From a phage, in the sequence record OZ346151.1: a DNA stretch of 64,000 bases; one strand, 5' to 3'. This document shows, piece after piece, positions 1 through 64,000 of this stretch. Below the pieces are notes generated by a model. The model searched no databases and was not told the origin of the DNA. It saw nothing but the letters and a program-made list of their open reading frames with translations. Each line of letters begins with the position of its first letter. Positions within the stretch are counted from its first letter, which is position 1. The position numbers were made by a program, and so were the translations under genes.

Positions 1-1
1 T

Positions 2-352
2 ACATCTGACGGTCAAACTGAAAGAATTTATTACTCCAAGGCAAACACCTACCGCCTAGATGTAAGAATTACCTACTCCGGTGCTGCGCTTTCTACAACC
101 GAAAAAGATGCCATTATAGAGGCTCTTTTGCAGGTTGTTAACGGACTGGATGTTGCAGATACGTTGTATAATATCCAATTGGTAGGTGCTGCATCTGCTG
201 CTGTGTCAATAGGCAGATTTAATAGGCTGGTAATTCAAGTTAAATCCGTAGGAGCTTCTGATGAAGCTTACACTACAAACGATATTGTTGCGAACATGAC
301 CGAGGTGTTTGACCTCGACGAAAGTAATATAACTTTCCAACAAACTATTTAA
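2..352 (+). CDS. C-terminal fragment of a virion structural protein continuing from upstream of the window (baseplate-like by position)
   Basis: Frame open from window start with no stop (the 128 start in the ORF track is only a TTG); lies directly upstream of tail-fibre genes; no recognisable motif. Confidence 0.4.
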   Translation, partial: TSDGQTERIYYSKANTYRLDVRITYSGAALSTTEKDAIIEALLQVVNGLDVADTLYNIQLVGAASAAVSIGRFNRLVIQVKSVGASDEAYTTNDIVANMTEVFDLDESNITFQQTI

Positions 353-363
353 GGCGGCGAGAT

Positions 364-1050
364 ATGGCAGAGATTAAGTCGGATGTTAACCACATCCACA
401 CTCTGCCAGATTTTGTTCAGGGAGGTCTTGACTACCTGCCTGGAGATTTTCTGGCTGAGAAGGTTAATTTAGTCACATTCTTAACCGTATACCTTAAAAG
501 GTTGGAGGATGTTGATAAGATGCTGGTAGGTTTGGCTGAAGGAAGATTGCTTAACAATGCCAGCGGAAGATACCTTGACGAAGTTGGTAATCAACTTGGT
601 ATTCTTAGGAATGGACTTTCAGATGCTGATTTTCGTGCCACACTAATTATTCAGCAGGCCGCAGCATCAATGGGCGGGACTCGCGAAGATGTCATCTCCA
701 CCTTGCGACAATTGTTCGGAAGAGACAATTTCGATACGTGGAAAGGAGACAACTTCAGGTTTGACATAAATATTAGAAAAACTTGCTTTGACATATTGCA
801 GTCTATCGATCAGATCTTAGATATGCTACCATTGCCTTGTCATTTGCGTCTTACAGAATCGCAAGGGCAAGCTTTTGGTTTTGAAGGGGACTCTACAGCT
901 CTTGGCTTCGGATCAGTATGGGAAGAAAACCAGTTTGGAGTTGGTGGACTGGCTACTTTGCTGTATGTTCCTGACGTAAGACCTGATTGGGACACCACAA
1001 CCATTTATTGTGAAAGTATTACAGTAAACGCAACTAGACAGGAGGGTTAA
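364..1050 (+). CDS. tail/baseplate structural protein (228 aa)
   Basis: ATG start; stop overlaps next start (TAATG) indicating translational coupling in the structural operon; function inferred from position only. Confidence 0.45.
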   Translation: MAEIKSDVNHIHTLPDFVQGGLDYLPGDFLAEKVNLVTFLTVYLKRLEDVDKMLVGLAEGRLLNNASGRYLDEVGNQLGILRNGLSDADFRATLIIQQAAASMGGTREDVISTLRQLFGRDNFDTWKGDNFRFDINIRKTCFDILQSIDQILDMLPLPCHLRLTESQGQAFGFEGDSTALGFGSVWEENQFGVGGLATLLYVPDVRPDWDTTTIYCESITVNATRQEG

Positions 1051-3122
1051 TGGCAACAGCTGTTTTTAAACCTTACCGTGATTACTCTACAATGGCTGCA
1101 CGGTTTCATTACCGAACAGTTCAGGATACTGCCGTTCCTGGTAGGGATTATGATCATGTTGAGGGCGATGTAACTATCCCAGTTGGGGCAACCAGTATTG
1201 AGATCCCCGTGGAAATTGTTGACAAATTACCCAACAGGTTGCCAAGAAGCTTCTTTATGGAGTTTTCATCAAAATCTCAAGGGGTGATGATTGGAACACA
1301 AAGGGCGAAATGTACAATAGTTTCAGATGAGAATCTTGACAGGATATCTTGGGATACTGTTGAGGAGAGAATGTTTCACCCAAGATATTGGGTTACAACC
1401 ACTCAGCAGACTGAAAGTACCTGTATTGTTGCAGATAACAACTGTTGTATTAACCGTTTAGTGTCAAGAACATATGGAGGTATGGCTGGGTGCATTTGGG
1501 AAACAGTTGACAAGTATGACCATTTCGGTATTGGGTTTGATGATCACTATGAGATGAGAAACACCAAGCTTTGGTTCAGAATGTCAATAACCAACGCCAG
1601 CAACTTCTCCACTCCTGAAAAGATGATTATGACTGTAGACCTTGTTGATGGCACAATCATCTATGTTCCTTTAGCTCAATATGCTGTCAGCATCTCAGAG
1701 GATAAGAATGTTGCAGAAATTCATATTGATTTTGAGGACTGCGTCGGGATGGACCAGAACAACAACATGATGGGTGTTGATCCTCGGCAGGTGAGAAGGA
1801 TTTTAATACCGCTTATGCCTAAAGACTGGGTAAGTAATAGCACAGACCCGAGAACGGAAAATGTAAAGTGTGAGTTGCGCCTAGATCTGCTTCAGCCAGA
1901 CACAGGCTGGAAAATGATGCAACTTAACAATATCCAGGTGAGAGAGCACGATGTTGGGATCTGCACCGCATATGACGATATGTGGAACGTGTCTCCTTTA
2001 AGGGTGTTGAACAATATCAAGCGTCTGGGCTATACCGGAACCATAAACCATTATGTTGGTATGAGTCATTATTATGACTACACATGGTCAGGAACCCAAT
2101 GGTCTATAAACAGAACAGGAGCGCTAAACGCTGCAGCTTATAAATGGCATGATGATTTTATGTACAATGCCAAACGACATAACTTCGACGTTATGCAATC
2201 TGTAAGTTTTGAGCTTTTCAGCGATGCCTGCCCGTTGGAATGGACCCAAAGAGACTGGAACGATAACTACGCTAAAACAGGGTATACACCTTGTAGCTAC
2301 CTCCTGTCTCCAACCATTGAAGAGGGTATGAATTTCCTTACTGCAGTATTTAAGAATTTTGCATCAGCCGCTATGAGAAACAACCTGCCAGTGATTATGC
2401 AGGTTGGTGAACCGTGGTGGTGGTACAATACCGATACTCGTAGACCTTGTATTTATGATTACCCTACAAAACAGGCGTTTTATGATGAGACAGGCGAGTA
2501 TGCATTAGATATTGGGACTATTGACGATCCTAAAACTGGCGGTGTTTACGATAAGTATGTAGCATTTTGTCGTGGTAAGCTTGGCGCTCGTATTGCGGCT
2601 ATTTCAAAGGCAATAAAGGCACACGCTGCATCAGCTCAGATGACAGCTCTGCTGTTTTTCCCAACCATTATGGAAACCGAGCTTACGCAAAAGCTTAACC
2701 TTGCTGACCAATATAAAAAGGAAGCAGGTGCTCTTGATTTCTTCTGCACCGAGTGCTACGATTGGGTGATGCAGGGAGGTATTGAAAAGGCAAAAGAGTC
2801 TGTAAACATACCTATCGTTAAGTTAGGTTGGCAACCGTCTGAAATACAATACCTTGCAGGGTTCGTTCCTAGTAAAGAGCTTGCTCCGGTATATGGCTAC
2901 GACCCAACCAGGAATTACCAAGAATTTTTATGGAGATGTATCTGCGGAAACATGGCAACCATAGAGTATAGATACCCTGAGGTAAAACAGTATGTGTGGG
3001 CATACCCGCAAGTAATGTCTGACAGCATCACTGTTACAGCCAGAGATTCTACCGTGCTTCATATGGGGCAGGTTGCTCTGAAAGGGTATGTAGAAGATGT
3101 TGTCCCTCCAGACTTCTCATAA
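1050..3122 (+). CDS. large tail structural protein (690 aa), possible baseplate or receptor-binding component
   Basis: Long uninterrupted ORF with GGAGGG RBS immediately upstream of tail-fibre genes; no catalytic motif recognised. Confidence 0.45.
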   Translation: MATAVFKPYRDYSTMAARFHYRTVQDTAVPGRDYDHVEGDVTIPVGATSIEIPVEIVDKLPNRLPRSFFMEFSSKSQGVMIGTQRAKCTIVSDENLDRISWDTVEERMFHPRYWVTTTQQTESTCIVADNNCCINRLVSRTYGGMAGCIWETVDKYDHFGIGFDDHYEMRNTKLWFRMSITNASNFSTPEKMIMTVDLVDGTIIYVPLAQYAVSISEDKNVAEIHIDFEDCVGMDQNNNMMGVDPRQVRRILIPLMPKDWVSNSTDPRTENVKCELRLDLLQPDTGWKMMQLNNIQVREHDVGICTAYDDMWNVSPLRVLNNIKRLGYTGTINHYVGMSHYYDYTWSGTQWSINRTGALNAAAYKWHDDFMYNAKRHNFDVMQSVSFELFSDACPLEWTQRDWNDNYAKTGYTPCSYLLSPTIEEGMNFLTAVFKNFASAAMRNNLPVIMQVGEPWWWYNTDTRRPCIYDYPTKQAFYDETGEYALDIGTIDDPKTGGVYDKYVAFCRGKLGARIAAISKAIKAHAASAQMTALLFFPTIMETELTQKLNLADQYKKEAGALDFFCTECYDWVMQGGIEKAKESVNIPIVKLGWQPSEIQYLAGFVPSKELAPVYGYDPTRNYQEFLWRCICGNMATIEYRYPEVKQYVWAYPQVMSDSITVTARDSTVLHMGQVALKGYVEDVVPPDFS

Positions 3123-3134
3123 TCAGGAGATAAA

Positions 3135-4175
3135 ATGTCAAAACCTAGTTTTCCATTAGAGATTTGGGCAGAGGAGGATCAGGTTCTGCCTAACACCCAC
3201 AGACAGAACAGGCTACGCCCGATCGATGATTTGTGGAGAAAAGGTTGGGATCTTGGTCAAAAGCCATCCTGTGAAGAACTTAACTATATTTTCAATATGC
3301 TCGGAACTTGGGCAAAATACATTGCTGACGAGCAGATCCCCGCTCAAGAAGGCCGTTATCTGGTACGTGATAATAACTTGAGCGATCTTTTGAACATCCC
3401 TGTTGCCCGTAGAAACCTTGGGATTATCACTAAGGAAGAGGCAGACGCCAGGTATGTAAAAGTTACAGGTGATACAATGACAGGCCCCTTGGGGTTGCAA
3501 CGTATCAACTTTAAAGCTGCCGAGACAGATAAGGCTTGGATAGAGACAACTATTGGCCCAGATAAGACAACTCTCGACTTTGGGTTAAGTGATAATACCG
3601 GGTCGTTTGATGATGGTGGTACATCTACAGTGGATGCGTTTCGTTGGAGATTCCAGCCAACTCAGCCGGATATTAATCCAGAGTTCACTTTGATGTACCT
3701 TAACGCGATCACGGCTAATCGTGCGCTGTTGAAAGTGGTAGGCAATGTTGAAGTTGTCGATAACATGAGGTGCAATAACCTTACTATCAGCAATACAGCA
3801 ACATTCACCAACTGTAATGTGGCTAGTCAGTTGACGGCTGGGTCAGTATATGTTAATGGTGGTGCAAGTTGTGACAGTATGGTTGTAAGAAGCCAGCACT
3901 GTGTTGTCGGTAACAGAAATGTGGTGCGCTCCGTGAATGGAGTGACGGCTAACGGTAACGGTGATGTAACGATCACTATCCCGCAGACAGGTGTGCAAGA
4001 CATCAGAATCGGTGCAAGACTTGTGGACGGCGTTTCTGAATCTCCAATCCGCAACGGCTACGTTGTCACAGGCTGGCATTTCGGTGACAAAAAAGAGATG
4101 CGTGGTTCAACCTACTGGGCAGGACCCTTACAAAAACTTGTAAATGGTCAATGGATCACTGTTAATTATGCATAG
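3135..4175 (+). CDS. tail fibre protein, paralogue 1 (346 aa)
   Basis: AGGAGA RBS; N-terminus MSKPSFPLEIWAEED and C-terminus QKLVNGQWITVNYA nearly identical to the 5188..6231 paralogue; Gly/Asn/Thr-rich C-terminal half typical of fibres. Confidence 0.55.
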   Translation: MSKPSFPLEIWAEEDQVLPNTHRQNRLRPIDDLWRKGWDLGQKPSCEELNYIFNMLGTWAKYIADEQIPAQEGRYLVRDNNLSDLLNIPVARRNLGIITKEEADARYVKVTGDTMTGPLGLQRINFKAAETDKAWIETTIGPDKTTLDFGLSDNTGSFDDGGTSTVDAFRWRFQPTQPDINPEFTLMYLNAITANRALLKVVGNVEVVDNMRCNNLTISNTATFTNCNVASQLTAGSVYVNGGASCDSMVVRSQHCVVGNRNVVRSVNGVTANGNGDVTITIPQTGVQDIRIGARLVDGVSESPIRNGYVVTGWHFGDKKEMRGSTYWAGPLQKLVNGQWITVNYA

Positions 4176-4189
4176 ATCGGAGGACTAGC

Positions 4190-4774
4190 ATGAAAATACT
4201 TCAAGAGTTTAAACTTTACCAACCAGGATCTGGCGAATACCACTCCAACAAGGAAACCAAGGAGCTGACCCCTCAAGAGGTAGAGGATTACACCGCATAC
4301 ACTGGGTATTTTTTACGTAATGATGATGGTGATTGGTATGTGCAGTCACGAACATTACGACAAGAAAATCCAGGGTGTATCTTCCTACTTGTTGACGAGA
4401 AGGGAATTCTTAAGACATCTACAGAAGAACCTGATGCCTTATGGCCTGCTCCAGGTCTTCGTGTGGTTATCGCCAAAAAAGAAGAGGTACCAGAAAACAT
4501 TATGCTTCACCACGACGCTTTGCGTTTAGTTGGTGATGAATTTGTCACAGACAATGAATTCTTTGTTCAACAGGCAGAGGGTGTCATAGAGACAGAACTT
4601 GCTTGGGCTACTGCTAGAATTGGTGCCTATCAAGACATGATTGACCTTGAATATGATCTTACTGATGACCAGAAACGTAACATCAGAGATTTGAAAATGT
4701 ACAGGGTAAAACTTCTTGAAATAGATACATCTAAAGCCCCTGACATTTTCTTCCCAGAGCGACCTACCCTCTAA
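4190..4774 (+). CDS. hypothetical protein, possible tail-fibre assembly or accessory protein (194 aa)
   Basis: GGAGGA RBS; immediately follows fibre gene; role inferred from position only. Confidence 0.4.
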   Translation: MKILQEFKLYQPGSGEYHSNKETKELTPQEVEDYTAYTGYFLRNDDGDWYVQSRTLRQENPGCIFLLVDEKGILKTSTEEPDALWPAPGLRVVIAKKEEVPENIMLHHDALRLVGDEFVTDNEFFVQQAEGVIETELAWATARIGAYQDMIDLEYDLTDDQKRNIRDLKMYRVKLLEIDTSKAPDIFFPERPTL

Positions 4775-4785
4775 GAGGAGGTGTT

Positions 4786-5100
4786 GTGGAGTTGGATTTG
4801 GCGGCATTGTACGGTATCTGCATGGGTACCGTTGTCCCGATCTGTGTATGGGCTTTCAACCAGTGGCACACCAAATGGAAAGACATTTCCAAGAGGTTGG
4901 ATGAGCTGGAGAAAGACCTCATCTTAGTGAAAAACAGTATGGTTACAAAAGATAAACTTGATTCCGTTATAGAGACCCGGTTAAGCAAGCTAGAGGCCGA
5001 TATTAACGACCTTAAGCAGGATGTCAGGACAGATGTCTCCGGCATCAGAGCCGATGTACAAAAGATTTTGCACATGCTCGTAGAGCATAGTAAAAGGTAA
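4786..5100 (+). CDS. small membrane-anchored coiled-coil protein (about 104 aa, start uncertain)
   Basis: GTG start after AAGAGGAGG; hydrophobic N-terminal segment followed by heptad-like charged region. Confidence 0.4.
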   Translation: MELDLAALYGICMGTVVPICVWAFNQWHTKWKDISKRLDELEKDLILVKNSMVTKDKLDSVIETRLSKLEADINDLKQDVRTDVSGIRADVQKILHMLVEHSKR

Positions 5101-5128
5101 ACAAAGGTCAGAACGGAAAGGACTCCTC

Positions 5129-5157
5129 TTGCATTTTGTTCCCTAAAGTGTTAAAAT
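5129..5157 (+). promoter_or_regulatory. sigma70-like promoter (TTGCAT-17-TGtTAAAAT) upstream of second fibre cassette
   Basis: -35 and extended -10 hexamers with 17 bp spacing read directly from the sequence. Confidence 0.4.
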
Positions 5158-5187
5158 AGTCCTAAGGAATTTTCTCAGGAGAACGTG

Positions 5188-6231
5188 ATGACTAAACCAG
5201 TTATCCCTCTTGATATTTGGGCCAATCAGGATGTTGTGCTTGAAAATACGGGAGAGTTGAATAAGTCTCAACCAAAAAAAGAAGAGAGATTGAAAGGTTG
5301 GGATATGACACAAAGAGTGGCATGTGAAGTTGTTAACTTTGAACTTCACATGCTTTCTGCGTGGTTAAAGCATTTAACAGAAGATGTTGTCCCAGGATGG
5401 GATAATAGATTCTTAAGGGTCACTAATAATCTAGCAGACGTTCCAGACAAAGCTGCTGCACGTCAAGTTCTCAATGTATACTCGCCTGAAGAAATGGACG
5501 ATCTGTATGTTGACAAGTCTGGAGACATAATGACTCAGACTCAAACTTTAGGCCTTCAAAGAATCGAGTTTGCATCTGCGTCAACAGACAATGCGGCAAT
5601 ATATACCACCATAACTCCAGACAAGACGACGATGGACTTCTGGATTATGGACAACATCGGTGGTGCTGACGGCACAGACCTTGATGATCCTTCTCACCAA
5701 ATAGACGGGTTCCGTTGGAGATTTCAACCTTCTGGTGGGCAGCCTGTGTTTTCGGCTATGAAGCTCAATGCTATAACTGCCAACCGTGCAAGACTGGCTA
5801 TCCAAGGAAATCTTGAATGCAACGATGCAAAAAGTTCCTCTGCAAATGCCAATGCGGTCACGATACCAAGAGCCACTGTTAACGGACAACAATCCTGCGG
5901 AAGCGCTCAAATAGGTGGAAGAGTTGATTGTAACGATGAAACCGTTAGAGGCCAATATGCAACCGTTGGTGGAAGAAACGTGGTCCGCAGGGTAAACGGT
6001 AACAGCGCAGACGGTAGTGGTAACCTTACTGTCCCTATGCCCAGTAGAGGGGTTGACGATGTAAGGATAGCGAACCGTTTCAAAACCACCTACAGAGAGT
6101 CAAGGGTCTACCCTGGACATGTGATGTGCTCTGGTAACTACGCTTATAAACACCCTTATCAAGGTGATTACTGGACAGGTGCTATCCAAAAACTTGTAAA
6201 CGGTCAATGGATCACTATATCTTATGCTTAA
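5188..6231 (+). CDS. tail fibre protein, paralogue 2 (about 347 aa)
   Basis: ATG after GGAGAA RBS; shares PLDIWANQD N-terminus, LGLQRIEF, FRWRFQP and QKLVNGQWITISYA C-terminus with 3135..4175. Confidence 0.55.
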   Translation: MTKPVIPLDIWANQDVVLENTGELNKSQPKKEERLKGWDMTQRVACEVVNFELHMLSAWLKHLTEDVVPGWDNRFLRVTNNLADVPDKAAARQVLNVYSPEEMDDLYVDKSGDIMTQTQTLGLQRIEFASASTDNAAIYTTITPDKTTMDFWIMDNIGGADGTDLDDPSHQIDGFRWRFQPSGGQPVFSAMKLNAITANRARLAIQGNLECNDAKSSSANANAVTIPRATVNGQQSCGSAQIGGRVDCNDETVRGQYATVGGRNVVRRVNGNSADGSGNLTVPMPSRGVDDVRIANRFKTTYRESRVYPGHVMCSGNYAYKHPYQGDYWTGAIQKLVNGQWITISYA

Positions 6232-6242
6232 AAAGAGGGTAA

Positions 6243-6509
6243 ATGAAACTAACTCAGTTTTTATGGGGACTGGTTGCGGAATCTGATGACCCTACGAAAG
6301 TATCCCAATCTAAGCTATGGTCGAACATAGGCATGGTGGTGATGACTGGGGTGTTTATTCATATGGGGTATAATGATACGCTTCCTGAATGGTATGCGTG
6401 GATATATGCACCTTCAGTAGCCTGCCCCCAGCTTATTAGCAAATTCATCTCGCTCCGGTGGGGTTGCCAGCACCCTGACCACGTTAAAAACGAAGAGCAA
6501 AAAGCTTAA
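6243..6509 (+). CDS. hypothetical small protein downstream of fibre paralogue 2 (88 aa)
   Basis: AGAGGG RBS and ATG; position analogous to 4190..4774. Confidence 0.4.
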   Translation: MKLTQFLWGLVAESDDPTKVSQSKLWSNIGMVVMTGVFIHMGYNDTLPEWYAWIYAPSVACPQLISKFISLRWGCQHPDHVKNEEQKA

Positions 6510-6518
6510 GGAGAAATC

Positions 6519-8264
6519 ATGGCGCAAGACATGACAAGCTTCGAGCAGGCGGTAGATCAAGTAATTGTTGATTCTGAACGTTTGCACTTGATTGTCAACG
6601 GTAACGCTGTGGATGAAGTTGTCGTAGAGGATGGGACCACTATCCCTACGGTACGAAAAGCCATGCTTGACACCCTTTATTTTAAAACGCCACCAATCCC
6701 TTGGGCGTATGGTGCATCCACAACAGTTTTTAACCAGTTGTATGAGTTTAAAGGGGATACAGGCACTCAGTGGTGGTACGCCCCAGCAGCATCAAAATCT
6801 AACCCGGTTAGAATGCCAGCAGATCCTTCACAATCTCCAAACTGGAGATTATACACCGACTCTGCAGTAATGGCAAAATACTACGCAAAACTTAACAGCC
6901 CAAGGTTCGAAGGTGACCCGCGAGTACCTACACCTCCAATGGACGATAAGTCAGAGTCCATAGCAAACACAGAGTTTGTTGTTGACTATGTTGATAGCAT
7001 ATTTAAAGCCATGGAGGGGATGAAAGTTACTGTAGGATCTTTGGTGGTAAAAGGTCTTACAGAACTCGCTAACACTATAGTTGGTGGCACCCTTACCTTA
7101 CATGGACCTGTTAATGGGGCAGATTCTACTGCACGCTTTAGGAATCTAATCCTCACGGCAAATACTTCTACACTTACTTTTGCGTGGAGCGATCCTAAGC
7201 ATGCAGACTGGAGAAGTACAGAGCTGCAACCTCATGAAGTGTCCACCCACAGGGTTATAGCTGACACTATAACTTCTGGGAAACCAGTGGCTAATAATAA
7301 CGATGTGCATTTTGATGGTCTGGGTAATAACTTTTTTGACTACGTGTACATTCGTGGTAATGCCATGAAGGCAGCAACCGAACCGACATTGCAGGTAGAT
7401 GGGACCACCAGGGTTAAGAACCTTGAGGTGACAGGTACCGTTACAGGGATAACATACTCTGTCGATGGCACCATGATCTACCCTAGCTATATTGAAAGCA
7501 CTGGTGATGCATTGATAAATGGCGATTTGGAGGTTGGCGGGTCTGTAGTTATTCGAGGTACGGCCTCTATCCAAAACATAGCTCTGAATACCTTAAGAGT
7601 CAATGAGCGTGCAACTTTTGAAGGAGAAGGGCTTACAGCCAACAAAGGTGTAATTACCGAGCTGACAACAACCACTTTAACTGCAACAGCTGCAAACTCT
7701 GAAAACTGCAACGTTACCCGCAACTTGCAGGTAAATGGAGATGTCAGTTTAAACGCAGCAGGGCCTGGCACCACCTCTGTTCACAACCTTGAAATATCCG
7801 GCACGGTGACTGGGTGGTTGCCTGACTTCTCTAATGTCACCTTTGTCTGTAATGGCATTAACTCCAGTGGCAAGATAACCACCTCTCAAGAAATTGAGGC
7901 GGGTAAAACCATTACTGCCCCTACTTTCCACGCAGGAAAGGTAGATTTTGATTTAGAGGAGGTTGACGCGTCCAGTGGGACATGGACACCTAACGGGCAG
8001 GCCAGTATGTATGTTGTTCACGCGAAAGGGGATTTTACAATAGGACAGTGGCCTGGGACATCAGCGGAAGATAAACCTTATCCATTCACTGCGGTTATCT
8101 ATGTAATTCAGGATGCTGTAGGTCACAACGTGACTTTGCACGATAAGTATGCTATCCTGTCGGCAACACCTGTTATTAACAACAAGGCTAACAGTGTTAC
8201 CTTGCTGCAATTAACGTATTGTGGTGTTGGTGATATCGTAGACGTAGTAATTGCACAACGTTAA
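6519..8264 (+). CDS. tail fibre protein with conserved side-tail-fibre collar motif (581 aa)
   Basis: AAGGAG RBS; contains NSPRFEGDPRVPTPPMDDKSESIANTEFV, matching the conserved G-x-P-x-APTP...IATTAFV region of lambda Stf, P2 H and Mu S type fibres; Thr/Gly/Asn-rich C-terminal part. Confidence 0.65.
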   Translation: MAQDMTSFEQAVDQVIVDSERLHLIVNGNAVDEVVVEDGTTIPTVRKAMLDTLYFKTPPIPWAYGASTTVFNQLYEFKGDTGTQWWYAPAASKSNPVRMPADPSQSPNWRLYTDSAVMAKYYAKLNSPRFEGDPRVPTPPMDDKSESIANTEFVVDYVDSIFKAMEGMKVTVGSLVVKGLTELANTIVGGTLTLHGPVNGADSTARFRNLILTANTSTLTFAWSDPKHADWRSTELQPHEVSTHRVIADTITSGKPVANNNDVHFDGLGNNFFDYVYIRGNAMKAATEPTLQVDGTTRVKNLEVTGTVTGITYSVDGTMIYPSYIESTGDALINGDLEVGGSVVIRGTASIQNIALNTLRVNERATFEGEGLTANKGVITELTTTTLTATAANSENCNVTRNLQVNGDVSLNAAGPGTTSVHNLEISGTVTGWLPDFSNVTFVCNGINSSGKITTSQEIEAGKTITAPTFHAGKVDFDLEEVDASSGTWTPNGQASMYVVHAKGDFTIGQWPGTSAEDKPYPFTAVIYVIQDAVGHNVTLHDKYAILSATPVINNKANSVTLLQLTYCGVGDIVDVVIAQR

Positions 8265-8273
8265 TATATCTAA

Positions 8274-8298
8274 CCGCTCCTGACGGGGCGGTTTTCTT
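8274..8298 (+). terminator. rho-independent terminator or attenuator between fibre gene and giant gene
   Basis: CCGCTCC-tgac-GGGGCGG hairpin followed by TTTTCTT. Confidence 0.5.
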
Positions 8299-8312
8299 AT
8301 CTGGAGAACACA

Positions 8313-11300
8313 ATGCTTCCAATCCCTTTGCTAAAACTTGGTCGTCATTTCCTCGATAAGAGGGGTGGAATTAAGGAACTTGCTGTTCTGTCATACCCAA
8401 TAGACAACAGTGATGGTACAAGCAACACAGTATCCTATGTAAATAGCTTAGCTATACTTTTTGATGATGGTCAGCTTAATATTACTGGCTATAACAAGTT
8501 CGGAGAGTGCCGCACTGGGGATCGTAGCCCTATAAACTATCCGAGCGAAACAGCCTGGAATGTTGATCATGTGTGGAGAGCAGACCGCGCGTTTGTGATC
8601 CGGACTTTTGATAACCAGTTTTTCTACATCGGCTGCACTGCAGGTCTTATCGGATCCACTGCGGCAGGCGGTAATGATGTTTGCGTAAACGAGTGGACAC
8701 CACTCCCAGAGCAGATTGTTAAAGGATTGCACCTTGACACCCACCCAGAACGCCTTATTGAGGTGATGGGCGGTATTAACAACACTGTCTGGGTTATTGC
8801 AGAGGCAGAAGGTACTGGCATACTTAACCTGTATGGATCTGGTAACAACACCTACGGATCTTTGCATGTAGATAAAAATCAGCATGCAACCCCTGTAAAG
8901 ATTGGTGAGACATCGGAAAATCCTGAAACAGGCCCTTGGAAAAACCCAAGCATCAACTGTGAGGTGCATGACAACTCTGTTATTTTCGGTGGTCCTAGGG
9001 GTTTCTGGATTGCTGGATACGACTTTCTGAGAAATAACAGTAGAAACGACCTTGTTTGGCCTCCTGTGCAGATTACTCGTAACGATTTGAGGGGCATTCC
9101 TGCAGATGAGGAGTGGAAAGGGTTTATGTGTGGTCCTAACGGGGCAGTAATTGCTACACAGAGGATGCATAGACCCGATGACCAGCAGCTTGTTAACGTA
9201 TTTTATGGTCAAAACATTTGGGGAGATGATACATGGCGGGAACTGAATATCACCTACACCCATGAGGTAATGATGGCTCGTGGGTACGGCACAAGTGGCA
9301 TTTTCTTCAATAATGGCACTAAGCAGTATCGTGGGTTCTCTCGCAACTTATGTAATGATATTGGTGCACAATCTGCAAACAATAGTCCTAGGGCCGATTT
9401 TATCCACTATCAAGCTCTTGCTACAGCTAAATATGTTGAGCAACGCCTGCCAGTCAGCTGGACAGAGAGTGTTTATTTCCAAGGCATCCACAGAGAAGGT
9501 TTCTTAGGGACCTTTACTGTTGTTAATGGTAAACTTTGGTGGTCAGGTATCCCAAGGGGAAGTTTTACAGGCTCTAATAACCTGTTTGGCGGCAGACTTA
9601 ATAGTCAGGGGTTCACAGAGGTTCCTGAGAATTGGTATAAAAATGTCCCAGTAGACAGTTGGGGCGTTGATGATATTTTCGACGTTAATGGTGTTAGCAG
9701 TGTTAGCAATATCTACATTGGTGACACGGTCAAGATGAAATTGAAGCCTCAGCCAGAGGGAGCTACGTTCATCATTGACAAGATTGAACTGGTGAATGCT
9801 GCAGGTACGGTTGTTACAGATGCAAATTACCAATTCTCCACCAACTGGAACCACGGCGGGGCCAACGAAGTTGTTGTTACCCAGTATAACAGAAATGTTA
9901 ACAGACGTGGCCTGTACTCTGTAAAAATAACCTATCATGACAAGCATGGCACAGGCAGAACTCACACGACAAGGACTTTGAACTGGAACACCATAGTTCC
10001 TGCGTATCCGTCCAACGGCAAGTGGCATACCGTTGGTAGAAACAAGCAGTTCCATGTTAACGATACTGTATACTTTGGGCTGAATGGGACCCAGCCTGCA
10101 GTAGAAGGGGATACATCGTATATGGTCAGACTCCACAGAATGGATGCTGGATCAGTCACTTATGATGTGACCCAAGAGATCTACGATCAAAGACGCGCCA
10201 CGTATGACAATATTGTGAAAACACAAGCCTTGTGGGAGTTCAATCCTAATGGCAAGGGTGGTAAAATGTTGCAGGTTAATGAGCAGAACGGAACGTCGTT
10301 GACTGTTCACGAACACCCAGACCCTTGGCCTGATCCTGGAAAACCTCACCCGGGAGCTCGTACACTGAAAATTGTCAGCCATGATGCAGGATATTTCGGA
10401 ATACGCTGGGAAGCTACAGTAAGATATGTCGACGGGACAACAAACAACATAGGGATTACACTTGGCGGCACTAGTGAAGATAGCTCGCTGAAAATTGCCT
10501 ACACGCCCAGAGGTATCTCTATTGATAATATGGATGTTGTTCGCAATGGTTACGGCGATGTGAATGTCAAAGTTACTCTTGGCGAACATCTTGGTGGGGA
10601 AAGGATCATCATGTATGCCTTTGATCATGATCCACGCACCAATGGAACTTATGCAAATCAGGCATGGAGTTACCTGATAAATGCACCTGAGCCGAATACT
10701 AAAGAGTTCTACTATGGCATGAAGCGAGATGTGTGCAAGAAAACAGGAACACATGACTGGATTGCTATCTGCGTTAAAGATGAGCGCACAGCTTGGGATG
10801 AGCCTGTTAACAGATGGTTCATAGGTATTCCTACCAGAAGTGATAAGTATGTCGCAGAATATATTGTATGCATGGGCGGTACCAACCTAAACATGTGTTG
10901 GAACGAAGATGTAAACAAATACTCTGATTATGACTATATGAGGGATTACTCTTGTAATTTGTGGTTTAACCAAACTACAGGTTACCCTCCAAGACAGGCG
11001 AGAGTAAACCCTGCAATCTTCACAGACACGCAGGTTTTCTTGACAAAACAGGCCAACGAGGTTCAGACCTTCAAGAATAAATACGATCCTAACAAGTGGT
11101 TCTACAACTGTTACGGCGCATTTTTCTGGGGACCTGGTGAGTTACCTGGTGGTGGATCTTGCTTGAATGAGGCAACTTACGCAAGTGACTACATCATGGG
11201 GCAGGTCAAGAAGTATAAGATAATCCCCGGTCCTGAGACTTTGGGCAATGCCGTTGACCCTTATATCATCATGACTGCACTGAGATCAAACATGGATGGG

Positions 11301-13949
11301 ACATCCATGTCCATGCAAATTCCGGTAACAAACGGATACAAACGTGTTGTGATGATCATTAAGTGCGACCTGATAGGTAAACAAGTTCTTGCAGAAAACG
11401 GGACATCCACACATCCTTTTGAGATCGCTCTGCACTATCAGTTTGCTGACTCACCTTTTGCAGGGGATAAGAGAATATCTGATACAGACGCACAGCGTTG
11501 TAAGAAAGTATTGTTGGGTGCAGGTTGGTGGTGGTATGAGTTTGATTTAACAGACAAATTCACCGACACGTCTAAAGTTGTAACAGGACTTCGTCTAGAC
11601 CTTGGCGAGAACATGCACAAAGCTGTTTGTGATGGCACCTATGGTGACCCTACAATATACCTAAAATATGTTTCTTTTGAGCATCCGGAAGATGTTGTCT
11701 ACGGTCCAAAACTGAGATTGTTTGGCAGCTGGATTGCAAAAGATAGGGTAGGCATGGGTAAGAAGGTAAGAGGGTTCTTGGTTGATGCAGGAACAGAAGA
11801 CATGCTGGTTAATGCAGTATGGCCTGAATTACCTGGGACTCAGTGGGACAACTCAGCCAAATCTATAAACTGGTTTAACATTCATAGGGCCATGTGGACC
11901 ACTAACTGCTACTTGTGGAGAGAGCTTAACGATCAGGCCTTTGGATTCAGCGAGGGTAGAAGGATGGCGATCATTTGCTGGACAACACTGCAAAGATGTT
12001 ATGACCATGACTATGAGATTGGGGGCAGGGCATGGAAAAATATCAGGGATAGAATCATAACCAATTTTGCAGACGACAACGGTGGTGGAGCACATAACTT
12101 TGGCACAAGCCGACTCATCCATTTGAACGGATCCTCAGCCTACAAGAAAGAAGGTTACTCTGGGTCTATGATCGAGCGGGGTCTGGTGAAAGATGCTCGC
12201 GTATTGATGGGCCAGCAACTTGCTGCCGCAGTAGGTCCCAGCGCAGTGCAGTCGGTTAAACCAGCGTGGTTCGATATTCCATTGTGGTCACCCGGAACAC
12301 CGGGAACTGCTGCAATCAACCCTACCACTGGGGATCTGGAAATCTCCTGGGAAGACCTGAAGCAGGTCGGTGGTTGGGACAAAACAGGGTATCAGGTTCA
12401 ATGGTGGAGGGCTGACGGATCTTTAGCCGCTGATGAGTTTGTTAAGGACAATTTCTACACTATGTCCTCTGCAAAAGCACAGCAATTATTTGGTCAGGCA
12501 ACTCCGTCAACGATCACCATGTCTATGTGCTGTAAAGACAACAGGACTGGAGCTTTGGGGCCAAGGGTTGCTAAAGTTTTCTCAGGTATTAAATGGAATC
12601 TACCTGTCCAAAGTATTTCATGGAAGCAAATAGGTGATAACAAGCTGCTGGTTACCCCTGCCTGTCAGTTCAACGCAACTCTTAACGTTGATCCTGCTGT
12701 TGCGGCAAACTCAGCTAAAGCTTCTGACTTCTCTGTGTCTAACACTGCTATGGCAGATGTGAGGAAGATTGACACGCTGAACGCCAGAATTACCTGTAAA
12801 AACACTTATGGCACATTCCAAATCATCAACAACTTCACAGATGCTGATTCTAAGGTAGTGAGGACAGCAAGCCAGACTCTGAGTTTAGGAACTCTGGCCT
12901 ATGCGGCCCTGATCACCGAACAGTCGGCAACACTCCAAGGAGGTGGTGTAGGCAAGTCCATTACAACACCTGTGTGGAAGCCAAATGAGTGGGTTGTGTT
13001 TGATTTGACTGTGGACTTCTCCAGCGATAATAACTGGACATGGGTAAGGAATTGTTTGTCACAGTTGATGGGCGGTCCAAGCTCCGTTAGTGATAGTCAC
13101 GACTCTACTGACCCGAGTGTGTTCCAGGTAGGTAAAACTCACCCAGAGACTGGAGAAACGTTGCCTGACAGGAAGTATGCTTTGGTTTGCATCTCTTACG
13201 GGAAGGCAGATGTCGCCTTCTCAGGGACACACACTTATAACGGAACCTACAACTTCTCAAGGAAGTATAGTCTCAAAGCAGGGAACATTATAGACGAGGT
13301 TGGTGCGCTGTATAATCCGGGCAACGGCATAGGGATTGTTGGTGGTAAACTGCAGATGCAGGAACCTTCTATTACCCCTTCCAACGTATCCGGGATTAGA
13401 AAGACTTGGGAAAGTAGTAATACCAACATTGCAACAGTGGATGCCACCACAGGACTGGTAACATTTAAAGCTACTGGGAATGTCACCATAAAGTTTGTAG
13501 TTACTGATGATGTAGGGCGCAAAACGTCTTCAACATCTTTTACTGTCAAACAGATGGCACCACAGTGGAGAATGTGGATAGGTACAGCAACAAACGGGGC
13601 ATACCCTAATCCGTCAGGTACTTCTGGTATGAAGACTTTCTCTACAAGCAAACCGATGGAGTACGGCAGCGGTCCTAAGGTAGGGCAGATGGTGTACTTT
13701 GGTGCGTATATTCCTGAAATTATAGGGCTTCCTAGAAGTCAGCTTCAGTTGCTGTTTGGGGCTGGTGTTGACGATCTTGCCACTTTCGGGTATAGCGACA
13801 ACATCGAGGCTGCAAGGAGTTCAGGATGGGTAGGGTTCAGAATGGAGTCTGGAAAGGAAGGCAGGATTCTAGGGACAGCCTCTATAGGTGTTATGTTCCC
13901 TGGTGACCAGCAGTATCGTCTAGAAGCCTACGCAACCTTTTCTCGTTAA
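8313..13949 (+). CDS. giant virion-associated protein (1878 aa) with Big_2-type Ig-like domain; probable fibre, spike or host-specificity protein
   Basis: 5.6 kb uninterrupted ORF with GGAGAA RBS; C-terminal segment ATVDATTGLVTFKATGNVTIKFVVTDDVGRK matches the Big_2 pattern; follows fibre genes. Confidence 0.6.
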   Translation: MLPIPLLKLGRHFLDKRGGIKELAVLSYPIDNSDGTSNTVSYVNSLAILFDDGQLNITGYNKFGECRTGDRSPINYPSETAWNVDHVWRADRAFVIRTFDNQFFYIGCTAGLIGSTAAGGNDVCVNEWTPLPEQIVKGLHLDTHPERLIEVMGGINNTVWVIAEAEGTGILNLYGSGNNTYGSLHVDKNQHATPVKIGETSENPETGPWKNPSINCEVHDNSVIFGGPRGFWIAGYDFLRNNSRNDLVWPPVQITRNDLRGIPADEEWKGFMCGPNGAVIATQRMHRPDDQQLVNVFYGQNIWGDDTWRELNITYTHEVMMARGYGTSGIFFNNGTKQYRGFSRNLCNDIGAQSANNSPRADFIHYQALATAKYVEQRLPVSWTESVYFQGIHREGFLGTFTVVNGKLWWSGIPRGSFTGSNNLFGGRLNSQGFTEVPENWYKNVPVDSWGVDDIFDVNGVSSVSNIYIGDTVKMKLKPQPEGATFIIDKIELVNAAGTVVTDANYQFSTNWNHGGANEVVVTQYNRNVNRRGLYSVKITYHDKHGTGRTHTTRTLNWNTIVPAYPSNGKWHTVGRNKQFHVNDTVYFGLNGTQPAVEGDTSYMVRLHRMDAGSVTYDVTQEIYDQRRATYDNIVKTQALWEFNPNGKGGKMLQVNEQNGTSLTVHEHPDPWPDPGKPHPGARTLKIVSHDAGYFGIRWEATVRYVDGTTNNIGITLGGTSEDSSLKIAYTPRGISIDNMDVVRNGYGDVNVKVTLGEHLGGERIIMYAFDHDPRTNGTYANQAWSYLINAPEPNTKEFYYGMKRDVCKKTGTHDWIAICVKDERTAWDEPVNRWFIGIPTRSDKYVAEYIVCMGGTNLNMCWNEDVNKYSDYDYMRDYSCNLWFNQTTGYPPRQARVNPAIFTDTQVFLTKQANEVQTFKNKYDPNKWFYNCYGAFFWGPGELPGGGSCLNEATYASDYIMGQVKKYKIIPGPETLGNAVDPYIIMTALRSNMDGTSMSMQIPVTNGYKRVVMIIKCDLIGKQVLAENGTSTHPFEIALHYQFADSPFAGDKRISDTDAQRCKKVLLGAGWWWYEFDLTDKFTDTSKVVTGLRLDLGENMHKAVCDGTYGDPTIYLKYVSFEHPEDVVYGPKLRLFGSWIAKDRVGMGKKVRGFLVDAGTEDMLVNAVWPELPGTQWDNSAKSINWFNIHRAMWTTNCYLWRELNDQAFGFSEGRRMAIICWTTLQRCYDHDYEIGGRAWKNIRDRIITNFADDNGGGAHNFGTSRLIHLNGSSAYKKEGYSGSMIERGLVKDARVLMGQQLAAAVGPSAVQSVKPAWFDIPLWSPGTPGTAAINPTTGDLEISWEDLKQVGGWDKTGYQVQWWRADGSLAADEFVKDNFYTMSSAKAQQLFGQATPSTITMSMCCKDNRTGALGPRVAKVFSGIKWNLPVQSISWKQIGDNKLLVTPACQFNATLNVDPAVAANSAKASDFSVSNTAMADVRKIDTLNARITCKNTYGTFQIINNFTDADSKVVRTASQTLSLGTLAYAALITEQSATLQGGGVGKSITTPVWKPNEWVVFDLTVDFSSDNNWTWVRNCLSQLMGGPSSVSDSHDSTDPSVFQVGKTHPETGETLPDRKYALVCISYGKADVAFSGTHTYNGTYNFSRKYSLKAGNIIDEVGALYNPGNGIGIVGGKLQMQEPSITPSNVSGIRKTWESSNTNIATVDATTGLVTFKATGNVTIKFVVTDDVGRKTSSTSFTVKQMAPQWRMWIGTATNGAYPNPSGTSGMKTFSTSKPMEYGSGPKVGQMVYFGAYIPEIIGLPRSQLQLLFGAGVDDLATFGYSDNIEAARSSGWVGFRMESGKEGRILGTASIGVMFPGDQQYRLEAYATFSR

Positions 13950-13962
13950 CAAGGGGATAAAT

Positions 13963-13993
13963 AAAAAGGGGCCAAACGGCCCCTTTCTTTTTA
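13963..13993. terminator. bidirectional rho-independent terminator between convergent transcription units
   Basis: AAAAA-GGGGCC-aaac-GGCCCC-TTTCTTTTT hairpin flanked by A-tract and T-tract. Confidence 0.7.
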
Positions 13994-13996
13994 TAG

Positions 13997-14197
13997 TTAG
14001 TAATACTCCCAACATGCCCCATCTTCAGACGGCTTGACGCGCTTACCTTTATGGTCAACATAGGTATAGCCACAACCTTCACAAATAACAGGTGCTGCAT
14101 AGCCTTCCTTCCACTGATCCTCAGTGATCAGACCTTCCAAATCTTTGCAGTCAAAGCCAAACAACTCTTCAGAGCAATCTTTACAAAAATCAGCCAT
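13997..14197 (-). CDS. small Cys-rich zinc-ribbon-like protein (66 aa)
   Basis: ATG with GAGGA RBS; two CxxC pairs (CKDC ... CEGC). Confidence 0.5.
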   Translation of the reverse strand: MADFCKDCSEELFGFDCKDLEGLITEDQWKEGYAAPVICEGCGYTYVDHKGKRVKPSEDGACWEYY

Positions 14198-14200
14198 TTC

Positions 14201-14608
14201 TCAGTCCTCGCATTTAACAAATTTTTCTATAGATCCACCAAGCACAGCTTGTTGTTTGATGGCACTTTCTTCATCATAGTGGATAGACTTATGTTCCGTA
14301 CCTCCAAACTTACCTGTGTGGAAGGTGTGCACCCAAATCTCTTTAGGAAGGGATTTATTCTCTTCCTCCACCAACTCCCACATACCCCACAAGTGATCTG
14401 TGATATCTCTGATGAAATATCCCTCGCCGAGGTTTGTATTCACACTGTAAGCTGATTCGTGATCTCCGCAAATATAACGGAAGGCAGTGTACTCTTTACC
14501 TGGTGTGAAGTGAGTATCCATTAGTATGGCTGTTAAAGAATAAGGGTCTCGAAAGCCCAAGAACTTTAGTTTAACAATTTCGACATTTACATCTGCAAGA
14601 TTATCCAT
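14201..14608 (-). CDS. hypothetical protein (about 136 aa from ATG)
   Basis: ATG preceded by GAGGAG; function unknown. Confidence 0.45.
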   Translation of the reverse strand: MDNLADVNVEIVKLKFLGFRDPYSLTAILMDTHFTPGKEYTAFRYICGDHESAYSVNTNLGEGYFIRDITDHLWGMWELVEEENKSLPKEIWVHTFHTGKFGGTEHKSIHYDEESAIKQQAVLGGSIEKFVKCED

Positions 14609-14769
14609 GACGATCTCCTCTGTTTGGTTGGTGAGAATTATATATAGATCTGGTGGTGGCGTCAAGCTTAATTTTAAGAGATCTGAGAGGGTATTTTATT
14701 CAGGAAGGCAATCGCACAGGGTGGAGAAATTTATGAAGGCACAGGCCTCGTTTGAGGCCTTAAATTCTA

Positions 14770-15150
14770 TTATGACACTTTGACATAGCGCTCTGACAAA
14801 GCTGGGAAGCCAAAAGTAGTGCCTATACTACCATAGGCTATCCACCATTGGAGTTCATCGTGACACCATTTTCCGATCAGGAAGGTGCTGGGATAGCGGG
14901 TCAGTATTTTGGCATAAGCTTTAGGATCTGCATCTTCTGGGATAATGATGCTTGGAATATCTTTGTTATGACCACAGCAGCAGTTTAGCGTTTTCAAACC
15001 TGCTGCCCACAAACTCATGATAGGCTTAGCCATACACTTATCAAGGCACACACGTTTTTTGCCGTCACGAAGATTTTTAGGCACATCAACGATAACATTT
15101 GGATGCTTGGCACCTTTTACTTTCCAATTATAGGATTTACACTTGCACAT
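14770..15150 (-). CDS. Cys-rich hypothetical protein (126 aa)
   Basis: ATG with GGAG RBS; multiple Cys clusters (CKC, CLDKC, CCCGH). Confidence 0.45.
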   Translation of the reverse strand: MCKCKSYNWKVKGAKHPNVIVDVPKNLRDGKKRVCLDKCMAKPIMSLWAAGLKTLNCCCGHNKDIPSIIIPEDADPKAYAKILTRYPSTFLIGKWCHDELQWWIAYGSIGTTFGFPALSERYVKVS

Positions 15151-15376
15151 TTAATCAGTCTCCGTCTAGAAAGCCGCACTATACGTTTTTGAGGTATACT
15201 TTACTTAAAGTCTTTATCACCTGCCACGATTGCATGAATCCACTCATTGTGATGCTCAATAGCGGTGAGATGTAACATGATGTAGTGATCGTCATTGCCA
15301 AACATGATATGATAGGCTTTGGCAGCATTTTGATATAACTTCCACATCAGGTAATGATATCTTCGCCTCATGGCTC

Positions 15377-15841
15377 TTACTCCGGTTCAGGATCTGGGTA
15401 ATCTTCAATAATAAAGGGCCATCCGTTCCGCTTAGCCTCAGACTTATACTCAATCTCCTTCATTGCAAACTCTAACTGATTCTTAGCCGGAATACATGCC
15501 GGAGAATCATCAATCCAGATATCTGGGTAGATATCAAACTGCGCCAGGTAGGCTGCCTTCTGAACACCACCTGTGTAGAACACACCAACATCGAGCTCCT
15601 TGCGCCAATACTCAATGTCTACATTGTCTTGAGTAATGAATCGGAAAGTCACAAGGTAGACTGTCCACCCCTCCTTCTTCAGATCCCTGATCAGGCGGGA
15701 GAAGATGAAAGGGCTCGCATTAAACGTTCCATCAAAGTCGATGGCAATGATGTGCGTGCCGTGGCGAGTCTCATATGGATTGCTCGTGGTAAGATTGCTG
15801 TAATTAAAAGGGACTTCTTCCCCGCAGTAGCTGTAGTCCAT
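15377..15841 (-). CDS. HAD-superfamily phosphatase (nucleotidase or polynucleotide-phosphatase-like)
   Basis: HAD motif I IAIDFDGT (DxDGT) and motif IV IWIDDSP; ATG start abuts upstream stop (TGAatATG). Confidence 0.6.
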   Translation of the reverse strand: MDYSYCGEEVPFNYSNLTTSNPYETRHGTHIIAIDFDGTFNASPFIFSRLIRDLKKEGWTVYLVTFRFITQDNVDIEYWRKELDVGVFYTGGVQKAAYLAQFDIYPDIWIDDSPACIPAKNQLEFAMKEIEYKSEAKRNGWPFIIEDYPDPEPE

Positions 15842-15843
15842 AT

Positions 15844-16119
15844 TCACACCTTCTCGTTGATAAATTTACGGGCGGTTTGGTGAGTTGTTTCTGCTGTCTT
15901 CAGAATGATATTAATTTTATCGTCAAGATCATTCATCTCGGCAGTTAATTCAGGAATCTCTCCGGCATGCATGGTGAAATCATACATAGACATGCCCAAG
16001 ATCTCATTGATGCGGCGGTTGCATTCTGCAGCACGCTGGTTCATTTTCCAAGCTAACACCAAAGCCTCCTGCGTAGCCTCTAGTGCAAAATCTAATACGT
16101 CGGCCTCTTCTTTCGTCAT
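15844..16119 (-). CDS. hypothetical protein (91 aa)
   Basis: ATG with AGGAGAG RBS. Confidence 0.45.
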   Translation of the reverse strand: MTKEEADVLDFALEATQEALVLAWKMNQRAAECNRRINEILGMSMYDFTMHAGEIPELTAEMNDLDDKINIILKTAETTHQTARKFINEKV

Positions 16120-16176
16120 CTTAGTCTCTCCTGTTGTATTGTTGGTAGGTGTATGAATACCTTATAACTCACCTTT

Positions 16177-16743
16177 TTATTCAAACTGCAATAGTAAGTC
16201 CACCACCGCGCTAGGTCTGTCAACAAATTCCCCAGGTCCACATGCCCACAGAGGGTATCCGTCTACATACCGCCAAATCCAACCTGCAGTGTGGAGTTCG
16301 AGCAGGGCAGTACCGTCCTTACTGTCAACCACTCTTTCCCACAGTGTCGGGCAGCGAAGCTTGAGGATCGGATCCCCTCCCTTATACCCATCCATGTAGA
16401 TACCCATTGCAAAGTTCAGCATCATCTTTTTGTGCACTGATCTTTTACTGAGGGTACTCATCACTTCCTCTTTGTGAATGTTTGTAAGCTTCTCCTTGGC
16501 TACCCGCAGATCGTTGCAACCATTGTTCAGCAGATCTTCCAGACACTTGATCCGAAGGTCGTGAATGTCTTTGTCGTGTACCGTTGGCACAGGGTCGTAG
16601 CGGTATAGCACTGTTGATACAAGGTTGCTCGGGTGTGGGTCTGACAGCAACCCATAACCCCAATACTCTTCTGTATCTGAAAGGACAAGACACCCAATGT
16701 CTCTGTCAAGCTTTCCTGTGTTGTAAGCCACATTGACCGCCAT
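16177..16743 (-). CDS. hypothetical protein (188 aa)
   Basis: ATG start in compact leftward operon; no motif recognised. Confidence 0.45.
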   Translation of the reverse strand: MAVNVAYNTGKLDRDIGCLVLSDTEEYWGYGLLSDPHPSNLVSTVLYRYDPVPTVHDKDIHDLRIKCLEDLLNNGCNDLRVAKEKLTNIHKEEVMSTLSKRSVHKKMMLNFAMGIYMDGYKGGDPILKLRCPTLWERVVDSKDGTALLELHTAGWIWRYVDGYPLWACGPGEFVDRPSAVVDLLLQFE

Positions 16744-16745
16744 GA

Positions 16746-16991
16746 CTATAGCTCCACTAGCAAAGTGCTTTCAAAGTGACGTTCATGCAGACCGTTGTAA
16801 GGGACCACTTCCACAACGCCATCACGGACATATGGGGCCATCATGGTGGTATAATCTCCAAACGGGTTGGTATTGTCACTAACCACAACCACCTTCTGCC
16901 CTTCCTTGGCAGAGTGCCAAATAGATCTGCACTTCATCAGGTGTTCGAGAGCCCCAGGTAAAATTTTGTTACGTTCTTTACGGGTCTTCAT
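16746..16991 (-). CDS. hypothetical protein (81 aa)
   Basis: Tightly packed with neighbours, 2-nt intergenic gap. Confidence 0.4.
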   Translation of the reverse strand: MKTRKERNKILPGALEHLMKCRSIWHSAKEGQKVVVVSDNTNPFGDYTTMMAPYVRDGVVEVVPYNGLHERHFESTLLVEL

Positions 16992-17437
16992 AACAGGTAT
17001 AGCTCCTTATGAAAGTGATCTTTTAATTTCTCACTGAGAAACTTCTTGATACCTTCCTCTAAAGTGTTTTCGATGTAGTCCAGCTTAACTGCTTCGATGG
17101 ACATATCATAGATCGCCAGCTCTAAGCTGTCAAGTCCCATCATAGCATGAACCATAAGATTTTCATCTTCAGATACATTCAGGGGACTTCCTATAACATC
17201 TGGAGGCAGAATAGTTTCCCAATTATTCTGGGTGGTAGTTCTCCCTCCCTCTACTTTACGGCGCAGTTCGAATGTGTTCTTAGTGTAGAACACTTCATAA
17301 GAAACGATACGACTGTCGCTCTCGTAATAAACGAAGTTCAGGTAGGAGCCTAGCCGCAGTCGGCAAACTTCTACCCCAAACCATTGTTTCTTATAAGAAT
17401 TCAGGCTAATGCTGTCGCATTCACGTTTGCTCAACAC
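16988..17437 (-). CDS. hypothetical protein (149 aa)
   Basis: Overlaps downstream gene by 4 nt. Confidence 0.45.
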   Translation of the reverse strand: MLSKRECDSISLNSYKKQWFGVEVCRLRLGSYLNFVYYESDSRIVSYEVFYTKNTFELRRKVEGGRTTTQNNWETILPPDVIGSPLNVSEDENLMVHAMMGLDSLELAIYDMSIEAVKLDYIENTLEEGIKKFLSEKLKDHFHKELYLL

Positions 17438-17453
17438 GGCTCTCTCCTTTTTG

Positions 17454-17690
17454 TTAATCTTCGTAAATCAGGATTTCTGCTTTAGGTTTTCGTGCTTTCA
17501 TGTCCAGCTCTATCCAGTGCACCATAGCTGTTTCAAGAAAAACAGCCTGGATGCATCCGTCCTCAGCAGCGTGTCCTAGCAGCATAACAAGATCTTCTCC
17601 TTCGTCATCTGCACCACGAACATACAGAATCTCCCCGGGTTCAAAATCTTTAACAACCTGATTGTTGGATAATTTACGAATTTTCGCCAT
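17454..17690 (-). CDS. small protein, member of tandem paralogue family (78 aa)
   Basis: Shares size and FxPGxxV ... I(L/I)xE C-terminal pattern with the three genes upstream. Confidence 0.45.
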   Translation of the reverse strand: MAKIRKLSNNQVVKDFEPGEILYVRGADDEGEDLVMLLGHAAEDGCIQAVFLETAMVHWIELDMKARKPKAEILIYED

Positions 17691-17691
17691 A

Positions 17692-17955
17692 TTAGAAACC
17701 CTCTAAAAAGCTCTTGTAGAAAATAATTTCAGTATCTACACCAGTCACGATCTTATCGTTCCTGATTTCATCTGTAAGGTAGGTGTCAAAACGCAGAACC
17801 TGTGTGGTGTTGTCACACATCCACTCAGCTGTGACCATTGCGAAAATCTTAGCATCTTCATTATCTGGTGTGAATGTTACCACCTCACCGCACTTAAACT
17901 TTTCGATAGGCTGAGTGTTAGCTTTCGGTTCTGCGATAGTGATTTTTGTGGTCAT
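17692..17955 (-). CDS. small protein, tandem paralogue family (87 aa)
   Basis: Same length class as neighbours; FKCGEVV motif. Confidence 0.45.
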   Translation of the reverse strand: MTTKITIAEPKANTQPIEKFKCGEVVTFTPDNEDAKIFAMVTAEWMCDNTTQVLRFDTYLTDEIRNDKIVTGVDTEIIFYKSFLEGF

Positions 17956-18218
17956 TATTCTCCTCCTTCTTTTGAATAGCTTGTCTCTCCAAGGATGGTA
18001 ATTTTGGTGTCAAGCTCTGTAACTTTCATGTTTGGCGGCAGATCGTACAACTCATTATTTTCTAAATCGAACCCCCACACACAATGTTCTCCTGTTTTGA
18101 CAATCATAACTATGTTTTGAATGCCGTCTCCGTCGCAACTTACCACAGTCCCACACGGAAAGCTGTCTGCACGCTTTTTGTTCTTCACCTTAGAATTGAA
18201 TACAATGCTGGTAGCCAT
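17955..18218 (-). CDS. small protein, tandem paralogue family (87 aa)
   Basis: MAT N-terminus, K-rich segment, PCGTVV, FDL and I-x-I-L-G-E shared with 18218..18481. Confidence 0.5.
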   Translation of the reverse strand: MATSIVFNSKVKNKKRADSFPCGTVVSCDGDGIQNIVMIVKTGEHCVWGFDLENNELYDLPPNMKVTELDTKITILGETSYSKEGGE

Positions 18219-18481
18219 TATTGTTCCTCCACCATAACTTCGCCAATAATTTCTATGCAGGCATCCATTTCTGTAACAACCAAACTGTGAGGTAGTTCTA
18301 CAAACACCTTTCTGAACAGGTCAAATACCCCAACATATATGTTTGCAGGATGTGATTTTACAACAAGTGCTGTATTCACATCCCCAAGTTCATCAACAAA
18401 CATCACCACAGTGCCTGGAGCTACTGAGGACAGATACTTCTTAGTTTTACGGTTTGATGCAAATTTTAACTCTGTTGCCAT
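18218..18481 (-). CDS. small protein, tandem paralogue family (87 aa)
   Basis: MAT N-terminus, PGTVV, FDL, IEIIGE; clear paralogue of 17955..18218. Confidence 0.5.
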   Translation of the reverse strand: MATELKFASNRKTKKYLSSVAPGTVVMFVDELGDVNTALVVKSHPANIYVGVFDLFRKVFVELPHSLVVTEMDACIEIIGEVMVEEQ

Positions 18482-18496
18482 AAATAACCTCCTCTC

Positions 18497-19978
18497 TTAC
18501 TTAGCGTACTCGATTAATTCCACAGTTTTACCAAAGCTCGGGATATAATTTTTATTATACCCCTCAGTGAGGACCCATAGAGTATCGTACTTTTTCCACT
18601 TGTTGTCAACAACCTTTTGTTCAAAGTTATGCTCAAAGTATAGGTCGGTCAGGACGATGACATCTTTTGCATTAGGTATGTTGGCATCCAGATACTCGAA
18701 CACGCAAGCAGCTGTTGTGCCCCATGTTGAGTGGACCTCATAGTTGATCATCTCGTCTATGTTGCCGCGAGTGTATACTTTAACCTCTCCAACCTCAGTT
18801 GACCAACAGAACATTGTAACCTTAAACTCTTTATACAGATTGCACAATCCGGTGATTTCATTGAACATTTTCTTTAAAGTTCTTTGAGAGATCGAGCCAG
18901 AAACGTCTAAAGCCACCACAATATCTATAGTGTTTTCCGGATTACGACCAGGAACAATAACGTGCTGGTTCTTGTTTATAGCCCCAACTTTTCGCATTGT
19001 GCTGGTCAAAGACCCAGATCGGCGACCAGGTTTTCTGTAGGTCAGTTCGGCCTTTCTTTTAGACAACATACGTTGCTTAATGATGTCTATATAGTTGATT
19101 ACAGGCTTACCTCTGTTCTTGACAAACTCACGCACCGCCTCAGGGCAACGGCCTCCGGACGCTTGCATTGCTGCCTCCAGCATATCACCAGAGTCCTGCA
19201 TGGCCTGATCTTTATCAGATTGGCTGATTACAGGTTGTGGCTGATCATACCCCATAGCCTTTCCAAGATTATCACTGGTGCCACCGTTCCCACTCATGTG
19301 ATCATCGGTTTGTCGCTTATCACTTTGAGAGTTCTCACCTTTACCGTTCTTACTTTTACCGTTATTCTGATCTCTTTGCTTATCAAGAACTGCATAAACG
19401 TTCTCAGCAATCCATCCATGAAACTTCATGTCGCAGTAGCAGCTGGCTAAGAAGCCAAAAGGCTTACCTTTCATGAACGTAGTGCTTTTCCCCTTCGGGA
19501 AGAAAACACAAGGGGGTTTGCTAAAGTCAACCACAAGGCCTGTGTTGATAACGTGATCACAAGCAATATTGAACAGTTCCGGCTCAAAGCTTTTACCACG
19601 GACTAGGTGATCACAGATAATATGCCCCACCTCATGTGACAGAAGGAAGGCCACCTCTTTCACAGATTTTGGGGAATAGAAAACTTCAGCCATCTCAAAC
19701 TGCTCGTCAGTTAGAGAAGCCTTAAGAATAGCCTTGCGCTCATCAGCCAATCCCATAATGAACTCAGGACTGTAATAGATGCGTTTATGGTCGGTTGCCA
19801 TGGTGGAGCACCATGTGTGGTTTTCTACGAACTGCAACCCTGACAGTAGTGTGCCATAAAACGGCAGCTTTTCAAGGAGATACATACGTGCAGCCTGCAA
19901 CATTCTCAGGGCATCATCTTTCTGCGAGGCAATGATTTCTGAACTTCTGCTATCCATTAAAACTCCAGAAGGGGCCAT
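18497..19978 (-). CDS. VWA-domain protein with N-terminal HExxH metallopeptidase-like domain (DUF2201-like architecture)
   Basis: HEVGH zinc-binding motif in LLSHEVGHIICDHL; C-terminal VWA MIDAS motif IVVALDVSGSI (DxSGS). Confidence 0.65.
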   Translation of the reverse strand: MAPSGVLMDSRSSEIIASQKDDALRMLQAARMYLLEKLPFYGTLLSGLQFVENHTWCSTMATDHKRIYYSPEFIMGLADERKAILKASLTDEQFEMAEVFYSPKSVKEVAFLLSHEVGHIICDHLVRGKSFEPELFNIACDHVINTGLVVDFSKPPCVFFPKGKSTTFMKGKPFGFLASCYCDMKFHGWIAENVYAVLDKQRDQNNGKSKNGKGENSQSDKRQTDDHMSGNGGTSDNLGKAMGYDQPQPVISQSDKDQAMQDSGDMLEAAMQASGGRCPEAVREFVKNRGKPVINYIDIIKQRMLSKRKAELTYRKPGRRSGSLTSTMRKVGAINKNQHVIVPGRNPENTIDIVVALDVSGSISQRTLKKMFNEITGLCNLYKEFKVTMFCWSTEVGEVKVYTRGNIDEMINYEVHSTWGTTAACVFEYLDANIPNAKDVIVLTDLYFEHNFEQKVVDNKWKKYDTLWVLTEGYNKNYIPSFGKTVELIEYAK

Positions 19979-19990
19979 CGGCCCCTGTCA

Positions 19991-21031
19991 TTATTTAACG
20001 TGTTTGAAAATACCTGCCAACTCGGTCATTGTCATGCGGGTGGTCTTCATAAGATCTGTCATAGCTTTCTCCATAATTGGAGATACTACCATAAAGTTTC
20101 CTTTAGTGAAACCTTTATTCCAGTCGGTCACCAACAGGGGTTTAAGTCCAGCTCCAAGACGTTCACCAGTTAAAGCACAGCATTTGCGAATATACGAACT
20201 CTTAAATTGGCTGAACGACAGATCAACTTTCATACCTACATCGTAGAACGTTTGACAATAGAAAGTGTAAGCTTTGGCAATCTCAACATCATCAGGTAGT
20301 GCAGGAACCTCTTCTGTAAGCTCCTCTTCGACCTCCTGAGTCTCTTTTTCCTCTTCATGCACCTGTTGCGTCATTTCTTCAATCTCTTCTGTGATAGGCT
20401 CGTTTACAATGTCGGAAATGTGCTTCTTGGGTGCACGATAAGTAACTTTAGACATCGGTAGCATATCTTCCTCCTCTTCTTCGTCAAAGAGTGCTAGTTT
20501 ATCCTCTTCCGTTCCATATTGCAAGATGAAATCTTCAAAAGTATAATCACCTTTCAATTTCTCCATACGCTCTTCGCTCAGGTGGAGCATCATCTGCTGG
20601 ACAATTTTTCGATCAGTTTCGTCTTTAATCAAGACTGCAGTCTTTTTATCTACCAGACAGTCCTTTAGAGAGTTGCATCTCAATCCCACCACACAACAGT
20701 TATCAACCGCATAAGGACCTTCATCATCTATCCGCTCCAGAGATGGGTAGAAAGGATTCCCCAGCCCGTTTTCATCTGTGTGCATGTCAAAAGGTATAAG
20801 GGTATAGTCGCATACTCCATCTCCTAAAAGTTTTTTACCAAATAGGAGGTATTCTTCCCATGACAGGTCGAACTCTATATCTCGTTTCCGTGCGTTATTC
20901 TGTTTGCGTCTATATTTTTTGAGCAAGCGCTCTAACTCTTCTGGTGTATAATATTTTTCAAGATTCATGAGTCGTCTCTCGTGCTCTGTAAGTGAAGAAA
21001 TCGTATCAATTGTCTCAACAGATGTCAACAT
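19991..21031 (-). CDS. Glu-rich protein with two internally duplicated Cys-containing domains (degenerate HNH or His-Me-finger-like)
   Basis: N-terminal CDYTLIPF...SLERIDDEGPY...N..K repeated C-terminally as CCALTGERL...LLVTDWNKGF...N; acidic linker; weak RBS so start uncertain. Confidence 0.4.
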   Translation of the reverse strand: MLTSVETIDTISSLTEHERRLMNLEKYYTPEELERLLKKYRRKQNNARKRDIEFDLSWEEYLLFGKKLLGDGVCDYTLIPFDMHTDENGLGNPFYPSLERIDDEGPYAVDNCCVVGLRCNSLKDCLVDKKTAVLIKDETDRKIVQQMMLHLSEERMEKLKGDYTFEDFILQYGTEEDKLALFDEEEEEDMLPMSKVTYRAPKKHISDIVNEPITEEIEEMTQQVHEEEKETQEVEEELTEEVPALPDDVEIAKAYTFYCQTFYDVGMKVDLSFSQFKSSYIRKCCALTGERLGAGLKPLLVTDWNKGFTKGNFMVVSPIMEKAMTDLMKTTRMTMTELAGIFKHVK

Positions 21032-21041
21032 CAAAAACGTG

Positions 21042-21070
21042 TTGACTTTACTCTAACTCCACAATATAGT
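21042..21070 (+). promoter_or_regulatory. sigma70-like promoter (TTGACT-17-TATAGT) in the divergent intergenic region
   Basis: Near-consensus hexamers with 17 bp spacing, about 40 nt upstream of the 21111 ATG. Confidence 0.5.
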
Positions 21071-21110
21071 GCACCCATTCGAAAGAAAACTAACATAGGA
21101 GCACTTACTT

Positions 21111-22010
21111 ATGGCAAATCTTAACAGTTTTAGTACGCGGTGGAAACAGGACATAACAACCAATCTTTCAGCTGGGGACATCCTTTCTGCAATTTACGAG
21201 GCTTTAGATGATAAAGCTACTTCAAAAGCGGTTTGTACCAACCCATTAATTCCTATAGTGATGAAGGTTATTGAGCGTAGATTGGTATCTGGGTCTGATA
21301 AGTGGACATATTTAGATAATGAAGGACACACCTATTCCAATGGGTATGTCGATATAAAAGTAGAATACGCGGTATCATACCGCCGGAGCGGTTCTGTAAC
21401 TTTCAACTTCTCTGGAGGTTTTCGATCTCTGGCTACCTCACCTTTTGTTTCCTCAGAGGAGAAGTATGAGCTGCCATTTCTTTGGATGATGGCTAACGCG
21501 ACAGGAAAAACCCCCGTTAGCATCCGAGTAAAATACAACTACAACGGATCTAGTAAGATCTATGCCGAAAGTGTCTCAGCAAGTTTTTATTTTGTGATGG
21601 GGGATGGAATCCTCAAACATATAAAGATGTGCGATATGCATGATGTTATAAATGAAGTGACTGATAAGAATGTTCTAGTGAAAGACCTCAACAATTTTTA
21701 TACACCTGGAGACTATTACGTCAGCCGTCCACTGTGCATCTTTAATGCCGCACACCCTCTAGGTGAGTATTTGATCGCCAATAGCGATATTGCCAATAAC
21801 CGCTTCGAGGTAGCAAGAGTTCAGAATGAGGTATTGACATCTTGCAAGAGCGGTGATAAGTTTACCGAAGAAGAGATGGGTGTTTTAGAAATGATGGGAT
21901 ATAAGTGTAGCCTTTGGGTAGATGAGGTGTTTAATGATTGCATCTATGGACAGGATATTTACCCATTAAAGAAGTATACTGATACAAGTTTAATTTATGC
22001 GAGGGTTTGA
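21111..22010 (+). CDS. hypothetical protein (299 aa)
   Basis: ATG with AGGAGC RBS; first gene of the rightward unit. Confidence 0.5.
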   Translation: MANLNSFSTRWKQDITTNLSAGDILSAIYEALDDKATSKAVCTNPLIPIVMKVIERRLVSGSDKWTYLDNEGHTYSNGYVDIKVEYAVSYRRSGSVTFNFSGGFRSLATSPFVSSEEKYELPFLWMMANATGKTPVSIRVKYNYNGSSKIYAESVSASFYFVMGDGILKHIKMCDMHDVINEVTDKNVLVKDLNNFYTPGDYYVSRPLCIFNAAHPLGEYLIANSDIANNRFEVARVQNEVLTSCKSGDKFTEEEMGVLEMMGYKCSLWVDEVFNDCIYGQDIYPLKKYTDTSLIYARV

Positions 22011-22285
22011 CTATGATGAAGGCATGTGGTAATGTATATTACGTCGGTGAACATGTTCAGGCAGACAGTGTGTGGAAATCTATTAAGTCCACCACTGACG
22101 ATGCCCTTCTGAGTGGACTATGTTTCCCCAATCCGGGAGACATCCTCCCTCATCCTGGAGATTTTGTTGTCAACAAGATGGACGGTTATACCGTGTGCCT
22201 GATGGTTGAAAAAATCTTTTTAGACACTAGACACAATCACCGTCTTGTGTTAAAATTTCAAGAATGTAAAATGACAATTGCCTAA
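22007..22285 (+). CDS. hypothetical protein (92 aa)
   Basis: Overlaps upstream stop by 4 nt. Confidence 0.4.
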   Translation: MTMMKACGNVYYVGEHVQADSVWKSIKSTTDDALLSGLCFPNPGDILPHPGDFVVNKMDGYTVCLMVEKIFLDTRHNHRLVLKFQECKMTIA

Positions 22286-22298
22286 GGAGACCTTACCG

Positions 22299-22655
22299 AT
22301 GTCTAAAGTTACTTATCGTGCAGCTATTTACTGCAATGAACACCCAATCAATAATGATGGTCACTGCCTTTTTAAAGAAAATCAATTGGGCTGTATTGTC
22401 CTCCCTGATGAAGGGGAAGGTTATCTGATTGCATTGACAGGGTTTGAACCTGAGGCTCTGGAAGCCAATCTGGACTACCTGGTAGAAGAGGGTGCTGCAG
22501 ACCTGGTTGCCAATGGCCTCTCCATAAGCCTTGACGAAGTAGAGCGCTTCATGGGCAATTACCGTGTAGTGCGTGAGTTTACTATCGAGGTGGAAACTCC
22601 CGAGTGGAGTAGCCATGAAACTAATGCCGAAGAAAAAGAAGAGGAGGTAGAATAA
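22299..22655 (+). CDS. acidic hypothetical protein (about 118 aa)
   Basis: ATG after AAGGAG; N-terminus MSKVTYRA lies inside the 29-bp inverted repeat. Confidence 0.5.
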   Translation: MSKVTYRAAIYCNEHPINNDGHCLFKENQLGCIVLPDEGEGYLIALTGFEPEALEANLDYLVEEGAADLVANGLSISLDEVERFMGNYRVVREFTIEVETPEWSSHETNAEEKEEEVE

Positions 22656-22885
22656 TGAAAGTGCAGATCTTGACTAATGCCGAGAAGATGTTTATTGAAG
22701 ATACACCTTTTGAAGCTGGTGAGCTACAGTTCGTTTATTTTGTTGACTTAGATAAGGTGTTTCCTGCACTGAATCTAGGTTTGGATGAAGTTCCTCATAA
22801 GGTTTTGTGCCAAGTTGTTCGTGCCTTAGCGGCAGAGGGGGGAGTTCCACACCCTTCAAGATGTCCAGACCTACGGGTATCTTGA
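22655..22885 (+). CDS. hypothetical protein (76 aa)
   Basis: ATG overlaps upstream stop (TAATG). Confidence 0.4.
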   Translation: MKVQILTNAEKMFIEDTPFEAGELQFVYFVDLDKVFPALNLGLDEVPHKVLCQVVRALAAEGGVPHPSRCPDLRVS

Positions 22886-22915
22886 ACTACAACGAGAAGA
22901 AGAGGTGGACTGATA

Positions 22916-23296
22916 ATGGCTCAGTGGAAGACGACAGTTGACCTTCATGATCAGTGGTTAGGACGCATCACTGAAGACGGGAAGCTAGTGGAGTGGGACA
23001 ATAAGCATGTTAGCGAGTTGGCAAGTATTGTGGCTGGCAAGTTACGCTCCAAGTTCCCTGAACAACTGGATCCTGATAGTTCAAAGTTCGATCCTGAGTT
23101 GGAGGATGTTGTATACTACTTCGATACCGTGGATGACTACGATGCGTGGTTTGCAGCACGGGAGCTTTACCCACAAGGCTCTGCTATGCGCCAGATGGAA
23201 GAAGATTATCCTCCGTGTGAGCAATTCAATAGTGCAATGACTTGCCTCTATGATTGGGCAGATAAGAACCTTGTCTGGATTCGGACTGCATTTTAG
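22916..23296 (+). CDS. hypothetical protein (126 aa)
   Basis: ATG start; no motif recognised. Confidence 0.45.
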   Translation: MAQWKTTVDLHDQWLGRITEDGKLVEWDNKHVSELASIVAGKLRSKFPEQLDPDSSKFDPELEDVVYYFDTVDDYDAWFAARELYPQGSAMRQMEEDYPPCEQFNSAMTCLYDWADKNLVWIRTAF

Positions 23297-23340
23297 TGGG
23301 CAGGAATGGCGGCAAGGATGCCGCTTAAGGAGTAGTAGAG

Positions 23341-23610
23341 ATGTTATACCAGCAATATGAACTTCGTGCAGAAAAAGAGTTAAATTTTGACAAAGATATT
23401 CACAGATATTATTATGGGAAAGTTAGAGGGCAAGCAAGAAAGTGTACTCCAACACTCTTTTATGCCAGCAGACGACTAGCGCCAGAAGAGGCAACAGCAG
23501 AAAGGGTTGCGTACAACTGGAGAGTCACGTATGATATTGACAGATTCGATGTGATATCTGTTTTGGAAAACTTTGAAAACACTTACACACAAGTAGAGGA
23601 CTTTTACTAA
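23341..23610 (+). CDS. hypothetical protein (89 aa)
   Basis: ATG start; stop overlaps next start. Confidence 0.45.
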   Translation: MLYQQYELRAEKELNFDKDIHRYYYGKVRGQARKCTPTLFYASRRLAPEEATAERVAYNWRVTYDIDRFDVISVLENFENTYTQVEDFY

Positions 23611-24794
23611 TGTCAAGAAACGTATTCGAAAGTGGTCAAATCACTGTCCGTGAGTTGCCAGCTATTATTCAGTTTGCCCAACGTCATAGCCGATCTGTCC
23701 TAATTTTGGGACCAATGGGTGTGGGTAAAAGCCAGGTGATGAAGCAGATCGCTGATAATATGTTCGGTGAGCGAGATGACAACCTTGTTGACGTGCGACT
23801 GTCAGATAAAGATCCTGCCGACTTATCTGGGCTACCTATCCCTGTAGAAGCGGATGGAACTACACGTACAGTGTTTGCAATTCCAGAATTTTGGCCTGCG
23901 GATCCTGACTGGAGCGGAATTATCTTTCTGGATGAGCTCACTCATGCAGATAACTACCTGCAAAAGGTTGCAATGCAAATTATGCTTGACCACAAGTGCG
24001 GCACCTATGCATTCCCTAAGGGTTCTGTTTTTGTGGCTGCGGGTAACCGTTCTACAGATGGTGCGGTTCTTTCGGCGCTCGAAGCCCCTCTGGCTAACCG
24101 TTTTATCATTGTAGAGGTTACAAGCAATGCAGAGGTGTTTATTGAGGACTACGCATTCCTCAACGGGGTTCACTCCTCTGTAATTGGGTATCTGAAAAGA
24201 GTTCCATCAGCTATTGATAATTATGAGGCTATGGCTGAGATTAATTGTCCATCTTTTGCCACACCACGATCTTGGGTTGCTGCATCTGACATCTTGCACG
24301 ATTTTGACAGCGGTATTATTTCTGACGCTATGGCCCGTGTTCTTCTGCAAGGTGCTATTGGTCACACTGCAGCGGTAGAGATCTGGACATACCACACCAA
24401 GAAACGCAATTTACCGGAAATCGGTCGGATTATGGCAGGTGGCTGCAAAGAATACGTAGGCCCTAAGCAGCCAGACATTTTGTGGATTCTTGGATCTGAA
24501 GGTTGTATCGCTATTCGTAATATGATGGAAAATGCAAGTATCTCAGACGAAGATCTTGTCAGCTGTGTGGCAAACTTCCTCGATTTCCTTTGGGAAAACT
24601 TCAAGGACGAGAACCGAGATTTTGTATTCTCAGTCTTTATGGCGATGATGAAACCTAATGCCTTAGGAAATGCCTTGCTTATCGGTAAAGGGCGTGACAA
24701 GATTGTTGCTCAGCTGATCAAAGCATACCCAAACCTGATGAAGATTGTAAAAGAGTTTGGTGAAGAGTTTAGCGCCATTTTGGCTAAAGCTTAA
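23610..24794 (+). CDS. MoxR-like AAA+ ATPase
   Basis: Walker A GPMGVGKS, Walker B IIFLDEL, sensor-1-like VAAGN, about 390 aa with a C-terminal helical extension. Confidence 0.7.
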   Translation: MSRNVFESGQITVRELPAIIQFAQRHSRSVLILGPMGVGKSQVMKQIADNMFGERDDNLVDVRLSDKDPADLSGLPIPVEADGTTRTVFAIPEFWPADPDWSGIIFLDELTHADNYLQKVAMQIMLDHKCGTYAFPKGSVFVAAGNRSTDGAVLSALEAPLANRFIIVEVTSNAEVFIEDYAFLNGVHSSVIGYLKRVPSAIDNYEAMAEINCPSFATPRSWVAASDILHDFDSGIISDAMARVLLQGAIGHTAAVEIWTYHTKKRNLPEIGRIMAGGCKEYVGPKQPDILWILGSEGCIAIRNMMENASISDEDLVSCVANFLDFLWENFKDENRDFVFSVFMAMMKPNALGNALLIGKGRDKIVAQLIKAYPNLMKIVKEFGEEFSAILAKA

Positions 24795-24804
24795 GGGGGG
24801 TTGT

Positions 24805-25185
24805 ATGGCTAAAGTAGGTAAGCGGGGAAACTACCTGGTGGTATTGACCGAGGAGCCGGAGAAGGAGTACGAATGCAGCTCCACTTGCGTGATCGATATC
24901 CGAGAAAAAGATGTAGATGAAATCTGGTTTAAAATATTGGACGCTTGCGATAGCAGTGATTATTTCTTCATTTATGTCAACGATAAGGCTGGATTCTTCC
25001 ATGACGACGGAGAGTTGCCGTATGAAATCTATGAACTTGTAGAGGCTTGCCATCGTGGAGATGCGGAGTTGTTTGGCCTACGGCTGAAAAGCGGTAAATT
25101 CTTCTATCAAGATGAGTGCATGAATCTTCATAACTTTGTAGAGGGAACTTGCAACGATGGAGAGATTTTGGCACACTACGATTAA
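24805..25185 (+). CDS. hypothetical protein (about 126 aa)
   Basis: ATG preceded by AAGGGGGG. Confidence 0.45.
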   Translation: MAKVGKRGNYLVVLTEEPEKEYECSSTCVIDIREKDVDEIWFKILDACDSSDYFFIYVNDKAGFFHDDGELPYEIYELVEACHRGDAELFGLRLKSGKFFYQDECMNLHNFVEGTCNDGEILAHYD

Positions 25186-25195
25186 TTTCTAAGAC

Positions 25196-25225
25196 CTCCC
25201 CCGCTTCGGCGGGGATTTTCTATTT
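25196..25225 (+). terminator. rho-independent terminator
   Basis: CCCCCGC-ttcg-GCGGGG hairpin followed by ATTTTCTATTT. Confidence 0.6.
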
Positions 25226-25234
25226 GGAGTCATT

Positions 25235-25735
25235 GTGAAAATTAAGATCTTTGCTATTATTTTGAGCGCACTTTTATCGCTGCCTGTTGTTGCAGCACCA
25301 AAACAAAAAGTATATCATACTTGCAAGCCCTCAGATACTAAGGAAAACATTCTGGCATGCAATATCTACAGGGAGGCTAGAGGGGATGGCACGATGGGTA
25401 TGCTGGCATCAGGGTTTGCCACACTAAACAGGAAATCTCACCCCAAATACCCAGACACTATAAGAAAGATTGTCTACCAACCTAACCAGTTTTCGTGGAC
25501 AAACCACGGCAAAACTTTTAAGGTGACAGAAAAAGATTCATGGGATCACGCTAAAAGTCTTGCAAAGATGCTTCTAAAGGTCTATAATAACAACCATGTT
25601 GCATACATGGCTATGGACATAACAGGTGGAGCAACACACTACCATACAACCAAAGTACGACCGAAATGGGCAAAAAAGATGCAGAGGACAGCTCAATTCG
25701 GGAGTCATATCTACTACAAGGAGCGCAATAAATGA
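25235..25735 (+). CDS. secreted SleB-like cell-wall hydrolase (Hydrolase_2 domain)
   Basis: N-terminal signal peptide MKIKIFAIILSALLSLPVVAAP; motifs NIYREARGDG, ATLNR, VYQPNQFSW, TGGATHYH, QFGSHIYY match the SleB catalytic-domain pattern. Confidence 0.7.
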   Translation: MKIKIFAIILSALLSLPVVAAPKQKVYHTCKPSDTKENILACNIYREARGDGTMGMLASGFATLNRKSHPKYPDTIRKIVYQPNQFSWTNHGKTFKVTEKDSWDHAKSLAKMLLKVYNNNHVAYMAMDITGGATHYHTTKVRPKWAKKMQRTAQFGSHIYYKERNK

Positions 25736-26277
25736 TTGTAAACAGTAATGAAACTAAAGCAGTACTAACCGGAAATATGGAGGTCACCAGGGGCTCAATT
25801 TCTCTGAACAAAGAGACTTTTGGGCTAATCATTAAAGGGATTTACGAAGATAAGGTGCTGGCAAGCTGCCGTGAACCAATCTTCAATGCTGTGGACTCCC
25901 ATGTTGAGTCTGGACGGGGTGATGTACCGATCATCATTCACTCTCCTACAGACCTTGAACCATACTTCTTTGTGCAGGACGTTGGATTGGGCATGTCGGA
26001 AGAGATGGTCCGCAACACTTTCATGAACCTCGGGGAGTCAACCAAGCGCAACAGCAACGCTCTGGTAGGTAATAAAGGTGTAGGTTCAAAGGCCCCGTTC
26101 AGCATGGTGGACACTTTCGATGTGATCAGTGTGCCATACCAACACAACAGTGCTAAGTGCCGTGCATGCCGCTACGAAATAGTAGCAGCACCGGAATCAC
26201 GCAAAGATGGCGATCCGATTGAATACGTAGTTGACCGTGATGGTAACATCATCGACATTATCTACGAGGAGGCGTAA
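25732..26277 (+). CDS. HSP90-like GHKL mini-ATPase (181 aa, Bergerat fold only)
   Basis: N-box REPIFNAVDSH (cf. ELISNASDA), G1 box VQDVGLGMS...NLGES (cf. DTGIGMT...NLGT), G2 box GNKGVGSKAPF; stop overlaps helicase start (TAATGG). Confidence 0.6.
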   Translation: MIVNSNETKAVLTGNMEVTRGSISLNKETFGLIIKGIYEDKVLASCREPIFNAVDSHVESGRGDVPIIIHSPTDLEPYFFVQDVGLGMSEEMVRNTFMNLGESTKRNSNALVGNKGVGSKAPFSMVDTFDVISVPYQHNSAKCRACRYEIVAAPESRKDGDPIEYVVDRDGNIIDIIYEEA

Positions 26278-27647
26278 TGGAAAAAGGGCAGTATGACGTA
26301 GGCACAGATGCTGCCCTCATTGCAATCATGAGTGGTGAGAATGTCTTCGTTTCAGGACCTGCAGGTTGTGGGAAGACGTATCTCATCAACATGATCCAGT
26401 CAATGTATGGAGACTCTTGCATAACGGTTGCCCCGACAGGGGTAGCCGCTTTAAACGTTAATGGAGCAACAGCACACCGAACATTCGATCTTGCAGCAGG
26501 TGTGAGCATGGAGTCGGACTGGACCGCAATAAGGGCAAAAACAGCAAAGCCTTTGAAAAGCAAGGCATTTACCATCCTAATTATCGATGAAATCTCTATG
26601 ATCCGTGCTGATAAGTTTATAGAGATGGATAGGAAACTCCGCTTCCTTCGAAAAAATGACAAACCTTTCGGAGGCATACAGGTCATATTGTTTGGCGATT
26701 TTTACCAGGCACCTCCTGTTGTCTCTTCTATGGAGAAGGAAGCCTACTTCAACTTCTACCATACGGACCTGTGTTGCTACACCGAATCTTGGAAAGAGCT
26801 TGACCTCCACAACATAGCCCTAATAGATCAGTTCCGACAGGAGTCTATTCGATTTGCCACAATGCTTAACTGTGTTCGTGAGGGTCGTCGCATAAAAGAG
26901 GTTGTAGCAGAACTTAATGCTCGCTGTTACAAAGGTGGTGTACCAACAGATGCTCTCACAATTTGCGCCACCAACAAACAAGCAGAGGAAGTAAACAGAA
27001 GGTTCTATGATGCCATCAACGCCCCAGAGAAGGTATACACTGGTGAAATGAAGGGTAAGTTTCCCTCCACCCTGCCAGTTGAGCAGGAGATGAAGTTGAA
27101 AATTGGCATGAAAGTTATGATAACCGCCAACGATGTTGACCCGACGCACAAAGTACCTTATTATGTTAACGGAACACGTGCCACAATTGTTAAATTTAAG
27201 AACAAGGCGGTGGTGGTAGAGCTTGAAGATGGAACACAGGTTGACATAGAGCAGAGGTTGTGGGAGAATAACGAGTATAAGCCCTCTCAGAGATACAACA
27301 TTGCAGAAAGGAAGATGGAGAAGTTTATAGAGAGGGTAGTGATTGGGTCATACAAGCAACTTCCTCTGAAATCTGGGTACGCCGTAACATCTCATAAAAG
27401 TCAAGGACTTACGCTAGATTGTTACAACCTAGACCTTGGAAAGAACGGAGCTTTCTCTCCTGGGATGACGTATGTCGCTTTGAGTAGAGTTAAGACAATA
27501 CAAGGAATAAACTTGTTGCGTCCCCTAAGAGAAGTTGACATTATTGTTGACCCGCGAGTAGTAGAGTTTTACAATACAACATTCCCTGACTTAGACAAAA
27601 TTGTCAGGAAAGATTTTGAAACCAGAGCAGAAGAGGGGGACGTATGA
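26277..27647 (+). CDS. SF1B helicase, Pif1/RecD/Dda-like
   Basis: Walker A GPAGCGKT, Walker B IIDEISM, GDFYQAPPV, TSHKSQGLT and ALSRVKT motifs. Confidence 0.8.
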   Translation: MEKGQYDVGTDAALIAIMSGENVFVSGPAGCGKTYLINMIQSMYGDSCITVAPTGVAALNVNGATAHRTFDLAAGVSMESDWTAIRAKTAKPLKSKAFTILIIDEISMIRADKFIEMDRKLRFLRKNDKPFGGIQVILFGDFYQAPPVVSSMEKEAYFNFYHTDLCCYTESWKELDLHNIALIDQFRQESIRFATMLNCVREGRRIKEVVAELNARCYKGGVPTDALTICATNKQAEEVNRRFYDAINAPEKVYTGEMKGKFPSTLPVEQEMKLKIGMKVMITANDVDPTHKVPYYVNGTRATIVKFKNKAVVVELEDGTQVDIEQRLWENNEYKPSQRYNIAERKMEKFIERVVIGSYKQLPLKSGYAVTSHKSQGLTLDCYNLDLGKNGAFSPGMTYVALSRVKTIQGINLLRPLREVDIIVDPRVVEFYNTTFPDLDKIVRKDFETRAEEGDV

Positions 27648-27985
27648 GTTTGTGGAGAAATATCGTTAACTACGTGTGTGGCAATCCGACTCCTGAAGAG
27701 AAGGATGTTGTGATTCACGATTTTACTAAAAGATCTCGTGAAAAAGATCTACTGCTAACAAAGGTGACTGATAAAGATCCTGCAGTAGGGGACTGGGCAG
27801 GTTTTGCGTTTACATCGGACAAATACACCTTTAACAAAGGTGACTACCTTGTTGTGGATTTTAACGAAGACATTGAGGGTGCTGAACCTTACTATCAAAC
27901 CCTTATTGTTGCAGGGTGTGTTAATCTCTCTGCAGGTATGCACAGTTTGATTCTTTTTGAGCTTGACTCTGAAGACCTTGAGTAG
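27644..27985 (+). CDS. hypothetical protein (113 aa)
   Basis: Overlaps helicase stop by 4 nt. Confidence 0.45.
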   Translation: MSLWRNIVNYVCGNPTPEEKDVVIHDFTKRSREKDLLLTKVTDKDPAVGDWAGFAFTSDKYTFNKGDYLVVDFNEDIEGAEPYYQTLIVAGCVNLSAGMHSLILFELDSEDLE

Positions 27986-28046
27986 TAAGATGTGAGTATA
28001 AAGGGGAGGCACTCCTCCCCACAAAAACTAAGGAGAGCACCAAACG

Positions 28047-29372
28047 ATGAGTAAAACCAAATTAGAACTAACCTGGATAGGTAAAAACGAGCGCAAAAAG
28101 TTAGAGCCGCACATTTTGTTAGAAGATTCTAGCAAGTCTTACCACAGCCAGAAAGTGACCGAAAACGATATTTTTGATAATAAACTGATTTTTGGAGATA
28201 ACTTATTAGCATTGAAGGCGCTAGAGCAAGAGTATGCAGGCAAAGTGAAGTGTGTTTACATAGACCCGCCATTCAATACCGGGAGGGCTTTTGAGCACTA
28301 CGATGATAGCCTGGAGCATTCCATTTGGCTGGGCTTAATGAGGGATAGGTTAGAAATAATTCGTAATCTTCTAAGTGATGATGGGGTAATATTCGTTCAC
28401 TTAGATGATTGCGAAATGGCGTATTTAAAAGTTTTGATGGACGAGATTTTTGGTCGTGCAAATCAGTTAAATACCATATCGATGACCACAAATTCCCCTT
28501 CGGGATTTAAGGCAACAGGAGCCACAGTTTTCTCCACAGCAAACTTTTTGCTTGTATATGCAAAAGATCGCACCCAGAAACCGCTTAATAAAATCTATAT
28601 ACCTAAAGGGTACGATACAGGATATAACAAATACCTATTAAACCCGGATGACCATTATAAAAATTGGACGTGGTGCAGTATTGCCGATGCGTTTGCAAAG
28701 GCCAATGGCTATAAGGATGCAAAAGAAGCCAAGAAAAAACTGCCTGACACATTCGATGATGAATTAGCACAATTCGCAATTGATAATGCAGAACGTGTAT
28801 TTCAATCTGTTGCAATTGGTGGTGGTGCTAAAATAAAGAGAAAAGAAACTATCGAGAAGTCAAAGAAAGATAGGGATAAGGTTTATGTACATCCAAATGA
28901 GGATGTTGAAGGATTTTATATCGCAAATGGTAGGCAAATGGTCTTTTACTCCAATAGGCTTTTGGAAATTGACGGTGAGATGCAACCTGCGGAACTAATA
29001 ACTGATGTTTGGACAGACATTAGTTGGAATGGAATAGCAAATGAAGGCGGCGTTAGTTTCAAAAATGGGAAAAAACCAGAAGCGCTTTTGAAGCGGATTT
29101 TCGAAATGTGTACGCGAGAAGGCGATTTGGTATTGGATTCATTCGGTGGTTCGGGAACTACTGCTGCTGTAGCTCACAAGATGAAAAGACGTTGGATCTC
29201 AATCGAGCTAGGTGATCATTGTCATACCCATATTATTCCGCGCTTGGAAAAAGTGATCGATGGCGAAGATCAAGGTGGTATTTCTAAGTCTGTAAGCTGG
29301 CAAGGTGGTGGTGGCTTCCGTTATTACAAACTCACCCCGGCCTTAGTTGCGAAAGATAAGTCTGATCAATAA
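28047..29372 (+). CDS. DNA methyltransferase, N6-adenine/N4-cytosine class (beta-type, Mod-like)
   Basis: Motif IV VYIDPPF precedes motif I DLVLDSFGGSGTT; AAGGAG RBS; no restriction endonuclease gene adjacent. Confidence 0.8.
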   Translation: MSKTKLELTWIGKNERKKLEPHILLEDSSKSYHSQKVTENDIFDNKLIFGDNLLALKALEQEYAGKVKCVYIDPPFNTGRAFEHYDDSLEHSIWLGLMRDRLEIIRNLLSDDGVIFVHLDDCEMAYLKVLMDEIFGRANQLNTISMTTNSPSGFKATGATVFSTANFLLVYAKDRTQKPLNKIYIPKGYDTGYNKYLLNPDDHYKNWTWCSIADAFAKANGYKDAKEAKKKLPDTFDDELAQFAIDNAERVFQSVAIGGGAKIKRKETIEKSKKDRDKVYVHPNEDVEGFYIANGRQMVFYSNRLLEIDGEMQPAELITDVWTDISWNGIANEGGVSFKNGKKPEALLKRIFEMCTREGDLVLDSFGGSGTTAAVAHKMKRRWISIELGDHCHTHIIPRLEKVIDGEDQGGISKSVSWQGGGGFRYYKLTPALVAKDKSDQ

Positions 29373-29385
29373 AGAGTACAATCAA

Positions 29386-29691
29386 ATGATGAAACGTTAT
29401 AAACCATACACTTTTGAAATCGATTTCGAACTTGACGATATGTTCACTGTGGAAGCTCAGGCAGTTGTCCAGTTGCCAGACCCAGAGTGTCGTGATTCTG
29501 ATGTTGACTATTATGGATTTAGACAGATCACTGATGTGCATGTTTACCACAACGGTGAAGAGGTGGACTTCCACCAATTGCCAAACGATATGCGCCACTC
29601 AATTTACAAACGTGCAGCCCGTGAACTAGAGTCCTATCTGGATGCAGCGACGACAGCAGCTGCATTTGCTGAAGAAGTGGGAGGTTTCTGA
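29386..29691 (+). CDS. hypothetical protein (about 101 aa)
   Basis: First in-frame ATG after the methyltransferase stop. Confidence 0.4.
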   Translation: MMKRYKPYTFEIDFELDDMFTVEAQAVVQLPDPECRDSDVDYYGFRQITDVHVYHNGEEVDFHQLPNDMRHSIYKRAARELESYLDAATTAAAFAEEVGGF

Positions 29692-30086
29692 TGATTACAG
29701 GTGTGAAGATTATCCAATACCACTTAACCAAATTGGAAGATGCTGAAAAAGAGCTTGCAGAAGTTCTAAATAGTGGATATACTTTGCTATCATGCGCCTG
29801 CTCAGACACCTACGCTGTGTGGACACTTATCCGGAAGGAGGAGCCTGCAGGGATCTTGGTGCCAAACCCTAAGATTATCAGTGAAGTGGATGACTGCTCT
29901 CAGGACGGCCTGTCAGAAGACTGGGAAGCATGGGAAGGTGGTGAAAACCCTGCACCAGGTAAGTGGGTAAAATACAAACTACGTAGCGGTGCACAGCACG
30001 CTGGATACTCTGATAACCTGGACTGGAGTCATTCTTCACCGGAATCATTGGTAAGTGCATATGATATCGTTGCTTTTCAGGAATAA
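29691..30086 (+). CDS. hypothetical protein (131 aa)
   Basis: ATG after GGAGG; overlaps upstream stop. Confidence 0.45.
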   Translation: MITGVKIIQYHLTKLEDAEKELAEVLNSGYTLLSCACSDTYAVWTLIRKEEPAGILVPNPKIISEVDDCSQDGLSEDWEAWEGGENPAPGKWVKYKLRSGAQHAGYSDNLDWSHSSPESLVSAYDIVAFQE

Positions 30087-30098
30087 GGAGAGAGTGTT

Positions 30099-30581
30099 AT
30101 GTCAGATTTTATGTGGAAAGTAGGTTATGCCTCTCCTGAAATGTGCGAGGCTTGCTTTGTAAAAATAGGCCGCGAGGATATTGACAAAGTGATCTTTAAG
30201 TTTCGTGATGTATCTGTGATCGGCAACCGAGTGCTTAAGCACTTAAAGAATCTGAAGCTCACCAAAAAGAAGTTCTTCGGACTTTTCGAAGAGAAAGTTG
30301 ATGCTTGGACCCATTGCATTCAGGAAGCTAAATCTCACTACAGTGCTATCGTTACCCCAGAACGGGTAGCCAAGATGGAAGGATTCATCAACAGCACAGA
30401 GTTTGAGTGCCTAAAGGCTGCCCTTAATAGTTATCCAAAGTGCCTCAAACACCTTGACAAGTATGTAGAAAAGGATGGGGAAATGTATCTCACCCTGGAC
30501 GCATATTATGAGATGCAAGAAATTTTAAATTTAGATTTGACATTGGTATCCACCGAGTATACAATAGGTATCCGGGTTTAA
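30099..30581 (+). CDS. hypothetical protein (160 aa)
   Basis: AAGGAGAGAG RBS then ATG. Confidence 0.5.
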   Translation: MSDFMWKVGYASPEMCEACFVKIGREDIDKVIFKFRDVSVIGNRVLKHLKNLKLTKKKFFGLFEEKVDAWTHCIQEAKSHYSAIVTPERVAKMEGFINSTEFECLKAALNSYPKCLKHLDKYVEKDGEMYLTLDAYYEMQEILNLDLTLVSTEYTIGIRV

Positions 30582-30587
30582 CACTAG

Positions 30588-30614
30588 GCCCTGCCCGAAA
30601 GGGTGGGGCTTTTT
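30588..30614 (+). terminator. rho-independent terminator (copy 1 of a repeated terminator)
   Basis: GCCCTGCCCGAAAGGGTGGGG hairpin followed by CTTTTTG; near-identical copy at 41575. Confidence 0.6.
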
Positions 30615-30632
30615 GCATTAGGAGACAGCAAA

Positions 30633-31397
30633 TTGAAATTTATCTACAAAGAACACTACCACAAAGGTGTTGTGTGGAGTCTATTTGACGGGTCTGGTGG
30701 TGCAGTCATTGACTGGGCAAAAGCTGGGTACCTGTGCCTGTGCTTTAATGCAGAAGGCGCTGATCACGGCAGTTATGCAGAGGTTATAACCGATCATCCC
30801 AACATTCACTATGTGGATTATTGGATTGACCCATGGTTCCCTCAGGAAACTTTTTGCATGTACCCAGCTCCAGACTTTATTCTTGCATTTCCTCCGTGCA
30901 CGCATTTAGCGGTATCAGGTGCTGCACATTTTAAGAAAAAGCTGGCTAAGGACCCTCTGATCCAAATTAATGCCGTAAAGGATGCTCGGGTTGCGGAAGA
31001 GCTGGGAGAGATTTACGATTGCCCGTGGCATGTAGAGAATCCTGTGGGTGTTATGTCCACACTGTGGCGCAAACCTGATTACCGTTTTCATCCTTCTGAC
31101 TATGGTGGGTATTTACCGGAGGATGATGTAAACCCTTGGTTTCCTGAATTTATAGCTCCACGTGATGCCTATCCAAAAATAACTTGCGGCTGGATAGGTA
31201 ATGGATTTATAATCCCGCCCACAAAACCTGTCCCGCAAATAGTTGACGCGGTTAGCGGGTATTCTATGCAACACGCCAAGCTGGGTGGAAAGAGTGCAAG
31301 AACGAAGATGATTCGAAGTCTCACACCACGTGGCTGGGCAAAAGCCGTATTCTTAGCAAACGAGCCTGTAGTAAGGAGCAGAATTAATGGGAAGTAA
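30633..31397 (+). CDS. DNA cytosine-5 methyltransferase-like protein (about 254 aa)
   Basis: Motif I-like SLFDGSGG, motif IV-like FPPC (catalytic Cys), motif VI-like VENPVG; likely TTG start after AGGAGA; unusually short for a C5-MTase. Confidence 0.45.
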   Translation: MKFIYKEHYHKGVVWSLFDGSGGAVIDWAKAGYLCLCFNAEGADHGSYAEVITDHPNIHYVDYWIDPWFPQETFCMYPAPDFILAFPPCTHLAVSGAAHFKKKLAKDPLIQINAVKDARVAEELGEIYDCPWHVENPVGVMSTLWRKPDYRFHPSDYGGYLPEDDVNPWFPEFIAPRDAYPKITCGWIGNGFIIPPTKPVPQIVDAVSGYSMQHAKLGGKSARTKMIRSLTPRGWAKAVFLANEPVVRSRINGK

Positions 31398-33465
31398 ATT
31401 TATGGCATCTGCATACAACCGTTTCGGTGAGCCAAACCCGAAAGCAACTAAGTATAAAAGTGGGGGGAGTGTGAAACGAGACTATCGTGATGAAAAAGAA
31501 GTTGAAACTGTAGAGACTGTTTTAGAAAATACTAAAATTGTCCCTGTCCCACAACAAAATATCGGTCTGATGGCTGCACAATATTTTGGTGTGCGATCAG
31601 CATTGTCCCAAGAAGACGGTGTGACAGTCACTGCAACATATTTCCCATATTACGACCGCTACGGAAATCTGTCTGGTTTCAAAAAGCGTGACTGGACTAT
31701 TCCTAAAGAGCAAAGGGGCCATTTCTCCGTTGTTGGCATCGTAAAGGCCAACTCCCAGATGTTTGGTCAAAAGCTGTGTGCATCTTCCAACAACCGTAAG
31801 CAGATTAATGTTTGTGAGGGAGAAGGTGATGTTATTGCAGCATGGCAGGCTGCATATCAAATACAAGTAAAAGGGATTCTCACCAACGCTAAAGCCCCGG
31901 CAAAGGTGAAACAGTGGGCTAAAGAGGTCCAGGACGGGATCGATGCAGTTATCAACGGGGGTGATTTGGCAGGAAAACCCTGCCTGCCTTTTGTTGGAAT
32001 TAACTGTGGATGTGCAAACGCAGTAGATACTTTTGCAAACAATGAGAAATTTATCCGTAGCTACGGAACAGTGGTCCTTGCAATGGACAACGATGCGGCT
32101 AACGAGGTAGAGAAGCAAAAACACGTTATCAAAGGTGTTGAAGCCACACATAATATTGCAGCATTTTTGATGGCTGACAACGTTTACCACGTGGAATATC
32201 CTGGCGAGGTAAACGACCCTGATGGTGTAAAAGATATCCGTGACATGCTGAAGGCTAAAAAGCTGGAAGATATTGTAAACATGTTCCGGCATCCTGTTAA
32301 GTATGTGCCTGATGCTGTGTCGGATTTAGAAGACTTCTCTATCGAATCTTTGCGGAAAAAGACTTCCAACGGGGTAGATATCAGCGCAGAGTTTCCAAAA
32401 CTGCAAAAAATGCTAAAAGGCTTGCACAAAGGGACACTCGTAATGCTTACAGGTCCATCAGGAGGTGGTAAAACAACTGTAGCCAAAAAACTGGAACACT
32501 GTATTGCAAGATACCTAATGGACCCGACATGTCCAAAGGCCGATGACTACGAAGAGGATGATCGTCTATGCATGATTCATCTTGAGGAGGACCCAGAGGA
32601 AGCAATTAACTCCTTGTATGCAAACCAGTTAGGGTTTGATGTTAAAGAGTTTGTTGAAGATCCTAGCCAGTTTTTAACTGATCAAGAACATGCAGAGATT
32701 CACCAATCATGGGCAAAAGCTGGAAAAATCAAAGTGTTCAAACATTTCGGGTCTATTCCAGTGGACGAGTTGATTACCAAGCTTAAGCAAATGGTTTGCC
32801 TGTACCATTGTCGCTATATTGTGCTGGATCACCTGTCTATGGTAATTTCAGGGCTTAATGTTAAAGATGAGCGAAAAGAACTGGACATGGCTATGACTCA
32901 GCTGGCTGCGTTTTGTAAGCAGTTTAACGTGTTTATCTTGGTGATCGCTCACCTCAAACGTACAGAGATTGTGCCTCCTAAGGACAAGGATGGTAACCCA
33001 TTACCTTTCTGGTATCCTGTGCGAAAAGAGAATTTGCGAGGATCGGCTGGGCTTGAACAGTTGAGTTGGGTAGTCATAGGTGTCGAGGCCGAAGAAATGG
33101 TGGATCGTTCTCGTGGGCGTGTCCGTCTGGTAGGTCTTAAAAACCGTCCAGCAAAAACTTTAGGTATTGCTGACACTTTAGTTATGGACCCACATACAGG
33201 TAAGTTCCATGATGCCAGTAATTGGTACTGGGACAAAGAAATGCAGATGTTTACAGACGGAGAAGGTGGGGAGGTTGTTTGGAGACCTCAGGCCATGTTT
33301 GAGGACCAAGAGCATGCAGTTGTAGAAACACCTATGGGCAAGGTTGTAGCCGATAAGGTTGTAACTCCTACTATTAAGCCTGTTGACACGCAGGAAGACC
33401 TTCAGTACGATGATCCATCCTCTGATCCGGTCCCCGGTTTTGAGGATGATGAAACACCTTTTTAA
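31387..33465 (+). CDS. bifunctional DNA primase-helicase (toprim plus DnaB-like SF4 helicase, T7 gp4-like)
   Basis: Toprim acidic motif VVLAMDNDAAN; Walker A LTGPSGGGKT; Walker B-like YIVLDHLSMV; 692 aa. Confidence 0.8.
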   Translation: MGSKFMASAYNRFGEPNPKATKYKSGGSVKRDYRDEKEVETVETVLENTKIVPVPQQNIGLMAAQYFGVRSALSQEDGVTVTATYFPYYDRYGNLSGFKKRDWTIPKEQRGHFSVVGIVKANSQMFGQKLCASSNNRKQINVCEGEGDVIAAWQAAYQIQVKGILTNAKAPAKVKQWAKEVQDGIDAVINGGDLAGKPCLPFVGINCGCANAVDTFANNEKFIRSYGTVVLAMDNDAANEVEKQKHVIKGVEATHNIAAFLMADNVYHVEYPGEVNDPDGVKDIRDMLKAKKLEDIVNMFRHPVKYVPDAVSDLEDFSIESLRKKTSNGVDISAEFPKLQKMLKGLHKGTLVMLTGPSGGGKTTVAKKLEHCIARYLMDPTCPKADDYEEDDRLCMIHLEEDPEEAINSLYANQLGFDVKEFVEDPSQFLTDQEHAEIHQSWAKAGKIKVFKHFGSIPVDELITKLKQMVCLYHCRYIVLDHLSMVISGLNVKDERKELDMAMTQLAAFCKQFNVFILVIAHLKRTEIVPPKDKDGNPLPFWYPVRKENLRGSAGLEQLSWVVIGVEAEEMVDRSRGRVRLVGLKNRPAKTLGIADTLVMDPHTGKFHDASNWYWDKEMQMFTDGEGGEVVWRPQAMFEDQEHAVVETPMGKVVADKVVTPTIKPVDTQEDLQYDDPSSDPVPGFEDDETPF

Positions 33466-33523
33466 TGTTTAACAAAGAGTGGGAGGGGTAGTACAACCGC
33501 CTCCCCTTTAAGGAGAACTGTAT

Positions 33524-35953
33524 ATGAGCATGTGGTCGTTCGACTTTGAGTCATCCGGTTTGCTGGAAGACCCAGATCTTTATTATCACTGCGGCCTGTT
33601 TAAAGAGCTGAATAAGAACCGTTTTATGCTGTTCCTTCCTCTAAATGACCGCACACACTACTCCGAGGAGGATATAGAAAAGGCTAAGAACTTCATTCTG
33701 GCAAAGAAAACTCTTTATAAAGATTTTGAAGTTCGCATAGCAGATTTTTCAGAGTTGGAAGGTTGGCTTACAGGAAATTCTGACTGGTCACCAACAGCTT
33801 TGAACTGCCATAACTGCTACAGTTATGACTTTATGCTGATGGAAAGATTATCTGGTATTCATTTTGATATGTTCCGTGATCCTAAGTGTATGGGGACTAT
33901 CAACGATCACCAGGTTAACCTGTTTGATACGTTGGCGATGAGCCGAATCTTGTGGCCTGATCGCCCTTTACCAAAAGGTTGTCCGGACTCTGTATTCAAC
34001 CCGGTTACTAAGAAAATGCAGCCTGTTGGTCCTCACGGCCTTATGGCATGGGGCTACGCCCTTGGTAACCAGAAAGTTCAAATTGATGACTGGCGCGATC
34101 TTCCGTTATGGAAGTATGTGGATCGTGTATTTGAGGACGTTATCATCCAGGAGCTGCTCTGGAAAGAGCTGGTAGCGGAATCAAAAGGTGTATTCTACGG
34201 CAAATCTGACATGCAGAACTTTATGTACGATCCTGCCAAAGAGAAGCCGAAAGGGTTCAAGAAGATCACCTGGAAGAACGCATTACGTCGAGGCATGTTG
34301 CAGCACTTCCTGATGGAGCTGCAGGCCCGTCAGGGTGTATACTTCGACATAGATGGGGCTATTGCTTTACGTGACCGCTGCGATGCGTGGATGAAAGAGA
34401 TCGCTGATCGTGTTGAACCACAACTGCCTTTAAAAGAGCTGTCAATGTCTCAGCGGCCCAAGTTCCCTGAAAAGCCGTTTAACCAAGATGGGACAATCTC
34501 TAATAATGGTTGGAAATGGTTAAAAGATAAGCTTGGCTATCCTGTGGACATGAGTGCTTTAGAGTTCAAAGCCCCACCTAAGCGAGCATTTACCTCTACA
34601 GGAGATGTCAGTAAGATGGGGATAAAATGGTGTGAAGAGATGGGCTGCAAAGACCACGATAAGATGGCTGATTTCTTGAGAGGTTATATTAAGGGCACCT
34701 CCACACCACAACCTTTACCTAAAGAGCTGATGGATCAGGCAATAAGCGATCTGCAACAGAAGCGAATGCCTGACTGCAAGATACCTATGAAAATCAGCAA
34801 TCAGGACGACATTAAGCGATACCTGATCAGTGCTGGTTGGCTTCCGACAATGTGGAGAACTAAGGATGTAACTAAGGACAGCAAGAAGAAAGCTCTACCT
34901 GATGCAGATGTTGATGCACGAGTATATGCATACATGGACGAGCTTTTAGAGTCAGAGTATTGTGACCTAATTATCAACTTCTGGAACAAAACTGATGCTA
35001 AGTTTCAGACAACAGTGCACAAGTTCCGAAGCTTTCCTAACTCCGAAAGGATTAAAAAGGAAGTGTTCGGGAAAATACGCAGAAAAGCCAGGGCACTTAT
35101 TACTTCTCCGCAACTGAAAGATACGTTTGGACACCTATGTCCGAATCTTGAAAAATTGAACGGAGAGATGGCTAAAGATATCGTCTTGTGGTTATCATTG
35201 CGAAACCGCAGATCGGTCCTTGATCCAATCAAGGAGGATAAGGTTGATACTGGTCTTCTTAATCACCCACGTTTGAAGATTGACCATAAGCTTCCTGCTA
35301 AAAGCTCTGGATTAACAAACACTTCCCGACAGAAACACAGTATTTGTGCAAACATGCCTAAACCATCTCCTAAAGTGGTTATGGGTAAAGAGATGCGTAG
35401 CTTGTGGGGTGTTCCTCCTGGATACTTTGAGATCGGTATTGACGGGTCCAACTTAGAGCAGCTTATCGGGGCTTGGGGTGCCTTTGAGTTCGACAACGGC
35501 TTGTACTATGATGTTGTAAGTAACGGGGACGCACACCAAAACAATGCTGAGGCATATACAAAAGTAGCAGGCAGAGAGGTGTCTCGTAACGACGGTAAAC
35601 CTATCACGTATGGGGTTATGTACGGGGCACAAAAAGATAAAGTTGCAGATATGCTGGATATCTCCCCAGAGTTGGGGCAAAGGGTGATCGATGCACTTTG
35701 GGATGCCAACCCAGGTCTTAAGGGGCGCAAAGAGGATCTGGAGAAATTCTGGGAAGCAACAGGTAAGAAGTTTATCTACTCTTTTGATGGTCATGCTATC
35801 TGGACCCGATCTAAACACTCTTTACTTAATGCATACCAACAAAATGGCGGCGCATCGTTGTGTGACTTAGTTGGGATACTCATGCACCATCAAATGGTGA
35901 AGCGTGGGTGGTACGATGAAGGTGTTCGTCGTATTATCTATTACCATAAATAA
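33524..35953 (+). CDS. family A DNA polymerase, 5' exon (unspliced reading frame ends at 35953)
   Basis: 3'-5' exonuclease Exo I FDFES near N-terminus; motif A EIGIDGSNLEQL and motif B RNDGKPITYGVMYGAQ (cf. T7 RDNAKTFIYGFLYGAG); frame stops 1-2 codons into the intron. Confidence 0.8.
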   Translation: MSMWSFDFESSGLLEDPDLYYHCGLFKELNKNRFMLFLPLNDRTHYSEEDIEKAKNFILAKKTLYKDFEVRIADFSELEGWLTGNSDWSPTALNCHNCYSYDFMLMERLSGIHFDMFRDPKCMGTINDHQVNLFDTLAMSRILWPDRPLPKGCPDSVFNPVTKKMQPVGPHGLMAWGYALGNQKVQIDDWRDLPLWKYVDRVFEDVIIQELLWKELVAESKGVFYGKSDMQNFMYDPAKEKPKGFKKITWKNALRRGMLQHFLMELQARQGVYFDIDGAIALRDRCDAWMKEIADRVEPQLPLKELSMSQRPKFPEKPFNQDGTISNNGWKWLKDKLGYPVDMSALEFKAPPKRAFTSTGDVSKMGIKWCEEMGCKDHDKMADFLRGYIKGTSTPQPLPKELMDQAISDLQQKRMPDCKIPMKISNQDDIKRYLISAGWLPTMWRTKDVTKDSKKKALPDADVDARVYAYMDELLESEYCDLIINFWNKTDAKFQTTVHKFRSFPNSERIKKEVFGKIRRKARALITSPQLKDTFGHLCPNLEKLNGEMAKDIVLWLSLRNRRSVLDPIKEDKVDTGLLNHPRLKIDHKLPAKSSGLTNTSRQKHSICANMPKPSPKVVMGKEMRSLWGVPPGYFEIGIDGSNLEQLIGAWGAFEFDNGLYYDVVSNGDAHQNNAEAYTKVAGREVSRNDGKPITYGVMYGAQKDKVADMLDISPELGQRVIDALWDANPGLKGRKEDLEKFWEATGKKFIYSFDGHAIWTRSKHSLLNAYQQNGGASLCDLVGILMHHQMVKRGWYDEGVRRIIYYHK

Positions 35954-36765
35954 CATTGTGGCTTCGTGCAGTGATGCACGTCGAAAACCTCTTTAATTGA
36001 CGGGAAGGCTAAGTTGACTTTTACACCTAAACATGGTAAAAGCTCAATATGCTAATCCGCAGCGAAGACTAAAGGGGTGTAGTTAAAATGGCTAGATCAG
36101 TTGAGTATCACGGATATACCGTGTTTGATGATGGAACAATACCTTTATCGAAACGTGATCATACAACAATGTTTTGTTTTGATAATGGTCGAGGTTACCT
36201 TTGCGTAACCATGTTCATCGAGGGGAAGCAGTGCACAAAAGGTGTCCACCACTTGGTTGCTGAATGCTTTGTATCAAACCCTGATCCTGAAAGGCTCACA
36301 TGGGTGAACCATAAGGACGGAAACAAATACAACAATGCATACTGGAACCTTGAATGGACCACCCCTGGTGGAAATATCAAACACGCTTATGATAATGACC
36401 TCAGAGTAAGGCCAGTCGGTGAGTATAATGCCAACGCTGTACTGACCGAGGATGAGGTAACGGAGATTTGCGAACTGTTACAAAGTGGTTTACGACAATG
36501 CGAGATTAGGGATCTTGGGTATCCTTATGAGACGGTCAGAGCCATAAAGCAAAGAAGACAGTGGAAACATATCTCTAAAAACTACACCTGGTAGTAACGT
36601 TCAGAGACTATCGAAAGCATAGCGCCAACATAAATTGGTGCGAAGAAGCGAGTAGAGTAGACCAGCAAGTGCGGTCGAAATGGGAGGTGCCTTGGTAACA
36701 AGGTAGTGAGATAGTCCGATCCATACAGGAAACTGTATGGCTGTGCACGTAATGGTGCGGGGTAG
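35948..36765 (+). mobile_element. group I self-splicing intron (boundaries approximate) carrying an HNH homing endonuclease ORF
   Basis: Core elements present: P-like AATTGACGGGAAGG (about 35997), Q AATCCGCAGC (about 36053), R GTTCAGAGACTAT (about 36597), S GAGATAGTCC (about 36708); ORF sits between Q and R; downstream exon has no start codon. Confidence 0.65.
36088..36594 (+). CDS. HNH homing endonuclease (intron-encoded)
   Basis: HNH motif HHLVAECF...VNHKDGNKYNNAYWNLEWTT typical of phage intron HNH_3 endonucleases; own RBS. Confidence 0.75.
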   Translation: MARSVEYHGYTVFDDGTIPLSKRDHTTMFCFDNGRGYLCVTMFIEGKQCTKGVHHLVAECFVSNPDPERLTWVNHKDGNKYNNAYWNLEWTTPGGNIKHAYDNDLRVRPVGEYNANAVLTEDEVTEICELLQSGLRQCEIRDLGYPYETVRAIKQRRQWKHISKNYTW

Positions 36766-37143
36766 CTTAACGACCTACCTGAACTATTGGATGAGTACCA
36801 ACTTCAAGTCCCTGACACACCGAAGTATAAGACTGTGTACACCTTCGACACAATCGAAGAACTGGAAGCATTTAAGGCAGAGCAGGAGGCCAAACTTCAT
36901 GTGTTCGACGGTCATAAGTACAAAAAGGCACGCAAGGATGAGGACGGAAACGAAGTGGTTGACAGAGACGGAAACACGGTGTACGATCCTATCCTGAACG
37001 ATGACGGAAAGCTTGAACTTATCTGGAGCCCTGTGGGTGAAATGGTGGTGCATTGCTTCTGGCAAGCTTCTAAAATGATGGGCGTCCCGTTCCAGATCAC
37101 GGGTGAATACCTGTGTGGTCGTAATTGGGGTGATTGTCACTAA
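36766..37143 (+). CDS. family A DNA polymerase, 3' exon (C-terminal about 125 aa)
   Basis: Frame open from just after the intron core with no in-frame ATG for about 100 codons; C-terminus GRNWGDCH matches Pol I/T7 Pol termini (GENWDQAH, GPNWAICH). Confidence 0.55.
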   Translation, partial: LNDLPELLDEYQLQVPDTPKYKTVYTFDTIEELEAFKAEQEAKLHVFDGHKYKKARKDEDGNEVVDRDGNTVYDPILNDDGKLELIWSPVGEMVVHCFWQASKMMGVPFQITGEYLCGRNWGDCH

Positions 37144-37192
37144 TGTAAACTATCAACACATGGAAGTGTTGTTGAGCAAAGAGGAGACTTTT

Positions 37193-37477
37193 ATGGTAGT
37201 AGAACCAACAAAAACATTTACATCCATGACTATCCCTGTTATTATGCAGGTGGAGTGTGTTCAGGTATCTCAAGTGTGGCCTGGCACCAAAATCCCGACA
37301 GGGCCTGATTTCTTTCAGGTTGGCAAAGTGTACAATGTCTGGAAGGCACCAGATTGTTACCCTTTCATCAAAGATGACCGTGGGATGCTGTGGTATCTTG
37401 GAAATGATTTGACACTGCACCTTGGGAATGCTATTATTGCAGTATTCAGACTTAACAAGAAGGAGACTGATCAATGA
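37193..37477 (+). CDS. hypothetical protein (about 94 aa)
   Basis: ATG after AGAGGAG. Confidence 0.4.
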   Translation: MVVEPTKTFTSMTIPVIMQVECVQVSQVWPGTKIPTGPDFFQVGKVYNVWKAPDCYPFIKDDRGMLWYLGNDLTLHLGNAIIAVFRLNKKETDQ

Positions 37478-37701
37478 CGACTTTGGTTAAAGCTACCTTT
37501 GTAGAAGAAAAGATGACAGACCTGTCATTCTTTAAAGAAGGAAAGACCTACGAGGTTTATTACGATAAAGCTCGTGCAAATAAAATGATTAAAGACGAGG
37601 AAGGGGTTGCCTGGTTTATCTCCCATCTGGCAAACGGTGAGTATCATATCTACGGAACCACCCTGCTTGCCAAGTTTGTAGCTGTTGAAGAGGACCTATG
37701 A
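37474..37701 (+). CDS. hypothetical protein (75 aa)
   Basis: AGGAGA RBS; overlapping stop/start. Confidence 0.45.
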   Translation: MTTLVKATFVEEKMTDLSFFKEGKTYEVYYDKARANKMIKDEEGVAWFISHLANGEYHIYGTTLLAKFVAVEEDL

Positions 37702-37892
37702 AAGTAAAGTATCTGGCTGAGGGTATGAGTAGGTATTTCACCCTTGGTGAAGAATATTGGCCATTTACAAGCAACGGCGATGTCTACGTGAAAGATAATT
37801 TCGGCACGCCATGGTTTTTGCACCCTAACGGGTTAGGGTATTCTATTTATCGCAGTGCAATGAGCGACACAACCCTTGCAGAGTTTGTATAG
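37698..37892 (+). CDS. hypothetical protein (64 aa)
   Basis: GAGGA RBS; overlapping stop/start. Confidence 0.4.
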   Translation: MKVKYLAEGMSRYFTLGEEYWPFTSNGDVYVKDNFGTPWFLHPNGLGYSIYRSAMSDTTLAEFV

Positions 37893-37902
37893 AGGAGGTA
37901 GA

Positions 37903-38274
37903 ATGTTAGTAAAAGGTACTCACACAGTCAAACAACGTATCGAAGTTGAGATCGATGACTGCGAGCTGAAGCATATTTTACGGTCATGTTCCAACGTTTT
38001 GCTCCTTAGTATTCTCCAGGAGCGAGCGGAGAACGAGTTCTTAAATGCACTGGCAGGCCGCCCTGGTGATTTCTGTGTGCGTAAGCGTGGTGACAACAAG
38101 TCATGGCTGTGGGAGATAGACGCAGAATGGGATTACCATAAAAATGAGGGTATAGATGAACCTATTCGTGAATTGACGGACAACGAGGTTCAGATGTACA
38201 ATGAAGTTTGTCAGTGGGCAAAAAGTCAACAAACTTATCTTGATCCTTGGTGGATGATCGAAAATAGTCGTTGA
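37903..38274 (+). CDS. hypothetical protein (about 123 aa)
   Basis: ATG after AGAGGAGG. Confidence 0.45.
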   Translation: MLVKGTHTVKQRIEVEIDDCELKHILRSCSNVLLLSILQERAENEFLNALAGRPGDFCVRKRGDNKSWLWEIDAEWDYHKNEGIDEPIRELTDNEVQMYNEVCQWAKSQQTYLDPWWMIENSR

Positions 38275-38350
38275 CAGGAAGTAAGATTAGATATAAGATG
38301 CTTCACACAAACAGAGCGTTGATTGTTTAACACTTAAGGAGACCGCTAAG

Positions 38351-38605
38351 ATGAAAATTACTCTGAAGCCAGAATGCGTTGAAAATGACCGAGCTTTTAA
38401 AGATTGCACAATCGGTGCAATTTATGAAGCAGAGTTTTGTGAGAACCCTTTGGTAAAAGCCCTTCTGGAAGAAGGAGCTCCTCTATCACAGGAAGAGCTT
38501 GATGAGTTGGAAAACTCAGCACAGTGCCTTACCTTTAAAGATGATGAAGGAGACTCTGTCTGGTGCACTGTTAATGAAGTAGTTTTTGTAAAACCTGAAC
38601 ATTAA
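38351..38605 (+). CDS. small acidic protein, paralogue pair member (84 aa)
   Basis: AAGGAG RBS; shares AF(K/R)DCT and KDD(E/Q)GD...CT motifs with 38669..38941. Confidence 0.45.
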   Translation: MKITLKPECVENDRAFKDCTIGAIYEAEFCENPLVKALLEEGAPLSQEELDELENSAQCLTFKDDEGDSVWCTVNEVVFVKPEH

Positions 38606-38668
38606 TGCTTGACAACAGTCATAGGGCCTACTATAATGGCCCTATCAAAACGAAAGGGGACCACAGCA

Positions 38669-38941
38669 ATGACCAAACAATATCAACGAATTAAAGCCAA
38701 GGTTAAGCCAGACTATCTGGAGAAGGACTCTGCTTTTCGGGACTGCACAGCTGACAAAGTTTACACAGGGGCCGTCCTGTTGAACGATGAACTTGAAGTA
38801 GATATTCTGGGTAAAGAGGCCACTATTAAGGACGACCAAGGCGATTATGTTTGCTGCACCACACGTGAGCTAGAAATCTTAGAATACTTCGGTGAAATCT
38901 TCACCTCTCTTGATGATTACTTAGATGATGAGGAAGCGTGA
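38669..38941 (+). CDS. small acidic protein, paralogue pair member (about 90 aa)
   Basis: ATG after AAAGGGGA; paralogous to 38351..38605. Confidence 0.45.
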   Translation: MTKQYQRIKAKVKPDYLEKDSAFRDCTADKVYTGAVLLNDELEVDILGKEATIKDDQGDYVCCTTRELEILEYFGEIFTSLDDYLDDEEA

Positions 38942-39330
38942 TGAAAAATATTTGGGATATCGATATCTTTGAAGCCTCTAAGCTTGATGGTGCTGATGGA
39001 GTGATTATGGTGTCTGATGGCAAAGCAACACTAACTTCCGGAGATATCATCTATGCCTTGGACGAGCTGGCGCTTCTGAAATCTACCGGTAACACTTTAG
39101 AGGAGCGTCTTCAAGGCTTCGCCTTCAAAGAAGGCACAAATACCGCCATGATGTGCACCACACGGACAGTTCAAGTTGGTAACGGTGTCTATATGATCAT
39201 TGCTGTGTGTCCTAAATTCAGCAACGTCAACAAAGATGATGCTGACGCTGTCAACGATGTGGTTGTTCTCTTCGTGGGTGACGCTATGGCAGATCTGATG
39301 AATGCAGGAGAAGCAGCAAATGAAGACTGA
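38941..39330 (+). CDS. hypothetical protein (about 129 aa)
   Basis: ATG start; no motif recognised. Confidence 0.45.
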   Translation: MKNIWDIDIFEASKLDGADGVIMVSDGKATLTSGDIIYALDELALLKSTGNTLEERLQGFAFKEGTNTAMMCTTRTVQVGNGVYMIIAVCPKFSNVNKDDADAVNDVVVLFVGDAMADLMNAGEAANED

Positions 39331-39622
39331 AAACATCACCCCCGCAGGGTTCTTAAAAGTATACCGTGAACTGCTATATACTACAGAGGACAGTGTTCTA
39401 GAGTATCCAGAATATCTTTTGCTGTATAAGTATCTGCAGGAGGCTGGTGAAAATCTGCCAGTTAGTGCAGAAGGTGGTCCGAACTGGATATACAGCGCAT
39501 GGAGAAAGGTTGACATTCTCCCAGATCCGGGTAAAGATATGGTAGTTTGGCAGCTTATCAACAACATCGGGATTCCAATCTTTGATGAAGCTGTTAAAAT
39601 CTATTTTGAACTTGACGATTAA
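39320..39622 (+). CDS. hypothetical protein (about 100 aa)
   Basis: ATG after GGAGAAG. Confidence 0.45.
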   Translation: MKTENITPAGFLKVYRELLYTTEDSVLEYPEYLLLYKYLQEAGENLPVSAEGGPNWIYSAWRKVDILPDPGKDMVVWQLINNIGIPIFDEAVKIYFELDD

Positions 39623-39639
39623 TATCAGGAGACCTTAAG

Positions 39640-39885
39640 ATGGCTGAAGTAGTTGCTCGCGCAGGACAGAAAGTACGTTGTGTGGAAGTAGGTTTTGGTG
39701 GCAAAGGGTGTCAAAACTTGACTCAAGGTAAGGAATACGCTGTTATTTCTGGTGGTGGCGACGAGAGTATTGTGTTCGAGGGCCACATCCTGGATGCTGA
39801 AAACTTTGAAATCTTTGACGACGATGGAGATCCGATCACCTGCCTGCTGGACGGGAATTGGGGAACTTTCGAAGTGATTGGCTAA
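39640..39885 (+). CDS. hypothetical Gly-rich protein (81 aa)
   Basis: AGGAGA RBS and ATG. Confidence 0.45.
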   Translation: MAEVVARAGQKVRCVEVGFGGKGCQNLTQGKEYAVISGGGDESIVFEGHILDAENFEIFDDDGDPITCLLDGNWGTFEVIG

Positions 39886-39968
39886 CAAATACCTATTGTA
39901 ATTTACAGAAGGGGATGCTAAAATAGTGTCTCCTTCTATGTTGTTCAAATAAAATCGGAGATTCCATA

Positions 39969-40334
39969 ATGGAACAAATGAACGATCAAGCGTCGGTTGC
40001 GATGAACGAGCAAGAACAACCTCAAGAATTTTTCTTAGGGTTAAGTAAAGATCAAGTGTCTCTTCTGCTAGTGCTTTCTTCTTTCATGGGAAGACTTCAG
40101 GAGCTCACACAACAGCCAGAGGCTGAACAATTATTCCAAGCTTTGCGTGAAGAAGAAAAATATCGTCGTTTGGACTATGCCTTAGGTTGGGTAGCTCAAC
40201 AACGAGATATGCTGATGGCCCTCTCTGGGACCACAAGTTTTGCAATGGGGCTGTTGGCTCAAGTTCAGGACAAATTAATTCAAGCAGGGTTTGCACACAC
40301 GGCAAACACTAACGAAGAACAAGGAGACAAATAA
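39969..40334 (+). CDS. hypothetical protein (121 aa)
   Basis: GGAGA RBS; stop overlaps next start. Confidence 0.45.
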   Translation: MEQMNDQASVAMNEQEQPQEFFLGLSKDQVSLLLVLSSFMGRLQELTQQPEAEQLFQALREEEKYRRLDYALGWVAQQRDMLMALSGTTSFAMGLLAQVQDKLIQAGFAHTANTNEEQGDK

Positions 40335-41560
40335 TGAGCGTTATTCAACAATTCGCTAACCCGATGAATCCGCGTGAAACTGTTTTACTGGCTCACGGCA
40401 TGATTAAACGTGTCAGCATCAAGCCTATCAAAGGTGCTGATCCTACAACAGGTATTAAAACCACTGTGTGGCAAGGTAAGAAAATTGAATCCAGCCACAC
40501 CATCTCTTTACTGATTTCTGAACTGGATTCCTCTGATAACCTGCTTCAAGGTGGTGAAGAAGTTTGGATCAGCATGGGTGATAAGCTGCTTAAACCTGGT
40601 CATCAAGACTCTGTCTCTGTTAAAATTGATGACAAGTGGGAAACCGTAACGCCGGGATGGATCGTAAATATTCCTTTGAAGGCAAACGAGCATAACGGTA
40701 AGACCTATTACAAAGGCTCACTGGCTAAGATGGTCAAGCTGGGTGCAGGAGAGGCTCCAGCAGCGACTCAGCAGCAAAAACAGCAACAAGGTGCACAATC
40801 ACAAGGCCAGAAGCAGAAACCTCAGCAGAATGCCAATCAGGACGTTTTACGCATCTATGGTGATGTGACTCAGATTGTTGGCAACGTGGTTACTGTTAAT
40901 GACCACAAGATTGGCGAAGGTGCTATGGTTGTAACTGATGAGCAGCTTAAAGACCTGGTGGTAGGTGGTCGTGTTGCAGCCATTGTTGACAAAGACACCG
41001 GAAACATTATCAGTGGTTTCAAGGCCTATCCTCCTAAGGCAGAGAACGGCACTCAAGGCTCTGGTGGCAAGCGTAAATCCTCTTACGACCCTATCGGTGT
41101 GGAAACGGGGCATAGCATCAATGCGTTGCAGATCATCCTGGATCGCGGGTTTAAGGTAGACGACCCACTGGGCGTGGCTAAAACACTGCACGTAGTCACC
41201 ATTGAGCTTAAGAAAGAGTATGCTCAAGCCACCAACCGAGCTGAAGATGAAGTAGGTGCCAGTGTCGGTAATGCGGTGTTGAACGCTTGTCGCCGTATTG
41301 ACAAGAAAACGAAAGTTGATGATTTTGCAGTGGCAATTACTGCAGAAGCAAAAGATGTCTTGACTAATCTAGCTGAGCCGTTGTACGATTGGATCAAGAA
41401 CGGTGCTGAGTCCACTGACCATCAAGAACCTCAGGCTGCCAAACAGGAAGCAGCTCCACAGCAAAACACTGTAGACGCTCCTCCTGTAAATGATGCGGAA
41501 GATGACCCAATGGATCAGAATCCAGCACAGTACGTCTTTGATGATGACATCCCATTTTAA
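40334..41560 (+). CDS. SSB-like single-stranded DNA-binding protein with Gln-rich linker and acidic C-terminal tail (408 aa)
   Basis: C-terminus DDDIPF is identical to the bacterial SSB protein-interaction tail; Q-rich low-complexity linker; sits in the replication module. Confidence 0.55.
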   Translation: MSVIQQFANPMNPRETVLLAHGMIKRVSIKPIKGADPTTGIKTTVWQGKKIESSHTISLLISELDSSDNLLQGGEEVWISMGDKLLKPGHQDSVSVKIDDKWETVTPGWIVNIPLKANEHNGKTYYKGSLAKMVKLGAGEAPAATQQQKQQQGAQSQGQKQKPQQNANQDVLRIYGDVTQIVGNVVTVNDHKIGEGAMVVTDEQLKDLVVGGRVAAIVDKDTGNIISGFKAYPPKAENGTQGSGGKRKSSYDPIGVETGHSINALQIILDRGFKVDDPLGVAKTLHVVTIELKKEYAQATNRAEDEVGASVGNAVLNACRRIDKKTKVDDFAVAITAEAKDVLTNLAEPLYDWIKNGAESTDHQEPQAAKQEAAPQQNTVDAPPVNDAEDDPMDQNPAQYVFDDDIPF

Positions 41561-41574
41561 CATTTAGTTAACAT

Positions 41575-41603
41575 AGCCCTGCCAGAAAGGGTGGGGTATT
41601 TTT
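41575..41603 (+). terminator. rho-independent terminator (copy 2 of repeated terminator)
   Basis: GCCCTGCCAGAAAGGGTGGGG hairpin followed by TATTTTTG. Confidence 0.6.
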
Positions 41604-41622
41604 GTATAAGGAGATCTAAAAA

Positions 41623-42039
41623 ATGACATTAGAAGATATCATTGTTAAACCTGAGAACTATGACCAATACAACCTGTCAACTCAATCTGTAGACCTTGGA
41701 TGCGCCACGGTCAGTGCGTGGCTGGTTAACGGAAAAGAGCTGGATAAATGCTTAGAAGCTCACATGTCTATTAACAAGTTTCTGGATGAAAATACTCACT
41801 GGCTTGAGGGTGCAGGAGTATATGCTTCATGGTTGGAAAGTATGGGATTCGACTACCAATCTGAAGAAGGGTGGTGGAGCTATTTAGCTATCTGCCCAGA
41901 GACGCTGCAATGCTTCATGAAATATTCTGAAGATTTGGAGTACCGGGCGGTGGTTGATAGTGCTATTGCCCGTTATAGCCGTAAACCTTTTTCCCACGAC
42001 ATTAAAACTGTGGAAGAGTTTGTTGAAGTTTTCTGTTGA
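41623..42039 (+). CDS. hypothetical protein (138 aa)
   Basis: AAGGAGA RBS and ATG. Confidence 0.45.
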   Translation: MTLEDIIVKPENYDQYNLSTQSVDLGCATVSAWLVNGKELDKCLEAHMSINKFLDENTHWLEGAGVYASWLESMGFDYQSEEGWWSYLAICPETLQCFMKYSEDLEYRAVVDSAIARYSRKPFSHDIKTVEEFVEVFC

Positions 42040-42135
42040 CACAGGTGGAAAGGTGTGCAATTATAACTTCATAGAACGGGAGGACGTGATGAACGAAGAA
42101 AACTGGGATGTATAACTAACAGGAGGCCACTGCCC

Positions 42136-42333
42136 ATGATTTATCGAATCCGTGTAAGAGAAGATGCACCAGGCTGTTACTTTGACTGGCGTGGGTGGTG
42201 GTTTCTCCACCCAATGGATGGACTCACAGATAGAATGCTGGATGCTGCCCTTTATACAGATACCGACATAGAATATAATCTCTATCTGAAGGACGGTATA
42301 GATAACGGCCTGTTTGAAGCAATTCCTGTGTAA
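42136..42333 (+). CDS. hypothetical protein (65 aa)
   Basis: AGGAGG RBS and ATG. Confidence 0.4.
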   Translation: MIYRIRVREDAPGCYFDWRGWWFLHPMDGLTDRMLDAALYTDTDIEYNLYLKDGIDNGLFEAIPV

Positions 42334-42401
42334 GAGACTGTAATAGCTATGTTTTATGATCTTCCTGTAGCACCACCACCTGTTGAACCCGGAGAACTAA
42401 G

Positions 42402-42827
42402 ATGATCTATGAAATGCCAAAACTGATTCGTGACGATGCCCAAAACGCCCACACCTTTATCATGGGCAAGCGCATGGATATTATTTGTCATAAAGATTTC
42501 TGGGAAGGTAGTTACTTCACAGAATATTTTGGTAAACTGGATAATGGTCTGCTGATCCAGTTCTACACCGATGCGGAAAACAATATCTGCTGGGAGTTCG
42601 AAACTGAAGATATCCATAAACTTTTCACCTTCCTAGGTATTAAGGTTGAGGCCAAGTTTGAAGAAGGCGAGTGCGACGATTGTGGATTCTACGAGGTAAC
42701 AGATTTCTATCTCCCAAGTGGTGAGAACCTTTACTATGAAAGCCACTTCGGCAACTCAAATATGCCACAAGGTTGGGATGAGTTTTTTGAAATTGCGGAA
42801 GAGGAGCTGACATACCGTGATTATTGA
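42402..42827 (+). CDS. hypothetical protein (141 aa)
   Basis: GGAGAA RBS; stop overlaps macrodomain gene start. Confidence 0.45.
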   Translation: MIYEMPKLIRDDAQNAHTFIMGKRMDIICHKDFWEGSYFTEYFGKLDNGLLIQFYTDAENNICWEFETEDIHKLFTFLGIKVEAKFEEGECDDCGFYEVTDFYLPSGENLYYESHFGNSNMPQGWDEFFEIAEEELTYRDY

Positions 42828-43275
42828 TACTGTAGCGGGAGATTTAATCTCCCTTTTTAAGAGCGGTGCTGGTCACCTGATCCACGGTTGTAACTGCTTT
42901 CATACAATGGGTGCAGGCATAGCGAAAGATATTGCCCGTGAGTTCCCTCAAGCACTGGCAGCCGACAAAGAGACTGCCTATGGTAATCTGGACAAGCTGG
43001 GTATGTTTTCTTGTTGGGAGCATTTTGCCAAGAACAGGGTCGTATATGGAATCAACCTGTATACCCAGTTCTACCCAGGGCCCAATGCTGAATACTTCTC
43101 AATAATGAAAGGTTTTGAGCGAGTCAACGAGGTATTCAAAGGTGTGTCATTGCCGTTCTACATTCCTAAAATTGGATGCGGTATTGGCGGTCTAAAGTGG
43201 GAACATGTAGAAGATGTAATTAATCTTGCAACCACAGATATTGATGTGGTTGTAGTAGAGTACAAAAAGTGTTGA
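42817..43275 (+). CDS. macrodomain protein (TARG1/DarG-like ADP-ribose-binding or hydrolase fold)
   Basis: IHGCNCFHTMGAGIAKDIAREFP matches the HC(N/I)S...MGAGIA signature of TARG1/DarG-type macrodomains; 152 aa; GTG start overlapping upstream stop. Confidence 0.6.
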   Translation: MIIDTVAGDLISLFKSGAGHLIHGCNCFHTMGAGIAKDIAREFPQALAADKETAYGNLDKLGMFSCWEHFAKNRVVYGINLYTQFYPGPNAEYFSIMKGFERVNEVFKGVSLPFYIPKIGCGIGGLKWEHVEDVINLATTDIDVVVVEYKKC

Positions 43276-43526
43276 CGACCATCTTCTGAGGTGATATAGT
43301 TTCCACAACAACTAAGAGAGGAGAGCACTGTGGAGACTAAAATCTTAATTCTTGCTGTGGTAGATACAACCGAAGGAGCTATATTCGAATCTGCAGGGAG
43401 GTATTTCTACCTACCATACGGAAAAAGAACTTCCGAGCCAAGTAAAGATTCAATCCTCAAGGTGTTCCCGTGTGCTTTCTGGCTGGAGATTTTGGTATAA
43501 GATTGCAGAGGATTTGGGAGAGAATT

Positions 43527-43721
43527 ATGAGAAACAAGAAAGAGCTTTACTCTGGTGAGTGGATCAACGATCAACAGGTGGGAGAGGTAACCTGCTTCCG
43601 ATGTTTTACCAGGTACAATCTTAAAACTGCACCAAAAAGTGTTCCAAAGACTGACGGTTATTACATAAAAGAACCTCATTGCCCAAAATGTAAATGCCGA
43701 TTATACTGGAGTAACCTGTAA
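43527..43721 (+). CDS. small zinc-ribbon protein (about 64 aa)
   Basis: ATG after GGGAGAG; CFRC ... CPKCKC pattern. Confidence 0.4.
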   Translation: MRNKKELYSGEWINDQQVGEVTCFRCFTRYNLKTAPKSVPKTDGYYIKEPHCPKCKCRLYWSNL

Positions 43722-43784
43722 AAGATTGACATCTGAAAACTGCAGTGTATAATATATGCATAAACTAACAGAGAGTGATGTATT

Positions 43785-43976
43785 ATGGTAATTTTTAACC
43801 GGGATGGTATCATAGTTAGACAGCACCCGTTCCTTGAATACTATCAAATTGAGCAATGGTGCTACGGGGATTGCAGTCACTCCTATGGGCAAAGTTGGGG
43901 ATATCGTACAGTTTTTGAATCCACAGACCTTGACAAAGTAAAACAGAAAGTTTTAGAACTTCTTAACAACAAGTGA
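43785..43976 (+). CDS. hypothetical protein (63 aa)
   Basis: ATG start; small ORF. Confidence 0.35.
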   Translation: MVIFNRDGIIVRQHPFLEYYQIEQWCYGDCSHSYGQSWGYRTVFESTDLDKVKQKVLELLNNK

Positions 43977-43986
43977 GTATCGTGCC

Positions 43987-44319
43987 ATGGTAACATTGGA
44001 AAGACGTAAAGCTATTGCCGCCACACTGGCAGACATCTTTTGGGATTGTAATTTAAAATCTACCCGAAATTGTGGTGCATCTGTAGATGTATTATTCCCA
44101 CGGCCTACTATTGTTGCAATGGGCAACCTGCTCGATGTGGTATATGGAGCATGGGACAAGGAAGGTGGATTCTATATCTGGCAACCTGACTACGGGACTT
44201 GGAAAGAGGTTAGTGGTTCTTCGGACTTCACTCCTGCAGTGGCTAAAATGGATGGCTGGAAAATCTATGTCGGTAACGACATGGAACTGAAAGGCGAAAT
44301 TGTTTACTGGTTACCTTAA
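43987..44319 (+). CDS. hypothetical protein (110 aa)
   Basis: ATG start. Confidence 0.45.
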   Translation: MVTLERRKAIAATLADIFWDCNLKSTRNCGASVDVLFPRPTIVAMGNLLDVVYGAWDKEGGFYIWQPDYGTWKEVSGSSDFTPAVAKMDGWKIYVGNDMELKGEIVYWLP

Positions 44320-44340
44320 GAAAGTCCAGGAGATAAAGTT

Positions 44341-44586
44341 ATGAACAAAGGGTGGACATTTGTAGACGGCGTTAAAAACATGCCTCTAGGAAAGTATATT
44401 GTAGCCATGGCAGATGAGAATGGCAAGGTTGATTTCGGAGTTTGCGAGGTTGTTCTTGCAGGATCTGGTGACTATGCTCACAAAACTGGGATAATTAACG
44501 GTCATTTCTACTTTGATTACAACCCTGTTGTGGCGTATATGGCTATGCCAGAGTTCGAGCTCCCAAAGGAAGGTGCAGATGTTTAA
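44341..44586 (+). CDS. hypothetical protein (81 aa)
   Basis: AGGAGA RBS and ATG. Confidence 0.4.
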   Translation: MNKGWTFVDGVKNMPLGKYIVAMADENGKVDFGVCEVVLAGSGDYAHKTGIINGHFYFDYNPVVAYMAMPEFELPKEGADV

Positions 44587-44776
44587 GCTTAAATCTGCAT
44601 GGAACATCGCTGTGGGGGACGAGATCCGTATCCCAGGTGGAAAGACCATTATGAAAATATCTCGTATCGAGTACGAAGGTGATCGTGTATTTCATATCTT
44701 TGCAGAAGATGGTCGAGAGATTTATATACAGGTAGGATCTCACATCTATATTCGTAAGAAAGGGGAGGACAAATGA
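44582..44776 (+). CDS. hypothetical protein (about 64 aa)
   Basis: ATG after AAGGAAGG; overlaps upstream stop. Confidence 0.4.
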   Translation, partial: FKLKSAWNIAVGDEIRIPGGKTIMKISRIEYEGDRVFHIFAEDGREIYIQVGSHIYIRKKGEDK

Positions 44777-45102
44777 CAGAGATCATCATTTCAACTGCAG
44801 GGTATGTATTCCTGACAATCATTGCACTGGCTATTTTGGTGACAGTGTATGGGTTTGTTATCCTTCCTATCCTTGAGACATTTAGTTTGTGTCGGTGTTG
44901 GAGAAAAGCTTACGGTCCACAACCATGGAAGGACTGGCCCCACCTGGTGCGCTTAGCGTTCTCTTATGCTTACGATCACTCCAGTAGTGCATGCATAACC
45001 GGATACCACGCCCACAACTGGAGCTGGGAAGGGTTGAGGAAATGGAATGTTACAAAGACCATACCTCTGCGCATGTACAAACCTAAAAACAAAGACAACT
45101 GA
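44773..45102 (+). CDS. membrane protein (109 aa)
   Basis: GGGGAGG RBS; N-terminal hydrophobic helix IISTAGYVFLTIIALAILVTVYGFVILPIL. Confidence 0.45.
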   Translation: MTEIIISTAGYVFLTIIALAILVTVYGFVILPILETFSLCRCWRKAYGPQPWKDWPHLVRLAFSYAYDHSSSACITGYHAHNWSWEGLRKWNVTKTIPLRMYKPKNKDN

Positions 45103-45410
45103 TACTTGAAAATTCCTGGCATATCAAGTATAAGGGGGATTTCTAAAATGGATTTCCTCCTTTTGATATTTCACCGGGCTGGATATTTTAAAATTCTTAG
45201 AAAATCAGAAAATGGATCGAAAACTAAAATGGATTTTTCAGAGTAGGCGCGACAAGCTGAATAACTCATCCTATCGTTTGCACCATATTCCAGGCCACCA
45301 TTATAGATTTCCCACACATGCTAACCTCTCCCTACTAGAACTTCCTCCACTTACCCTTGACCTTCTATGGTAACAATCTAACCGCTATCTTGAAGTTGCG
45401 GTGCAGCTTT

Positions 45411-45600
45411 CCAGGTACTCGATCTACTTTTCATTTCAGGGCTTGGATTTTCTGAAAATTTTTCTCGATAAATTTCTCAGTACTCGATCTGTTTTTCGTT
45501 TTCTGAATCGGATTTTCTGGAAATCGTTCCGGCTCTCAACCTGAAATTTTTGGGGACGAAATCGATTTTTCGTTTTCAGAAATGGATTTTTAAAATTTCT
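45411..45600. repeat. iteron-like imperfect tandem direct repeats (about 64-bp unit, 2 full copies plus a partial one)
   Basis: CAGGTACTCGATCTACTTTTCATTTCAGG...GGATTTTCTGAAAAT recurs as CAGTACTCGATCTGTTTTTCGTTTTCTG...GGATTTTCTGGAAAT, then a partial CGATTTTTCGTTTTCAG...GGATTTTTAAAAT. Confidence 0.5.
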
Positions 45601-45705
45601 ATATGGGAATATTTTAGTGGATACTGTTTTATAGGAAATTGTTACGGAGGGTAATTAGCATGCTAATTAAATTTATTAAATGCGAGGAGTTCTCATTTAG
45701 AATTT

Positions 45706-45930
45706 TGAATGATAATCATTCTCGTTTGCAGAATAACGGGCAGGCCCGGTGATTGTCTCCCGGCCCCTGTTGCCCCGGCTTGTTATTATAGTATCACACA
45801 GGACAAAGAAAGCAAGGACTTTTTGCATAAATTTTTAAATGATAATGATAACCGTTCTCATTTTATGCAGCGCCCATCCCCGGTGGTTGTCTCCCCCGTC
45901 ACCGGTGCCTGCCGTCCTTTCGATATGTAT
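45706..45930. repeat. pair of about 85-bp imperfect direct repeats in non-coding DNA
   Basis: GATAATCATTCTCGTTTGCAG...CCCGGTGATTGTCTCCCGGCCCC recurs about 130 bp downstream as GATAACCGTTCTCATTTTATGCAG...CCCGGTGGTTGTCTCCCCCGTC. Confidence 0.4.
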
Positions 45931-46286
45931 ATTGTGCCACCTGGCGGGGCCGCTGTCAACACTTTTCAAAAAATTTTTCTAACCTGGTGCGCTAACCGTT
46001 GCAACCTGGCGGGGCCAGCCTGGCAGGACCTAACTGACCAGGTAGGGGAGAATGAAGGCTTGTAAACCTGGTGGGCCTATGCTACAGGATAGGTAACAAT
46101 TGAAGAGGAGGTACAAAAATGATATGATCCCCCTGGAAAATGTAGCTATTAATGACTCTGAGGCTATCGCCCTGGTTGAAAAGGCTATGGCGGGAGCGTT
46201 GGAACATAAAGAAGAGTACGAAAATGGTGGTTAACCTGGCGGGGGCGGCAGGTGGATTCTATCATAAAAATAATTTAAAATAGTAG

Positions 46287-46314
46287 TTGACAACAAGGTT
46301 AATCATGGTATTAT
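46287..46314 (+). promoter_or_regulatory. sigma70-like promoter (TTGACA-16-TATTAT)
   Basis: Consensus -35 with good -10, upstream of the 46365 gene. Confidence 0.5.
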
Positions 46315-46364
46315 TACCCTACAAGGTGAACAACACCGCACTAACCAGTAAAGAGGATAAATTT

Positions 46365-46562
46365 ATGAACGCATACGGGATCAAAGTACGTCGCAACACT
46401 CGCCAGGTGGTCACCAATCAAGTGATTTGCCGGGTGGATGTAACCATCAACAACGGGCAAGGCCTTTATAAATTTCGTCGCGGTCATAGCTATACCCTGC
46501 AACAGCTTAATCGTTGCGCCCTGACAAAAGGTCAGATCAACCACTGGTTTAATAAAAAATAA
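46365..46562 (+). CDS. small basic hypothetical protein (about 65 aa)
   Basis: ATG after AGAGGATAAA; first of a run of small rightward genes. Confidence 0.45.
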   Translation: MNAYGIKVRRNTRQVVTNQVICRVDVTINNGQGLYKFRRGHSYTLQQLNRCALTKGQINHWFNKK

Positions 46563-46565
46563 GTA

Positions 46566-46594
46566 TTGACATACAGTCAGACACCAAATACACT
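46566..46594 (+). promoter_or_regulatory. sigma70-like promoter (TTGACA-17-TACACT)
   Basis: Consensus -35 and TAnnnT -10 upstream of the 46627 gene. Confidence 0.45.
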
Positions 46595-46626
46595 AAAAGC
46601 ACAAAAGACACTAAGAGGATAAAATC

Positions 46627-46812
46627 ATGAAAACCACTACCTTTAATTTTGATAATGCAGACTTTTCTTTTTCTGATGTCAAGAACTGCCGCCGTGATCG
46701 TGGATTTTACAAGGCTTATAATCTGGTGGGCCTGGACGATGACAATAATTTGCACGAAGTAGCTGAGATCCAGCTTGACAGATTGGACGGGAAAGTACTA
46801 AAAACTTATTGA
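46627..46812 (+). CDS. hypothetical protein (61 aa)
   Basis: AAGAGGATAAAATC then ATG. Confidence 0.45.
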   Translation: MKTTTFNFDNADFSFSDVKNCRRDRGFYKAYNLVGLDDDNNLHEVAEIQLDRLDGKVLKTY

Positions 46813-46814
46813 GT

Positions 46815-46860
46815 TTATTTTTAGATGGCCTTGACACCAGGGCCATCAATAAAGTAAACT
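46815..46860 (+). promoter_or_regulatory. 46-bp palindrome-containing promoter element, copy 1
   Basis: TTATTTTTAGATGGCCTTGACACCAGGGCCATCAATAAAGTAAACT; TTGACA sits in the loop of a GATGGCC/GGCCATC inverted repeat. Confidence 0.5.
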
Positions 46861-47012
46861 AACCACAGTTGAGCGGAAAAGGAGGCTTAAAGATGAGCAC
46901 TACACGCCAGCACACAAAGGTAACCATCATCGTTTGCATCATTGGGTACATCCTGGCGCAAATGTTGATGGGTAGCGCCAACGGTGTCGCAAAATTTTTC
47001 TTAAACTTTTAA

Positions 47013-47040
47013 TTGACAAGCTAACTTAAATCGATATAAT
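47013..47040 (+). promoter_or_regulatory. sigma70 promoter (TTGACA-16-TATAAT)
   Basis: Perfect consensus hexamers upstream of the 47092 gene. Confidence 0.55.
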
Positions 47041-47091
47041 AAGCACATAAACGGGAAAACTTCCCAGAACACACAAAAGGAGAAAAACACC

Positions 47092-47433
47092 ATGACTACT
47101 ATGACCGCCTCAGAAAAAGCTATGCAGATCGCTGAACTGAAAAAACAGATCGCAGACCTTGAGAATAAGATCGATAACTTTGAAATCGACGAGGACAAGT
47201 ACGACGAAAACTATGATGAATGGTTAGACGAGATCTACGGCGAAATTATGATCGGAAACATTTCTTTTCTTCCGTCGCGTATCCTCAAGGAGCTAGATCC
47301 TATCGCTTACCGCTGCGGATTTAGCGACTACATCGACAGCCTGGATATTGAGGACGATGAAGAATACCAGGAATTACAGACAGAGTTAGAAGAAGCAAAA
47401 GAAGAGCTTGCGGAGCTGGAAGAAAACGAGTAA
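47092..47433 (+). CDS. highly acidic coiled-coil protein (113 aa)
   Basis: AAAGGAGAAAAACACC then ATG; E/D-rich heptad-like sequence. Confidence 0.5.
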   Translation: MTTMTASEKAMQIAELKKQIADLENKIDNFEIDEDKYDENYDEWLDEIYGEIMIGNISFLPSRILKELDPIAYRCGFSDYIDSLDIEDDEEYQELQTELEEAKEELAELEENE

Positions 47434-47435
47434 GC

Positions 47436-47481
47436 TTATTTTTAGATGGCCTTGACACCAGGGCCATCAATAAAGTAAACT
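47436..47481 (+). promoter_or_regulatory. 46-bp palindrome-containing promoter element, copy 2 (identical to copy 1)
   Basis: Exact repeat of the 46815 element immediately after the stop of the preceding gene. Confidence 0.5.
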
Positions 47482-47522
47482 TTATACTGTTAACACTGAA
47501 CTAATGCATAGGAGTTAAAACC

Positions 47523-47768
47523 ATGGCAGCACTAATCACCAAATATTATGCCCCTACCAACACCAAAAGCGCCCGTATCATGGTAAAAGGCTTCGGACGT
47601 AAAAAGGTGTACACCTGGGATTATGCCTTAGACACGGAAGACAACTACACCAACGCAATGACCGATTTTATTAATGAACTAAATAAGCAGATCTTGACAA
47701 GTTATAAAGTGACCGATATTGCTTATATAGGTGAAGGCGGGATCTGTTTTGTAGGCATTGTGAAATAG
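47523..47768 (+). CDS. hypothetical protein (81 aa)
   Basis: TAGGAGTTAAAACC then ATG (same 20-nt RBS/start context as the 51767 gene). Confidence 0.45.
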   Translation: MAALITKYYAPTNTKSARIMVKGFGRKKVYTWDYALDTEDNYTNAMTDFINELNKQILTSYKVTDIAYIGEGGICFVGIVK

Positions 47769-47815
47769 TTATTTTTTCGGTGGTCCTGGTTGCAGGGCCA
47801 TCTATAAAGATAATT
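47768..47815 (+). promoter_or_regulatory. diverged variant of the palindromic promoter element
   Basis: GGTCCTGGTTGCAGGGCCATCTATAAAGATAAT: same architecture with GTTGCA in place of TTGACA. Confidence 0.35.
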
Positions 47816-47842
47816 TATTAACACCATGAAAGGAGAAAGTAC

Positions 47843-48196
47843 ATGATCAGCGGGGCAAGTTTTATTATTGGCGCTATTGCTACGGCTTTAATTGTAAATA
47901 AGATCCAGGATAAAAAGGAAAGAGGAAGTACCGCCCTTGCAGAATATCCATTTTGGGCATTCAACGATAACGAAGATTATATTATAAAGTATAAAAATAA
48001 AGAAGGTGACCAAGTAACACCGCGACCGATCCCGGCTTACAAAATGCAGGAAACACTATACCGCCTGGAGGCGGGTGGCGCAAAAATTGTAGACTTTTGG
48101 GGATACGACCACACAGATCAGGAAGTTATAAAGCGCCGTATCCGGGCTATTCAGGCCAATATTGAAGTTAGCAAGGGGGGAATATATGAAAATTAA
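47843..48196 (+). CDS. membrane-anchored hypothetical protein (117 aa)
   Basis: AAAGGAGAAAG RBS; N-terminal hydrophobic helix ISGASFIIGAIATALIV. Confidence 0.45.
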   Translation: MISGASFIIGAIATALIVNKIQDKKERGSTALAEYPFWAFNDNEDYIIKYKNKEGDQVTPRPIPAYKMQETLYRLEAGGAKIVDFWGYDHTDQEVIKRRIRAIQANIEVSKGGIYEN

Positions 48197-48383
48197 TTTC
48201 GAGAAAATTGTAAAGCGCCCTCATGATTCCGAAGAGCTGCCAGAACGCCGCCAGCGTAACAATAAACTGAATAAGCCAAAAAGGTTTGGGAAGATCTGGC
48301 GTAATCATTATGATCGTAAATTGCCCGGCCTACTTTTGGAACGTGAACGACAGGCAGAACGATACCGCCATAAAGACAAATAA
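48186..48383 (+). CDS. small highly basic protein (about 65 aa)
   Basis: ATG after AAGGGGGG; Arg/Lys-rich. Confidence 0.4.
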   Translation: MKINFEKIVKRPHDSEELPERRQRNNKLNKPKRFGKIWRNHYDRKLPGLLLERERQAERYRHKDK

Positions 48384-48391
48384 CAACCAAC

Positions 48392-48420
48392 GCCCCGCCA
48401 TTGTGCGGGGCTTTTTATTT
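48392..48420 (+). terminator. rho-independent terminator
   Basis: GCCCCGC-cattgt-GCGGGGC hairpin followed by TTTTTATTT. Confidence 0.65.
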
Positions 48421-48540
48421 CTATCCTACGAATAGCGCCCCTGGTTGGCCCTGTAAGCGCCAAAAAGGCCCCCACCTATGCAATCGCCCCTTTAACCTGA
48501 AAACATCGCCCAGGGCCGTTTCATGGCGTTAAAAATATCA

Positions 48541-48568
48541 TTGACATCGTCAACAGGTTAGCTATACT
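48541..48568 (+). promoter_or_regulatory. sigma70-like promoter (TTGACA-16-TATACT)
   Basis: Near-consensus hexamers upstream of the 48601 gene. Confidence 0.5.
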
Positions 48569-48600
48569 AACCACATCAAAGAGAGAAAGGAGTAAACGCC

Positions 48601-48861
48601 ATGCGTAAATTAAAAAATTTTGATAAAGTTGATGTTATCCTGAATAATTTTTACTACTGCAACAACAAGGCTATTTGGTGGCGTGATAGTTCCACCGATA
48701 AAGTCAGGGCGCGCTTTCTTCAGGGGCACTGGCAAGGCCGCCCAGTGATTAAAATCATGGGGCAATCGGTAGCGTTTAAAAATTGCCGCCGTGTTGATGA
48801 CGTTGAGGAGATTTTAAACATTTTGCGCCACAATAATTTAAAAAATAGTGTTGACAAGTAA
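48601..48861 (+). CDS. hypothetical protein (86 aa)
   Basis: AAAGGAGTAAACGCC then ATG. Confidence 0.45.
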   Translation: MRKLKNFDKVDVILNNFYYCNNKAIWWRDSSTDKVRARFLQGHWQGRPVIKIMGQSVAFKNCRRVDDVEEILNILRHNNLKNSVDK

Positions 48862-48878
48862 GCCTCAATAAGTATACT
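48851..48878 (+). promoter_or_regulatory. sigma70-like promoter (TTGACA-16-TATACT) overlapping the 3' end of the preceding gene
   Basis: Same hexamer pair as the 48541 promoter. Confidence 0.45.
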
Positions 48879-48935
48879 TAAACACACAGGCGGGAAAACT
48901 TCCCGCCACTAACAAAGAAAATAGGAGAAAATATC

Positions 48936-49559
48936 ATGACCACCGTTAACATTACCGCAGGTTACAATTTATCTTTCGACGTGCTGACCGACGAACAAAA
49001 AGAAAAAGCCGTTGAAATGGTCCGCGAAAGAGAAGAACACAGCGGGGATAACTTTTTTGCAGAAAGTGTAATTGAATACTATAAAGAATATGTTTTTCCA
49101 GAGTATGGCCTTGAAGATACCGAAGTACATTGGTCAGGCTTTTGGTGCCAGGGTGACGGCGCGTCAATCAGTGCTGAAAACGTGGATTTAGAAAAATTTT
49201 TACGTAAAGTAAAGGCCCTGACCAAGTTCCGATCAATTCGTCACTTGTTCGGCACAATGCACGATGGCGAGTTATCAGCCAGTGTTGAACGCGACAAGTA
49301 CAGCCATTACAGCCATGAAAACACTGTAAGCGGGTACATTGATACCACTTGGCTAGATCTGACCGCCAAACAAGAAAACAAAGTGGAAGACCTGGAAGAA
49401 CTGATCACCGAGACGGTACGGGAGCTATCCCGCAAGGTTTACGTAGACCTGGAGGAGGCCTATCTAGAACAGTTCACCGCAGAAAACCTGATCGGCCTTA
49501 TCGAGGCCAATGATTGGCGGTTTGATGTCGATGAATATGGTGAGATGACTTTTTCATAA
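48936..49559 (+). CDS. acidic hypothetical protein (207 aa)
   Basis: AATAGGAGAAAATATC then ATG; no confident family assignment. Confidence 0.5.
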   Translation: MTTVNITAGYNLSFDVLTDEQKEKAVEMVREREEHSGDNFFAESVIEYYKEYVFPEYGLEDTEVHWSGFWCQGDGASISAENVDLEKFLRKVKALTKFRSIRHLFGTMHDGELSASVERDKYSHYSHENTVSGYIDTTWLDLTAKQENKVEDLEELITETVRELSRKVYVDLEEAYLEQFTAENLIGLIEANDWRFDVDEYGEMTFS

Positions 49560-49567
49560 ATAAAGTG

Positions 49568-49595
49568 TTGCAATAACCTAAAAACCTGCTATATT
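49568..49595 (+). promoter_or_regulatory. sigma70-like promoter (TTGCAA-16-TATATT)
   Basis: Hexamers read directly upstream of the 49650 gene. Confidence 0.4.
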
Positions 49596-49649
49596 AAAAC
49601 TCAAGGGGGCAAGACGTTTGCCCCAACACAAAACAAAGAGGATAACATC

Positions 49650-50030
49650 ATGAAAAACACTACCAAGGCTATTGACACCGTTATGTTTAACCTGGTTACA
49701 TTCCGTGAAGATATGAAAGATCTTCCTCGTGAAACAGTGTGCGACCATATCGAAAACTATCGCAAACTAATCAAAGAGTTGCCTTTAAAACGTGATCAAT
49801 ATGCGGCTAACGCCATGCTTAATGCCATGATCAAAAAGATGATCCAGTGTGATTTAACCCTGGCCTATGATTATGCAGGCGGTCGTTTTGCAGTATACAA
49901 TCAGCCCGTGCCCGGTATGAGCACCACCGAAGAATTGCACGCGCTCAATCTAAAACAAGACGTGTGGGATAGTATGCCTCGCGTGGTGGTATGGGTAGAA
50001 AGCGGAAAGATTTACGGCGATAATTTTTAA
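49650..50030 (+). CDS. hypothetical protein (126 aa)
   Basis: AAGAGGATAACATC then ATG. Confidence 0.45.
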   Translation: MKNTTKAIDTVMFNLVTFREDMKDLPRETVCDHIENYRKLIKELPLKRDQYAANAMLNAMIKKMIQCDLTLAYDYAGGRFAVYNQPVPGMSTTEELHALNLKQDVWDSMPRVVVWVESGKIYGDNF

Positions 50031-50037
50031 TCAGGTA

Positions 50038-50067
50038 GCAGGCGGCATATTTGCCGCCTTATTGTTA
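50038..50067 (+). terminator. rho-independent terminator
   Basis: GGCGGCA-tattt-TGCCGCC hairpin followed by TTATTGTT. Confidence 0.55.
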
Positions 50068-50094
50068 ATCAGAACTGTAAAAGAGGTACATAGA

Positions 50095-50466
50095 ATGGAA
50101 TTTATTATTTTGGCTGTATTGGTTGCCTTGTTTAACGCCTGGATCGCTGGCAAGATGGGAAGATCCGCCTTTTTATGGTTTATTATATCTATTTTCCTGG
50201 GGGTGGTTGCAACTATTGTATTGGTTATCCTTGCAATTGTTGACAAGGGGAATAATAGAAAGGGTAAAGTATTTTCAGACCTGTACGACGCTCAAACGTT
50301 TGTCAACGCCTATTATAGTGATCTTCCAGTCTCCCTACGTTGCAGCCTTGCACAACAGGTTTTCGATGAAGCTAAAACCAGAGATCACGCCCATGAGATT
50401 TGTTTAACTGAGGCGGATCGCCTATTTGAGAGGAATAGAAAATATGTGGACCAGCCGTTTAAATAA
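50095..50466 (+). CDS. membrane protein with two predicted TM helices (about 123 aa)
   Basis: ATG after AAAGAGG; hydrophobic segments FIILAVLVALFNAWIAG and FLWFIISIFLGVVATIVLVILAIV. Confidence 0.45.
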   Translation: MEFIILAVLVALFNAWIAGKMGRSAFLWFIISIFLGVVATIVLVILAIVDKGNNRKGKVFSDLYDAQTFVNAYYSDLPVSLRCSLAQQVFDEAKTRDHAHEICLTEADRLFERNRKYVDQPFK

Positions 50467-50576
50467 TGCCACGTTAATTAACCCCTTTAGTAAAGATTTG
50501 AAGCCAGCCGCCTGGCGGGATGGATTCAATAACGAACGCTTTATTTTCAGGCCTGATCTTGAGGAATTTTATAACA

Positions 50577-50804
50577 ATGGATCGAACAACAGCGGAGATA
50601 ATTTTTCTTGTGGTGTGTGTCGTGATAGGACTCCTGGGGGCCATTGTAGATCGCGTCACTACTACCAGAAGGAAAGGGGAGACGATGACAACCAAGGATA
50701 AGCCCCGCACCGATAAGGTGCGCCGTGTTATGGTATGGCTTGAGATCATCGCCCTTGAAATATTGTTAGGCGTAGGGATGTATTTTATCTCTGTAAGTAA
50801 CTGA
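50577..50804 (+). CDS. small membrane protein with two TM helices (about 75 aa)
   Basis: ATG after GAGGAA; hydrophobic N- and C-terminal segments; preferred over the overlapping alternative frame 50426..50701. Confidence 0.4.
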   Translation: MDRTTAEIIFLVVCVVIGLLGAIVDRVTTTRRKGETMTTKDKPRTDKVRRVMVWLEIIALEILLGVGMYFISVSN

Positions 50805-50947
50805 TAACGGCCCCCGATCCCTGGGGGGCCTAACTTTTTTCAAAAAATTTTTCTTCCGGGGTGTTGCAATCCGGTCCTGAATATGGATAATAACAATCAA
50901 CGGGGAAACATCCCCACCAACACAAAAACCAGAAAGGAGAAACAAAA

Positions 50948-51148
50948 ATGAGCAACAATATCCGCGTTATTAACTTCAAAAAAGAAGAAAAAATTGCCGT
51001 GCTGATTGACGGTCAAGAAATCTTCAAGGGCGACTATGAAGATCATCAAACGGCGATTAGTATCACTCGCGTGATTGGTTACCATAATTTTTACCCCCAA
51101 GGCGCTGAGGCGGCGGTTAAACGAATCAAAGAGATTGTAGGCCTGTAA
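50948..51148 (+). CDS. hypothetical protein (66 aa)
   Basis: GAAAGGAGAAACAAAA then ATG. Confidence 0.45.
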   Translation: MSNNIRVINFKKEEKIAVLIDGQEIFKGDYEDHQTAISITRVIGYHNFYPQGAEAAVKRIKEIVGL

Positions 51149-51151
51149 AAT

Positions 51152-51197
51152 TTATTTTTAGATGGCCTTGACTCTAGGGCCATCAATAAAGTAAATT
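51152..51197 (+). promoter_or_regulatory. 46-bp palindrome-containing promoter element, copy 3
   Basis: TTTATTTTTAGATGGCCTTGACTCTAGGGCCATCAATAAAGTAAAT; a few substitutions relative to copies 1 and 2. Confidence 0.5.
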
Positions 51198-51241
51198 TAA
51201 ACCCTGTTAAAATACCACGCAGTTAACAAGGAGTAATGATC

Positions 51242-51541
51242 ATGTTTATCCAGGCTAATAATCTTTATTTCTTTGATGGTCAGATCGTAGATGGTGTGGA
51301 AGTGGAGATCACTGGGTGCCCTGGTGGTCAGGCTATGACTTTTCGGAATAATGCCTTTGATGATTCTCATATCGTTATGAGAATGGAAGTTACAAAGCTG
51401 GACGACAAGAAAACGCTCATTGACTATTCCGTGAAAGATCATCCAGACTACCACATGATCTATGGTGATTTGTGCATTGTTGACCGTGACAAGGTGGGCG
51501 GCATTGTGATCGCTATTGTGAACGATGTTTTCTCTGTATAG
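51242..51541 (+). CDS. hypothetical protein (about 99 aa)
   Basis: ATG after AAGGAG. Confidence 0.45.
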   Translation: MFIQANNLYFFDGQIVDGVEVEITGCPGGQAMTFRNNAFDDSHIVMRMEVTKLDDKKTLIDYSVKDHPDYHMIYGDLCIVDRDKVGGIVIAIVNDVFSV

Positions 51542-51766
51542 TTCCGGCAAATGATGCAAAATAAGGCCCCTAGCAGGGCCTACAGCGATATAATCACATA
51601 AAGGCCATGCAACCGCATGGCCTTTATTATTTTGGCGTTACAGCGGCCCCAAGGCGCTTAAAAATTTTTTAAAGAAGTACTTGCATCAAGCCCTACAATA
51701 TGGATAATAGGACGTGTCAGGGGGGGGAGGCCCCAATCATTAACCGGATAGATAGGAGTTAAAACC

Positions 51767-52051
51767 ATGGCTATTGTTACCGCTGGCGATGTAGTAGAAA
51801 TGGAAGCAAAATACTTAAAAGCGGGTATGCATATCCTACGCAACGATCTTGAACTGGTCCTGACAATGGTTGACTATAACCCAGGGCAAGATTATCCAAG
51901 TGTTGACTACTTTTTTGAGTATGTTGATGAAGAGTTGAAAGAGGATGAGGCCTATTGCGGTGAGTTCTGCAACTTCTTTTGTCCTGATGAGGTTGTAAAG
52001 GTTATCTATCAACCTGGCGTAGCTTTCCCGCTGCACGCTATCAATAAATAA
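51767..52051 (+). CDS. hypothetical acidic protein (94 aa)
   Basis: TAGGAGTTAAAACC then ATG. Confidence 0.45.
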   Translation: MAIVTAGDVVEMEAKYLKAGMHILRNDLELVLTMVDYNPGQDYPSVDYFFEYVDEELKEDEAYCGEFCNFFCPDEVVKVIYQPGVAFPLHAINK

Positions 52052-52055
52052 ACCT

Positions 52056-52080
52056 GGCGGGGGCCTTTTCGGCCCCCGCC
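52056..52080. terminator. strong GC hairpin, terminator candidate (weak T-tract on + strand)
   Basis: GGCGGGGGCC-tttt-GGCCCCCGCC perfect 10-bp stem; shares the AACCTGGCGGGG motif found four times in 45.9-46.3 kb. Confidence 0.35.
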
Positions 52081-52114
52081 TGAAATTATGAAAAATAAAA
52101 AGAGGCAAACTATC

Positions 52115-52348
52115 ATGATGGAACAAATTAAACGCGCTGAGGCTATTAATGGCAATGTAATCTATTTTGTCAGCAAAAACGAAAAAGGCGTACCCTATGC
52201 GGCGGTAATAGTACAGCCTGACGGCGATTATTGGTGCACTGTGTACGGCGCTTATTCTTTTGGGCGTCCAGTGCATGATAAAATTTTGAAAGTAGCGAAC
52301 CCTACCGGGAAAAATATTACAGCAGAAAAATTTTTTGAAAAAAGTTGA
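52115..52348 (+). CDS. hypothetical protein (about 77 aa)
   Basis: ATG after AAAGAGG. Confidence 0.45.
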   Translation: MMEQIKRAEAINGNVIYFVSKNEKGVPYAAVIVQPDGDYWCTVYGAYSFGRPVHDKILKVANPTGKNITAEKFFEKS

Positions 52349-52424
52349 CATGACCATATAAAACTGTAGTATATAAATCAAAGGGGGCAACAAGCCCCAC
52401 CAACCACAAAGAGGATAAAAAATC

Positions 52425-52604
52425 ATGGCTATTATTGCAAAGACCGAGATCGTAGGCTTAGATTCTATTCTCCTCGCATATGAGGAAGCTATAGAAATGT
52501 ATGTGGTTTCCTATGGTGAGTATATCCGTGAATATGAATCTATTGATCTAGCTTTTGAATGTTATATTCGCCAGGTTAATAAAGCGTACGATGATTATCG
52601 TTAA
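52425..52604 (+). CDS. small hypothetical protein (59 aa, below the ORF-track cutoff)
   Basis: AAGAGGATAAAAAATC then ATG; fits the spacing of the surrounding small-gene array; coordinates hand-counted. Confidence 0.35.
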   Translation: MAIIAKTEIVGLDSILLAYEEAIEMYVVSYGEYIREYESIDLAFECYIRQVNKAYDDYR

Positions 52605-52695
52605 AATAGTTTGACAACAAACAACCATCTAACAAAGCATAATACATAAGGTGGTAGAATGATCCGCCACCCGGAACAAAGAAGAGGTAAACACC

Positions 52696-52941
52696 ATGAA
52701 AAGCAATAAAGGTTATAACGGTTACAAAAACAAAACTCATTGGAATGTAAGCCTTTGGATTAATAACGATGAGTCATTGTACCGGTTGGCCCAAGGATTT
52801 ATTAACGCTAATGCTAATCGTAATGATGCGGCGCGGGATATGATGCTTTTTCTGGAGCTAACCGGACAAGATAAGACCCCGGACGGCTTCAAGTACAGCA
52901 CTACGGCGATCCGTGCCGCGATGGTTGGAATGAAACACTAA
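52696..52941 (+). CDS. hypothetical protein (81 aa)
   Basis: AGAAGAGGTAAACACC then ATG. Confidence 0.45.
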   Translation: MKSNKGYNGYKNKTHWNVSLWINNDESLYRLAQGFINANANRNDAARDMMLFLELTGQDKTPDGFKYSTTAIRAAMVGMKH

Positions 52942-53259
52942 AAGCACATAGCCGCCAGATCTCAGAATTTACGTACGCTCACCAGTCTATAGCCTGCTAA
53001 GTATTTATTCCAACCATAGAATAACGGAATAGTCAATACCTGCATAAAATAATTATTCGTGTAAACTGCATAACATAAATCGGCTAGGATGTCAACATTT
53101 TTCGTAAACAGCTCGAAATTATAACGGTGAGTTATAATAAACAGAGAAATCTTTAGTCGTCTAATGTTTACTGTACATTACTATACTGACTGGAATCATT
53201 AGATGACTAAGAGAAAGATAAGAAATCATTAACAATGCAATTGTTTTATTCGTAACAAT

Positions 53260-53454
53260 AAGGCAACTATGCAAACGGATGGCATGGCGCGACGGAGTCG
53301 CGACATAATATAAAAGCAGTAACCATCACCCCCGTGATAGTTTGTCTGCAAACTATTAATCAGATCATAGTTGCCTTGTATTTAGTTAATCATGACATAA
53401 CAAGCAAGGCAACTATAGATCTGCTAATAGTTGCCCTGCTTTTATATTATGTCA
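53260..53454. repeat. nested inverted repeats forming a large imperfect palindrome
   Basis: 18-bp perfect inverted repeat GACATAATATAAAAGCAG at 53302-53319 and 53437-53454 enclosing the 12-bp inverted repeat ATAGTTGCCTTG / CAAGGCAACTAT (53367-53378, 53405-53416); the AAGGCAACTAT motif occurs 4 times in alternating orientation. Confidence 0.55.
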
Positions 53455-54984
53455 TAGATTATTAGCCTGTTAATTGTTAGTCAGTCAAATCAACAACGTT
53501 ATCATTTCAGTCTTTATTGTTGTTGATCGTTATTGTTATCATGCAAACGAATGGCATGGCTTATCATTTTTGAGTAAACAATCTATACGTGAACAGTGAG
53601 GCATGCAATAGTAAGGGCGGGAATAATGAGAGTGTAAACTGTCAAGGGTAATGTCAATTATATCAATCGTGTCAGTTATGTCACCATTATGTCAGCAGAG
53701 TTTTTCTCCTCTTTGTCAAGTGCTGCATGCCCACACAAATAGTAAGAAATATAATTGTTATGTGCGTAAACAGTAACTCATGTTATCAATCCCTGTATGT
53801 ATCGCCAGTGGTGCGCATAATGGGTATTATGTTAAATTGCCCGTAATGATAATGGTTCTCACAATGATAGGTATTCTCATTCCCCCACACAAAATAGATT
53901 GCAAATGTTGTGCCACTATGTGAACGGCCTCACCTATTAATTTGCCTCACTGCCTCGATATTTGAGAATTATCATAAGAATGAGAAGTATTCCCATTTCG
54001 TCCGCCTGGCAGCACTCCAGTCGCTACGGCTCAGAACAGGGCAGAATTGTGTCCATTCAGATATTTCTGTCTGGCTCTTCAGGTCTGTGTGGGAAAAGTC
54101 CACCTCTCTGGCGGGGCATGGGGTCATGACGGGAAAATTGCAGGTCAATTAAAAAATTTACGTGGTGTATGAAGCGCTCTTCAGGTAAGGCATGTATTAT
54201 GGGATGAAACCCTCTTCAGGCAATGATATTTGTGGGTGTGATATTTGCTGGAAAGCCAGATATGACGGGACTCCCGGCGGGGCAGGGGTAGTACAGACAG
54301 GGGAAATATGGAGGATGTGGTTAGGTGAATTGATCAGACAGGTAGAGTATGGAATATGTTACAGGTATGTTAAATAGGGCGGCTGAATATCTGTAGGATT
54401 TGTGTGTAAAATCAAAGACTTAAGTGGTGTTGTGGTATTTTCTATAAATAATTCAAGTTTAATAGGTAATATTTGTCTCTATTCGCTTTGTGTGGTAAAC
54501 AGATTCAGATGAGATTGGTTTACAAGCGTATACATAATATACAAATTAAAGATACAAGAAACCCCCCTCCCCCTTCGGCTACCATTCACCTTTTCCTCTG
54601 ACTGGTACTTAAACACTTATTCAGACTCTTCAGGTTATCACCCATATATCATATGGCAGTGACTGGTGTCCTCCGGCCCCTCTTTCGTCACCCGTCCGCT
54701 TCGCCATGCTAATGCCATAGCCAATGGTTCGGTTGTTCACCCTGTTCACTCAGGTGTATCTCCATACCCCTTCAAAACGAAGAGAACAGAAAACCCGAAT
54801 TACTCGGTAAAAGAAAAGAGAAGAACTTAATTTTATCAGGATAGGCAAGAATGTCAAGGCATGACTGCTCACTAAACAAGCAAACAGTCATGTGTGGGAG
54901 GTAAGTGATTGTGGTGGTAGGAAATTTAGTTGAAAGATGTGTTATAGGTGCTTCCAGCACTTTAGCCGGGCAGCTAATTGTGTG

Positions 54985-55200
54985 TCAGTCCAGCGGTTCA
55001 TCCTCTACTTCACTGAAATCAATGTTCATGGTCTCTTCCCAACCATCGATCTCAGCACAAGAGTGGAGTTCTTTAGGGTTTACTCCTAAAGCCTCAGCAA
55101 CAGAGTCTATATTTAACACCTCTGGCAGGTATGATTCATCAAATTCAAGGTAAATCAGGCCACGAGTGTTGTCAGCTCCACCAAATATTTCTATCTTCAT
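54985..55200 (-). CDS. small acidic protein (71 aa)
   Basis: ATG start; last gene of the leftward small-gene array. Confidence 0.4.
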   Translation of the reverse strand: MKIEIFGGADNTRGLIYLEFDESYLPEVLNIDSVAEALGVNPKELHSCAEIDGWEETMNIDFSEVEDEPLD

Positions 55201-55321
55201 AAAATCTCCTCTGGAAATGAGAGTGTGAACAGGGTTTTATACGTCCCAATGCACAGGAATTATGCACGTTTTCCTCTTCAGGCCATGCTTTAGCATGAGG
55301 AACCTGTGTGGGCTCGGTGCT

Positions 55322-55534
55322 TCATAGTCTACCACCTCTGAACTCTTCGTGCTCAGGCATAATAGAGAACCAGATATCTACGATGTCCTCCCACGTCAGG
55401 TCATCAGCCTCAGGATCTGTCTGGGACGAAGATGAAGAGTCCTCAGAATCTAAGTTTTCCTCTTTAACTGGCTCATCCAAGGGACATATGGTCACTCCTT
55501 CGGATGTCTCTTCAGATGCATGTGTGTTGATCAT
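55322..55534 (-). CDS. small acidic Ser-rich protein (70 aa)
   Basis: ATG start overlapping the stop of an upstream small TM ORF. Confidence 0.4.
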   Translation of the reverse strand: MINTHASEETSEGVTICPLDEPVKEENLDSEDSSSSSQTDPEADDLTWEDIVDIWFSIMPEHEEFRGGRL

Positions 55535-55894
55535 GTTCCACCCGTGAGTATTCCGGCAACAGCTGCTATGGACGTAATGATCATCAGGATCACCACTAAA
55601 ACTTCGGACAATGTTCTCATTGTGTACTCCATATTCTACAAACTATGTGTGGATACTATCACTGGATCGGTAATGTGTCAACAGAAACGCCGCGAGGGTT
55701 TGGTTAAAATCCGAGCGTATGGTGATTTGGGTCAAAACGGACGTGCGTTCTCGCTACGCTCGAAAGAGAGATTTGTTTGTAGGAAGCTCTTAAACGCTCT
55801 GTAATGAGATTATCTGTCCAAGGTATGCAATCGTGCACCAGATAAAGAAAAGGACGCCACAGAGCGTCCTAGGTGTCTTAAATTTGATATTTTG

Positions 55895-56194
55895 CTATAC
55901 CCATGAGGGCTTATCAAGGTTGGAGTAGCTGAAAGGTGTCAAAAGGTGACTGTCAAAATCTCTCAAACTATCTAAATCTTTTTCCTCGTCCTGACACCAT
56001 CTGTGCCTACATTTATTGTTGTAGTGCATAGAATGCATAGCGTTCTGCAACTTAACAGGTACAAGTGATTCAGGAGTAGATAGTATTGTTGGGTATGCCA
56101 GAATCACCTCAAACAGTGGAAACACATCGAAACTAAAGTCTACCTCTGCAGAGGTTGATGGCATATAGGAGTATTTAGCCGCCTTTGTAGACAT
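55895..56194 (-). CDS. hypothetical protein (about 99 aa)
   Basis: ATG after GAGGTGG. Confidence 0.4.
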   Translation of the reverse strand: MSTKAAKYSYMPSTSAEVDFSFDVFPLFEVILAYPTILSTPESLVPVKLQNAMHSMHYNNKCRHRWCQDEEKDLDSLRDFDSHLLTPFSYSNLDKPSWV

Positions 56195-56202
56195 AATCCA
56201 CC

Positions 56203-56529
56203 TCACACAGGTTTGATAATACCTTTACCGAATAATTCTTCGTATCTAATCTTATCCGGATCCCACTCTTGGATAATTTCGAAGACAATATCCAACCCAG
56301 GGATAATCACTTCTCCAGTGTCAAGTTTGGCAAGAACAAAACCAGAAGGCTGAATGGTTTCCCAGTTGCGCCGATTGGAATAGAAGACCTCGAAAATATC
56401 GCCGACCTTTATCTGTTGATCAAGATGTTCAAGATTCTCTTTCATATAGACGCAGCGGATTTTTCGTGCAGGCCATAGACCACCTGCATCACGTTCATTT
56501 AGCTCTTTTACAGTAATCGGTATACCCAT
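56203..56529 (-). CDS. hypothetical protein (108 aa)
   Basis: ATG start; followed downstream by terminator hairpin. Confidence 0.45.
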   Translation of the reverse strand: MGIPITVKELNERDAGGLWPARKIRCVYMKENLEHLDQQIKVGDIFEVFYSNRRNWETIQPSGFVLAKLDTGEVIIPGLDIVFEIIQEWDPDKIRYEELFGKGIIKPV

Positions 56530-56552
56530 CTCAAATCTCCTTCATAGATAGT

Positions 56553-56582
56553 AAAAAGAGGGGCCCAAGCCCCCCTCTTTGT
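56553..56582 (-). terminator. rho-independent terminator within the leftward array
   Basis: GAGGGG...CCCCTC hairpin flanked by A-tract and T-tract, just downstream of the 56585 gene stop. Confidence 0.5.
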
Positions 56583-56584
56583 CA

Positions 56585-56890
56585 TCATTCTACAGAGCGT
56601 TTGAACAGAATGTCTGCCTCAGACATGTGCTCAACCTCTTCTTCGATTTTAGCGCGACGTTTTTCAGCCTCATAGCGAATATCGAACTCGGTAGCCACCA
56701 GAGATTTGATGAATTTAGGAGAATACAGGTGATCCTGCTTCTCAACGAGAATGATATCCTTAATGGCATCTTTCAGATCTTTAATCTGAAGTTGGAGTTC
56801 TACCAGTTCTTCGATTGTTTTGCGAAGGCGATCACGCTCTGCAGTGTCAGAAGGAAGAGAGGTGAACAGTTCAACTTTAGATTTAGCCAT
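56585..56890 (-). CDS. coiled-coil hypothetical protein (101 aa)
   Basis: ATG start; charged heptad-rich sequence. Confidence 0.45.
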   Translation of the reverse strand: MAKSKVELFTSLPSDTAERDRLRKTIEELVELQLQIKDLKDAIKDIILVEKQDHLYSPKFIKSLVATEFDIRYEAEKRRAKIEEEVEHMSEADILFKRSVE

Positions 56891-56918
56891 AGTAAGAGTC
56901 TCCTTATGTTGTTTTAAA

Positions 56919-57170
56919 TTAACGTTCTACAAAAATACCGTTCAGTTCAATAACCAGGAATTTCTGGTCTTCACTATCGTCTCGTGCCAGCACCTCACAG
57001 ACGTATCGGTCATCCCCATCATCATCGCAGTCAAATACAAGACTGAGGACTTTATCATGGTAAACCTTCGCCACTACCGCCTCGTAAGTATTGCCGATTG
57101 TGAATCCAAGATAATCTCCGATGCATTTGACAACAACATGGTCTCCAGCATTTAAGTCAATCTTCGTCAT
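56919..57170 (-). CDS. hypothetical protein (about 83 aa from ATG)
   Basis: ATG (MTKIDLNAGDHVV) coupled to an upstream small ORF. Confidence 0.4.
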   Translation of the reverse strand: MTKIDLNAGDHVVVKCIGDYLGFTIGNTYEAVVAKVYHDKVLSLVFDCDDDGDDRYVCEVLARDDSEDQKFLVIELNGIFVER

Positions 57171-57325
57171 TACTGCGCTCCTTGGGTAATAATACTGTAT
57201 GTAAAACTTTAACCAGAGATGTGAATAACGCCCCAAAACACACCGATAGCGCTAAAACAGACAAGGCCATCATTAAAGCTTCAGTAAAATCAGTCATTCC
57301 TCACCTCTTGTTAGCCACTATACTA

Positions 57326-57589
57326 TCATTTATCCTTTTCGTCAAGAACTTTTTTAAATCTTTCAGGGATATCTCCCGTTCTTAGATAGTTCATGACCTC
57401 GCAAGGTTCCCACTTGAATTTCTTACAGAGCAGGGCGGCTGAGATTGTTTCATTGCGAAAAGAAAGGATATTAATATCCCACTCTGAGAACCCCAACTTC
57501 CGAAGGGTAGCTACAGAAATCCTCACCGCAACCCAGCAGCAAAAACATGCAACAAACGCCACTGCTACAACCCACATCAGGATGTTCAT
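57326..57589 (-). CDS. small membrane protein (87 aa)
   Basis: N-terminal hydrophobic helix ILMWVVAVAFVACFCCWVAV. Confidence 0.45.
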   Translation of the reverse strand: MNILMWVVAVAFVACFCCWVAVRISVATLRKLGFSEWDINILSFRNETISAALLCKKFKWEPCEVMNYLRTGDIPERFKKVLDEKDK

Positions 57590-57678
57590 ATAAGCACCTT
57601 ACTGAAATACAAGACACAGTGTTAAGGTTACTGACCAGCAAATAATTAGCAGGACCATTGCAACCTTGGCAAGATTTA

Positions 57679-57966
57679 TCATAGTGCCTCTAAGATTTCA
57701 TATCCTTCAGGTCGAAATACAAGCCACTCCGTGGCTCCGTTTGGTCGATACGCTTTATACAGAACAACCTGATCTCGGCACATGCACATGGCTACATAGT
57801 TTTCATCCACACCTGCAGCCTGCATTGCATCTTCTTCTCCGGCAACTGCTTTGCTTACAACTTCCTTGGTAGGTAGGTGTGCGATCAGCTCGTCACCATC
57901 ATTAATTCCAAAATGACTGAGTTCTCCATTGGTATCTTTAATCTTAATCTTAACCAGATCTTTCAT
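57679..57966 (-). CDS. small protein of the MK-start / acidic-C-terminus family (95 aa)
   Basis: N-terminus MKDLVKIKIK, C-terminus YEILEAL; overlapping stop/start with neighbour. Confidence 0.45.
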   Translation of the reverse strand: MKDLVKIKIKDTNGELSHFGINDGDELIAHLPTKEVVSKAVAGEEDAMQAAGVDENYVAMCMCRDQVVLYKAYRPNGATEWLVFRPEGYEILEAL

Positions 57967-58295
57967 TAGTCTTTCTCCAGGTTCAAAGGTCCTAAGATTT
58001 CATATGCCAGATTAGAAGTTACCAGAGGGTCTTCTGCATCTTTAGTATTGTACCACCCGTGAATAACCAGAGTCCCACTTTGTTTCATATCCAACTGGAA
58101 CTGTTCTGCAGTTTCCTCATCCAGCTCCAAGATTTCCATAAGGTATTTGATGTTAGGAAGGTATGCAGCTGTTACAGTTCCCTCCACCAAACCTTCGGGC
58201 CAACCTACATCCGGATGACAAGTAGGAACCAGGTTGGTCAACTTAATGGTGTACGCTTTTTCTGCACGAGCCTTCAGTAACGGGTCAATCTTCAT
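57966..58295 (-). CDS. hypothetical protein (109 aa)
   Basis: Overlapping stop/start on both sides. Confidence 0.45.
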   Translation of the reverse strand: MKIDPLLKARAEKAYTIKLTNLVPTCHPDVGWPEGLVEGTVTAAYLPNIKYLMEILELDEETAEQFQLDMKQSGTLVIHGWYNTKDAEDPLVTSNLAYEILGPLNLEKD

Positions 58296-58645
58296 TATTC
58301 GTCCTCCTCTTCGGTGCCTGCTTCCAGTAATAAGTTAAGAATATCTTCTGCACAAGGCTCATAGAACTCTTGGCCTTCATTATCGATGATTTTGTAGTCA
58401 TCTCCACGAATAATCAGGGGATCACTCTCAAAATTATCGAGACCTTTAACAACGACAACACGATCGATTGCCATCATTGTAAGAACTTTATCGACATCTT
58501 CCTCTGCTACACCATACTGCAGCAGAATGTCTTTGGTAGGAGGAACAGCATCCACCACAACGCCGTTACCAAAACCTTCTGGAAGTTTAGCTAAAATATC
58601 TTCCGGAACCACATTCACATCAAAACCGGTAATTTCTACTTTCAT
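58295..58645 (-). CDS. small acidic protein (116 aa)
   Basis: N-terminus MKVEITGFDV; acidic C-terminus. Confidence 0.45.
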   Translation of the reverse strand: MKVEITGFDVNVVPEDILAKLPEGFGNGVVVDAVPPTKDILLQYGVAEEDVDKVLTMMAIDRVVVVKGLDNFESDPLIIRGDDYKIIDNEGQEFYEPCAEDILNLLLEAGTEEEDE

Positions 58646-58906
58646 TTACAGCACCTCTTCGTCAACTACTTCATAAAAATGGCCTGGGATTGCAATAGCG
58701 TTCTCACCTTCACCTGCAAACACAGTTCCGTCAAGAATCAACATCATAAGAATTTCTGTAATATCCTCTTCCGGAACGTTGCCAAAACCTTTAATCAGCT
58801 CGTAGGTTGGAATATTTACATCTAAGATGTCACCATCTTTAGAACGGAAATCAACACCGTCCTGAATCTCTGCCGTTTCAAGGTTTTTCAATTTAATCTT
58901 CATCAA
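58646..58906 (-). CDS. small acidic protein (86 aa)
   Basis: N-terminus MMKIKLKNLE, C-terminus YEVVDEEVL. Confidence 0.45.
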   Translation of the reverse strand: MMKIKLKNLETAEIQDGVDFRSKDGDILDVNIPTYELIKGFGNVPEEDITEILMMLILDGTVFAGEGENAIAIPGHFYEVVDEEVL

Positions 58907-58982
58907 TCGGTCTCCTGTCTTGTTAAGATGAAGGTATTATTTCACACAGGGTTGGCGTTGTCAACACCTGTGTGCAAGAAAA

Positions 58983-59378
58983 TTACTGAAACAGTGCGGA
59001 TAAATTACCTTCTGGTGGGAACTTATCTGCCAAAAACGGTGTTAGCACAGTAGCCTTCTGAAGATCTGGGGTCCACTCGTTGTTCAGAACATCCCAGTAG
59101 TACGCAATGTTGCTGTGTGGGTGCCGCATTACGAACTTTTTCCCTTCGTAGTCGTCTGAAACCTCTACAGAAGAAATAACAACAGAATCTTCAAGGGTTT
59201 CTTCATAGAAAGATCCCCCTTCAAATTTCCAACGAGATGCAAGAGCCCCTGCCTTGAACGCTGCAGATAACGGACTGTCGGCAAGAACATACATTTCTTG
59301 CACTCTGTCGCTGCGATCTTTGCTTCTTACGTTGTATACAGTATCTGAGCTATACTCAACACGGTATAGGCTTACCAT
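58983..59378 (-). CDS. hypothetical protein, paralogue of 61190..61588 (131 aa)
   Basis: Shares H-P-x-S ... YW ... W-T-P segment with 61190..61588. Confidence 0.5.
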   Translation of the reverse strand: MVSLYRVEYSSDTVYNVRSKDRSDRVQEMYVLADSPLSAAFKAGALASRWKFEGGSFYEETLEDSVVISSVEVSDDYEGKKFVMRHPHSNIAYYWDVLNNEWTPDLQKATVLTPFLADKFPPEGNLSALFQ

Positions 59379-59710
59379 TACCGCACCTCCTCAATAACTT
59401 CCACATCTGAACCTACCACAAATGCAAAAGGACAGGTTTCATGAAAGACATCTGGATCGCCGCCAAGCTTGCTAACAATCTCTCCACCACTAATAAACAC
59501 AAGCTCACCGATATTCATCAGATTGCTGAAATAGTACCCATAATGATTAAAGAATGCAGCAGGGTCAGGTAGACTGGTAGCCTCAAGCACTACATCGGTT
59601 GAGGTTACTTTCTTATCATAACCTCTCGCCTTTTGAGATGCAAGATCTGCAGAATCCTCAGGAGACCGGAGATGCACAGGAATTGTTTCACCAATAAAGC
59701 GTACTTTCAT
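59378..59710 (-). CDS. hypothetical protein (about 110 aa from second ATG)
   Basis: Preferred start gives MKVRFIGE, matching the family N-terminal pattern. Confidence 0.4.
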   Translation of the reverse strand: MKVRFIGETIPVHLRSPEDSADLASQKARGYDKKVTSTDVVLEATSLPDPAAFFNHYGYYFSNLMNIGELVFISGGEIVSKLGGDPDVFHETCPFAFVVGSDVEVIEEVR

Positions 59711-59714
59711 ATTA

Positions 59715-59978
59715 TCACCCAACAACCATAGCTTCAAAAGGAGTCATGAACGAATAAACGGCATCATCATCTGCTTCAGGGAATGCTCCCAAAGACTTCA
59801 TATCTGAACCCTTGACAAATACAAGGTTTTGATCAAAGGCTTCTTGGGGGTCAATCCGATACATATTTCGTAGAATATCGCTTACCTCCTCATCAAGAGG
59901 TGAGTATGCTGTGCACGTTTTTCCGATCAAGCTTTGAGAATCAGGGTATCCACCTGAAGTTTTAAAATAAACAATCAT
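59715..59978 (-). CDS. hypothetical protein (87 aa)
   Basis: ATG start in compact array. Confidence 0.4.
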   Translation of the reverse strand: MIVYFKTSGGYPDSQSLIGKTCTAYSPLDEEVSDILRNMYRIDPQEAFDQNLVFVKGSDMKSLGAFPEADDDAVYSFMTPFEAMVVG

Positions 59979-60069
59979 ATAGTATCACCTCTGGTAAGAG
60001 ATTGGGATTCCTTTCCCACAAATAATTACAAATCTTCCTTATCGAGGAAGTATGCTAATCCAAGCAGGA

Positions 60070-60339
60070 TTATTCCTCTACAATCTCATACACATCAGGA
60101 GTTACAATCAACTCTTCTCCGTTACCCGGTGCAACAAACACCACCAAACCTTCAGGTGTGTGCTTTTTAGCCATCTCGATAACATCTTCTCGCAGAGCTG
60201 GCTCCATCAGATCAAAACCTTCACCCAGGGCATCACGAACCACCTTCATATAGTCAACTGGTTGTGCTTCAACAATCATGCCTTCAACCAGTCCACAGTT
60301 TTTGTCTGCCAGCTCAGTTTTGAATAATTTAATTTTCAT
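60070..60339 (-). CDS. small acidic protein (89 aa)
   Basis: N-terminus MKIKLFKTE, C-terminus YEIVEE. Confidence 0.45.
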   Translation of the reverse strand: MKIKLFKTELADKNCGLVEGMIVEAQPVDYMKVVRDALGEGFDLMEPALREDVIEMAKKHTPEGLVVFVAPGNGEELIVTPDVYEIVEE

Positions 60340-60476
60340 TTAGAGGTCTCCTCAATTATTTGATATTAATAGCCGTAACCTAACACATTAACTACAACTG
60401 CGATTGCAAACATAATTTCAAAGCATGCAATCTCTACATTTGGGACTAATTTCTTAATCACACCCATTGTAGCACC

Positions 60477-60797
60477 TCATTCTCCAAAGTCAATCTTTAC
60501 TTTGCCTTTCCCCTTACCTTTCTTTCCACCGCATTTAGCCAGCTGACGTGCTGCAACATCTACCATACGGTCAGTTGCCTCGTAAGCATCACTGCCTTTA
60601 GCCTTGGCAATAACTTCTTTTCCAGAATTGTCAAAAATGAACGCCATAACTTCCTGGTGATCATTTTCAACTTTTACACTTACACGTGCATAGTTAACAG
60701 AGGGATGTAAACGCTCCAGCTTGGACATTTTGCGGGAAATAAAAGATACCATACCTTCTGTGATTTCTACATTGTTGCCAGTGATTTCAATTTGCAT
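60477..60797 (-). CDS. hpf: ribosome hibernation promoting factor / RaiA (YfiA) family homologue
   Basis: N-terminus MQIEITGNNVEITEGM closely matches bacterial HPF MQLNITGNNVEITEAL; length 106 aa with KLERL, V-x-V-K-V-E and ARQLAK segments at corresponding positions; Lys/Gly-rich C-terminal tail. Confidence 0.7.
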   Translation of the reverse strand: MQIEITGNNVEITEGMVSFISRKMSKLERLHPSVNYARVSVKVENDHQEVMAFIFDNSGKEVIAKAKGSDAYEATDRMVDVAARQLAKCGGKKGKGKGKVKIDFGE

Positions 60798-60881
60798 AAC
60801 GTGTTCCTTTTAAGGAAGAGGGAATAACTATCTCTCTTTGAAAACAATGATACTAAATCTGAAGCGTTGTGTCAACAGTTT

Positions 60882-61172
60882 TTACAGCTTGTTGTCGATA
60901 GTTTTTAAAATATCCACAGCAAGATCTGCCATTTTTCGAACATACTCTGCAAACTCAACAGGATCCTTGATCAAAGAATTCACAGGGTCGTACCCTAGAG
61001 CGTTTAAAATGGCTGCAGCATCTACAACCTTCTCATCATTTGCGAAGATCTCTCCGTCAAACTTGTAGGTCCATTTTGAGTCAACCTTAGCAGAGCAGGG
61101 TTTGTCCATGCTTGTTACACCATCGTCTTTAAACTCTCCTGCGTTATCAATATTTAGAATTAAATCCATCAT
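60882..61172 (-). CDS. hypothetical protein (96 aa)
   Basis: ATG start in compact array. Confidence 0.45.
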   Translation of the reverse strand: MMDLILNIDNAGEFKDDGVTSMDKPCSAKVDSKWTYKFDGEIFANDEKVVDAAAILNALGYDPVNSLIKDPVEFAEYVRKMADLAVDILKTIDNKL

Positions 61173-61189
61173 GGTGACACCTCACTGTT

Positions 61190-61588
61190 TCAGTTTAGCT
61201 TTTCTTCAACAACCCCATAACTTGGGGCAGAGTCAAGAGCTTTCTGGTTTAAAAGTGGCGTAGCAGAATCTGCAAACGGTGTCCAAGTTTTTGTTCTGGA
61301 ATTCCAGTAATGCTTCACTCTGGAATCTGGATGCACTATAACAAAAACTTTTTCACTTGTCAACACATTAATTTCTTCTACACCCTTGCTGATAATTTCT
61401 CCGTCATAGCCCCCAGTCTGGTATCCTTCGTACCAGGTTCTTGCATAGGCATAGCCAGCCTGCCAGCATGCAGCCTCCTCCGAGGTGGAGACTACGTAGA
61501 AGTCTTTCTCAAATTCCGGAATACGCCCTTGCTTTACGCTCCAAGCTCCGCGAATTTTCATTGTTACTTTGAAAAGCTTGTTCTTCAT
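61190..61588 (-). CDS. hypothetical protein, paralogue of 58983..59378 (132 aa)
   Basis: VHPDSRVKHYWNSRTKTWTP parallels RHPHSNIAYYWDVLNNEWTP. Confidence 0.5.
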   Translation of the reverse strand: MKNKLFKVTMKIRGAWSVKQGRIPEFEKDFYVVSTSEEAACWQAGYAYARTWYEGYQTGGYDGEIISKGVEEINVLTSEKVFVIVHPDSRVKHYWNSRTKTWTPFADSATPLLNQKALDSAPSYGVVEEKLN

Positions 61589-61589
61589 A

Positions 61590-61844
61590 CTACCGCTCTA
61601 CAATCTCTACGTCTGTTCCTACACCGAAGGCATAGTAATGTTCTTCCCCAAAGTAATACTTGGGGACACCCGCTTTGATCAGATCTAACCCGCGAATAAA
61701 TACCACACCGTGTGATACAGTGGAATGCTTCTGACGCACAGGATCGTTGTCAGGCAACCATTCAAAGTACACCGCAGGTACAACCTTTCCCTTCAGGAAG
61801 GATTGTCCCAAGTAGACGTTAGAATCAAGAATTTTAACCTTCAT
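61590..61844 (-). CDS. small protein, paralogue of 61834..62061 (84 aa)
   Basis: MKVKILDSNVYLGQ ... TDVEIVER versus MKVKVLDSSFYIGQ ... EDAEIVED. Confidence 0.5.
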   Translation of the reverse strand: MKVKILDSNVYLGQSFLKGKVVPAVYFEWLPDNDPVRQKHSTVSHGVVFIRGLDLIKAGVPKYYFGEEHYYAFGVGTDVEIVER

Positions 61845-62061
61845 TCTCGTCCTCCACTATCTCTGCATCCTCACCAAGGGCAAAGTTGTAGGTCCACTGG
61901 CTGTCAAAGCAGTCCTGAGATGCACCAGCGGCAATAAGATCTGCACCTTTTATTTTTAAAAGGTCAGGATAATCTTCGTTAGGGATAGCGGTAAACACTT
62001 TCCCCACTAAGGGCTCCTGACCAATATAGAAGCTTGAATCTAAAACTTTAACTTTCATCAA
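61834..62061 (-). CDS. small protein, paralogue of 61590..61844 (75 aa)
   Basis: See paralogue; overlapping stop/start. Confidence 0.5.
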   Translation of the reverse strand: MMKVKVLDSSFYIGQEPLVGKVFTAIPNEDYPDLLKIKGADLIAAGASQDCFDSQWTYNFALGEDAEIVEDENEG

Positions 62062-62345
62062 CGGTCTCCCTCAGGCGGTTGTGGGACGTAAACACTGTTA
62101 CGAATATCGTCAGCAGTGTAGTAATAAGTGGTTCCAACCCTATCTCGGGCTGCAATGTACTCTGCTATACCAACAAGTGCCATTGATTTGGTGGCGTATC
62201 TTCCCCACTCGTTAGCTCCCCAGTAGAATTTAGACCAGTAGGGAATAAGACCGAACAAATATACCTTTTGACGAACTTCCCAGTAAGTGCCTTTTCCGAC
62301 AAGTTTAAACTCTACTTCACTACTGTTAATCTTTTTCATTATCAA
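62058..62345 (-). CDS. hypothetical protein (95 aa)
   Basis: Overlapping stop/start with neighbours. Confidence 0.45.
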   Translation of the reverse strand: MIMKKINSSEVEFKLVGKGTYWEVRQKVYLFGLIPYWSKFYWGANEWGRYATKSMALVGIAEYIAARDRVGTTYYYTADDIRNSVYVPQPPEGDR

Positions 62346-62638
62346 TCTCCCTCTACCGTGGTCGGATTGTCAGTAAGAAATTGAGCATTGGCTGGAGGCA
62401 CGCCTGACATTTTCCACACAACCATAAGTTTATAACCAGGCACTCTATTAAGTGCAGATCGAGTAGAGTTTGTGCACGTATACTTTCGCTTTCCAAACCC
62501 GTTCTCCATCATAATCCAGTACCCAGTATCTTTGTCACCAGGTATCGGTAGACCACCTTCATCAACCCACTGAATTGACCACGGCACGATGGCTACAGCT
62601 TTATATTTAAACTTTTTAAACCACTCAAAAAGTTTCAT
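62342..62638 (-). CDS. hypothetical protein (98 aa)
   Basis: ATG start coupled to an upstream small TM ORF. Confidence 0.45.
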   Translation of the reverse strand: MKLFEWFKKFKYKAVAIVPWSIQWVDEGGLPIPGDKDTGYWIMMENGFGKRKYTCTNSTRSALNRVPGYKLMVVWKMSGVPPANAQFLTDNPTTVEGD

Positions 62639-62938
62639 AATTCAGCCCCGCATAGACATAATCACTATAAATAGGCAAACAATGAATCCGAATGCCACGC
62701 CACCCATAAACGTTAATATTGATGCAATCATAGTCAATCAGCCTCGCCTGGCAACTCTTCTACCTTAACATGCCGAAAAGTGTTACCGTAATGGTTGATC
62801 CATGACATCAGCTCACTTTCTTGCTCTTCCTCTGGGATGAACTCTCGAATACTGACAAGTTTTAAGAAAACCTAATCACAATCTGCACCCATTCTACCAG
62901 ACAGACAATAGTGCTTCATAAAAACCCTCCCGCCCGGT

Positions 62939-63133
62939 TTAGAATATTGCTTCTTCCATTGCGCCTGAGAGCAACAAAGAGGTGATCTGGCTAACATTCA
63001 TCTCAGACTCTACTTCCTCCCCTTTGAAAGGTTCGCGGCAGAATAGGACTGTTTCAGGACTTTTACTTCGAACAATATAATACAAATCATTCAATGTGTT
63101 GTAGTAATAAGTGTTAAAACGTAAGTTTTTCAT
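62939..63133 (-). CDS. hypothetical protein (64 aa)
   Basis: Stop overlaps next start. Confidence 0.4.
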   Translation of the reverse strand: MKNLRFNTYYYNTLNDLYYIVRSKSPETVLFCREPFKGEEVESEMNVSQITSLLLSGAMEEAIF

Positions 63134-63417
63134 TTTCTAGTCCTCTTCTTAGATTTTTGGGGAGAAACGCTTTCTGCAATACGAGACAGACGTTCTTCTG
63201 AAGCCTTACCTACTCCAGGTTTTTTGAGTGGATTATCTTTATGACCACAATCCAACTGGATATTGGATACCTCTCCAACTTTGTAAGTCAATTCTAGCAA
63301 AAGGTTGTCGTCCTTGTCAAATGTTTTTACGATAAATTTTTTATCGTTCTCCTGAACTTCATATCTGGTACCTGCAGTATACAGCATGGTGCCATCAGCA
63401 TAGGATATCCAGATCAT
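63130..63417 (-). CDS. hypothetical protein with basic C-terminal tail (95 aa)
   Basis: Overlapping stop/start; Lys/Arg-rich C-terminus. Confidence 0.45.
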   Translation of the reverse strand: MIWISYADGTMLYTAGTRYEVQENDKKFIVKTFDKDDNLLLELTYKVGEVSNIQLDCGHKDNPLKKPGVGKASEERLSRIAESVSPQKSKKRTRK

Positions 63418-63761
63418 TGAGCCTCCTTTTGCTGCAACAGCATTAACTCTTTGTTAGAGATCTTTACTGCTGTTTTTATTGTTCCATCTTCACGAAACCA
63501 CGACCAGAACTCTACAGTGTCACCACTATCAAGTAAAGCATGCCCATGGTAAAAATCTTTGTCCTTAGACAGTTTCTCATCTATATCTGCATCAACACAT
63601 TCGTGATCCAGAGCATTTTGCCTGAACGCATCGGTTATGCCAATGCACGCCTTGCTCTCAAGACTGGTATATCCGATATCTTTTAATTCAGTTTCCCAAG
63701 TCCAGTACCCTATAAAAGCTAAAACAGCTACCCACAGTAATAACGTTTTAATCTTTGGCAT
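63414..63761 (-). CDS. membrane-anchored or secreted protein (115 aa)
   Basis: AGAGGTAGAGAGA then ATG; N-terminal hydrophobic helix KTLLLWVAVLAFIGYW; first gene of the leftward array. Confidence 0.5.
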   Translation of the reverse strand: MPKIKTLLLWVAVLAFIGYWTWETELKDIGYTSLESKACIGITDAFRQNALDHECVDADIDEKLSKDKDFYHGHALLDSGDTVEFWSWFREDGTIKTAVKISNKELMLLQQKEAQ

Positions 63762-64000
63762 TCTCTCTACCTCTTTCTTAGTTTATTTCACTATGGCACA
63801 TCCTTTGTGCCATATCTCAACTACTACTTAAATAGTAGTTCAAAATAGTGCAAAATTAACAGAAGTTGAACTACACCTAGTGCAACGGCGAGTATGTTAA
63901 TCTTAGAATCGAAAAACTTCTTAACTTTTACTCTAAAAGGTTCCTTAATGTCCTTTACGATCCTATCTATAGATGACCTCATATCTCTGATTACCATCCT

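Follow-up and report, generated by a model that had tools for sequence, protein, structure and literature searches.

Bacterial repetitive extragenic palindromic (REP) elements are imperfect palindromes that lie right after stop codons in operons, where they probably shield the preceding message against 3' exonucleases. Two phage systems offer further parallels to the locus described here. The R1.1 site of T7 is an intercistronic sense-strand hairpin in the early polycistronic mRNA made by the host polymerase, in which about two helical turns are broken by an asymmetric internal loop, a 10-bp upper stem ends in a tetraloop, and the expected product is a 3' hairpin on the upstream message. RNase III substrates follow several rules: the helix spans about two turns, with coaxial stacking allowed; a distal box of U-A and U.G pairs adjoins the loop-closing pair, and all distal-box substitutions tested lower reactivity; and the proximal box has G-C at position 1, A-U or U-A at 2, A-U at 3 and no G-C at 4 (PMC1540722). 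The promoter-early stem-loop (PeSL) cassettes of the T4-type phages RB49/phi1, T4/PST and KVP40/nt-1, of which a genome carries about 50, are repeated intergenic modules of 50-70 bp among small accessory early genes, each of which joins sigma-70-like boxes and an A/T-rich tract to a stem-loop, and recombination between copies gives rise to whole-cassette indels and chimeric elements (PMC2839356, PMC4122927). Early gene regulation in the rV5-like phages, which are widely used as candidates for therapy and biocontrol, is essentially unstudied; the regulatory signals given in the rV5 genome paper are sigma-70 promoters and terminators only, and a search of the literature found no Vequintavirus transcriptome, transcript-end or cleavage data.

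The DNA analysed here, a window of 64,000 nucleotides (the whole stretch available to us from record OZ346151.1), is from a Vequintavirus, an rV5-like phage of E. coli, and carries a 49-nt element in four copies within 4.4 kb (Table 1). The copies are situated within a run of small + strand early genes, and all neighbouring genes are on the same strand. The initial annotation had described two identical copies and a near-identical third, each directly after a stop codon, together with a diverged fourth, and this description holds. String matches and a repeat finder, which returned a single group of four 49-nt copies, agree with one another; the diverged copy is 71% identical to copy 1, and the number of chance matches to the 45-nt string expected under a dinucleotide-preserving shuffle is 0.00. 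At all four sites the first base of the element is the final base of a stop codon. Across the 64-kb window, a covariance model built from the family found the four element copies only, the next best match scoring 13.6 bits. Minus-strand ORFs that start inside the element overlap + strand genes and were dismissed as mechanical.

Table 1. Positions of the element copies, predicted cleavage sites and sigma-70-like matches in the window.
Feature	Position	Strand	Structure or basis	Neighbours	Scores
Copy 1	46812..46860	+	Outer stem 46812-46821 with 46851-46860; inner stem 46824-46833 with 46838-46847; internal loop 46822-46823 (5' side) and 46848-46850 (3' side); tetraloop ACAC 46834-46837	After 61-aa ORF (stop TGA 46810-46812); before 39-aa ORF, start 46893	MFE -25.1 kcal/mol, z -7.8; covariance model 79.9 bits on +, 41.8 bits on -
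Copy 2	47433..47481	+	45-nt core identical to copy 1; inner stem 47445-47454 with 47459-47468	After 113-aa ORF (stop TAA 47431-47433); before 81-aa ORF at 47523	MFE -21.1; covariance model 78.8 bits
Copy 4 (diverged)	47767..47815	+	Architecture as in other copies; loop GUUG; no TTGACA; inner stem GGUGGUCCUG/CAGGGCCAUC with two G.U pairs; compensatory UA/AU swap in outer stem	After 81-aa ORF (stop TAG 47766-47768); before 117-aa ORF at 47843	MFE -22.4 on +, -8.1 on -; covariance model 68.7 bits
Copy 3	51149..51197	+	Loop ACUC; loop-closing pair G-C changed to G.U; outer stem G-C changed to A-U	After 66-aa ORF (stop TAA 51146-51148); before ORF starting at 51236/51242	MFE -21.5; covariance model 78.1 bits
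45-nt string, exact	46815-46859; 47436-47480
45-nt string, 3 mismatches	51152-51196
Predicted RNase III cut, copy 1	46850..46851	+	T7 R1.1 as model; cut predicted 3 nt beyond the inner stem on its 3' side
Equivalent predicted cuts, copies 2, 4 and 3	47471/47472; 47805/47806; 51187/51188	+	R1.1 geometry (PMC1540722) mapped on the folds
Sigma-70-like match, copy 1	46831..46860	+	TTGACA-18-TAAACT, consensus match only		10/12
Sigma-70-like match, copy 2	47452-47481	+	TTGACA-18-TAAACT		10/12
Sigma-70-like match, copy 3	51168-51197	+	TTGACT-18-TAAATT		9/12

On the + strand the element folds as a two-tier hairpin, in which a 10-bp A/U outer stem (TTTATTTTT with AAAGTAAAC) is followed by a 2x3 internal loop and a 10-bp G/C-rich inner stem (GATGGCCTTG/CAGGGCCATC, one of its pairs being U.G) with a 4-nt loop at its tip. 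Fold energies for the four copies lie between -21 and -25 kcal/mol on this strand (z -5.3 to -7.8) and between -8 and -17 on the other, and RNAalifold independently recovered the same two helices. TTGACA had been placed in the loop of a perfect 7-bp inverted repeat; the repeat is present and perfect in three copies, but the hexamer straddles stem and loop, because the inner stem has 10 bp and a 4-nt loop rather than a 10-nt loop. That first description lacked the outer stem, the fact that the element overlaps the stop codon, and the recombination of copies with one another that is discussed below.

The hairpin is specific to the + strand and is maintained by selection. Standard pairs occupy 98.7% of pair cells in a set of 38 distinct copies drawn from 19 phage genomes and contigs, compared with 34-56% in slid controls, a covariation that amounts to about a dozen independent events because all relatives are at least 83% identical. 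Double compensatory changes occur at four pairs of the outer stem, while the four variable pairs of the inner stem show one-sided changes only, with pairing kept through G.U or U-A; stepwise paths (from U-A through U.G to C-G, and from A-U through G.U to G-C) can be seen. Pairing is found in 99.0% of cells on the + strand versus 87.0% on the minus strand, in 100% versus 78.3% for the diverged type, and covariance model scores are 69-80 bits versus 32-44. Since pairing is clearly poorer on the minus strand, the most likely target of selection is the sense RNA of the element; formally, the + strand hairpin could also act as single-stranded DNA. Among nine genomes the inner stems are invariant at each site, whereas identity is 0.87-0.96 in the flanking coding DNA and 0.68-0.83 in the tetraloop. 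The internal loop reads UA/AAU (UC/UAU in the diverged copy) at every site in ungapped copies, and in three indel variants it is kept with altered size (2x2 in Alma, 2x4 in the metagenome contig L137), the indel-bearing variants retaining the two-tier fold. Within the tetraloop, positions 3-4 vary and positions 1-2 (AC) are invariant in 30 distinct aligned ungapped copies of copies 1-3, copy 1 of L137 being the only exception seen, which bears an insertion and has GAUAAC at this place. This invariance hints that the sequence is under an additional constraint, such as a -35 hexamer or contact with a protein.

The reading that we favour, at a probability of about 0.5, is that the element is an intercistronic sense-strand RNA hairpin module of the T7 early-mRNA type, acting in processing and/or 3' protection. 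Under this model, transcription of the early cluster by the host polymerase would yield a hairpin RNA at each of the four cistron junctions, forming a coaxial helix of about 20 bp whose outer stem starts on the stop codon's final base. Host RNase III would bind this two-turn helix and make a single cut in the internal loop, leaving the upstream cistron with a protective 3' hairpin and the downstream cistron with an unstructured 5' end, so that the stabilities of the two messages could differ. That the element might be an RNA-processing hairpin had been raised in the initial annotation; its hairpin is borne out by the sense-specific pairing and by the G.U and compensatory changes that preserve both stems, while the post-transcriptional processing or 3'-protective role is what we infer from that structure. 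If this is correct, a conserved RNA signal between cistrons would provide the first evidence that the early operons of rV5-like phages are controlled after transcription, and the model supplies exact positions at which it can be tested. Ends of contigs in public assemblies were excluded as evidence of RNA ends, because a 45-nt exact repeat breaks assemblies whatever the biology.

The likeness to R1.1 extends to all the structural features listed above for that site, including the helix of about two turns (10 + 10 bp in the four copies and in relatives), the upper stem with its tetraloop and an internal loop that, judged from structure alone, would restrict cleavage to one strand at all four sites. 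The distal box has U.G at pair 8 and U-A at pair 9 in copies 1-3, as in R1.1; pair 8 is C-G in copy 4 and U-A in one relative. In the proximal box, positions 2 (A-U, again as in R1.1) and 4 (an A.A mismatch) fit the rule, but positions 1 (U-A) and 3 (G-C) do not, and G-C is absent beside the predicted scissile bond. The element further differs from R1.1 in lacking sequence homology, in belonging to an unrelated myovirus, in its diverged copy without the distal-box U.G, and in a lower stem that is pure A/U and starts inside the stop codon, and cleavage at the element is a prediction. With REP elements it shares an imperfect palindrome just past a stop codon, but it is phage-encoded, has another consensus and a two-tier fold, and lacks any sequence match in 5,426 complete E. 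coli genomes.

A possible though less probable explanation is a composite PeSL-like cassette. In this reading an A/T-rich tract lies upstream of TTGACA and TAAAYT, which are set 18 bp apart, copies 1-3 would function as sigma-70 early promoters for the gene that follows, and the overlapping stem-loop would attenuate or insulate transcription arriving from upstream, such that one module would have two functions. The consensus matches in Table 1 are consistent with this reading, as is the acceptance of TAAACT as the -10 of promoter P194 in the rV5 genome paper, and a separate sigma-70 promoter is present at every junction in the cluster that is free of the element. The same 30 ungapped copies in which loop positions 3-4 vary all keep TTGAC, the single exception being the indel-bearing copy 1 of L137, with TTGATA, and the PeSLs of RB49/phi1 often have the stem-loop between or over the promoter boxes, beside an A/T-rich tract (PMC2839356). 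The 18-bp spacer is, however, suboptimal, the 33 promoters of the rV5 paper exclude the element sites, and no leader hairpin follows the element, in contrast to the true promoters of the cluster. In L137, a relative at 83% identity, insertions have extended the spacing to 20 bp and altered the -35, but a hairpin of -22.6 kcal/mol persists. The -10-like hexamer doubles as the outer stem's 3' arm, and in the diverged copy, which has no usable -35, its bases vary (GATAAT, GATAGT, GACAGT) alongside compensating changes in the 5' arm; pairing, therefore, is conserved and not the identity of the hexamer. The promoter proposed in the initial annotation thus survives as a consensus match at three copies, but it is absent from the diverged copy and its spacing is broken in L137.

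Comparison with PeSLs is instructive in both directions. A stable stem-loop overlaps the promoter-like boxes, and the element is intergenic in a variable region, beside small accessory or ORFan genes (the flanking proteins, of 39-117 aa, have unknown functions), combined with an A/T-rich tract and sigma-70-like boxes in a repeated module like that of the PeSLs. It differs from them in having only four copies per genome, in Vequintavirus alone and hence in a phage that is not T4-like, in a promoter part that is weak, or absent in one copy, without visible constraint, and in a hairpin that lacks a terminator tail. The element also resembles cassettes of a sigma-70 promoter plus a G/C leader hairpin that are repeated at 75-90-bp junctions between small early genes in this phage and in phi92; in those cassettes the hairpin lies in the 5' leader, downstream of a near-consensus promoter (16-17-bp spacer), whereas the hairpin of the element covers the -35 and -10 positions.

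It is improbable that the element has no function of its own, being either the remnant of an old intergenic duplication or a tolerated selfish palindromic repeat homogenised by gene conversion. The family is tiny, with four copies in 4.4 kb in a single genus, and identical loop variants recur at non-corresponding sites from one genome to another, a pattern suggestive of gene conversion. Against this, the stems are more conserved than the neighbouring coding DNA and the loops less so, changes are compensatory or G.U-only even in a copy diverged to 71% identity, the element keeps a constant place with respect to the stop codon at all four sites, and the flanking genes are not paralogues. Paralogy of those genes as the source of the repeat was rejected, blastp giving no match among them below E = 0.3.

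Just as improbable is, in place of a generic RNase III or stabiliser signal, a dedicated switch that would couple termination at the stop codon to the next early gene, whether through a phage-encoded or phage-modified host factor that reads the invariant stem, the loop AC and the internal loop, or through a hairpin or cruciform that toggles a sigma-70 promoter with its -35 in the hairpin tip; the low estimate covers the two versions jointly. In either version, the outer stem has to be melted for translation to terminate at the stop codon embedded in it. Were such a switch to exist, stop-codon termination would be tied to expression of the following early gene.

That the element ends the transcript arriving from upstream, as an intrinsic (rho-independent) terminator or attenuator, is more doubtful still. 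The record of phage Murica (NC_041871) has 45-bp terminator features exactly over copies 4 and 3, and the element is a stable G/C-rich hairpin immediately past a stop codon, in keeping with this reading. The initial annotation had judged the element not to be a canonical terminator, and rightly so: neither stem is followed by a U-tract, the 3' flank is A-rich (AAUAAAGUAAAC) and the U-rich run is upstream, the reverse of a terminator. A terminator scan omitted the four element sites, yet it found true terminators nearby at 48392 and 50809, and efficient termination would leave the downstream genes without a promoter. Annotators should not label the element hairpins as terminators. Least probable of all is a site on double-stranded DNA, either a cruciform or an operator for a dimeric phage or host regulator. 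The initial annotation had proposed an overlapping operator, and the perfect 7-bp inverted repeat of three copies, which overlaps a -35-like hexamer, is in its favour. The diverged copy, however, loses DNA dyad symmetry at 2/8 positions but retains RNA pairing through G.U (the minus strand pairing at 78%), the 2x3 internal loop keeps its asymmetry, positions 3-4 of the tetraloop vary freely, and the only four sites are all within transcribed junctions.

Searches beyond the window placed the element in Vequintavirus and nowhere else. A metagenome scan found it only in rV5-like contigs; no Rfam family matched at the element when both strands of 45000-53000 were scanned with E up to 1, a specific 19-base pattern in IMG/VR and blastn against 20,395 E. 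coli records (5,426 complete genomes) gave no match either, and no copy is present in phi92, a related large coliphage whose early region is similar. A looser IMG/VR pattern of 14 specified bases returned loci (L011-L130) that were discarded as chance matches, the pattern being too loose, and other genome and metagenome matches (Pseudomonas, Halopseudomonas, Rhodospirillales) cover only the 24-nt inner palindrome at 32-35 bits and are unrelated. Using tblastn with two flanking proteins, homologues were found in unrelated phages, among which no second lineage had the element.

At the DNA level the copies, of about 49 bp, are direct repeats that serve as substrates for homologous recombination, and the gene cassettes between them have been deleted in natural relatives. 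Phages magaca and phiWec189 carry a hybrid element whose left flank is that of copy 1 and whose right flank is that of copy 2, a clean deletion in which the two intervening genes are gone; phage 241Ecol014PP has a chimera of copies 2 and 4 and has lost a 246-bp gene. Cassette changes of this kind were seen as losses only, with no mini-circles or cassette gains. Whole-cassette indels and chimeric elements produced by recombination between copies are a further likeness to the PeSLs, and the idea of gene shuffling by repeated intergenic cassettes is thereby extended beyond the T4-like phages. Homologues of the flanking genes are scattered in unrelated phages, and deletions from element to element account for part of the differences in gene content among near-identical Vequintavirus genomes.

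The window is from a Vequintavirus, an rV5-like E. coli myophage, in which 46000-52000 is matched by 124 phage records at 80-99% identity, and phage naswa is 99.9% identical to it across 46600-48400. This region is a series of small + strand genes of unknown function, with a near-consensus sigma-70 promoter and then a G/C leader hairpin at most junctions, and a scan places true terminators at two positions. The element is present at the four junctions that have no such promoter, and in 4/4 copies it starts on the final base of the preceding stop codon. The repeat described in the initial annotation stands, as a 45-nt string at 46815-46859 recurs exactly at 47436-47480 and with 3 mismatches at 51152-51196, matches of a kind found nowhere in shuffled sequence, and a repeat finder groups four 49-nt copies, among them the diverged one (71% identity). 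Over the 64-kb window, a covariance model built from the family returns only these four, with a runner-up at 13.6 bits.

Coordinates and parts of the element and of nearby features (cuts are predicted)
Feature	Position	Remarks
Copy 1	46812-46860	cut 46850/46851
Copy 2	47433-47481	cut 47471/47472
Copy 4 (diverged)	47767-47815	cut 47805/47806
Copy 3	51149-51197	cut 51187/51188
Outer stem		+ strand RNA; 10 bp A/U, AGUUUAUUUU with AAAGUAAACU, one U.G pair
Internal loop		+ strand RNA; 5' side 2 nt, 3' side 3 nt
Inner stem		+ strand RNA; 10 bp, GAUGGCCUUG with CAGGGCCAUC, one U.G pair
Tip		+ strand RNA; tetraloop
Terminators	48392; 50809	
65-aa gene	48186-48383	directly 5' of terminator 48392; Murica and 241Ecol014PP records annotate it 'T7 gp1.1-like'
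61-aa ORF	46627-46812	upstream of copy 1
Second module	47013-47066; 48851-48907; 49568-49624; 50864-50915	repeated, intergenic
T-rich repeats	45405-45590	three tandem-like copies
Long imperfect hairpin	45546-45583	in the same stretch as the T-rich repeats

The RNA structure of the element is well supported. Every copy folds as + strand RNA into the same two-tier hairpin, with minimum free energies of -25.1, -21.1, -22.4 and -21.5 kcal/mol (z-scores -5.3 to -7.8) and values no better than -17.2, -8.1 and -13.7 for the reverse strand, and RNAalifold predicts this structure without being supplied with it. The four sites have orthologues in each of the relatives fetched (isim, A142, AlexBoehm, YN3, JES2013, naam, rV5, Murica, Alma and several metagenome contigs). 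When 49 copies, 38 of them distinct, are aligned without gaps (a 35-sequence set was also analysed), standard pairs fill 98.7% of the pair cells of the distinct copies, against 34-56% when the partner is slid by 1-3 columns, and the observed pairing or covariation score was reached by 0/500 shuffles. Two-sided changes occur at four outer-stem pairs, including G-C/A-U between sites 1 and 3 and a UA/AU swap that separates the main from the diverged type, and within the diverged copy stepwise paths can be followed (U-A to U.G to C-G; A-U to G.U to G-C). The four variable pairs of the inner stem change on one side only and never lose pairing (A-U to G.U, C-G to U.G, U.G to C-G or U-A, G-C to G.U). 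Since all genomes are at least 83% identical, the covariation counts as about a dozen independent events. G.U pairs are numerous among those kept, which makes the structure strand-specific, with 99.0% pairing on the + strand versus 87.0% on the other, and 100% versus 78.3% for the diverged type. Across nine genomes the inner stem is invariant site by site, with the tetraloop 0.68-0.83 and flanking coding DNA 0.87-0.96 identical; pair-breaking changes are limited to two outer-stem pairs, 6:52 and 7:51, which adjoin the invariant outermost A-U on its inner side, and all three insertion-bearing copies (Alma copy 4, copy 3 of the relative L164 and copy 1 of the metagenome contig L137) still form both tiers.

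From this architecture we infer that the element is most likely an E. coli RNase III single-cut site. Substrates of this enzyme span about two helical turns, internal loops allow a cut at one bond only and a protective hairpin stays at the 3' end, 11 bp separate cut and tetraloop, and the tetraloop sequence is unconstrained (PMC1540722). The distal box is a U-A plus a U.G adjoining the closing pair, and the proximal box prefers G-C, A-U/U-A, A-U, then no G-C beside the cut (PMC1540722). The T7 early-mRNA processing site R1.1 has an upper stem of 10 bp with a tetraloop; in a pair-by-pair mapping, the distal box of copies 1-3 reads U.G and U-A, the middle-box pairs are tolerated ones, and the proximal box has A-U as its second position and a mismatch as its fourth. 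The first and third proximal-box positions (U-A and G-C) are non-canonical, and in the diverged copy C-G replaces the distal-box U.G. Cleavage is predicted 3 nt past the inner stem, and would leave the upstream cistron ending in the inner hairpin and the downstream cistron starting with an unstructured A-rich 5' end. On geometric grounds a ribosome terminating on the embedded stop codon would have to open most of the outer stem, so that the full helix would form only while the stop codon is free. The biochemical role we infer is specific and testable, and the data fit equally well a simpler version, in which the hairpin blocks 3' exonucleases and RNase III has no part.

It is plausible that copies 1-3 are composite, a sigma-70 promoter plus the hairpin, given the conserved TTGAC, the A/T-rich tract upstream of the promoter-like match and the precedent of the promoter-early stem-loops (PeSLs) of T4-type phages, which often overlap promoter boxes (PMC2839356). 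A promoter scan scores TTGACA-18-TAAACT at 10/12 in copies 1 and 2 and 9/12 in copy 3, and TTGAC is invariant in 30 distinct ungapped aligned copies of sites 1-3, the sole exception being the indel-bearing L137 copy 1. Three points oppose a promoter as the shared function: L137 copy 1 has TTGATA and 20-nt spacing and still keeps the hairpin, the 18-bp spacer is suboptimal, and copy 4 has no -35 and shows -10-like bases that drift with compensation in the opposite arm. In the + strand fold the outer stem has the -10-like TAAACT as its 3' arm, and TTGACA does not lie in a 10-nt loop: TTG forms the stem top and ACA/ACU the loop. The diverged copy breaks the dyad symmetry and keeps the RNA pairs, which makes a DNA operator unlikely. 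An intrinsic terminator is rejected, in agreement with the initial annotation, since the U-rich run lies upstream of the hairpin and the 3' flank is A-rich.

Recombination between copies is well supported. Phages magaca and phiWec189 each have one element here, whose left flank is that of copy 1 and whose right flank is that of copy 2; they have lost the 120-bp and 342-bp genes and the intervening promoter, probably in independent events because loop and flanks differ between the two; blast tables give the same reduced pattern for ime, ECP26 and ECP32. 241Ecol014PP has a chimeric element (5' part copy 2, 3' part copy 4, crossover within a shared ATAAAG) and is without the 246-bp gene. Loop variants ACAC, ACTC, ACTT and ACGC recur at different sites across genomes, and within a single genome copies 1 and 2 often share one sequence, a pattern in the sequences that suggests gene conversion. 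Among relatives only cassette losses were seen and no gains, no paralogy was found among the flanking genes, and homologues of these are scattered in unrelated phages. The rV5 derivative rV5_ev146 is without copies 1 and 3 owing to rearrangements at 6398-6660 and downstream of 8900; these do not end in the element, so some indels of the region are not element-mediated. The 61-aa ORF is an in-frame fusion of the 5' ~48 codons of a 132-aa gene with the 3'-terminal ~13 codons of the 131-aa gene that follows it in relatives such as magaca, created by a ~685-bp deletion at a 7-bp microhomology; naswa is ~690 bp longer there, consistent with both full genes being kept.

By blastn the element occurs in 121 phage records, all Vequintavirus, with about three places detected in each genome besides the diverged copy. 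Seventeen of these are named 'Campylobacter phage' and are Vequintavirus by taxonomy; these MG0656xx records are ~95% identical to the window phage, the sole one opened (MG065662, A142) is marked UNVERIFIED, and the host names probably stem from contamination or mislabelling. Rfam, 5,426 complete E. coli genomes, IMG/VR and phi92 gave no match, and metagenome matches with the full element are rV5-like contigs in every case. Twelve G/C-rich bacterial genomes (Pseudomonas, Halopseudomonas, Rhodospirillales) each contain one copy of the 24-nt palindrome GATGGCCTTGNNNNCAGGGCCATC, at 32-35 bits and without the A/U outer stem; there it is probably conserved coding or REP-like sequence with no relation to the phage element.

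The element is undescribed before and, wherever annotated, mis-annotated: the rV5 genome paper gives 33 promoters and 20 terminators without it, and the Murica record labels two copies 'terminator'. It is akin to the intercistronic processing or stabilising hairpins of phage T7, and to PeSLs as a repeated intergenic regulatory cassette mediating gene shuffling. In the second module, a 5'-leader G/C hairpin (GGGAAAACTTCCC or GGCGGGAA..TTCCCGCC) lies ~8 nt downstream of a near-consensus sigma-70 promoter with a 16-17-bp spacer. This module appears closer to a classical PeSL than the hairpin element is, and the phi92 early region (38297-46453) is filled with it. The T-rich repeats, 47-57 nt long and 65-74 nt apart, are found upstream of the early genes, where the sequence appears not to code for protein.

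Follow-up and report, generated by a model that had tools for sequence, protein, structure and literature searches.

What does the large palindrome in the non-coding stretch of an rV5-like phage do, and why does it lie where it does? The DNA considered here is a 64,000-nucleotide stretch of sequence record OZ346151.1 (hereafter the window), and the phage that it comes from is an rV5-like coliphage of the genus Vequintavirus, with a 137-kb double-stranded DNA genome. An initial annotation of the window placed a nested palindrome between convergent transcription units, in a region with no convincing open reading frame, and offered a replication origin, a resolution or telomere-like site, a packaging signal or an operator cluster as candidate roles. 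The region is indeed non-coding: the small ORFs over the core are broken by 1-nt indels in relatives, and the rV5 paper, which also remarks a change of skew there, marks the palindrome region as non-coding. In the collection of papers searched, there was no earlier account of the palindrome, an origin or a transcriptome for Vequintavirus.

Ten flanking ORFs, searched against Pfam and PHROG, comprise unknowns and one transcription-regulator gene, ~3 kb from the palindrome, with no recombinase, initiator or protelomerase domain among them, and a tRNA/tmRNA scan returned zero hits. The 81-aa gene on one flank is a DUF7249 gene, a widespread mobile small gene, and the 79 loci fetched through it, mostly from unrelated phages, were uninformative on the palindrome. 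On the opposite side, a 71-aa gene that was followed by tblastn toward other genera is confined to Vequintavirus. An ultra-conserved block at 54530-54823, folded as RNA, is unexceptional (z = -0.76).

The repeats themselves are largely as first described. The 18-bp inverted repeat is present and perfect, its right arm starting one base before the 53437-53454 originally assigned to it. With arms 116 nt apart, it is the sole spaced inverted repeat of at least 15 nt in the whole 64-kb window, and the chance of a perfect 18-mer inverted repeat within 400 bp anywhere in 64 kb is ~4e-4, an estimate that assumes uniform base composition. The 12-bp inverted repeat enclosed by it is likewise present and perfect (ATAGTTGCCTTG at 53367-53378 and CAAGGCAACTAT at 53405-53416). 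The palindrome is nested, as had been claimed, but not concentric: the outer dyad falls at 53377.5 and the inner at 53391.5, a separation of 14 bp on account of which a single concentric cruciform made of both repeats was dropped as a reading. The four motif copies in alternating orientation that the annotation reported hold for the 9-mer GGCAACTAT, which is absent from the rest of the 64 kb; AAGGCAACTAT is exact at 53260 and 53406 on the plus strand and at 53367 as its complement, the fourth copy, at 53427, matching at 10 of 11 positions. The longer motif ATGCAAACGRATGGCATGGC does occur twice, at 53269-53288 and 53541-53560, the second site being roughly 10 bases away from the ~53533 first given.

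Several of the parts listed in Table 1 carry more than one signal or an internal order of their own. The terminator-like site on the plus strand has its T-tract in the right arm, which also contains, read on the minus strand, the extended -10-like motif TGACATAAT. The long hairpin consists mostly of two 34-nt units, 60 bp apart. Many relatives have an insert of 48 bp in the hypervariable spacer, immediately beside the right arm, which is GC-rich and made of three hairpins. The short repeats beyond it begin with GT(A/G)AACAGT-type units at a period of ~16 bp and go on to TGTCA/TTATGTCA repeats spaced by ~9-19 bp, which end exactly at the boundary of the terminal repeat.

Table 1. Features of the palindrome region, in window coordinates (DTR, direct terminal repeat).
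Feature	Position	Strand	Description
Direct repeat, copy 1	53269..53288	+	ATGCAAACGGATGGCATGGC, preceded by outlying AAGGCAACTAT at 53260-53270
Small flanking hairpin	53289..53301		GCGAC-GGA-GTCGC, kept along with the core
Whole Y-shaped (three-way-junction) element, 152 bases	53302..53453	-	Minus strand folds better
Left arm, 18-bp repeat	53302..53319		GACATAATATAAAAGCAG; 5' half of closing stem on plus strand
Short hairpin	53321..53342	-	Minus strand AACTATCAC-GGGG-GTGATGGTT; side away from terminal repeat
Long imperfect hairpin	53348..53435		Holds the 12-bp repeat and three of the four GGCAACTAT copies
Plus-strand intrinsic-terminator-like site	53402..53449	+	15-bp hairpin with one mismatch, -19 kcal/mol, then TTTTATATT
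Right arm, 18-bp repeat	53436..53453		CTGCTTTTATATTATGTC; perfect complement of left arm
Hypervariable indel-rich spacer	53456..53540		Identity 0.26-0.6, against >0.9 in flanks
Direct repeat, copy 2	53541..53560	+	ATGCAAACGAATGGCATGGC
Variable-copy short repeats	53565..53694		Between element and terminal repeat
DTR equivalent	53695..54006		By homology to Gotham; physical ends in relatives

That the large palindrome is real, as the initial annotation held, is borne out by folding and by shuffling, the structure lying far beyond chance. The 18 bp of the arms form the closing stem of a Y, with the short hairpin and the long imperfect hairpin as its two branches. The minimum free energy of the element is -72.7 kcal/mol for the minus strand and -65.7 kcal/mol for the plus strand when folded as RNA, and -47.4 and -46.5 kcal/mol, respectively, when folded as DNA. 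Folding z-scores run from -11 to -13 (~-12) for RNA or DNA and for either strand, and 0 of 200 shuffles fold as well as the element. In its 5'->3' direction, the favored minus strand points away from the terminal repeat. The core is 38% GC and the neighboring spacer 36%, against 43.5% for the window.

Absence of the palindrome from close relatives, which the annotation had named as the outcome that would speak against it, is not what is seen: the element is present in 118 of ~120 related records, its core being 96-100% identical in these 118 phage records. Both 18-bp arms and the motif copies are invariant among 25 aligned relatives. A covariation test within Vequintavirus is powerless, since 51 of 62 pairs never vary, and the distribution of changes between loops and stems, together with comparison across subfamilies, was therefore used in its place. 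Variable positions account for 12 of 32 unpaired bases versus 12 of 124 paired ones (Fisher p = 4e-4), and a 33-nt insertion found in rV5, phita32 and LL12 falls in the apical loop of the long hairpin. Zero copies of the element were found in the 5,426 E. coli genomes searched.

The only phage lacking the element is FV3, in which it has been cleanly deleted between the 20-bp direct repeats, with one repeat copy kept and all sequence between the two copies gone. The FV3 flanks are closest to those of YP-6, in which the element is present, and FV3 retains the outlying AAGGCAACT motif, both of which mark its state as a secondary deletion. It follows from FV3 that the element is not essential, unless the FV3 record reflects an assembly or cloning artefact.

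The position of the element becomes more telling once the genome ends of relatives are mapped onto the window. Fixed ends with a DTR are published for three relatives: in Gotham the repeat measures 459 bp and packaging starts at a fixed point (PMC7471380), and terminal redundancies of 458 bp have been described for EdH4 and HdK5 (PMC6563267). Position 1 of the Gotham DTR corresponds to window position 54006 and position 459 to ~53695, the equivalent in the window lacking 148 bp at the 53729/53730 junction. Five records start with the repeat, and two others carry it at a record end. With the DTR so mapped by homology, the element lies 241 bp from it in the window, inside the adjoining unique sequence; the distance in Gotham is 199 bp. 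The motif TGACATAAT of the right arm also adjoins the inner DTR boundary in Gotham.

The suggested link to a genome terminus is borne out insofar as the physical ends of relatives fall in the same non-coding region, but these ends lie outside the palindrome: they map 241 bp and ~553 bp from it, and none inside 53302-53453. A pac or cos cleavage site within the element was rejected, the ends corresponding to window positions 54006 and ~53695. The proposed hairpin telomere did not survive the comparison, as the ends of relatives are open and terminally redundant, with a DTR of 458-459 bp. A resolution site of the telRL/protelomerase type was set aside along with it, on the grounds of arms 116 nt apart, a non-concentric interior and, again, open ends in relatives.

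The palindrome belongs to a conserved family of Y-shaped elements of 116-152 nt, in which it represents the rV5 type. Elements in alia and BME3 (both phi92-like), in phAPEC8, in Tr1 and in two metagenomic variants all have a closing stem and two hairpins; that of alia has 15-nt arms and a 116-nt interior, the same length as in the window. The traits common to the family are an interior of ~80-117 nt and a perfect, AT-rich closing stem of 15-18 bp, and the window element shows them, with 18 of 18 stem pairs, its 116-nt interior and the Y fold. The closing stems are perfect over the outer 15 bp in 6/6 lineages even though the pair type differs at 12 of these 15 positions, and compensatory change is seen at eight pairs within the phi92/phAPEC8 group. 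A covariance model, R1, built from eight Stephanstirmvirinae sequences only, all of them phi92/phAPEC8-type elements with no rV5-like ones among them, has its sole match in the window at exactly 53302-53453 (20.8 bits, E 0.0045, E-values being rough; background scores are 10.3 bits or less). It recovers every element-bearing Vequintavirus locus and leaves FV3 unmatched. It scores both strands alike and is therefore silent on orientation. In IMG/VR, the pattern GCTAATAATA-N(90-120)-TATTATTAGC yielded seven new matches with weak folds (-12 to -35 kcal/mol), which were rejected as chance and serve as negative controls.

In alia the DTR equivalent occupies 1364-1704, 303 nt 5' of the element, so placed from a single PhageTerm-based record of the phi92 group, BME3, which has unexplained sequence duplications. 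The phi92-like phages agree with the window in distance and orientation relative to the DTR, a comparison that covers the rV5-like and phi92-like groups, these being the ones with a mapped DTR among those that bear the element. The AACTATC..GATGGTT hairpin, which forms the apex of the short hairpin in the window element and is common to the phi92-type element, is on the DTR-distal side in both groups. In rV5-like and phi92-like phages alike, then, a few hundred bases of unique sequence separate the element from the DTR, and its orientation is constant. This fixed place and orientation mark a feature of the genome-end or concatemer-junction region as opposed to an ordinary intergenic palindrome, and the structural match at the same place in phi92-like phages, with a further one present in phAPEC8-like phages, makes the element probably a signal for handling genome ends.

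As to the form in which such a signal might act, the same strand folds better in 6/6 lineages, the margin being 7-23 kcal/mol under RNA parameters and 1.3-6 kcal/mol under DNA parameters. This strand has more G than C, and it holds 2-8 G.U/G.T pairs versus 0-2 on the other. A one-strand folding preference in every lineage points to a folded single strand rather than to a double-stranded binding site. The best explanation, which we put forward tentatively, is a strand-specific folded-DNA signal for replicating or processing the terminal repeat, by a mechanism that we infer as follows. The acting form would be a folded single DNA strand, the one with its 5' end at the nearby terminus. Each concatemer junction holds one DTR copy, whereas two go into every packaged genome, so that a second copy has to be made, probably by strand displacement. 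The three-way junction would fold once the DTR region becomes single-stranded in that copying; alternatively, it would fold on the lagging-strand template when a fork departs from that end. The folded junction could then serve as a structure-specific entry or priming signal, and synthesis begun at it would proceed back through spacer and DTR as far as the terminus, restoring a duplex terminal repeat. In the rV5 lineage, the DTR-proximal arm and the adjoining hairpin may double as a plus-strand Rho-independent terminator, which would probably halt transcripts of the terminal gene cluster ahead of the repeat.

Several observations weigh against a folded-DNA signal. Unless its record is artefactual, FV3 dispenses with the element. 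A DNA hairpin would be less expected to conserve G.T mismatches, and a strand bias rich in G.U/G.T pairs is a classical RNA signature. Alia has a sigma-70-like promoter upstream of the element, and the window has promoter-like sites at 53473-53446. The proposed orientation gets no support from the covariance model, and covariation like that of the closing stem could also arise if two inverted protein-binding sites evolved in concert.

Some of the same evidence favors a structured non-coding RNA transcribed from the minus strand, away from the repeat, whether regulatory, a decoy or a packaging RNA like the pRNA of phi29. We consider this unlikely, though the strongest of the competing accounts. 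The favored strand has the 2-8 G.U pairs and, with RNA parameters, the 7-23 kcal/mol advantage in all six lineages that a functional RNA would show, and one-sided changes in the phi92-group alignment lead to G.U in seven pairs versus A.C in one. The promoter-like sites in the window lie upstream on the minus strand (53473-53446, and TGACATAAT at the repeat boundary), and the alia promoter, TTGACT-18-TATTAT, predicts a start at most ~20 nt from the element. Against such an RNA, consensus scans detect neither a sigma-70 promoter nor an intrinsic terminator signal that is common to all element lineages: the phAPEC8 element has no upstream promoter, the surroundings of Tr1 have no promoter at all, phi92-group elements have no flanking terminator, and the single terminator-like match, in phAPEC8, sits inside the element. 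In many rV5 relatives, a GC hairpin resembling a terminator directly precedes the element on the favored strand. The only conserved -10-like motif is inside the arm, and a transcript started from there would begin too late to include the 5' half of the closing stem, the most strongly conserved and co-varying part. Rfam, searched with the whole window at gathering thresholds and with 52900-55400 at E up to 5, returned nothing relevant. Loops of 3 nt, present in several of the hairpins, are in our judgement more typical of DNA hairpins.

That the structure is only a Rho-independent terminator or insulator, possibly bidirectional, which stops terminal-cluster transcripts before the repeat and keeps antisense transcripts that cross the junction out of those genes, strikes us as improbable, even though part of it does look like a terminator. 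The plus-strand hairpin is followed by the U-tract UUUUAUAUU and matches the Rho-independent signature; it is annotated as a terminator in the Murica and Alma records, and it is the first plus-strand terminator-like site past the last gene in the window. The minus strand also matches as a hairpin with a T-tract, though more weakly (-11.3 kcal/mol, 5 nt before the U-tract), an A-tract and a T-tract stand on either side of the structure as in bidirectional terminators, and relatives have additional terminator-like hairpins inserted beside the element. Yet the perfect 18-bp closing stem contains the T-tract itself and sequence past it, so that the stem cannot form before termination and termination fails to explain the stem. 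The long-range pairs are perfect, yet the local terminator hairpin is mismatched. The phi92-, phAPEC8- and Tr1-like elements keep the fold with no flanking U-tract or terminator match; the signature, not being kept in the alia, phAPEC8 and Tr1 homologues, fails as an explanation of the conserved features. ARNold predicted other terminators in Gotham and zero at the palindrome, and relatives already possess one straight after the last gene. Equally improbable, to our minds, is a double-stranded recognition site for a small terminase (packaging), a repressor (operator cluster) or a structural DNA-binding protein, which would act through ATAGTTGCC and TTATGTCA. Within 450 bp there are four copies of ATAGTTGCC and five of GACATAA/TTATGTC where 0.04-0.07 would be expected, the motif copies are invariant in relatives, TGACATAAT is at the inner DTR boundary in Gotham as well as in the right arm, the phi92-group elements have at their center the near-invariant palindrome CTTGCAATTRTTGCAAG, with 1-2 variable positions, and a transcription-regulator gene is ~3 kb off. 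Strand-biased folding in all lineages would be unexpected of a duplex site, however, and stems that differ between lineages in sequence remain perfectly complementary; DNA ends are not cut inside the element, and FV3 packages its DNA without it.

The proposal of a replication origin in this AT-rich repeat and palindrome region has very little to commend it. The core and spacer are AT-rich relative to the window, repeats and palindromes are abundant, and the rV5 paper remarked the change of skew. But the cumulative GC skew at ~54.5-55 kb is maximal, not minimal, the polarity to be expected from a terminus or from convergent transcription; DnaA boxes are unenriched, with zero inside the element, IHF sites are also negative, the ten flanking ORFs include no adjacent initiator gene, and FV3 does without the element. 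Least probable of all is a selfish or neutral insertion, that is, a mobile palindromic element with a 20-bp flanking duplication that is useless to the phage. The 20-bp direct repeats at its borders, the resemblance of FV3 to an empty site, and the gain and loss in the region of further short, GC-rich hairpin insertions of 33 and 48 bp would fit. The element is nevertheless single-copy, with no second copy in the window and none in complete E. coli genomes; homologues are found at the same place in other subfamilies, purifying selection on the arms is strong, and the FV3 state is a secondary deletion.

The folded-DNA signal preferred here has partial counterparts in known systems. In T7, too, terminal repeats must be duplicated, a hairpin-containing intermediate has been found, and the models have been summarized (PMC4281155). 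As in T7, a short DTR has to be doubled from one copy per concatemer junction, with an inverted repeat or hairpin no more than a few hundred bp away and short repeat arrays beside it. However, the inverted repeats near the T7 repeat are 10-12 nt, as opposed to a 152-nt three-way junction; T7 is a podovirus with its own polymerase, whereas rV5-like myoviruses apparently use the host RNA polymerase (sigma-70-type promoters); and the hairpin-ended intermediate is one described for T7. A further counterpart is found in the single-strand initiation signals (ssi) and single-strand origins (sso) (the G4 complementary-strand origin, the f1 minus-strand origin, the sso of rolling-circle plasmids and Frpo of the F plasmid), which are imperfect palindromes of 100-200 nt, active only as one folded strand in one orientation, conserved in structure more than in sequence, and dispensable but advantageous. 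The element resembles them in its strand bias in 6/6 lineages with both DNA and RNA parameters, and in its fixed orientation to the DTR where this is mapped, but their replicons pass through a full single-stranded stage and the genome here is double-stranded and 137 kb long. With the inverted terminal repeats (ITRs) of parvoviruses and AAV it has in common a long closing stem around two hairpins, a length of ~125-150 nt and a tie to genome ends and DNA synthesis. AAV ITRs, however, are GC-rich self-primers that form the extreme ends of a single-stranded genome; the present element is internal (~550-700 bp from the end), single and not at a 3' end, with an AT-rich closing stem.

The pRNA of phi29 is likewise a strand-specific three-way junction of ~120-170 nt near the genome end, with its paired 5' and 3' ends as closing helix; the element differs in having no Rfam match (the pRNA model being included) and no conserved promoter or terminator. 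To our knowledge, rV5-like phages package by terminase with no known need for RNA. Rho-independent terminators offer a plus-strand hairpin followed by a U-tract, with the A-tract and T-tract on either side, but the element is ten times larger than needed, it has the U-tract inside its closing stem, and its homologues have no flanking U-tract. Finally, T5 has near its genome end a large non-coding region of repeats, inverted repeats and palindromes that is conserved in relatives (bioRxiv 10.1101/866236). Here, too, a large repeat- and palindrome-rich non-coding region lies near a genome end. The T5 region, however, is within a 10-kb terminal repeat and holds eight ordered DnaA boxes, whereas here DnaA boxes are unenriched and the element stands outside a repeat of ~460 bp. 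We know of no two-step injection in rV5-like phages.

How a DTR is copied at concatemer junctions is only partly understood, even for T7, and we know of no studies of the process in myoviruses. The element provides a concrete, mutable cis-site at which models of repeat duplication, priming or packaging can be tested, with its distance and orientation to the repeat fixed in the two subfamilies in which the repeat is mapped and with the element present in a third lineage. It also marks the true genome ends in many rV5-like records deposited in circularly permuted form, and it identifies the 'non-coding box' of rV5 as the genome-terminus region. There may be some relevance to the rebooting or engineering of therapeutic-candidate phages, in which terminal cis-elements must stay. 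The fullest statement of the idea, that a cis-acting strand-specific fold, of DNA or, less likely, of pRNA-like RNA, regenerates the short DTR at each junction in rV5-, phi92- and phAPEC8-like myoviruses, is one that we regard as doubtful yet worth stating. If true, it would give these phages a dedicated structure for end replication or maturation, of a kind undescribed in tailed phages outside the T7 hairpin hypothesis.

The palindrome is real and strongly non-random. All the repeats described in the initial annotation are present, with their coordinates slightly shifted, and the window has no long spaced inverted repeat apart from the 18-bp one. The 18-bp and 12-bp repeats are not concentric, their dyads lying 14 bp apart, because the 152-nt segment folds as a three-way junction. 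As RNA, this segment has a folding energy of -72.7 kcal/mol on the minus strand and -65.7 kcal/mol on the plus strand (-47.4 and -46.5 kcal/mol, respectively, as DNA), with z-scores of -11 to -13. A host-derived or multi-copy mobile element was also considered and rejected, since neither E. coli genomes nor the rest of the window contain a copy.

Repeats and predicted structural parts of the palindrome, and of the interval between it and the terminal repeat
Feature	Position in window	Remarks
18-bp perfect inverted repeat	53302-53319 / 53436-53453	
12-bp perfect inverted repeat	53367-53378 / 53405-53416	
GGCAACTAT		four copies, orientation alternating; no further copy in 64 kb
20-bp direct repeat ATGCAAACGRATGGCATGGC	53269 and 53541	
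Three-way junction: closing stem		18 bp; from folding
Three-way junction: short hairpin	53321-53342	from folding
Three-way junction: long imperfect hairpin	53348-53435	from folding
Interval between palindrome and terminal repeat		hypervariable spacer, second direct-repeat copy, variable-copy short repeats
Variable-copy short repeats		GTRAACAGT-type units of ~16 bp, then TGTCA/TTATGTCA repeats, the last ending exactly at the repeat boundary

The region 52900-55000 is matched at 88-96% identity by 122 phage records, all of them rV5-like coliphages of the genus Vequintavirus. About 18 of these (MG0656xx, at least one flagged UNVERIFIED) carry 'Campylobacter phage' names on Vequintavirus genomes near-identical to those of coliphages, and are probably contaminants or mislabelled. 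For rV5 itself, a 'non-coding' box lacking ORFs is shown separating genes 163 and 164, no origin was found, and circular permutation of the genome was assumed (PMC3606486). Several relatives' GenBank records start or stop less than 1 kb from the element. Gotham is reported to have 459-bp terminal repeats, with a packaging start identical in all virions (PMC7471380) and the repeat annotated at both ends of its record, and EdH4 and HdK5 have terminal redundancies of 458 bp (PMC6563267). The repeat opens five records (Gotham, EdH4, HdK5, ECP2309, YN3) and lies at a record end in Pr121LW and ECP2303. Position 1 of the Gotham repeat maps to 54006 in the window and position 459 to about 53695; by this homology, the 2-kb 'convergence region' constitutes the region of the genome terminus, or concatemer junction. 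The fixed ~459 bp repeat of the three end-mapped isolates sits in the rV5 non-coding box (window 52942-54985), and many deposited rV5-like records have therefore been opened at arbitrary positions. In the rV5 genome paper these genomes are taken to be circularly permuted, and headful packaging is reported in one recent paper.

The palindrome lies within unique sequence, 241 bp from the inner boundary of the repeat in the window (by homology) and 199 bp in Gotham, whose boundary has ...CTTGTC on one side and TGACATAAT on the other; TGACATAAT recurs in the palindrome's right arm. Two functions proposed in the initial annotation fall away here: as to a replication origin, GC skew peaks at this site, and there is no enrichment of DnaA boxes and no initiator gene in the vicinity, while a hairpin telomere conflicts with the open, terminally redundant ends of relatives.

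The terminal region has further features of its own. The ~16 bp short repeats at 53565-53694 (TGTAAACAGTnnnnnn) differ in copy number between close relatives (comparison sequences L001, L081-L094), with roughly 3 copies in the window versus at least 10 in typing phage 4, and a small palindrome, TGTCA joined to GACA, straddles the terminal repeat's inner boundary. Between 53729 and 53730 the window lacks a 148-bp segment of the terminal repeat that is present in 16 of 16 relatives compared and carries the -10-like TGTATAAT; no obvious microhomology is seen at this junction, and the window's repeat equivalent is about 312 bp as opposed to 459 bp. In unique sequence beyond the terminal repeat, four identically oriented copies of CTCTTCAGG are present (54075, 54177, 54212, 54626; about 0.2 expected), each side of the repeat having its own repeated motif. 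Also beyond the repeat is a non-coding block (54548-54900) that is about 99-100% identical among relatives, and hence more conserved than the palindrome, with a strong minus-strand sigma-70 promoter (TTGACA-16-TAAAAT with TG, 54857-54830) directed toward the genome end. Its folding as RNA is not unusual (z = -0.76), and the block may be either a transcript running toward the end or a signal in the DNA. The final gene ahead of the non-coding region (52696-52941, 81 aa, DUF7249) stands where relatives have a 139-aa gene and a terminator, and appears to be a mobile small gene, since homologues occur on many unrelated phage contigs.

The functional site suspected in the initial annotation is kept in close relatives (118 records, with FV3 the sole exception), its core at 53289-53455 being 96-100% identical across them. 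Both arms and every ATAGTTGCC copy are invariant in an alignment of 25 sequences, and variable positions are enriched at unpaired sites (12/32 versus 12/124, Fisher p = 4e-4); with 51 of 62 pairs never varying, pair-by-pair covariation within the genus is powerless. The apical loop of the long hairpin carries a 33-nt insertion in rV5, phita32 and LL12. Small GC-rich hairpin modules are gained or lost in the AT-rich region (comparison sequences L001, which is rV5, L090, L105, L083, L084, L091, L093, L094); the 33-bp apical-loop insert has a related copy elsewhere in YP-6, a 48-bp triple-hairpin insert adjoins the right arm, and the modules look like miniature mobile or recombining palindromic units.

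In FV3, a single copy of the 20-bp direct repeat remains, and the intervening sequence, element included, is gone. Because its flanks are closest to those of YP-6, an element carrier, and the outlying AAGGCAACT motif is retained, this state is, on sequence grounds, a secondary deletion between direct repeats. FV3 thus shows that viability does not depend on the element, unless the FV3 record is an assembly or cloning artefact.

Homologous elements occur outside the genus. The phi92-like BME3, of another subfamily, has a 342-bp terminal repeat by PhageTerm (PMC12210895). Within its terminal non-coding region, 117 nt that form two hairpins are enclosed by a perfect, AT-rich inverted repeat of 15 bp. 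Its relative alia has an interior of exactly 116 nt, equal to that of the window, and 303 nt separate the terminal-repeat equivalent from the element. The same architecture, with interiors of 82-100 nt, is found in phAPEC8, Citrobacter phage Tr1 and two metagenomic variants; the comparison of terminal-repeat position takes in the window and alia. The metagenomic variant L112 is rV5-like, with hybrid arms GACATAATAACGCTGAG. The outer 15 bp of the closing stem, the part compared, are perfectly complementary in 6/6 lineages, while pair type changes at 12/15 positions; compensatory change affects 8/45 consensus pairs in the phi92/phAPEC8 group. The two subfamilies share an apex, AACTATC..GATGGTT, in the hairpin facing away from the terminal repeat, and the phAPEC8 element adjoins a gene annotated as similar to an rV5 protein, homologous to the 139-aa gene found ahead of the element in rV5 relatives. 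A covariance model built solely from eight phi92/phAPEC8-group sequences has 53302-53453 as its sole match in the window (20.8 bits, E about 0.005); with filters off it matches all element-bearing Vequintavirus loci (17-23.5 bits) and gives no match in FV3 (at most 8.4 bits). Where the same 10-nt arms turn up by chance in IMG/VR, the sequences fold weakly. As judged by these comparisons, the element is conserved in two phage subfamilies, with matching position and orientation, and is tied to the genome terminus.

Some peculiarities of these records deserve mention. In that of BME3 (L107/L108, PP239276), an 861-bp unit of terminal repeat plus palindrome is present about twice, and the annotated direct terminal repeat and the terminal redundancy of the record itself are 72-73 bp out of register; the unit is single-copy in other Justusliebigvirus records. 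The duplication is probably an artefact of record construction, the alternative being a real tandem duplication. In alia (L109), a 36-nt unit, CCCTGGAGG...ATTATCATTTGCAT, occurs at the repeat boundary and twice nearby (1671-1706, 1477-1512, 1903-1938), and GAATGATTATCATT recurs downstream (2539-2616); these boundary-associated repeats are analogous to the window's TGTCA repeats.

The better-folding strand is the same in 6/6 lineages and, where the repeat position is known (window, alia), runs 5' to 3' away from the terminal repeat. With RNA parameters it is favoured by 7-23 kcal/mol, and with DNA parameters by 1.3-6; it has more G than C, and forms 2-8 G.U/G.T pairs versus 0-2 on the opposite strand. 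This bias argues against a cruciform and makes a site recognized purely as duplex improbable. The modelling points instead to one folded strand, RNA or single-stranded DNA, as the functional form. A structured RNA would satisfy the bias, yet we consider it unlikely: there is no Rfam match, and consensus scans find no promoter upstream of the phAPEC8 element or anywhere around that of Tr1, nor do they find a terminator flanking any phi92-group element. On the favoured strand, many rV5 relatives also have a terminator-like GC hairpin directly upstream of the element, and the sole conserved -10-like motif lies inside an arm, so that a transcript from there would lack half of the closing stem, the most constrained part. 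That the element is only a terminator is about as improbable as the duplex site, even though the rV5 lineage has a plus-strand hairpin of -19 kcal/mol followed by TTTTATATT, a site so annotated in Murica and Alma. The U-tract is itself within the closing stem, the long-range pairs are perfect whereas the local hairpin has a mismatch, and homologues keep the fold without flanking U-tracts; on this comparative evidence, termination cannot be the conserved function.

We tentatively favor, as a possibility, a folded-strand signal for regenerating the terminal repeat. A concatemer junction would hold one repeat copy against the two needed per packaged genome, so the repeat would have to be copied. 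Models for such copying in T7 invoke strand displacement or synthesis initiated by primase, and an intermediate containing a hairpin has been observed (PMC4281155). On the strand that has its 5' end at the terminus, the element is located 3' of the repeat. This strand would be displaced, or would serve as lagging-strand template for a fork moving away from the end, and the element could act on it as a structure-specific priming or loading signal. Synthesis primed there would run back over spacer and repeat to reach the end, the element's position being exactly that required to regenerate duplex repeat. Such a mechanism would fit the bias toward one strand, the constancy of orientation and distance, and a fold better conserved than its sequence; it would also fit dispensability, as other priming sites could substitute, less efficiently.

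The closest parallels include the T7 concatemer-junction hairpin, T7 also having short repeat arrays adjoining its repeat, and single-strand initiation signals (G4, f1, sso, Frpo). The T-shaped terminal repeat of AAV is a parallel in geometry, phi29 pRNA in geometry and location, and the T5 injection-stop region (bioRxiv 10.1101/866236) in being non-coding, terminal and rich in repeats; the element is not a demonstrated member of any of these classes. We found no published description of it in the searchable literature, and existing annotation covers just the terminator-like sub-hairpin, in two records. We rate the element as belonging among terminus-associated palindromic cis-elements, and it offers a specific handle on the regeneration of short terminal repeats.

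Follow-up and report, generated by a model that had tools for sequence, protein, structure and literature searches.

In the early regions of large lytic phages such as T4 and T5, small early or accessory genes are grouped in blocks. Judged from general knowledge, the locus described here resembles these blocks: its small ORFs are densely packed on one strand, translationally coupled, preceded by putative host-type promoters, for the most part lineage-restricted and individually dispensable in the laboratory host. It differs from them in that none of the characterised T4 or T5 early proteins is related to it in sequence. The locus belongs to an E. coli phage of the Vequintavirus (rV5-like) type, with 99% identity to phage magaca, and was analysed within a window of 64,000 nucleotides (the whole stretch of DNA examined). 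Fifteen small genes are tightly packed leftward on the minus strand at 57679-62339 and are also annotated in about 120 Vequintavirus genomes, so the dense leftward array of the preliminary description is borne out. All genes named below lie on the minus strand and are designated by their left coordinates. The reading that explains the data best, to which we assign a probability of roughly 0.6 as a whole, is that ancient tandem duplications would have produced 11 of the 15 genes as three lineage-restricted families, two of them (A and B) with an SH3-like fold; their products may be accessory binding proteins, encoded in one portion of an extended leftward region of accessory genes and presumably transcribed by the host RNA polymerase from sigma-70-type promoters.

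Paralogy was examined by all-against-all BLAST and phmmer, by leave-one-out HMMs and by hhalign with orthologue-enriched profiles. The latter gave 12 of 378 pairs at P <= 1.4e-4, with hhalign P-values in this set that look about ten-fold anti-conservative. The families A (n=5), B (n=4) and C (n=2) hold 11 of the 15 genes, the rest being four singletons. One expanded family of about 25 proteins had been proposed; the all-against-all comparison supports the paralogous expansion but divides it into three families, and the HPF homologue and three other genes turn out to be unrelated singletons. Both paralogue pairs named earlier stand firmly, 61590/61834 with phmmer E = 4e-13 and hhalign P = 2e-21 and 58983/61190 with E = 4e-11 and P = 2e-15.

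Family A comprises 60070 (60070..60339, 89 aa, pI 4.4, starting MKIKL and ending YEIVEE) and a block of four translationally coupled genes with stop/start overlaps. The block is headed by 58646 (58646..58903, 85 aa, pI 4.1, starting MKIKL and ending FYEVVDEEVL) and continued by 58295 (58295..58645, 116 aa, net charge -21), 57966 (57966..58295, 109 aa) and 57679 (57679..57966, 95 aa, ending YEILEAL). Leave-one-out profiles, built without the member or its orthologues, recover four of the five among 538 window ORFs (E = 9e-4 for 60070, 1.4e-4 for 58646, 9.5e-7 for 58295 and 2.4e-5 for 57679). The most divergent member, 57966, is not significant in this search (E = 0.17) and is joined to 58295 by the orthologue-enriched profile (P = 2.3e-8); 58646 aligns with 58295 at P = 1e-12. 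An N-terminal extension precedes the putative first strand (YTIKL) of 57966, and an acidic helical C-terminal extension follows the predicted barrel of 58295, its YKIID strand being internal.

Family B is formed by 61834 (61834..62058, 74 aa, pI 4.05, starting MKVKV and ending AEIVEDENEG), 61590 (61590..61844, 84 aa, MKVKI to VEIVER), 59715 (59715..59978, 87 aa, MIVYF to FEAMVVG) and 59378 (59378..59710, 110 aa, MKVRF to VEVIEEVR, with a long insert after strand 1). The start of 61834 is most likely the ATG at 62058 rather than the TTG at 62061, and the gene runs with its final codons into the start of 61590, itself a hot spot of allelic divergence. Each member is the top non-training match of its leave-one-out profile (E = 7e-11 for 61590, 8e-13 for 61834, 4e-6 for 59378 and 6e-3 for 59715). 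The hhalign values range from P = 2e-21 to 1.6e-5, with 59715 to 61834 at 3.3e-7 and 59378 to 61590 at 8e-9. Family C consists of 61190 (61190..61588, 132 aa, pI 7.8), which has no relative in Pfam or PDB, and 58983 (58983..59378, 131 aa, pI 4.7); no link of this family to A or B was found. The singletons are the HPF/YfiA homologue 60477, a 33-aa hydrophobic peptide (60366..60467), an acidic protein of 96 aa (60882..61172) and a basic protein of 93 aa starting MKKIN (62058..62339).

The window proteins each have a full-length match to their own PHROG (E from 1e-27 to 1e-76): family A phrog_11868, 12359, 12155, 12457 and 12794, family B phrog_5009, 13661 and 13920, and family C phrog_7379. None of these has an assigned function. 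The PHROGs keep the families separate, and only phrog_5009 joins 61590 with 61834 (59715 being a weak match); the five-member and four-member groupings, as well as the possible link between A and B, are absent from them. About nine "hypothetical proteins" are thus gathered into two defined families with a predicted SH3-like fold, possibly one superfamily.

AlphaFold (AF2) models of one A member (60070) and one B member (61590) have pLDDT values of 93.2 and 92.5, the predictions being drawn from shallow, lineage-restricted alignments. Both contain five antiparallel strands and match known SH3-like small beta-barrels over ~50 residues at 2.2-3.0 Å; SH3, KOW/Spt5-NusG, PsaE, the retroviral integrase C-terminal domain and OapB are retrieved by each of them. 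What the models share with these domains is the five-strand barrel, an RT-like loop and, ahead of the final strand, a short 3-10 turn; they differ from them in their inserts. In family A about 30 residues with three helices lie between strands 2 and 3 (the order in 60070 is two strands, three helices, three strands), and in family B a distal-loop insert of about 18 residues lies between strands 3 and 4. Both families are accordingly predicted to be SH3-like five-stranded barrels with differing loop inserts. When BFVD was searched with the 60070 model, the top match was the 57679 orthologue from another Vequintavirus (prob 1.00, TM 0.56). No specific structural relative was found for either model. 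No A or B protein matches Pfam SH3, KOW or LSM at E <= 1, no other Pfam family reaches this threshold save for noise hits of one protein, none matches NCBIfam, and neither a proline-peptide-binding nor a KOW signature is evident.

Deep profiles of A and B align at P = 4.5e-4 with a score of 25.6 over 52 colinear columns; none of 38 decoys exceeds 14.8, reversed B scores 8.0, and of 150 block shuffles a single one attains 25.6. One remote superfamily is suggested because this score lies above all decoys; the P-value is a modest one, and a distant common ancestry of A and B is probable. It is possible, if less probable, that they are independent inventions or acquisitions which converged on the SH3-like barrel, leaving three unrelated families and no nine-member superfamily. 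The first, shallow hhalign comparison was not significant (P = 0.05), HMM cross-hits were not significant either (E = 0.9-1.5), no B protein came up at a significant E-value when BFVD was queried with the A model, and the loop inserts differ in position. Against independent origins stand the deeper profiles with strands 1, 2 and 3 colinear, a score that exceeds every one of the 38 decoys and all but one of the 150 block shuffles, and the common fold class, near-identical terminal strands and interleaving of the genes in one array.

Among 1.84 billion representative proteins the three families occupy 16 clusters, all of them from Vequintavirus-like phages. The array genes have dN/dS values of 0.04-0.23 in six Vequintavirus genomes, indicative of purifying selection, and are real and constrained. 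Two divergent relatives, L003 and L007, retain a separate orthologue for each paralogue, in conserved order. Strict orthology and coupling of this kind would be explained, together with the stable copy number, if the paralogues were subunits of one hetero-oligomeric assembly, as small barrels of the Sm/LSm type form mixed rings. The stop/start overlaps in the four-gene family A block, the retention in order of five family A copies in L003 and four in L007, and the low dN/dS are all in line with such an assembly; it nevertheless appears improbable, as copy number differs between lineages (5, 4, 2) and two family B members are deletable in nature. The deletion is found in phage EduardKellenberger, where 3.8 kb covering most of 61190 and all of 61590 and 61834, with about 12 further genes, are naturally lost. 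Since this phage still grows on K-12, at least three family members (61190, 61590, 61834) are dispensable on that host. The A and B proteins would be accessory factors that the phage can do without under some conditions, and not parts of the virion or of the core replication machinery. The predicted fold, paralogue-specific orthology and natural deletion background provide testable handles in a phage group that is very commonly isolated and used therapeutically on E. coli.

The preliminary description had been founded on shared termini in "at least ten consecutive" genes, a count that does not hold: the strict N-terminal motif occurs only in 58295, 58646, 60070 and 61590, which are not consecutive. 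Near-misses are 59378 (MKVRF), 61834 (MKVKV) and HPF (MQIEI), and the KIK(I/L) strand of 57679 and 57966 does not stand at the N-terminus, where it is preceded by an extension that likewise starts with MK. Enrichment over the rest of the window is real by the counts of a crude gene caller: 3 of 14 called array genes against 0 of 99 elsewhere for the strict N-terminal motif (p = 0.002), 6 of 14 against 1 of 99 for the C-terminal pattern [YFWVA][ED][IV][IVL][EDG] (p = 8e-6), and 8 of 14 against 14 of 99 (14%) for an MK start. In the models, the N-terminal MK(I/V)K(I/L) would be barrel strand 1 (residues 2-5 in both families) and the C-terminal (Y/V)E(I/V)(V/L)E strand 5 (residues 84-88 in A and 79-83 in B), and by canonical SH3 topology the two strands should be adjacent. 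Tyr84 is invariant in 21 of 21 family A sequences. The C-terminal motif is kept in distant lineages. It is also kept in two genes that have no adjacent downstream gene, 60070 (gap of 91 nt) and 57679 (gap of 89 nt). These observations speak for a structural motif. The tail of 60070 is not a Shine-Dalgarno (SD) sequence for a downstream gene because of its 91-nt gap.

Translation signals would be overlaid on the strands: Lys may be favoured as the second codon, and the SD (GAGG/GGAG) of the next coupled gene, lying within the last codons, would give a Glu-rich extreme tail. Genome-wide, Glu accounts for 26% of the four C-terminal residues when genes are coupled and for 9% when they are not (p = 4e-6); with A and B excluded the shares are 23% and 8% (p = 1e-4). 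The gene caller for this test accepted a start only if an SD preceded it, so the test is to some extent circular. No Glu excess was found at residues -10 to -6 of coupled genes. Several array tails visibly hold the GAGGAG of the next gene. The Glu-rich extreme tails are thus largely a genome-wide by-product of SD sequences embedded in upstream coding ends. Such embedding in operon-packed phage genes calls for caution when motifs are read off raw sequence. It is very improbable that these signals (Lys AAA/AAG as second codon and the next gene's SD) are the whole cause of the shared termini, with neither homology nor structural similarity behind them. The MK start in 14% of genes outside the array, the Glu-rich ends of coupled genes even without A and B, the visible GAGGAG and the initial MK of 57966 and 57679, which belongs to the extension and not to strand 1, would fit this account. 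As a complete explanation it is largely refuted by the significant full-length family relationships, by the coincidence of the motifs with strands 1 and 5 of confident barrel models, by the position of the aromatic-acidic-aliphatic-aliphatic strand outside the last-four zone of SD-linked Glu excess, and by the persistence of that strand in distant lineages and before gaps of ~90 nt. The lack of structural similarity that the preliminary description had itself set as a refutation was not found, since A and B share the predicted barrel with the termini as strands 1 and 5.

The A and B proteins have 74-116 residues and no predicted membrane segments. Eight of the nine are strongly acidic (pI 4.0-4.7, net charge -7 to -21), the exception being the near-neutral 61590. 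Acidity, small size and position under sigma-70-like candidate promoters could suggest that they imitate nucleic acids and thereby block the host's DNA-targeting defences, like the anti-restriction proteins Ocr, ArdA and Arn. This is very doubtful: the acidity is partly SD-driven, structural comparison of the models gave no such match, and the Vequintavirinae have been reported to be exceptionally susceptible to restriction-modification systems and appear to be without effective protection (PMC8594841). The A and B proteins also have no conserved catalytic-type residues and no match in Pfam or NCBIfam. We favour non-enzymatic binding proteins, each of which may engage a different host (or phage) macromolecule and so tune host takeover or host range. 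An effector role, as proposed earlier, is plausible; a fast arms-race effector family would not typically show such strong purifying selection and so stable a copy number, which counts against it. A literature search found no papers on these genes. Family definition alone reveals no new mechanism, and the finding is tidy but ordinary.

Two sigma-70-like candidate promoters, each matching 11 of 12 consensus positions, were found on the minus strand. One, with an extended -10 (TTGACA, 17 nt, TGnAATAAT; 58936..58964), stands in the intergenic gap that precedes the four-gene family A block, and the other (60847..60875) in the gap upstream of HPF. Both coincide with PhagePromoter predictions annotated in phage Gotham; the promoter scan as a whole gave 27 sites, not above the shuffle expectation of 20.7 +/- 5.1. 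No paper with a transcriptome or expression timing for rV5-like phages was found in the literature search.

The HPF homologue was correctly placed inside the array. It is a homologue of ribosome hibernation factors of the short HPF/YfiA type, and its tail is rich in Lys and Gly (60477..60797; PF02482 56.7 bits over residues 3-89, cut-off 23.7; TIGR00741 56.8 bits, cut-off 40.9), outside families A, B and C (hhalign P = 0.2 to A and 0.27 to B). Binding to RNA or ribosomes is common among SH3-like barrels (KOW, ribosomal proteins, Sm). The nine paralogues might accordingly be imagined as a dedicated set of co-evolving adaptors, in a hetero-oligomer or as individual ribosome- or RNA-binding barrels, that work with this HPF to reprogram the ribosomes of the infected host or to shelter them. 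If true, this would be a new module by which a phage takes over translation; it is the least probable of the readings weighed here. Some GenBank records label the orthologue of 60070 as HPF/YfiA; 60070 adjoins the true HPF gene, and HPF likewise opens with a beta-strand (MQIEITG). The label was rejected for 60070: there is no PF02482 match, hhalign gives P = 0.016 over 17 columns, and the predicted fold is an SH3-like barrel with helices, not beta-alpha-beta-beta-beta-alpha. The HPF-type label on 60070 orthologues is an annotation transfer error, and the propagated "sigma 54 modulation factor" mis-annotation is hereby corrected.

The window comes from a myophage of E. coli that is rV5-like and belongs to the genus Vequintavirus. 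Its part 56000–64000 shares 99.0% identity with phage magaca, and about 120 phage records are at least 80% identical to this part across its full length. Eighteen records titled 'Campylobacter phage' (host C. jejuni) are 94–98% identical to the same part; their host attribution looks doubtful. Every plausible gene from ~54.9 kb to the window end is located on the minus strand, and the annotated relatives RudolfGeigy and magaca possess the same gene set, nearly all of it hypothetical. The preceding region 43000–54500 is sparse in coding and contains many very short plus-strand ORFs, and its GC content is lower (0.38 at 52–54 kb). No tRNA genes were found in a scan of 40–64 kb.

The array outlined in the preliminary description holds 15 genes, all on the minus strand and named here by their left coordinates. 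Eleven of them fall into three families of small paralogous proteins, on which the all-against-all, leave-one-out profile and hhalign comparisons agree. Family A is formed by 60070 (60070–60339, 89 aa), 58646 (58646–58903, 85 aa), 58295 (58295–58645, 116 aa), 57966 (57966–58295, 109 aa) and 57679 (57679–57966, 95 aa). Family B includes 61834 (61834–62058, 74 aa), 61590 (61590–61844, 84 aa), 59715 (59715–59978, 87 aa) and 59378 (59378–59710, 110 aa), and family C consists of 61190 (61190–61588, 132 aa) and 58983 (58983–59378, 131 aa). The remaining genes are singletons: the homologue of ribosome hibernation factor HPF (60477–60797, 106 aa), a hydrophobic 33-aa peptide (60366–60467), 60882 (60882–61172, 96 aa) and 62058 (62058–62339, 93 aa). 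The two paralogue pairs proposed earlier were confirmed both by phmmer in the 25-protein set and by all-against-all hhalign of 28 orthologue-enriched profiles (E = 4e-13 and P = 2e-21 for 61590/61834; E = 4e-11 and P = 2e-15 for 58983/61190). Leave-one-out profiles, run against all 538 ORFs of the window, recovered four of the five family A members (E = 9e-4 to 9.5e-7) and all four members of family B (E = 8e-13 to 6e-3). The missed protein 57966 (E = 0.17) was linked to 58295 with P = 2.3e-8 after addition of orthologues from divergent relatives. No further A or B members were found among the other ORFs of the 64-kb window, and 54985, 56203, 56919, 60882, 62058 and the other small array genes gave no significant profile link to the families. 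DNA-level repeats of note are absent, so the duplications are old.

AlphaFold2 models built from the family alignments are confident for both A (60070, pLDDT 93.2) and B (61590, pLDDT 92.5), and on this ground the two families are predicted to be SH3-like small barrels with differing loop inserts. The model of 60070 contains strands 2–5, 22–27, 66–69, 76–79 and 84–88 with three helices at 30–60, and that of 61590 contains strands 2–5, 21–23, 47–51, 70–75 and 79–83. A search of BFVD with the family A model returned a single confident match, a 95-aa family A protein orthologous to 57679 (prob 1.00, TM 0.56), with no significant match outside the family and no functionally described viral protein; a PDB sequence search with family C found nothing. 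Are the families A and B related to each other? Shallow profiles gave P = 0.05 and the HMM cross-hits were insignificant. Deep profiles built from every available sequence (72 of A, 33 of B) gave P = 4.5e-4 by hhalign over 52 colinear columns covering strands 1, 2 and 3, and P = 2.9e-4 over 80 columns in the global mode. The 38 decoy comparisons with other array profiles scored at most 14.8 and reversed B 8.0, against a local score of 25.6 for A and B, which one of 150 block-shuffled versions of B attained. The deep-profile score together with the shared predicted fold and the interleaving of the genes makes remote homology of A and B the probable, but unproven, explanation.

The preliminary description had reported at least ten consecutive small genes with a common MK(I/V)(K/E)(I/L/F) start. 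This was overstated: four genes match (58295, 58646, 60070 and 61590), they are not consecutive, and three further genes are near-misses. The motifs are nevertheless enriched in the array. As counted with a crude gene caller, the strict N-terminal motif occurs in 3/14 array genes vs 0/99 elsewhere in the window, the MK start in 8/14 vs 14/99, and the C-terminal [YFWVA][ED][IV][IVL][EDG] in 6/14 vs 1/99 (p = 8e-6). In the models the N-terminal motif coincides with predicted strand 1 (KIKL/KVKI) and the C-terminal one with predicted strand 5 (YEIVE/VEIVE); these two strands would be neighbours, as in SH3 topology.

An alternative explanation, that the shared termini are a product of translation bias, holds in part. 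In many tails the Shine-Dalgarno (SD) sequence of the next gene is visible, e.g. ...GAGGAGGTGCGGTAATG at the 59378/58983 junction. Throughout the window, with a gene caller that demanded an SD upstream of every start, Glu makes up 26% of the last four residues in coupled genes (stop between −12 and +8 nt relative to the next start) vs 9% in the others (p = 4e-6), and residues −10 to −6 show no such difference. With A and B left out the excess persists (23% vs 8%, p = 1e-4). Since the Glu excess is window-wide and does not depend on the two families, the acidic extreme tails are largely a genome-wide by-product, at the coding level, of translational coupling, and embedded SD sequences shape protein C-termini genome-wide. 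However, the aromatic/aliphatic strand upstream of the acidic tails is not such a by-product: Tyr84 is invariant across 21 family A sequences, and the C-terminal motif is retained in distant lineages as well as in 60070 and 57679, each of which is followed by a gap of ~90 nt. At the other terminus, 57966 and 57679 carry an extension, itself starting with MK, so that their KIK(L/I) strand lies inside the protein.

The HPF homologue noted earlier inside the array is genuine, with 56.7 bits to PF02482 (cut-off 23.7) and 56.8 bits to TIGR00741 (cut-off 40.9). It is of the short HPF/YfiA type with an unusual Lys/Gly-rich tail (KCGGKKGKGKGKVKIDFGE), and among phage records it is essentially confined to Vequintavirus. 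Relationship of HPF to 60070 or to the families was rejected by the Pfam and hhalign comparisons. Orthologues of 60070 are labelled 'sigma 54 modulation factor' in several GenBank records (MN850612, PP464953, OQ626344 and others). As 60070 has no PF02482 match and its predicted fold is unlike that of HPF, the label was probably mis-transferred from the adjoining HPF gene. Scans of Pfam, NCBIfam and PHROG gave no functional match for any family member, and in PHROGs the nine A and B proteins are spread over eight separate families of unknown function. By their predicted fold, the A and B proteins add new members with a narrow distribution to the ubiquitous class of SH3-like small barrels, which is worth recording but not surprising, and the array is a block of accessory genes typical of phages.

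Among the sigma-70-like matches in 54–64 kb, the five best score 11/12; each lies on the minus strand, and three are intergenic. Two of these three are candidate promoters, one with an extended −10 (58964–58936) in the gap before the four-gene family A block and the other (60875–60847) in the gap before HPF; promoters are annotated at the same two sites in phage Gotham. The total promoter count is not above shuffle expectation, so the evidence for host-type promoters at these sites is suggestive only. Many host-type promoters across the genome were described in the rV5 genome paper, which contains no paralogue analysis (PMC3606486). Our literature search found nothing on these genes, rV5 paralogue families, Vequintavirus transcriptomes or phage HPF. 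Most A and B proteins are acidic (pI 4.0–4.7). We suggest that they may be binding modules without enzymatic activity, expressed from host-type promoters, and that each would engage a different macromolecule during takeover of the host or in certain hosts. They could conceivably form a hetero-oligomer or be connected with the embedded HPF. Anti-restriction activity of the Ocr type is disfavoured by the description of Vequintavirinae as exceptionally RM-sensitive (PMC8594841).

With A, B and C as queries, word-indexed searches across 5.8 billion proteins returned no relatives other than those of Vequintavirus type, and an exhaustive HMM search with A over 1.84 billion cluster representatives gave 16 clusters in total. 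By tblastn of phage genomes, the sole match of a family member outside Vequintavirus was a weak one (36% identity, phage MagusPhagus). Judging from these searches, there is no informative distant relative. A divergent relative with ~55% amino-acid identity (L003) carries five A, five B and one C genes together with HPF; its fifth B member is located at 4527–4775, and an extra 98-aa gene (11389–11685; PF27050, Phage_P22_Y8K6) separates its family C gene from its family A block. A second, more distant relative, the 140-kb contig L007, whose ClpP-like protein shares 61% identity with that of Vequintavirus, contains four adjacent A genes in unchanged order, one B, one C and no HPF. Each paralogue has its own orthologue, so the duplications predate these lineages. 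Two A-like genes (313–552 and 1070–1282) on a 4.9-kb contig of an unrelated phage type (L015, with a GP3_package small terminase) suggest horizontal spread of family A outside Vequintavirinae.

Phage EduardKellenberger (MZ501061.1) has a natural 3.8-kb deletion, noted at 6088–6555 of its record, a locus corresponding to the window from ~61270 onward past 64000. The deletion joins the N-terminus of a 'putative glycosidase' to the orthologue of 61190, of which the last ~27 residues are left. About 15 small genes are lost, including 61590 and 61834 of family B. The phage was isolated and propagated on K-12 despite the deletion, and three family members are dispensable. Purifying selection acts on all genes within Vequintavirus (dN/dS 0.04–0.26). 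The gene 61590 is a recombinational hot spot of allelic divergence; in six Vequintavirus genomes its dS is ~0.9 vs ~0.2 in the flanking genes. The tandem paralogues 61834 and 61590 recombine with each other, as indicated by two chimeric database proteins (P0069 and P0071), in which the N-terminus of 61834 is joined to the C-terminus of 61590.
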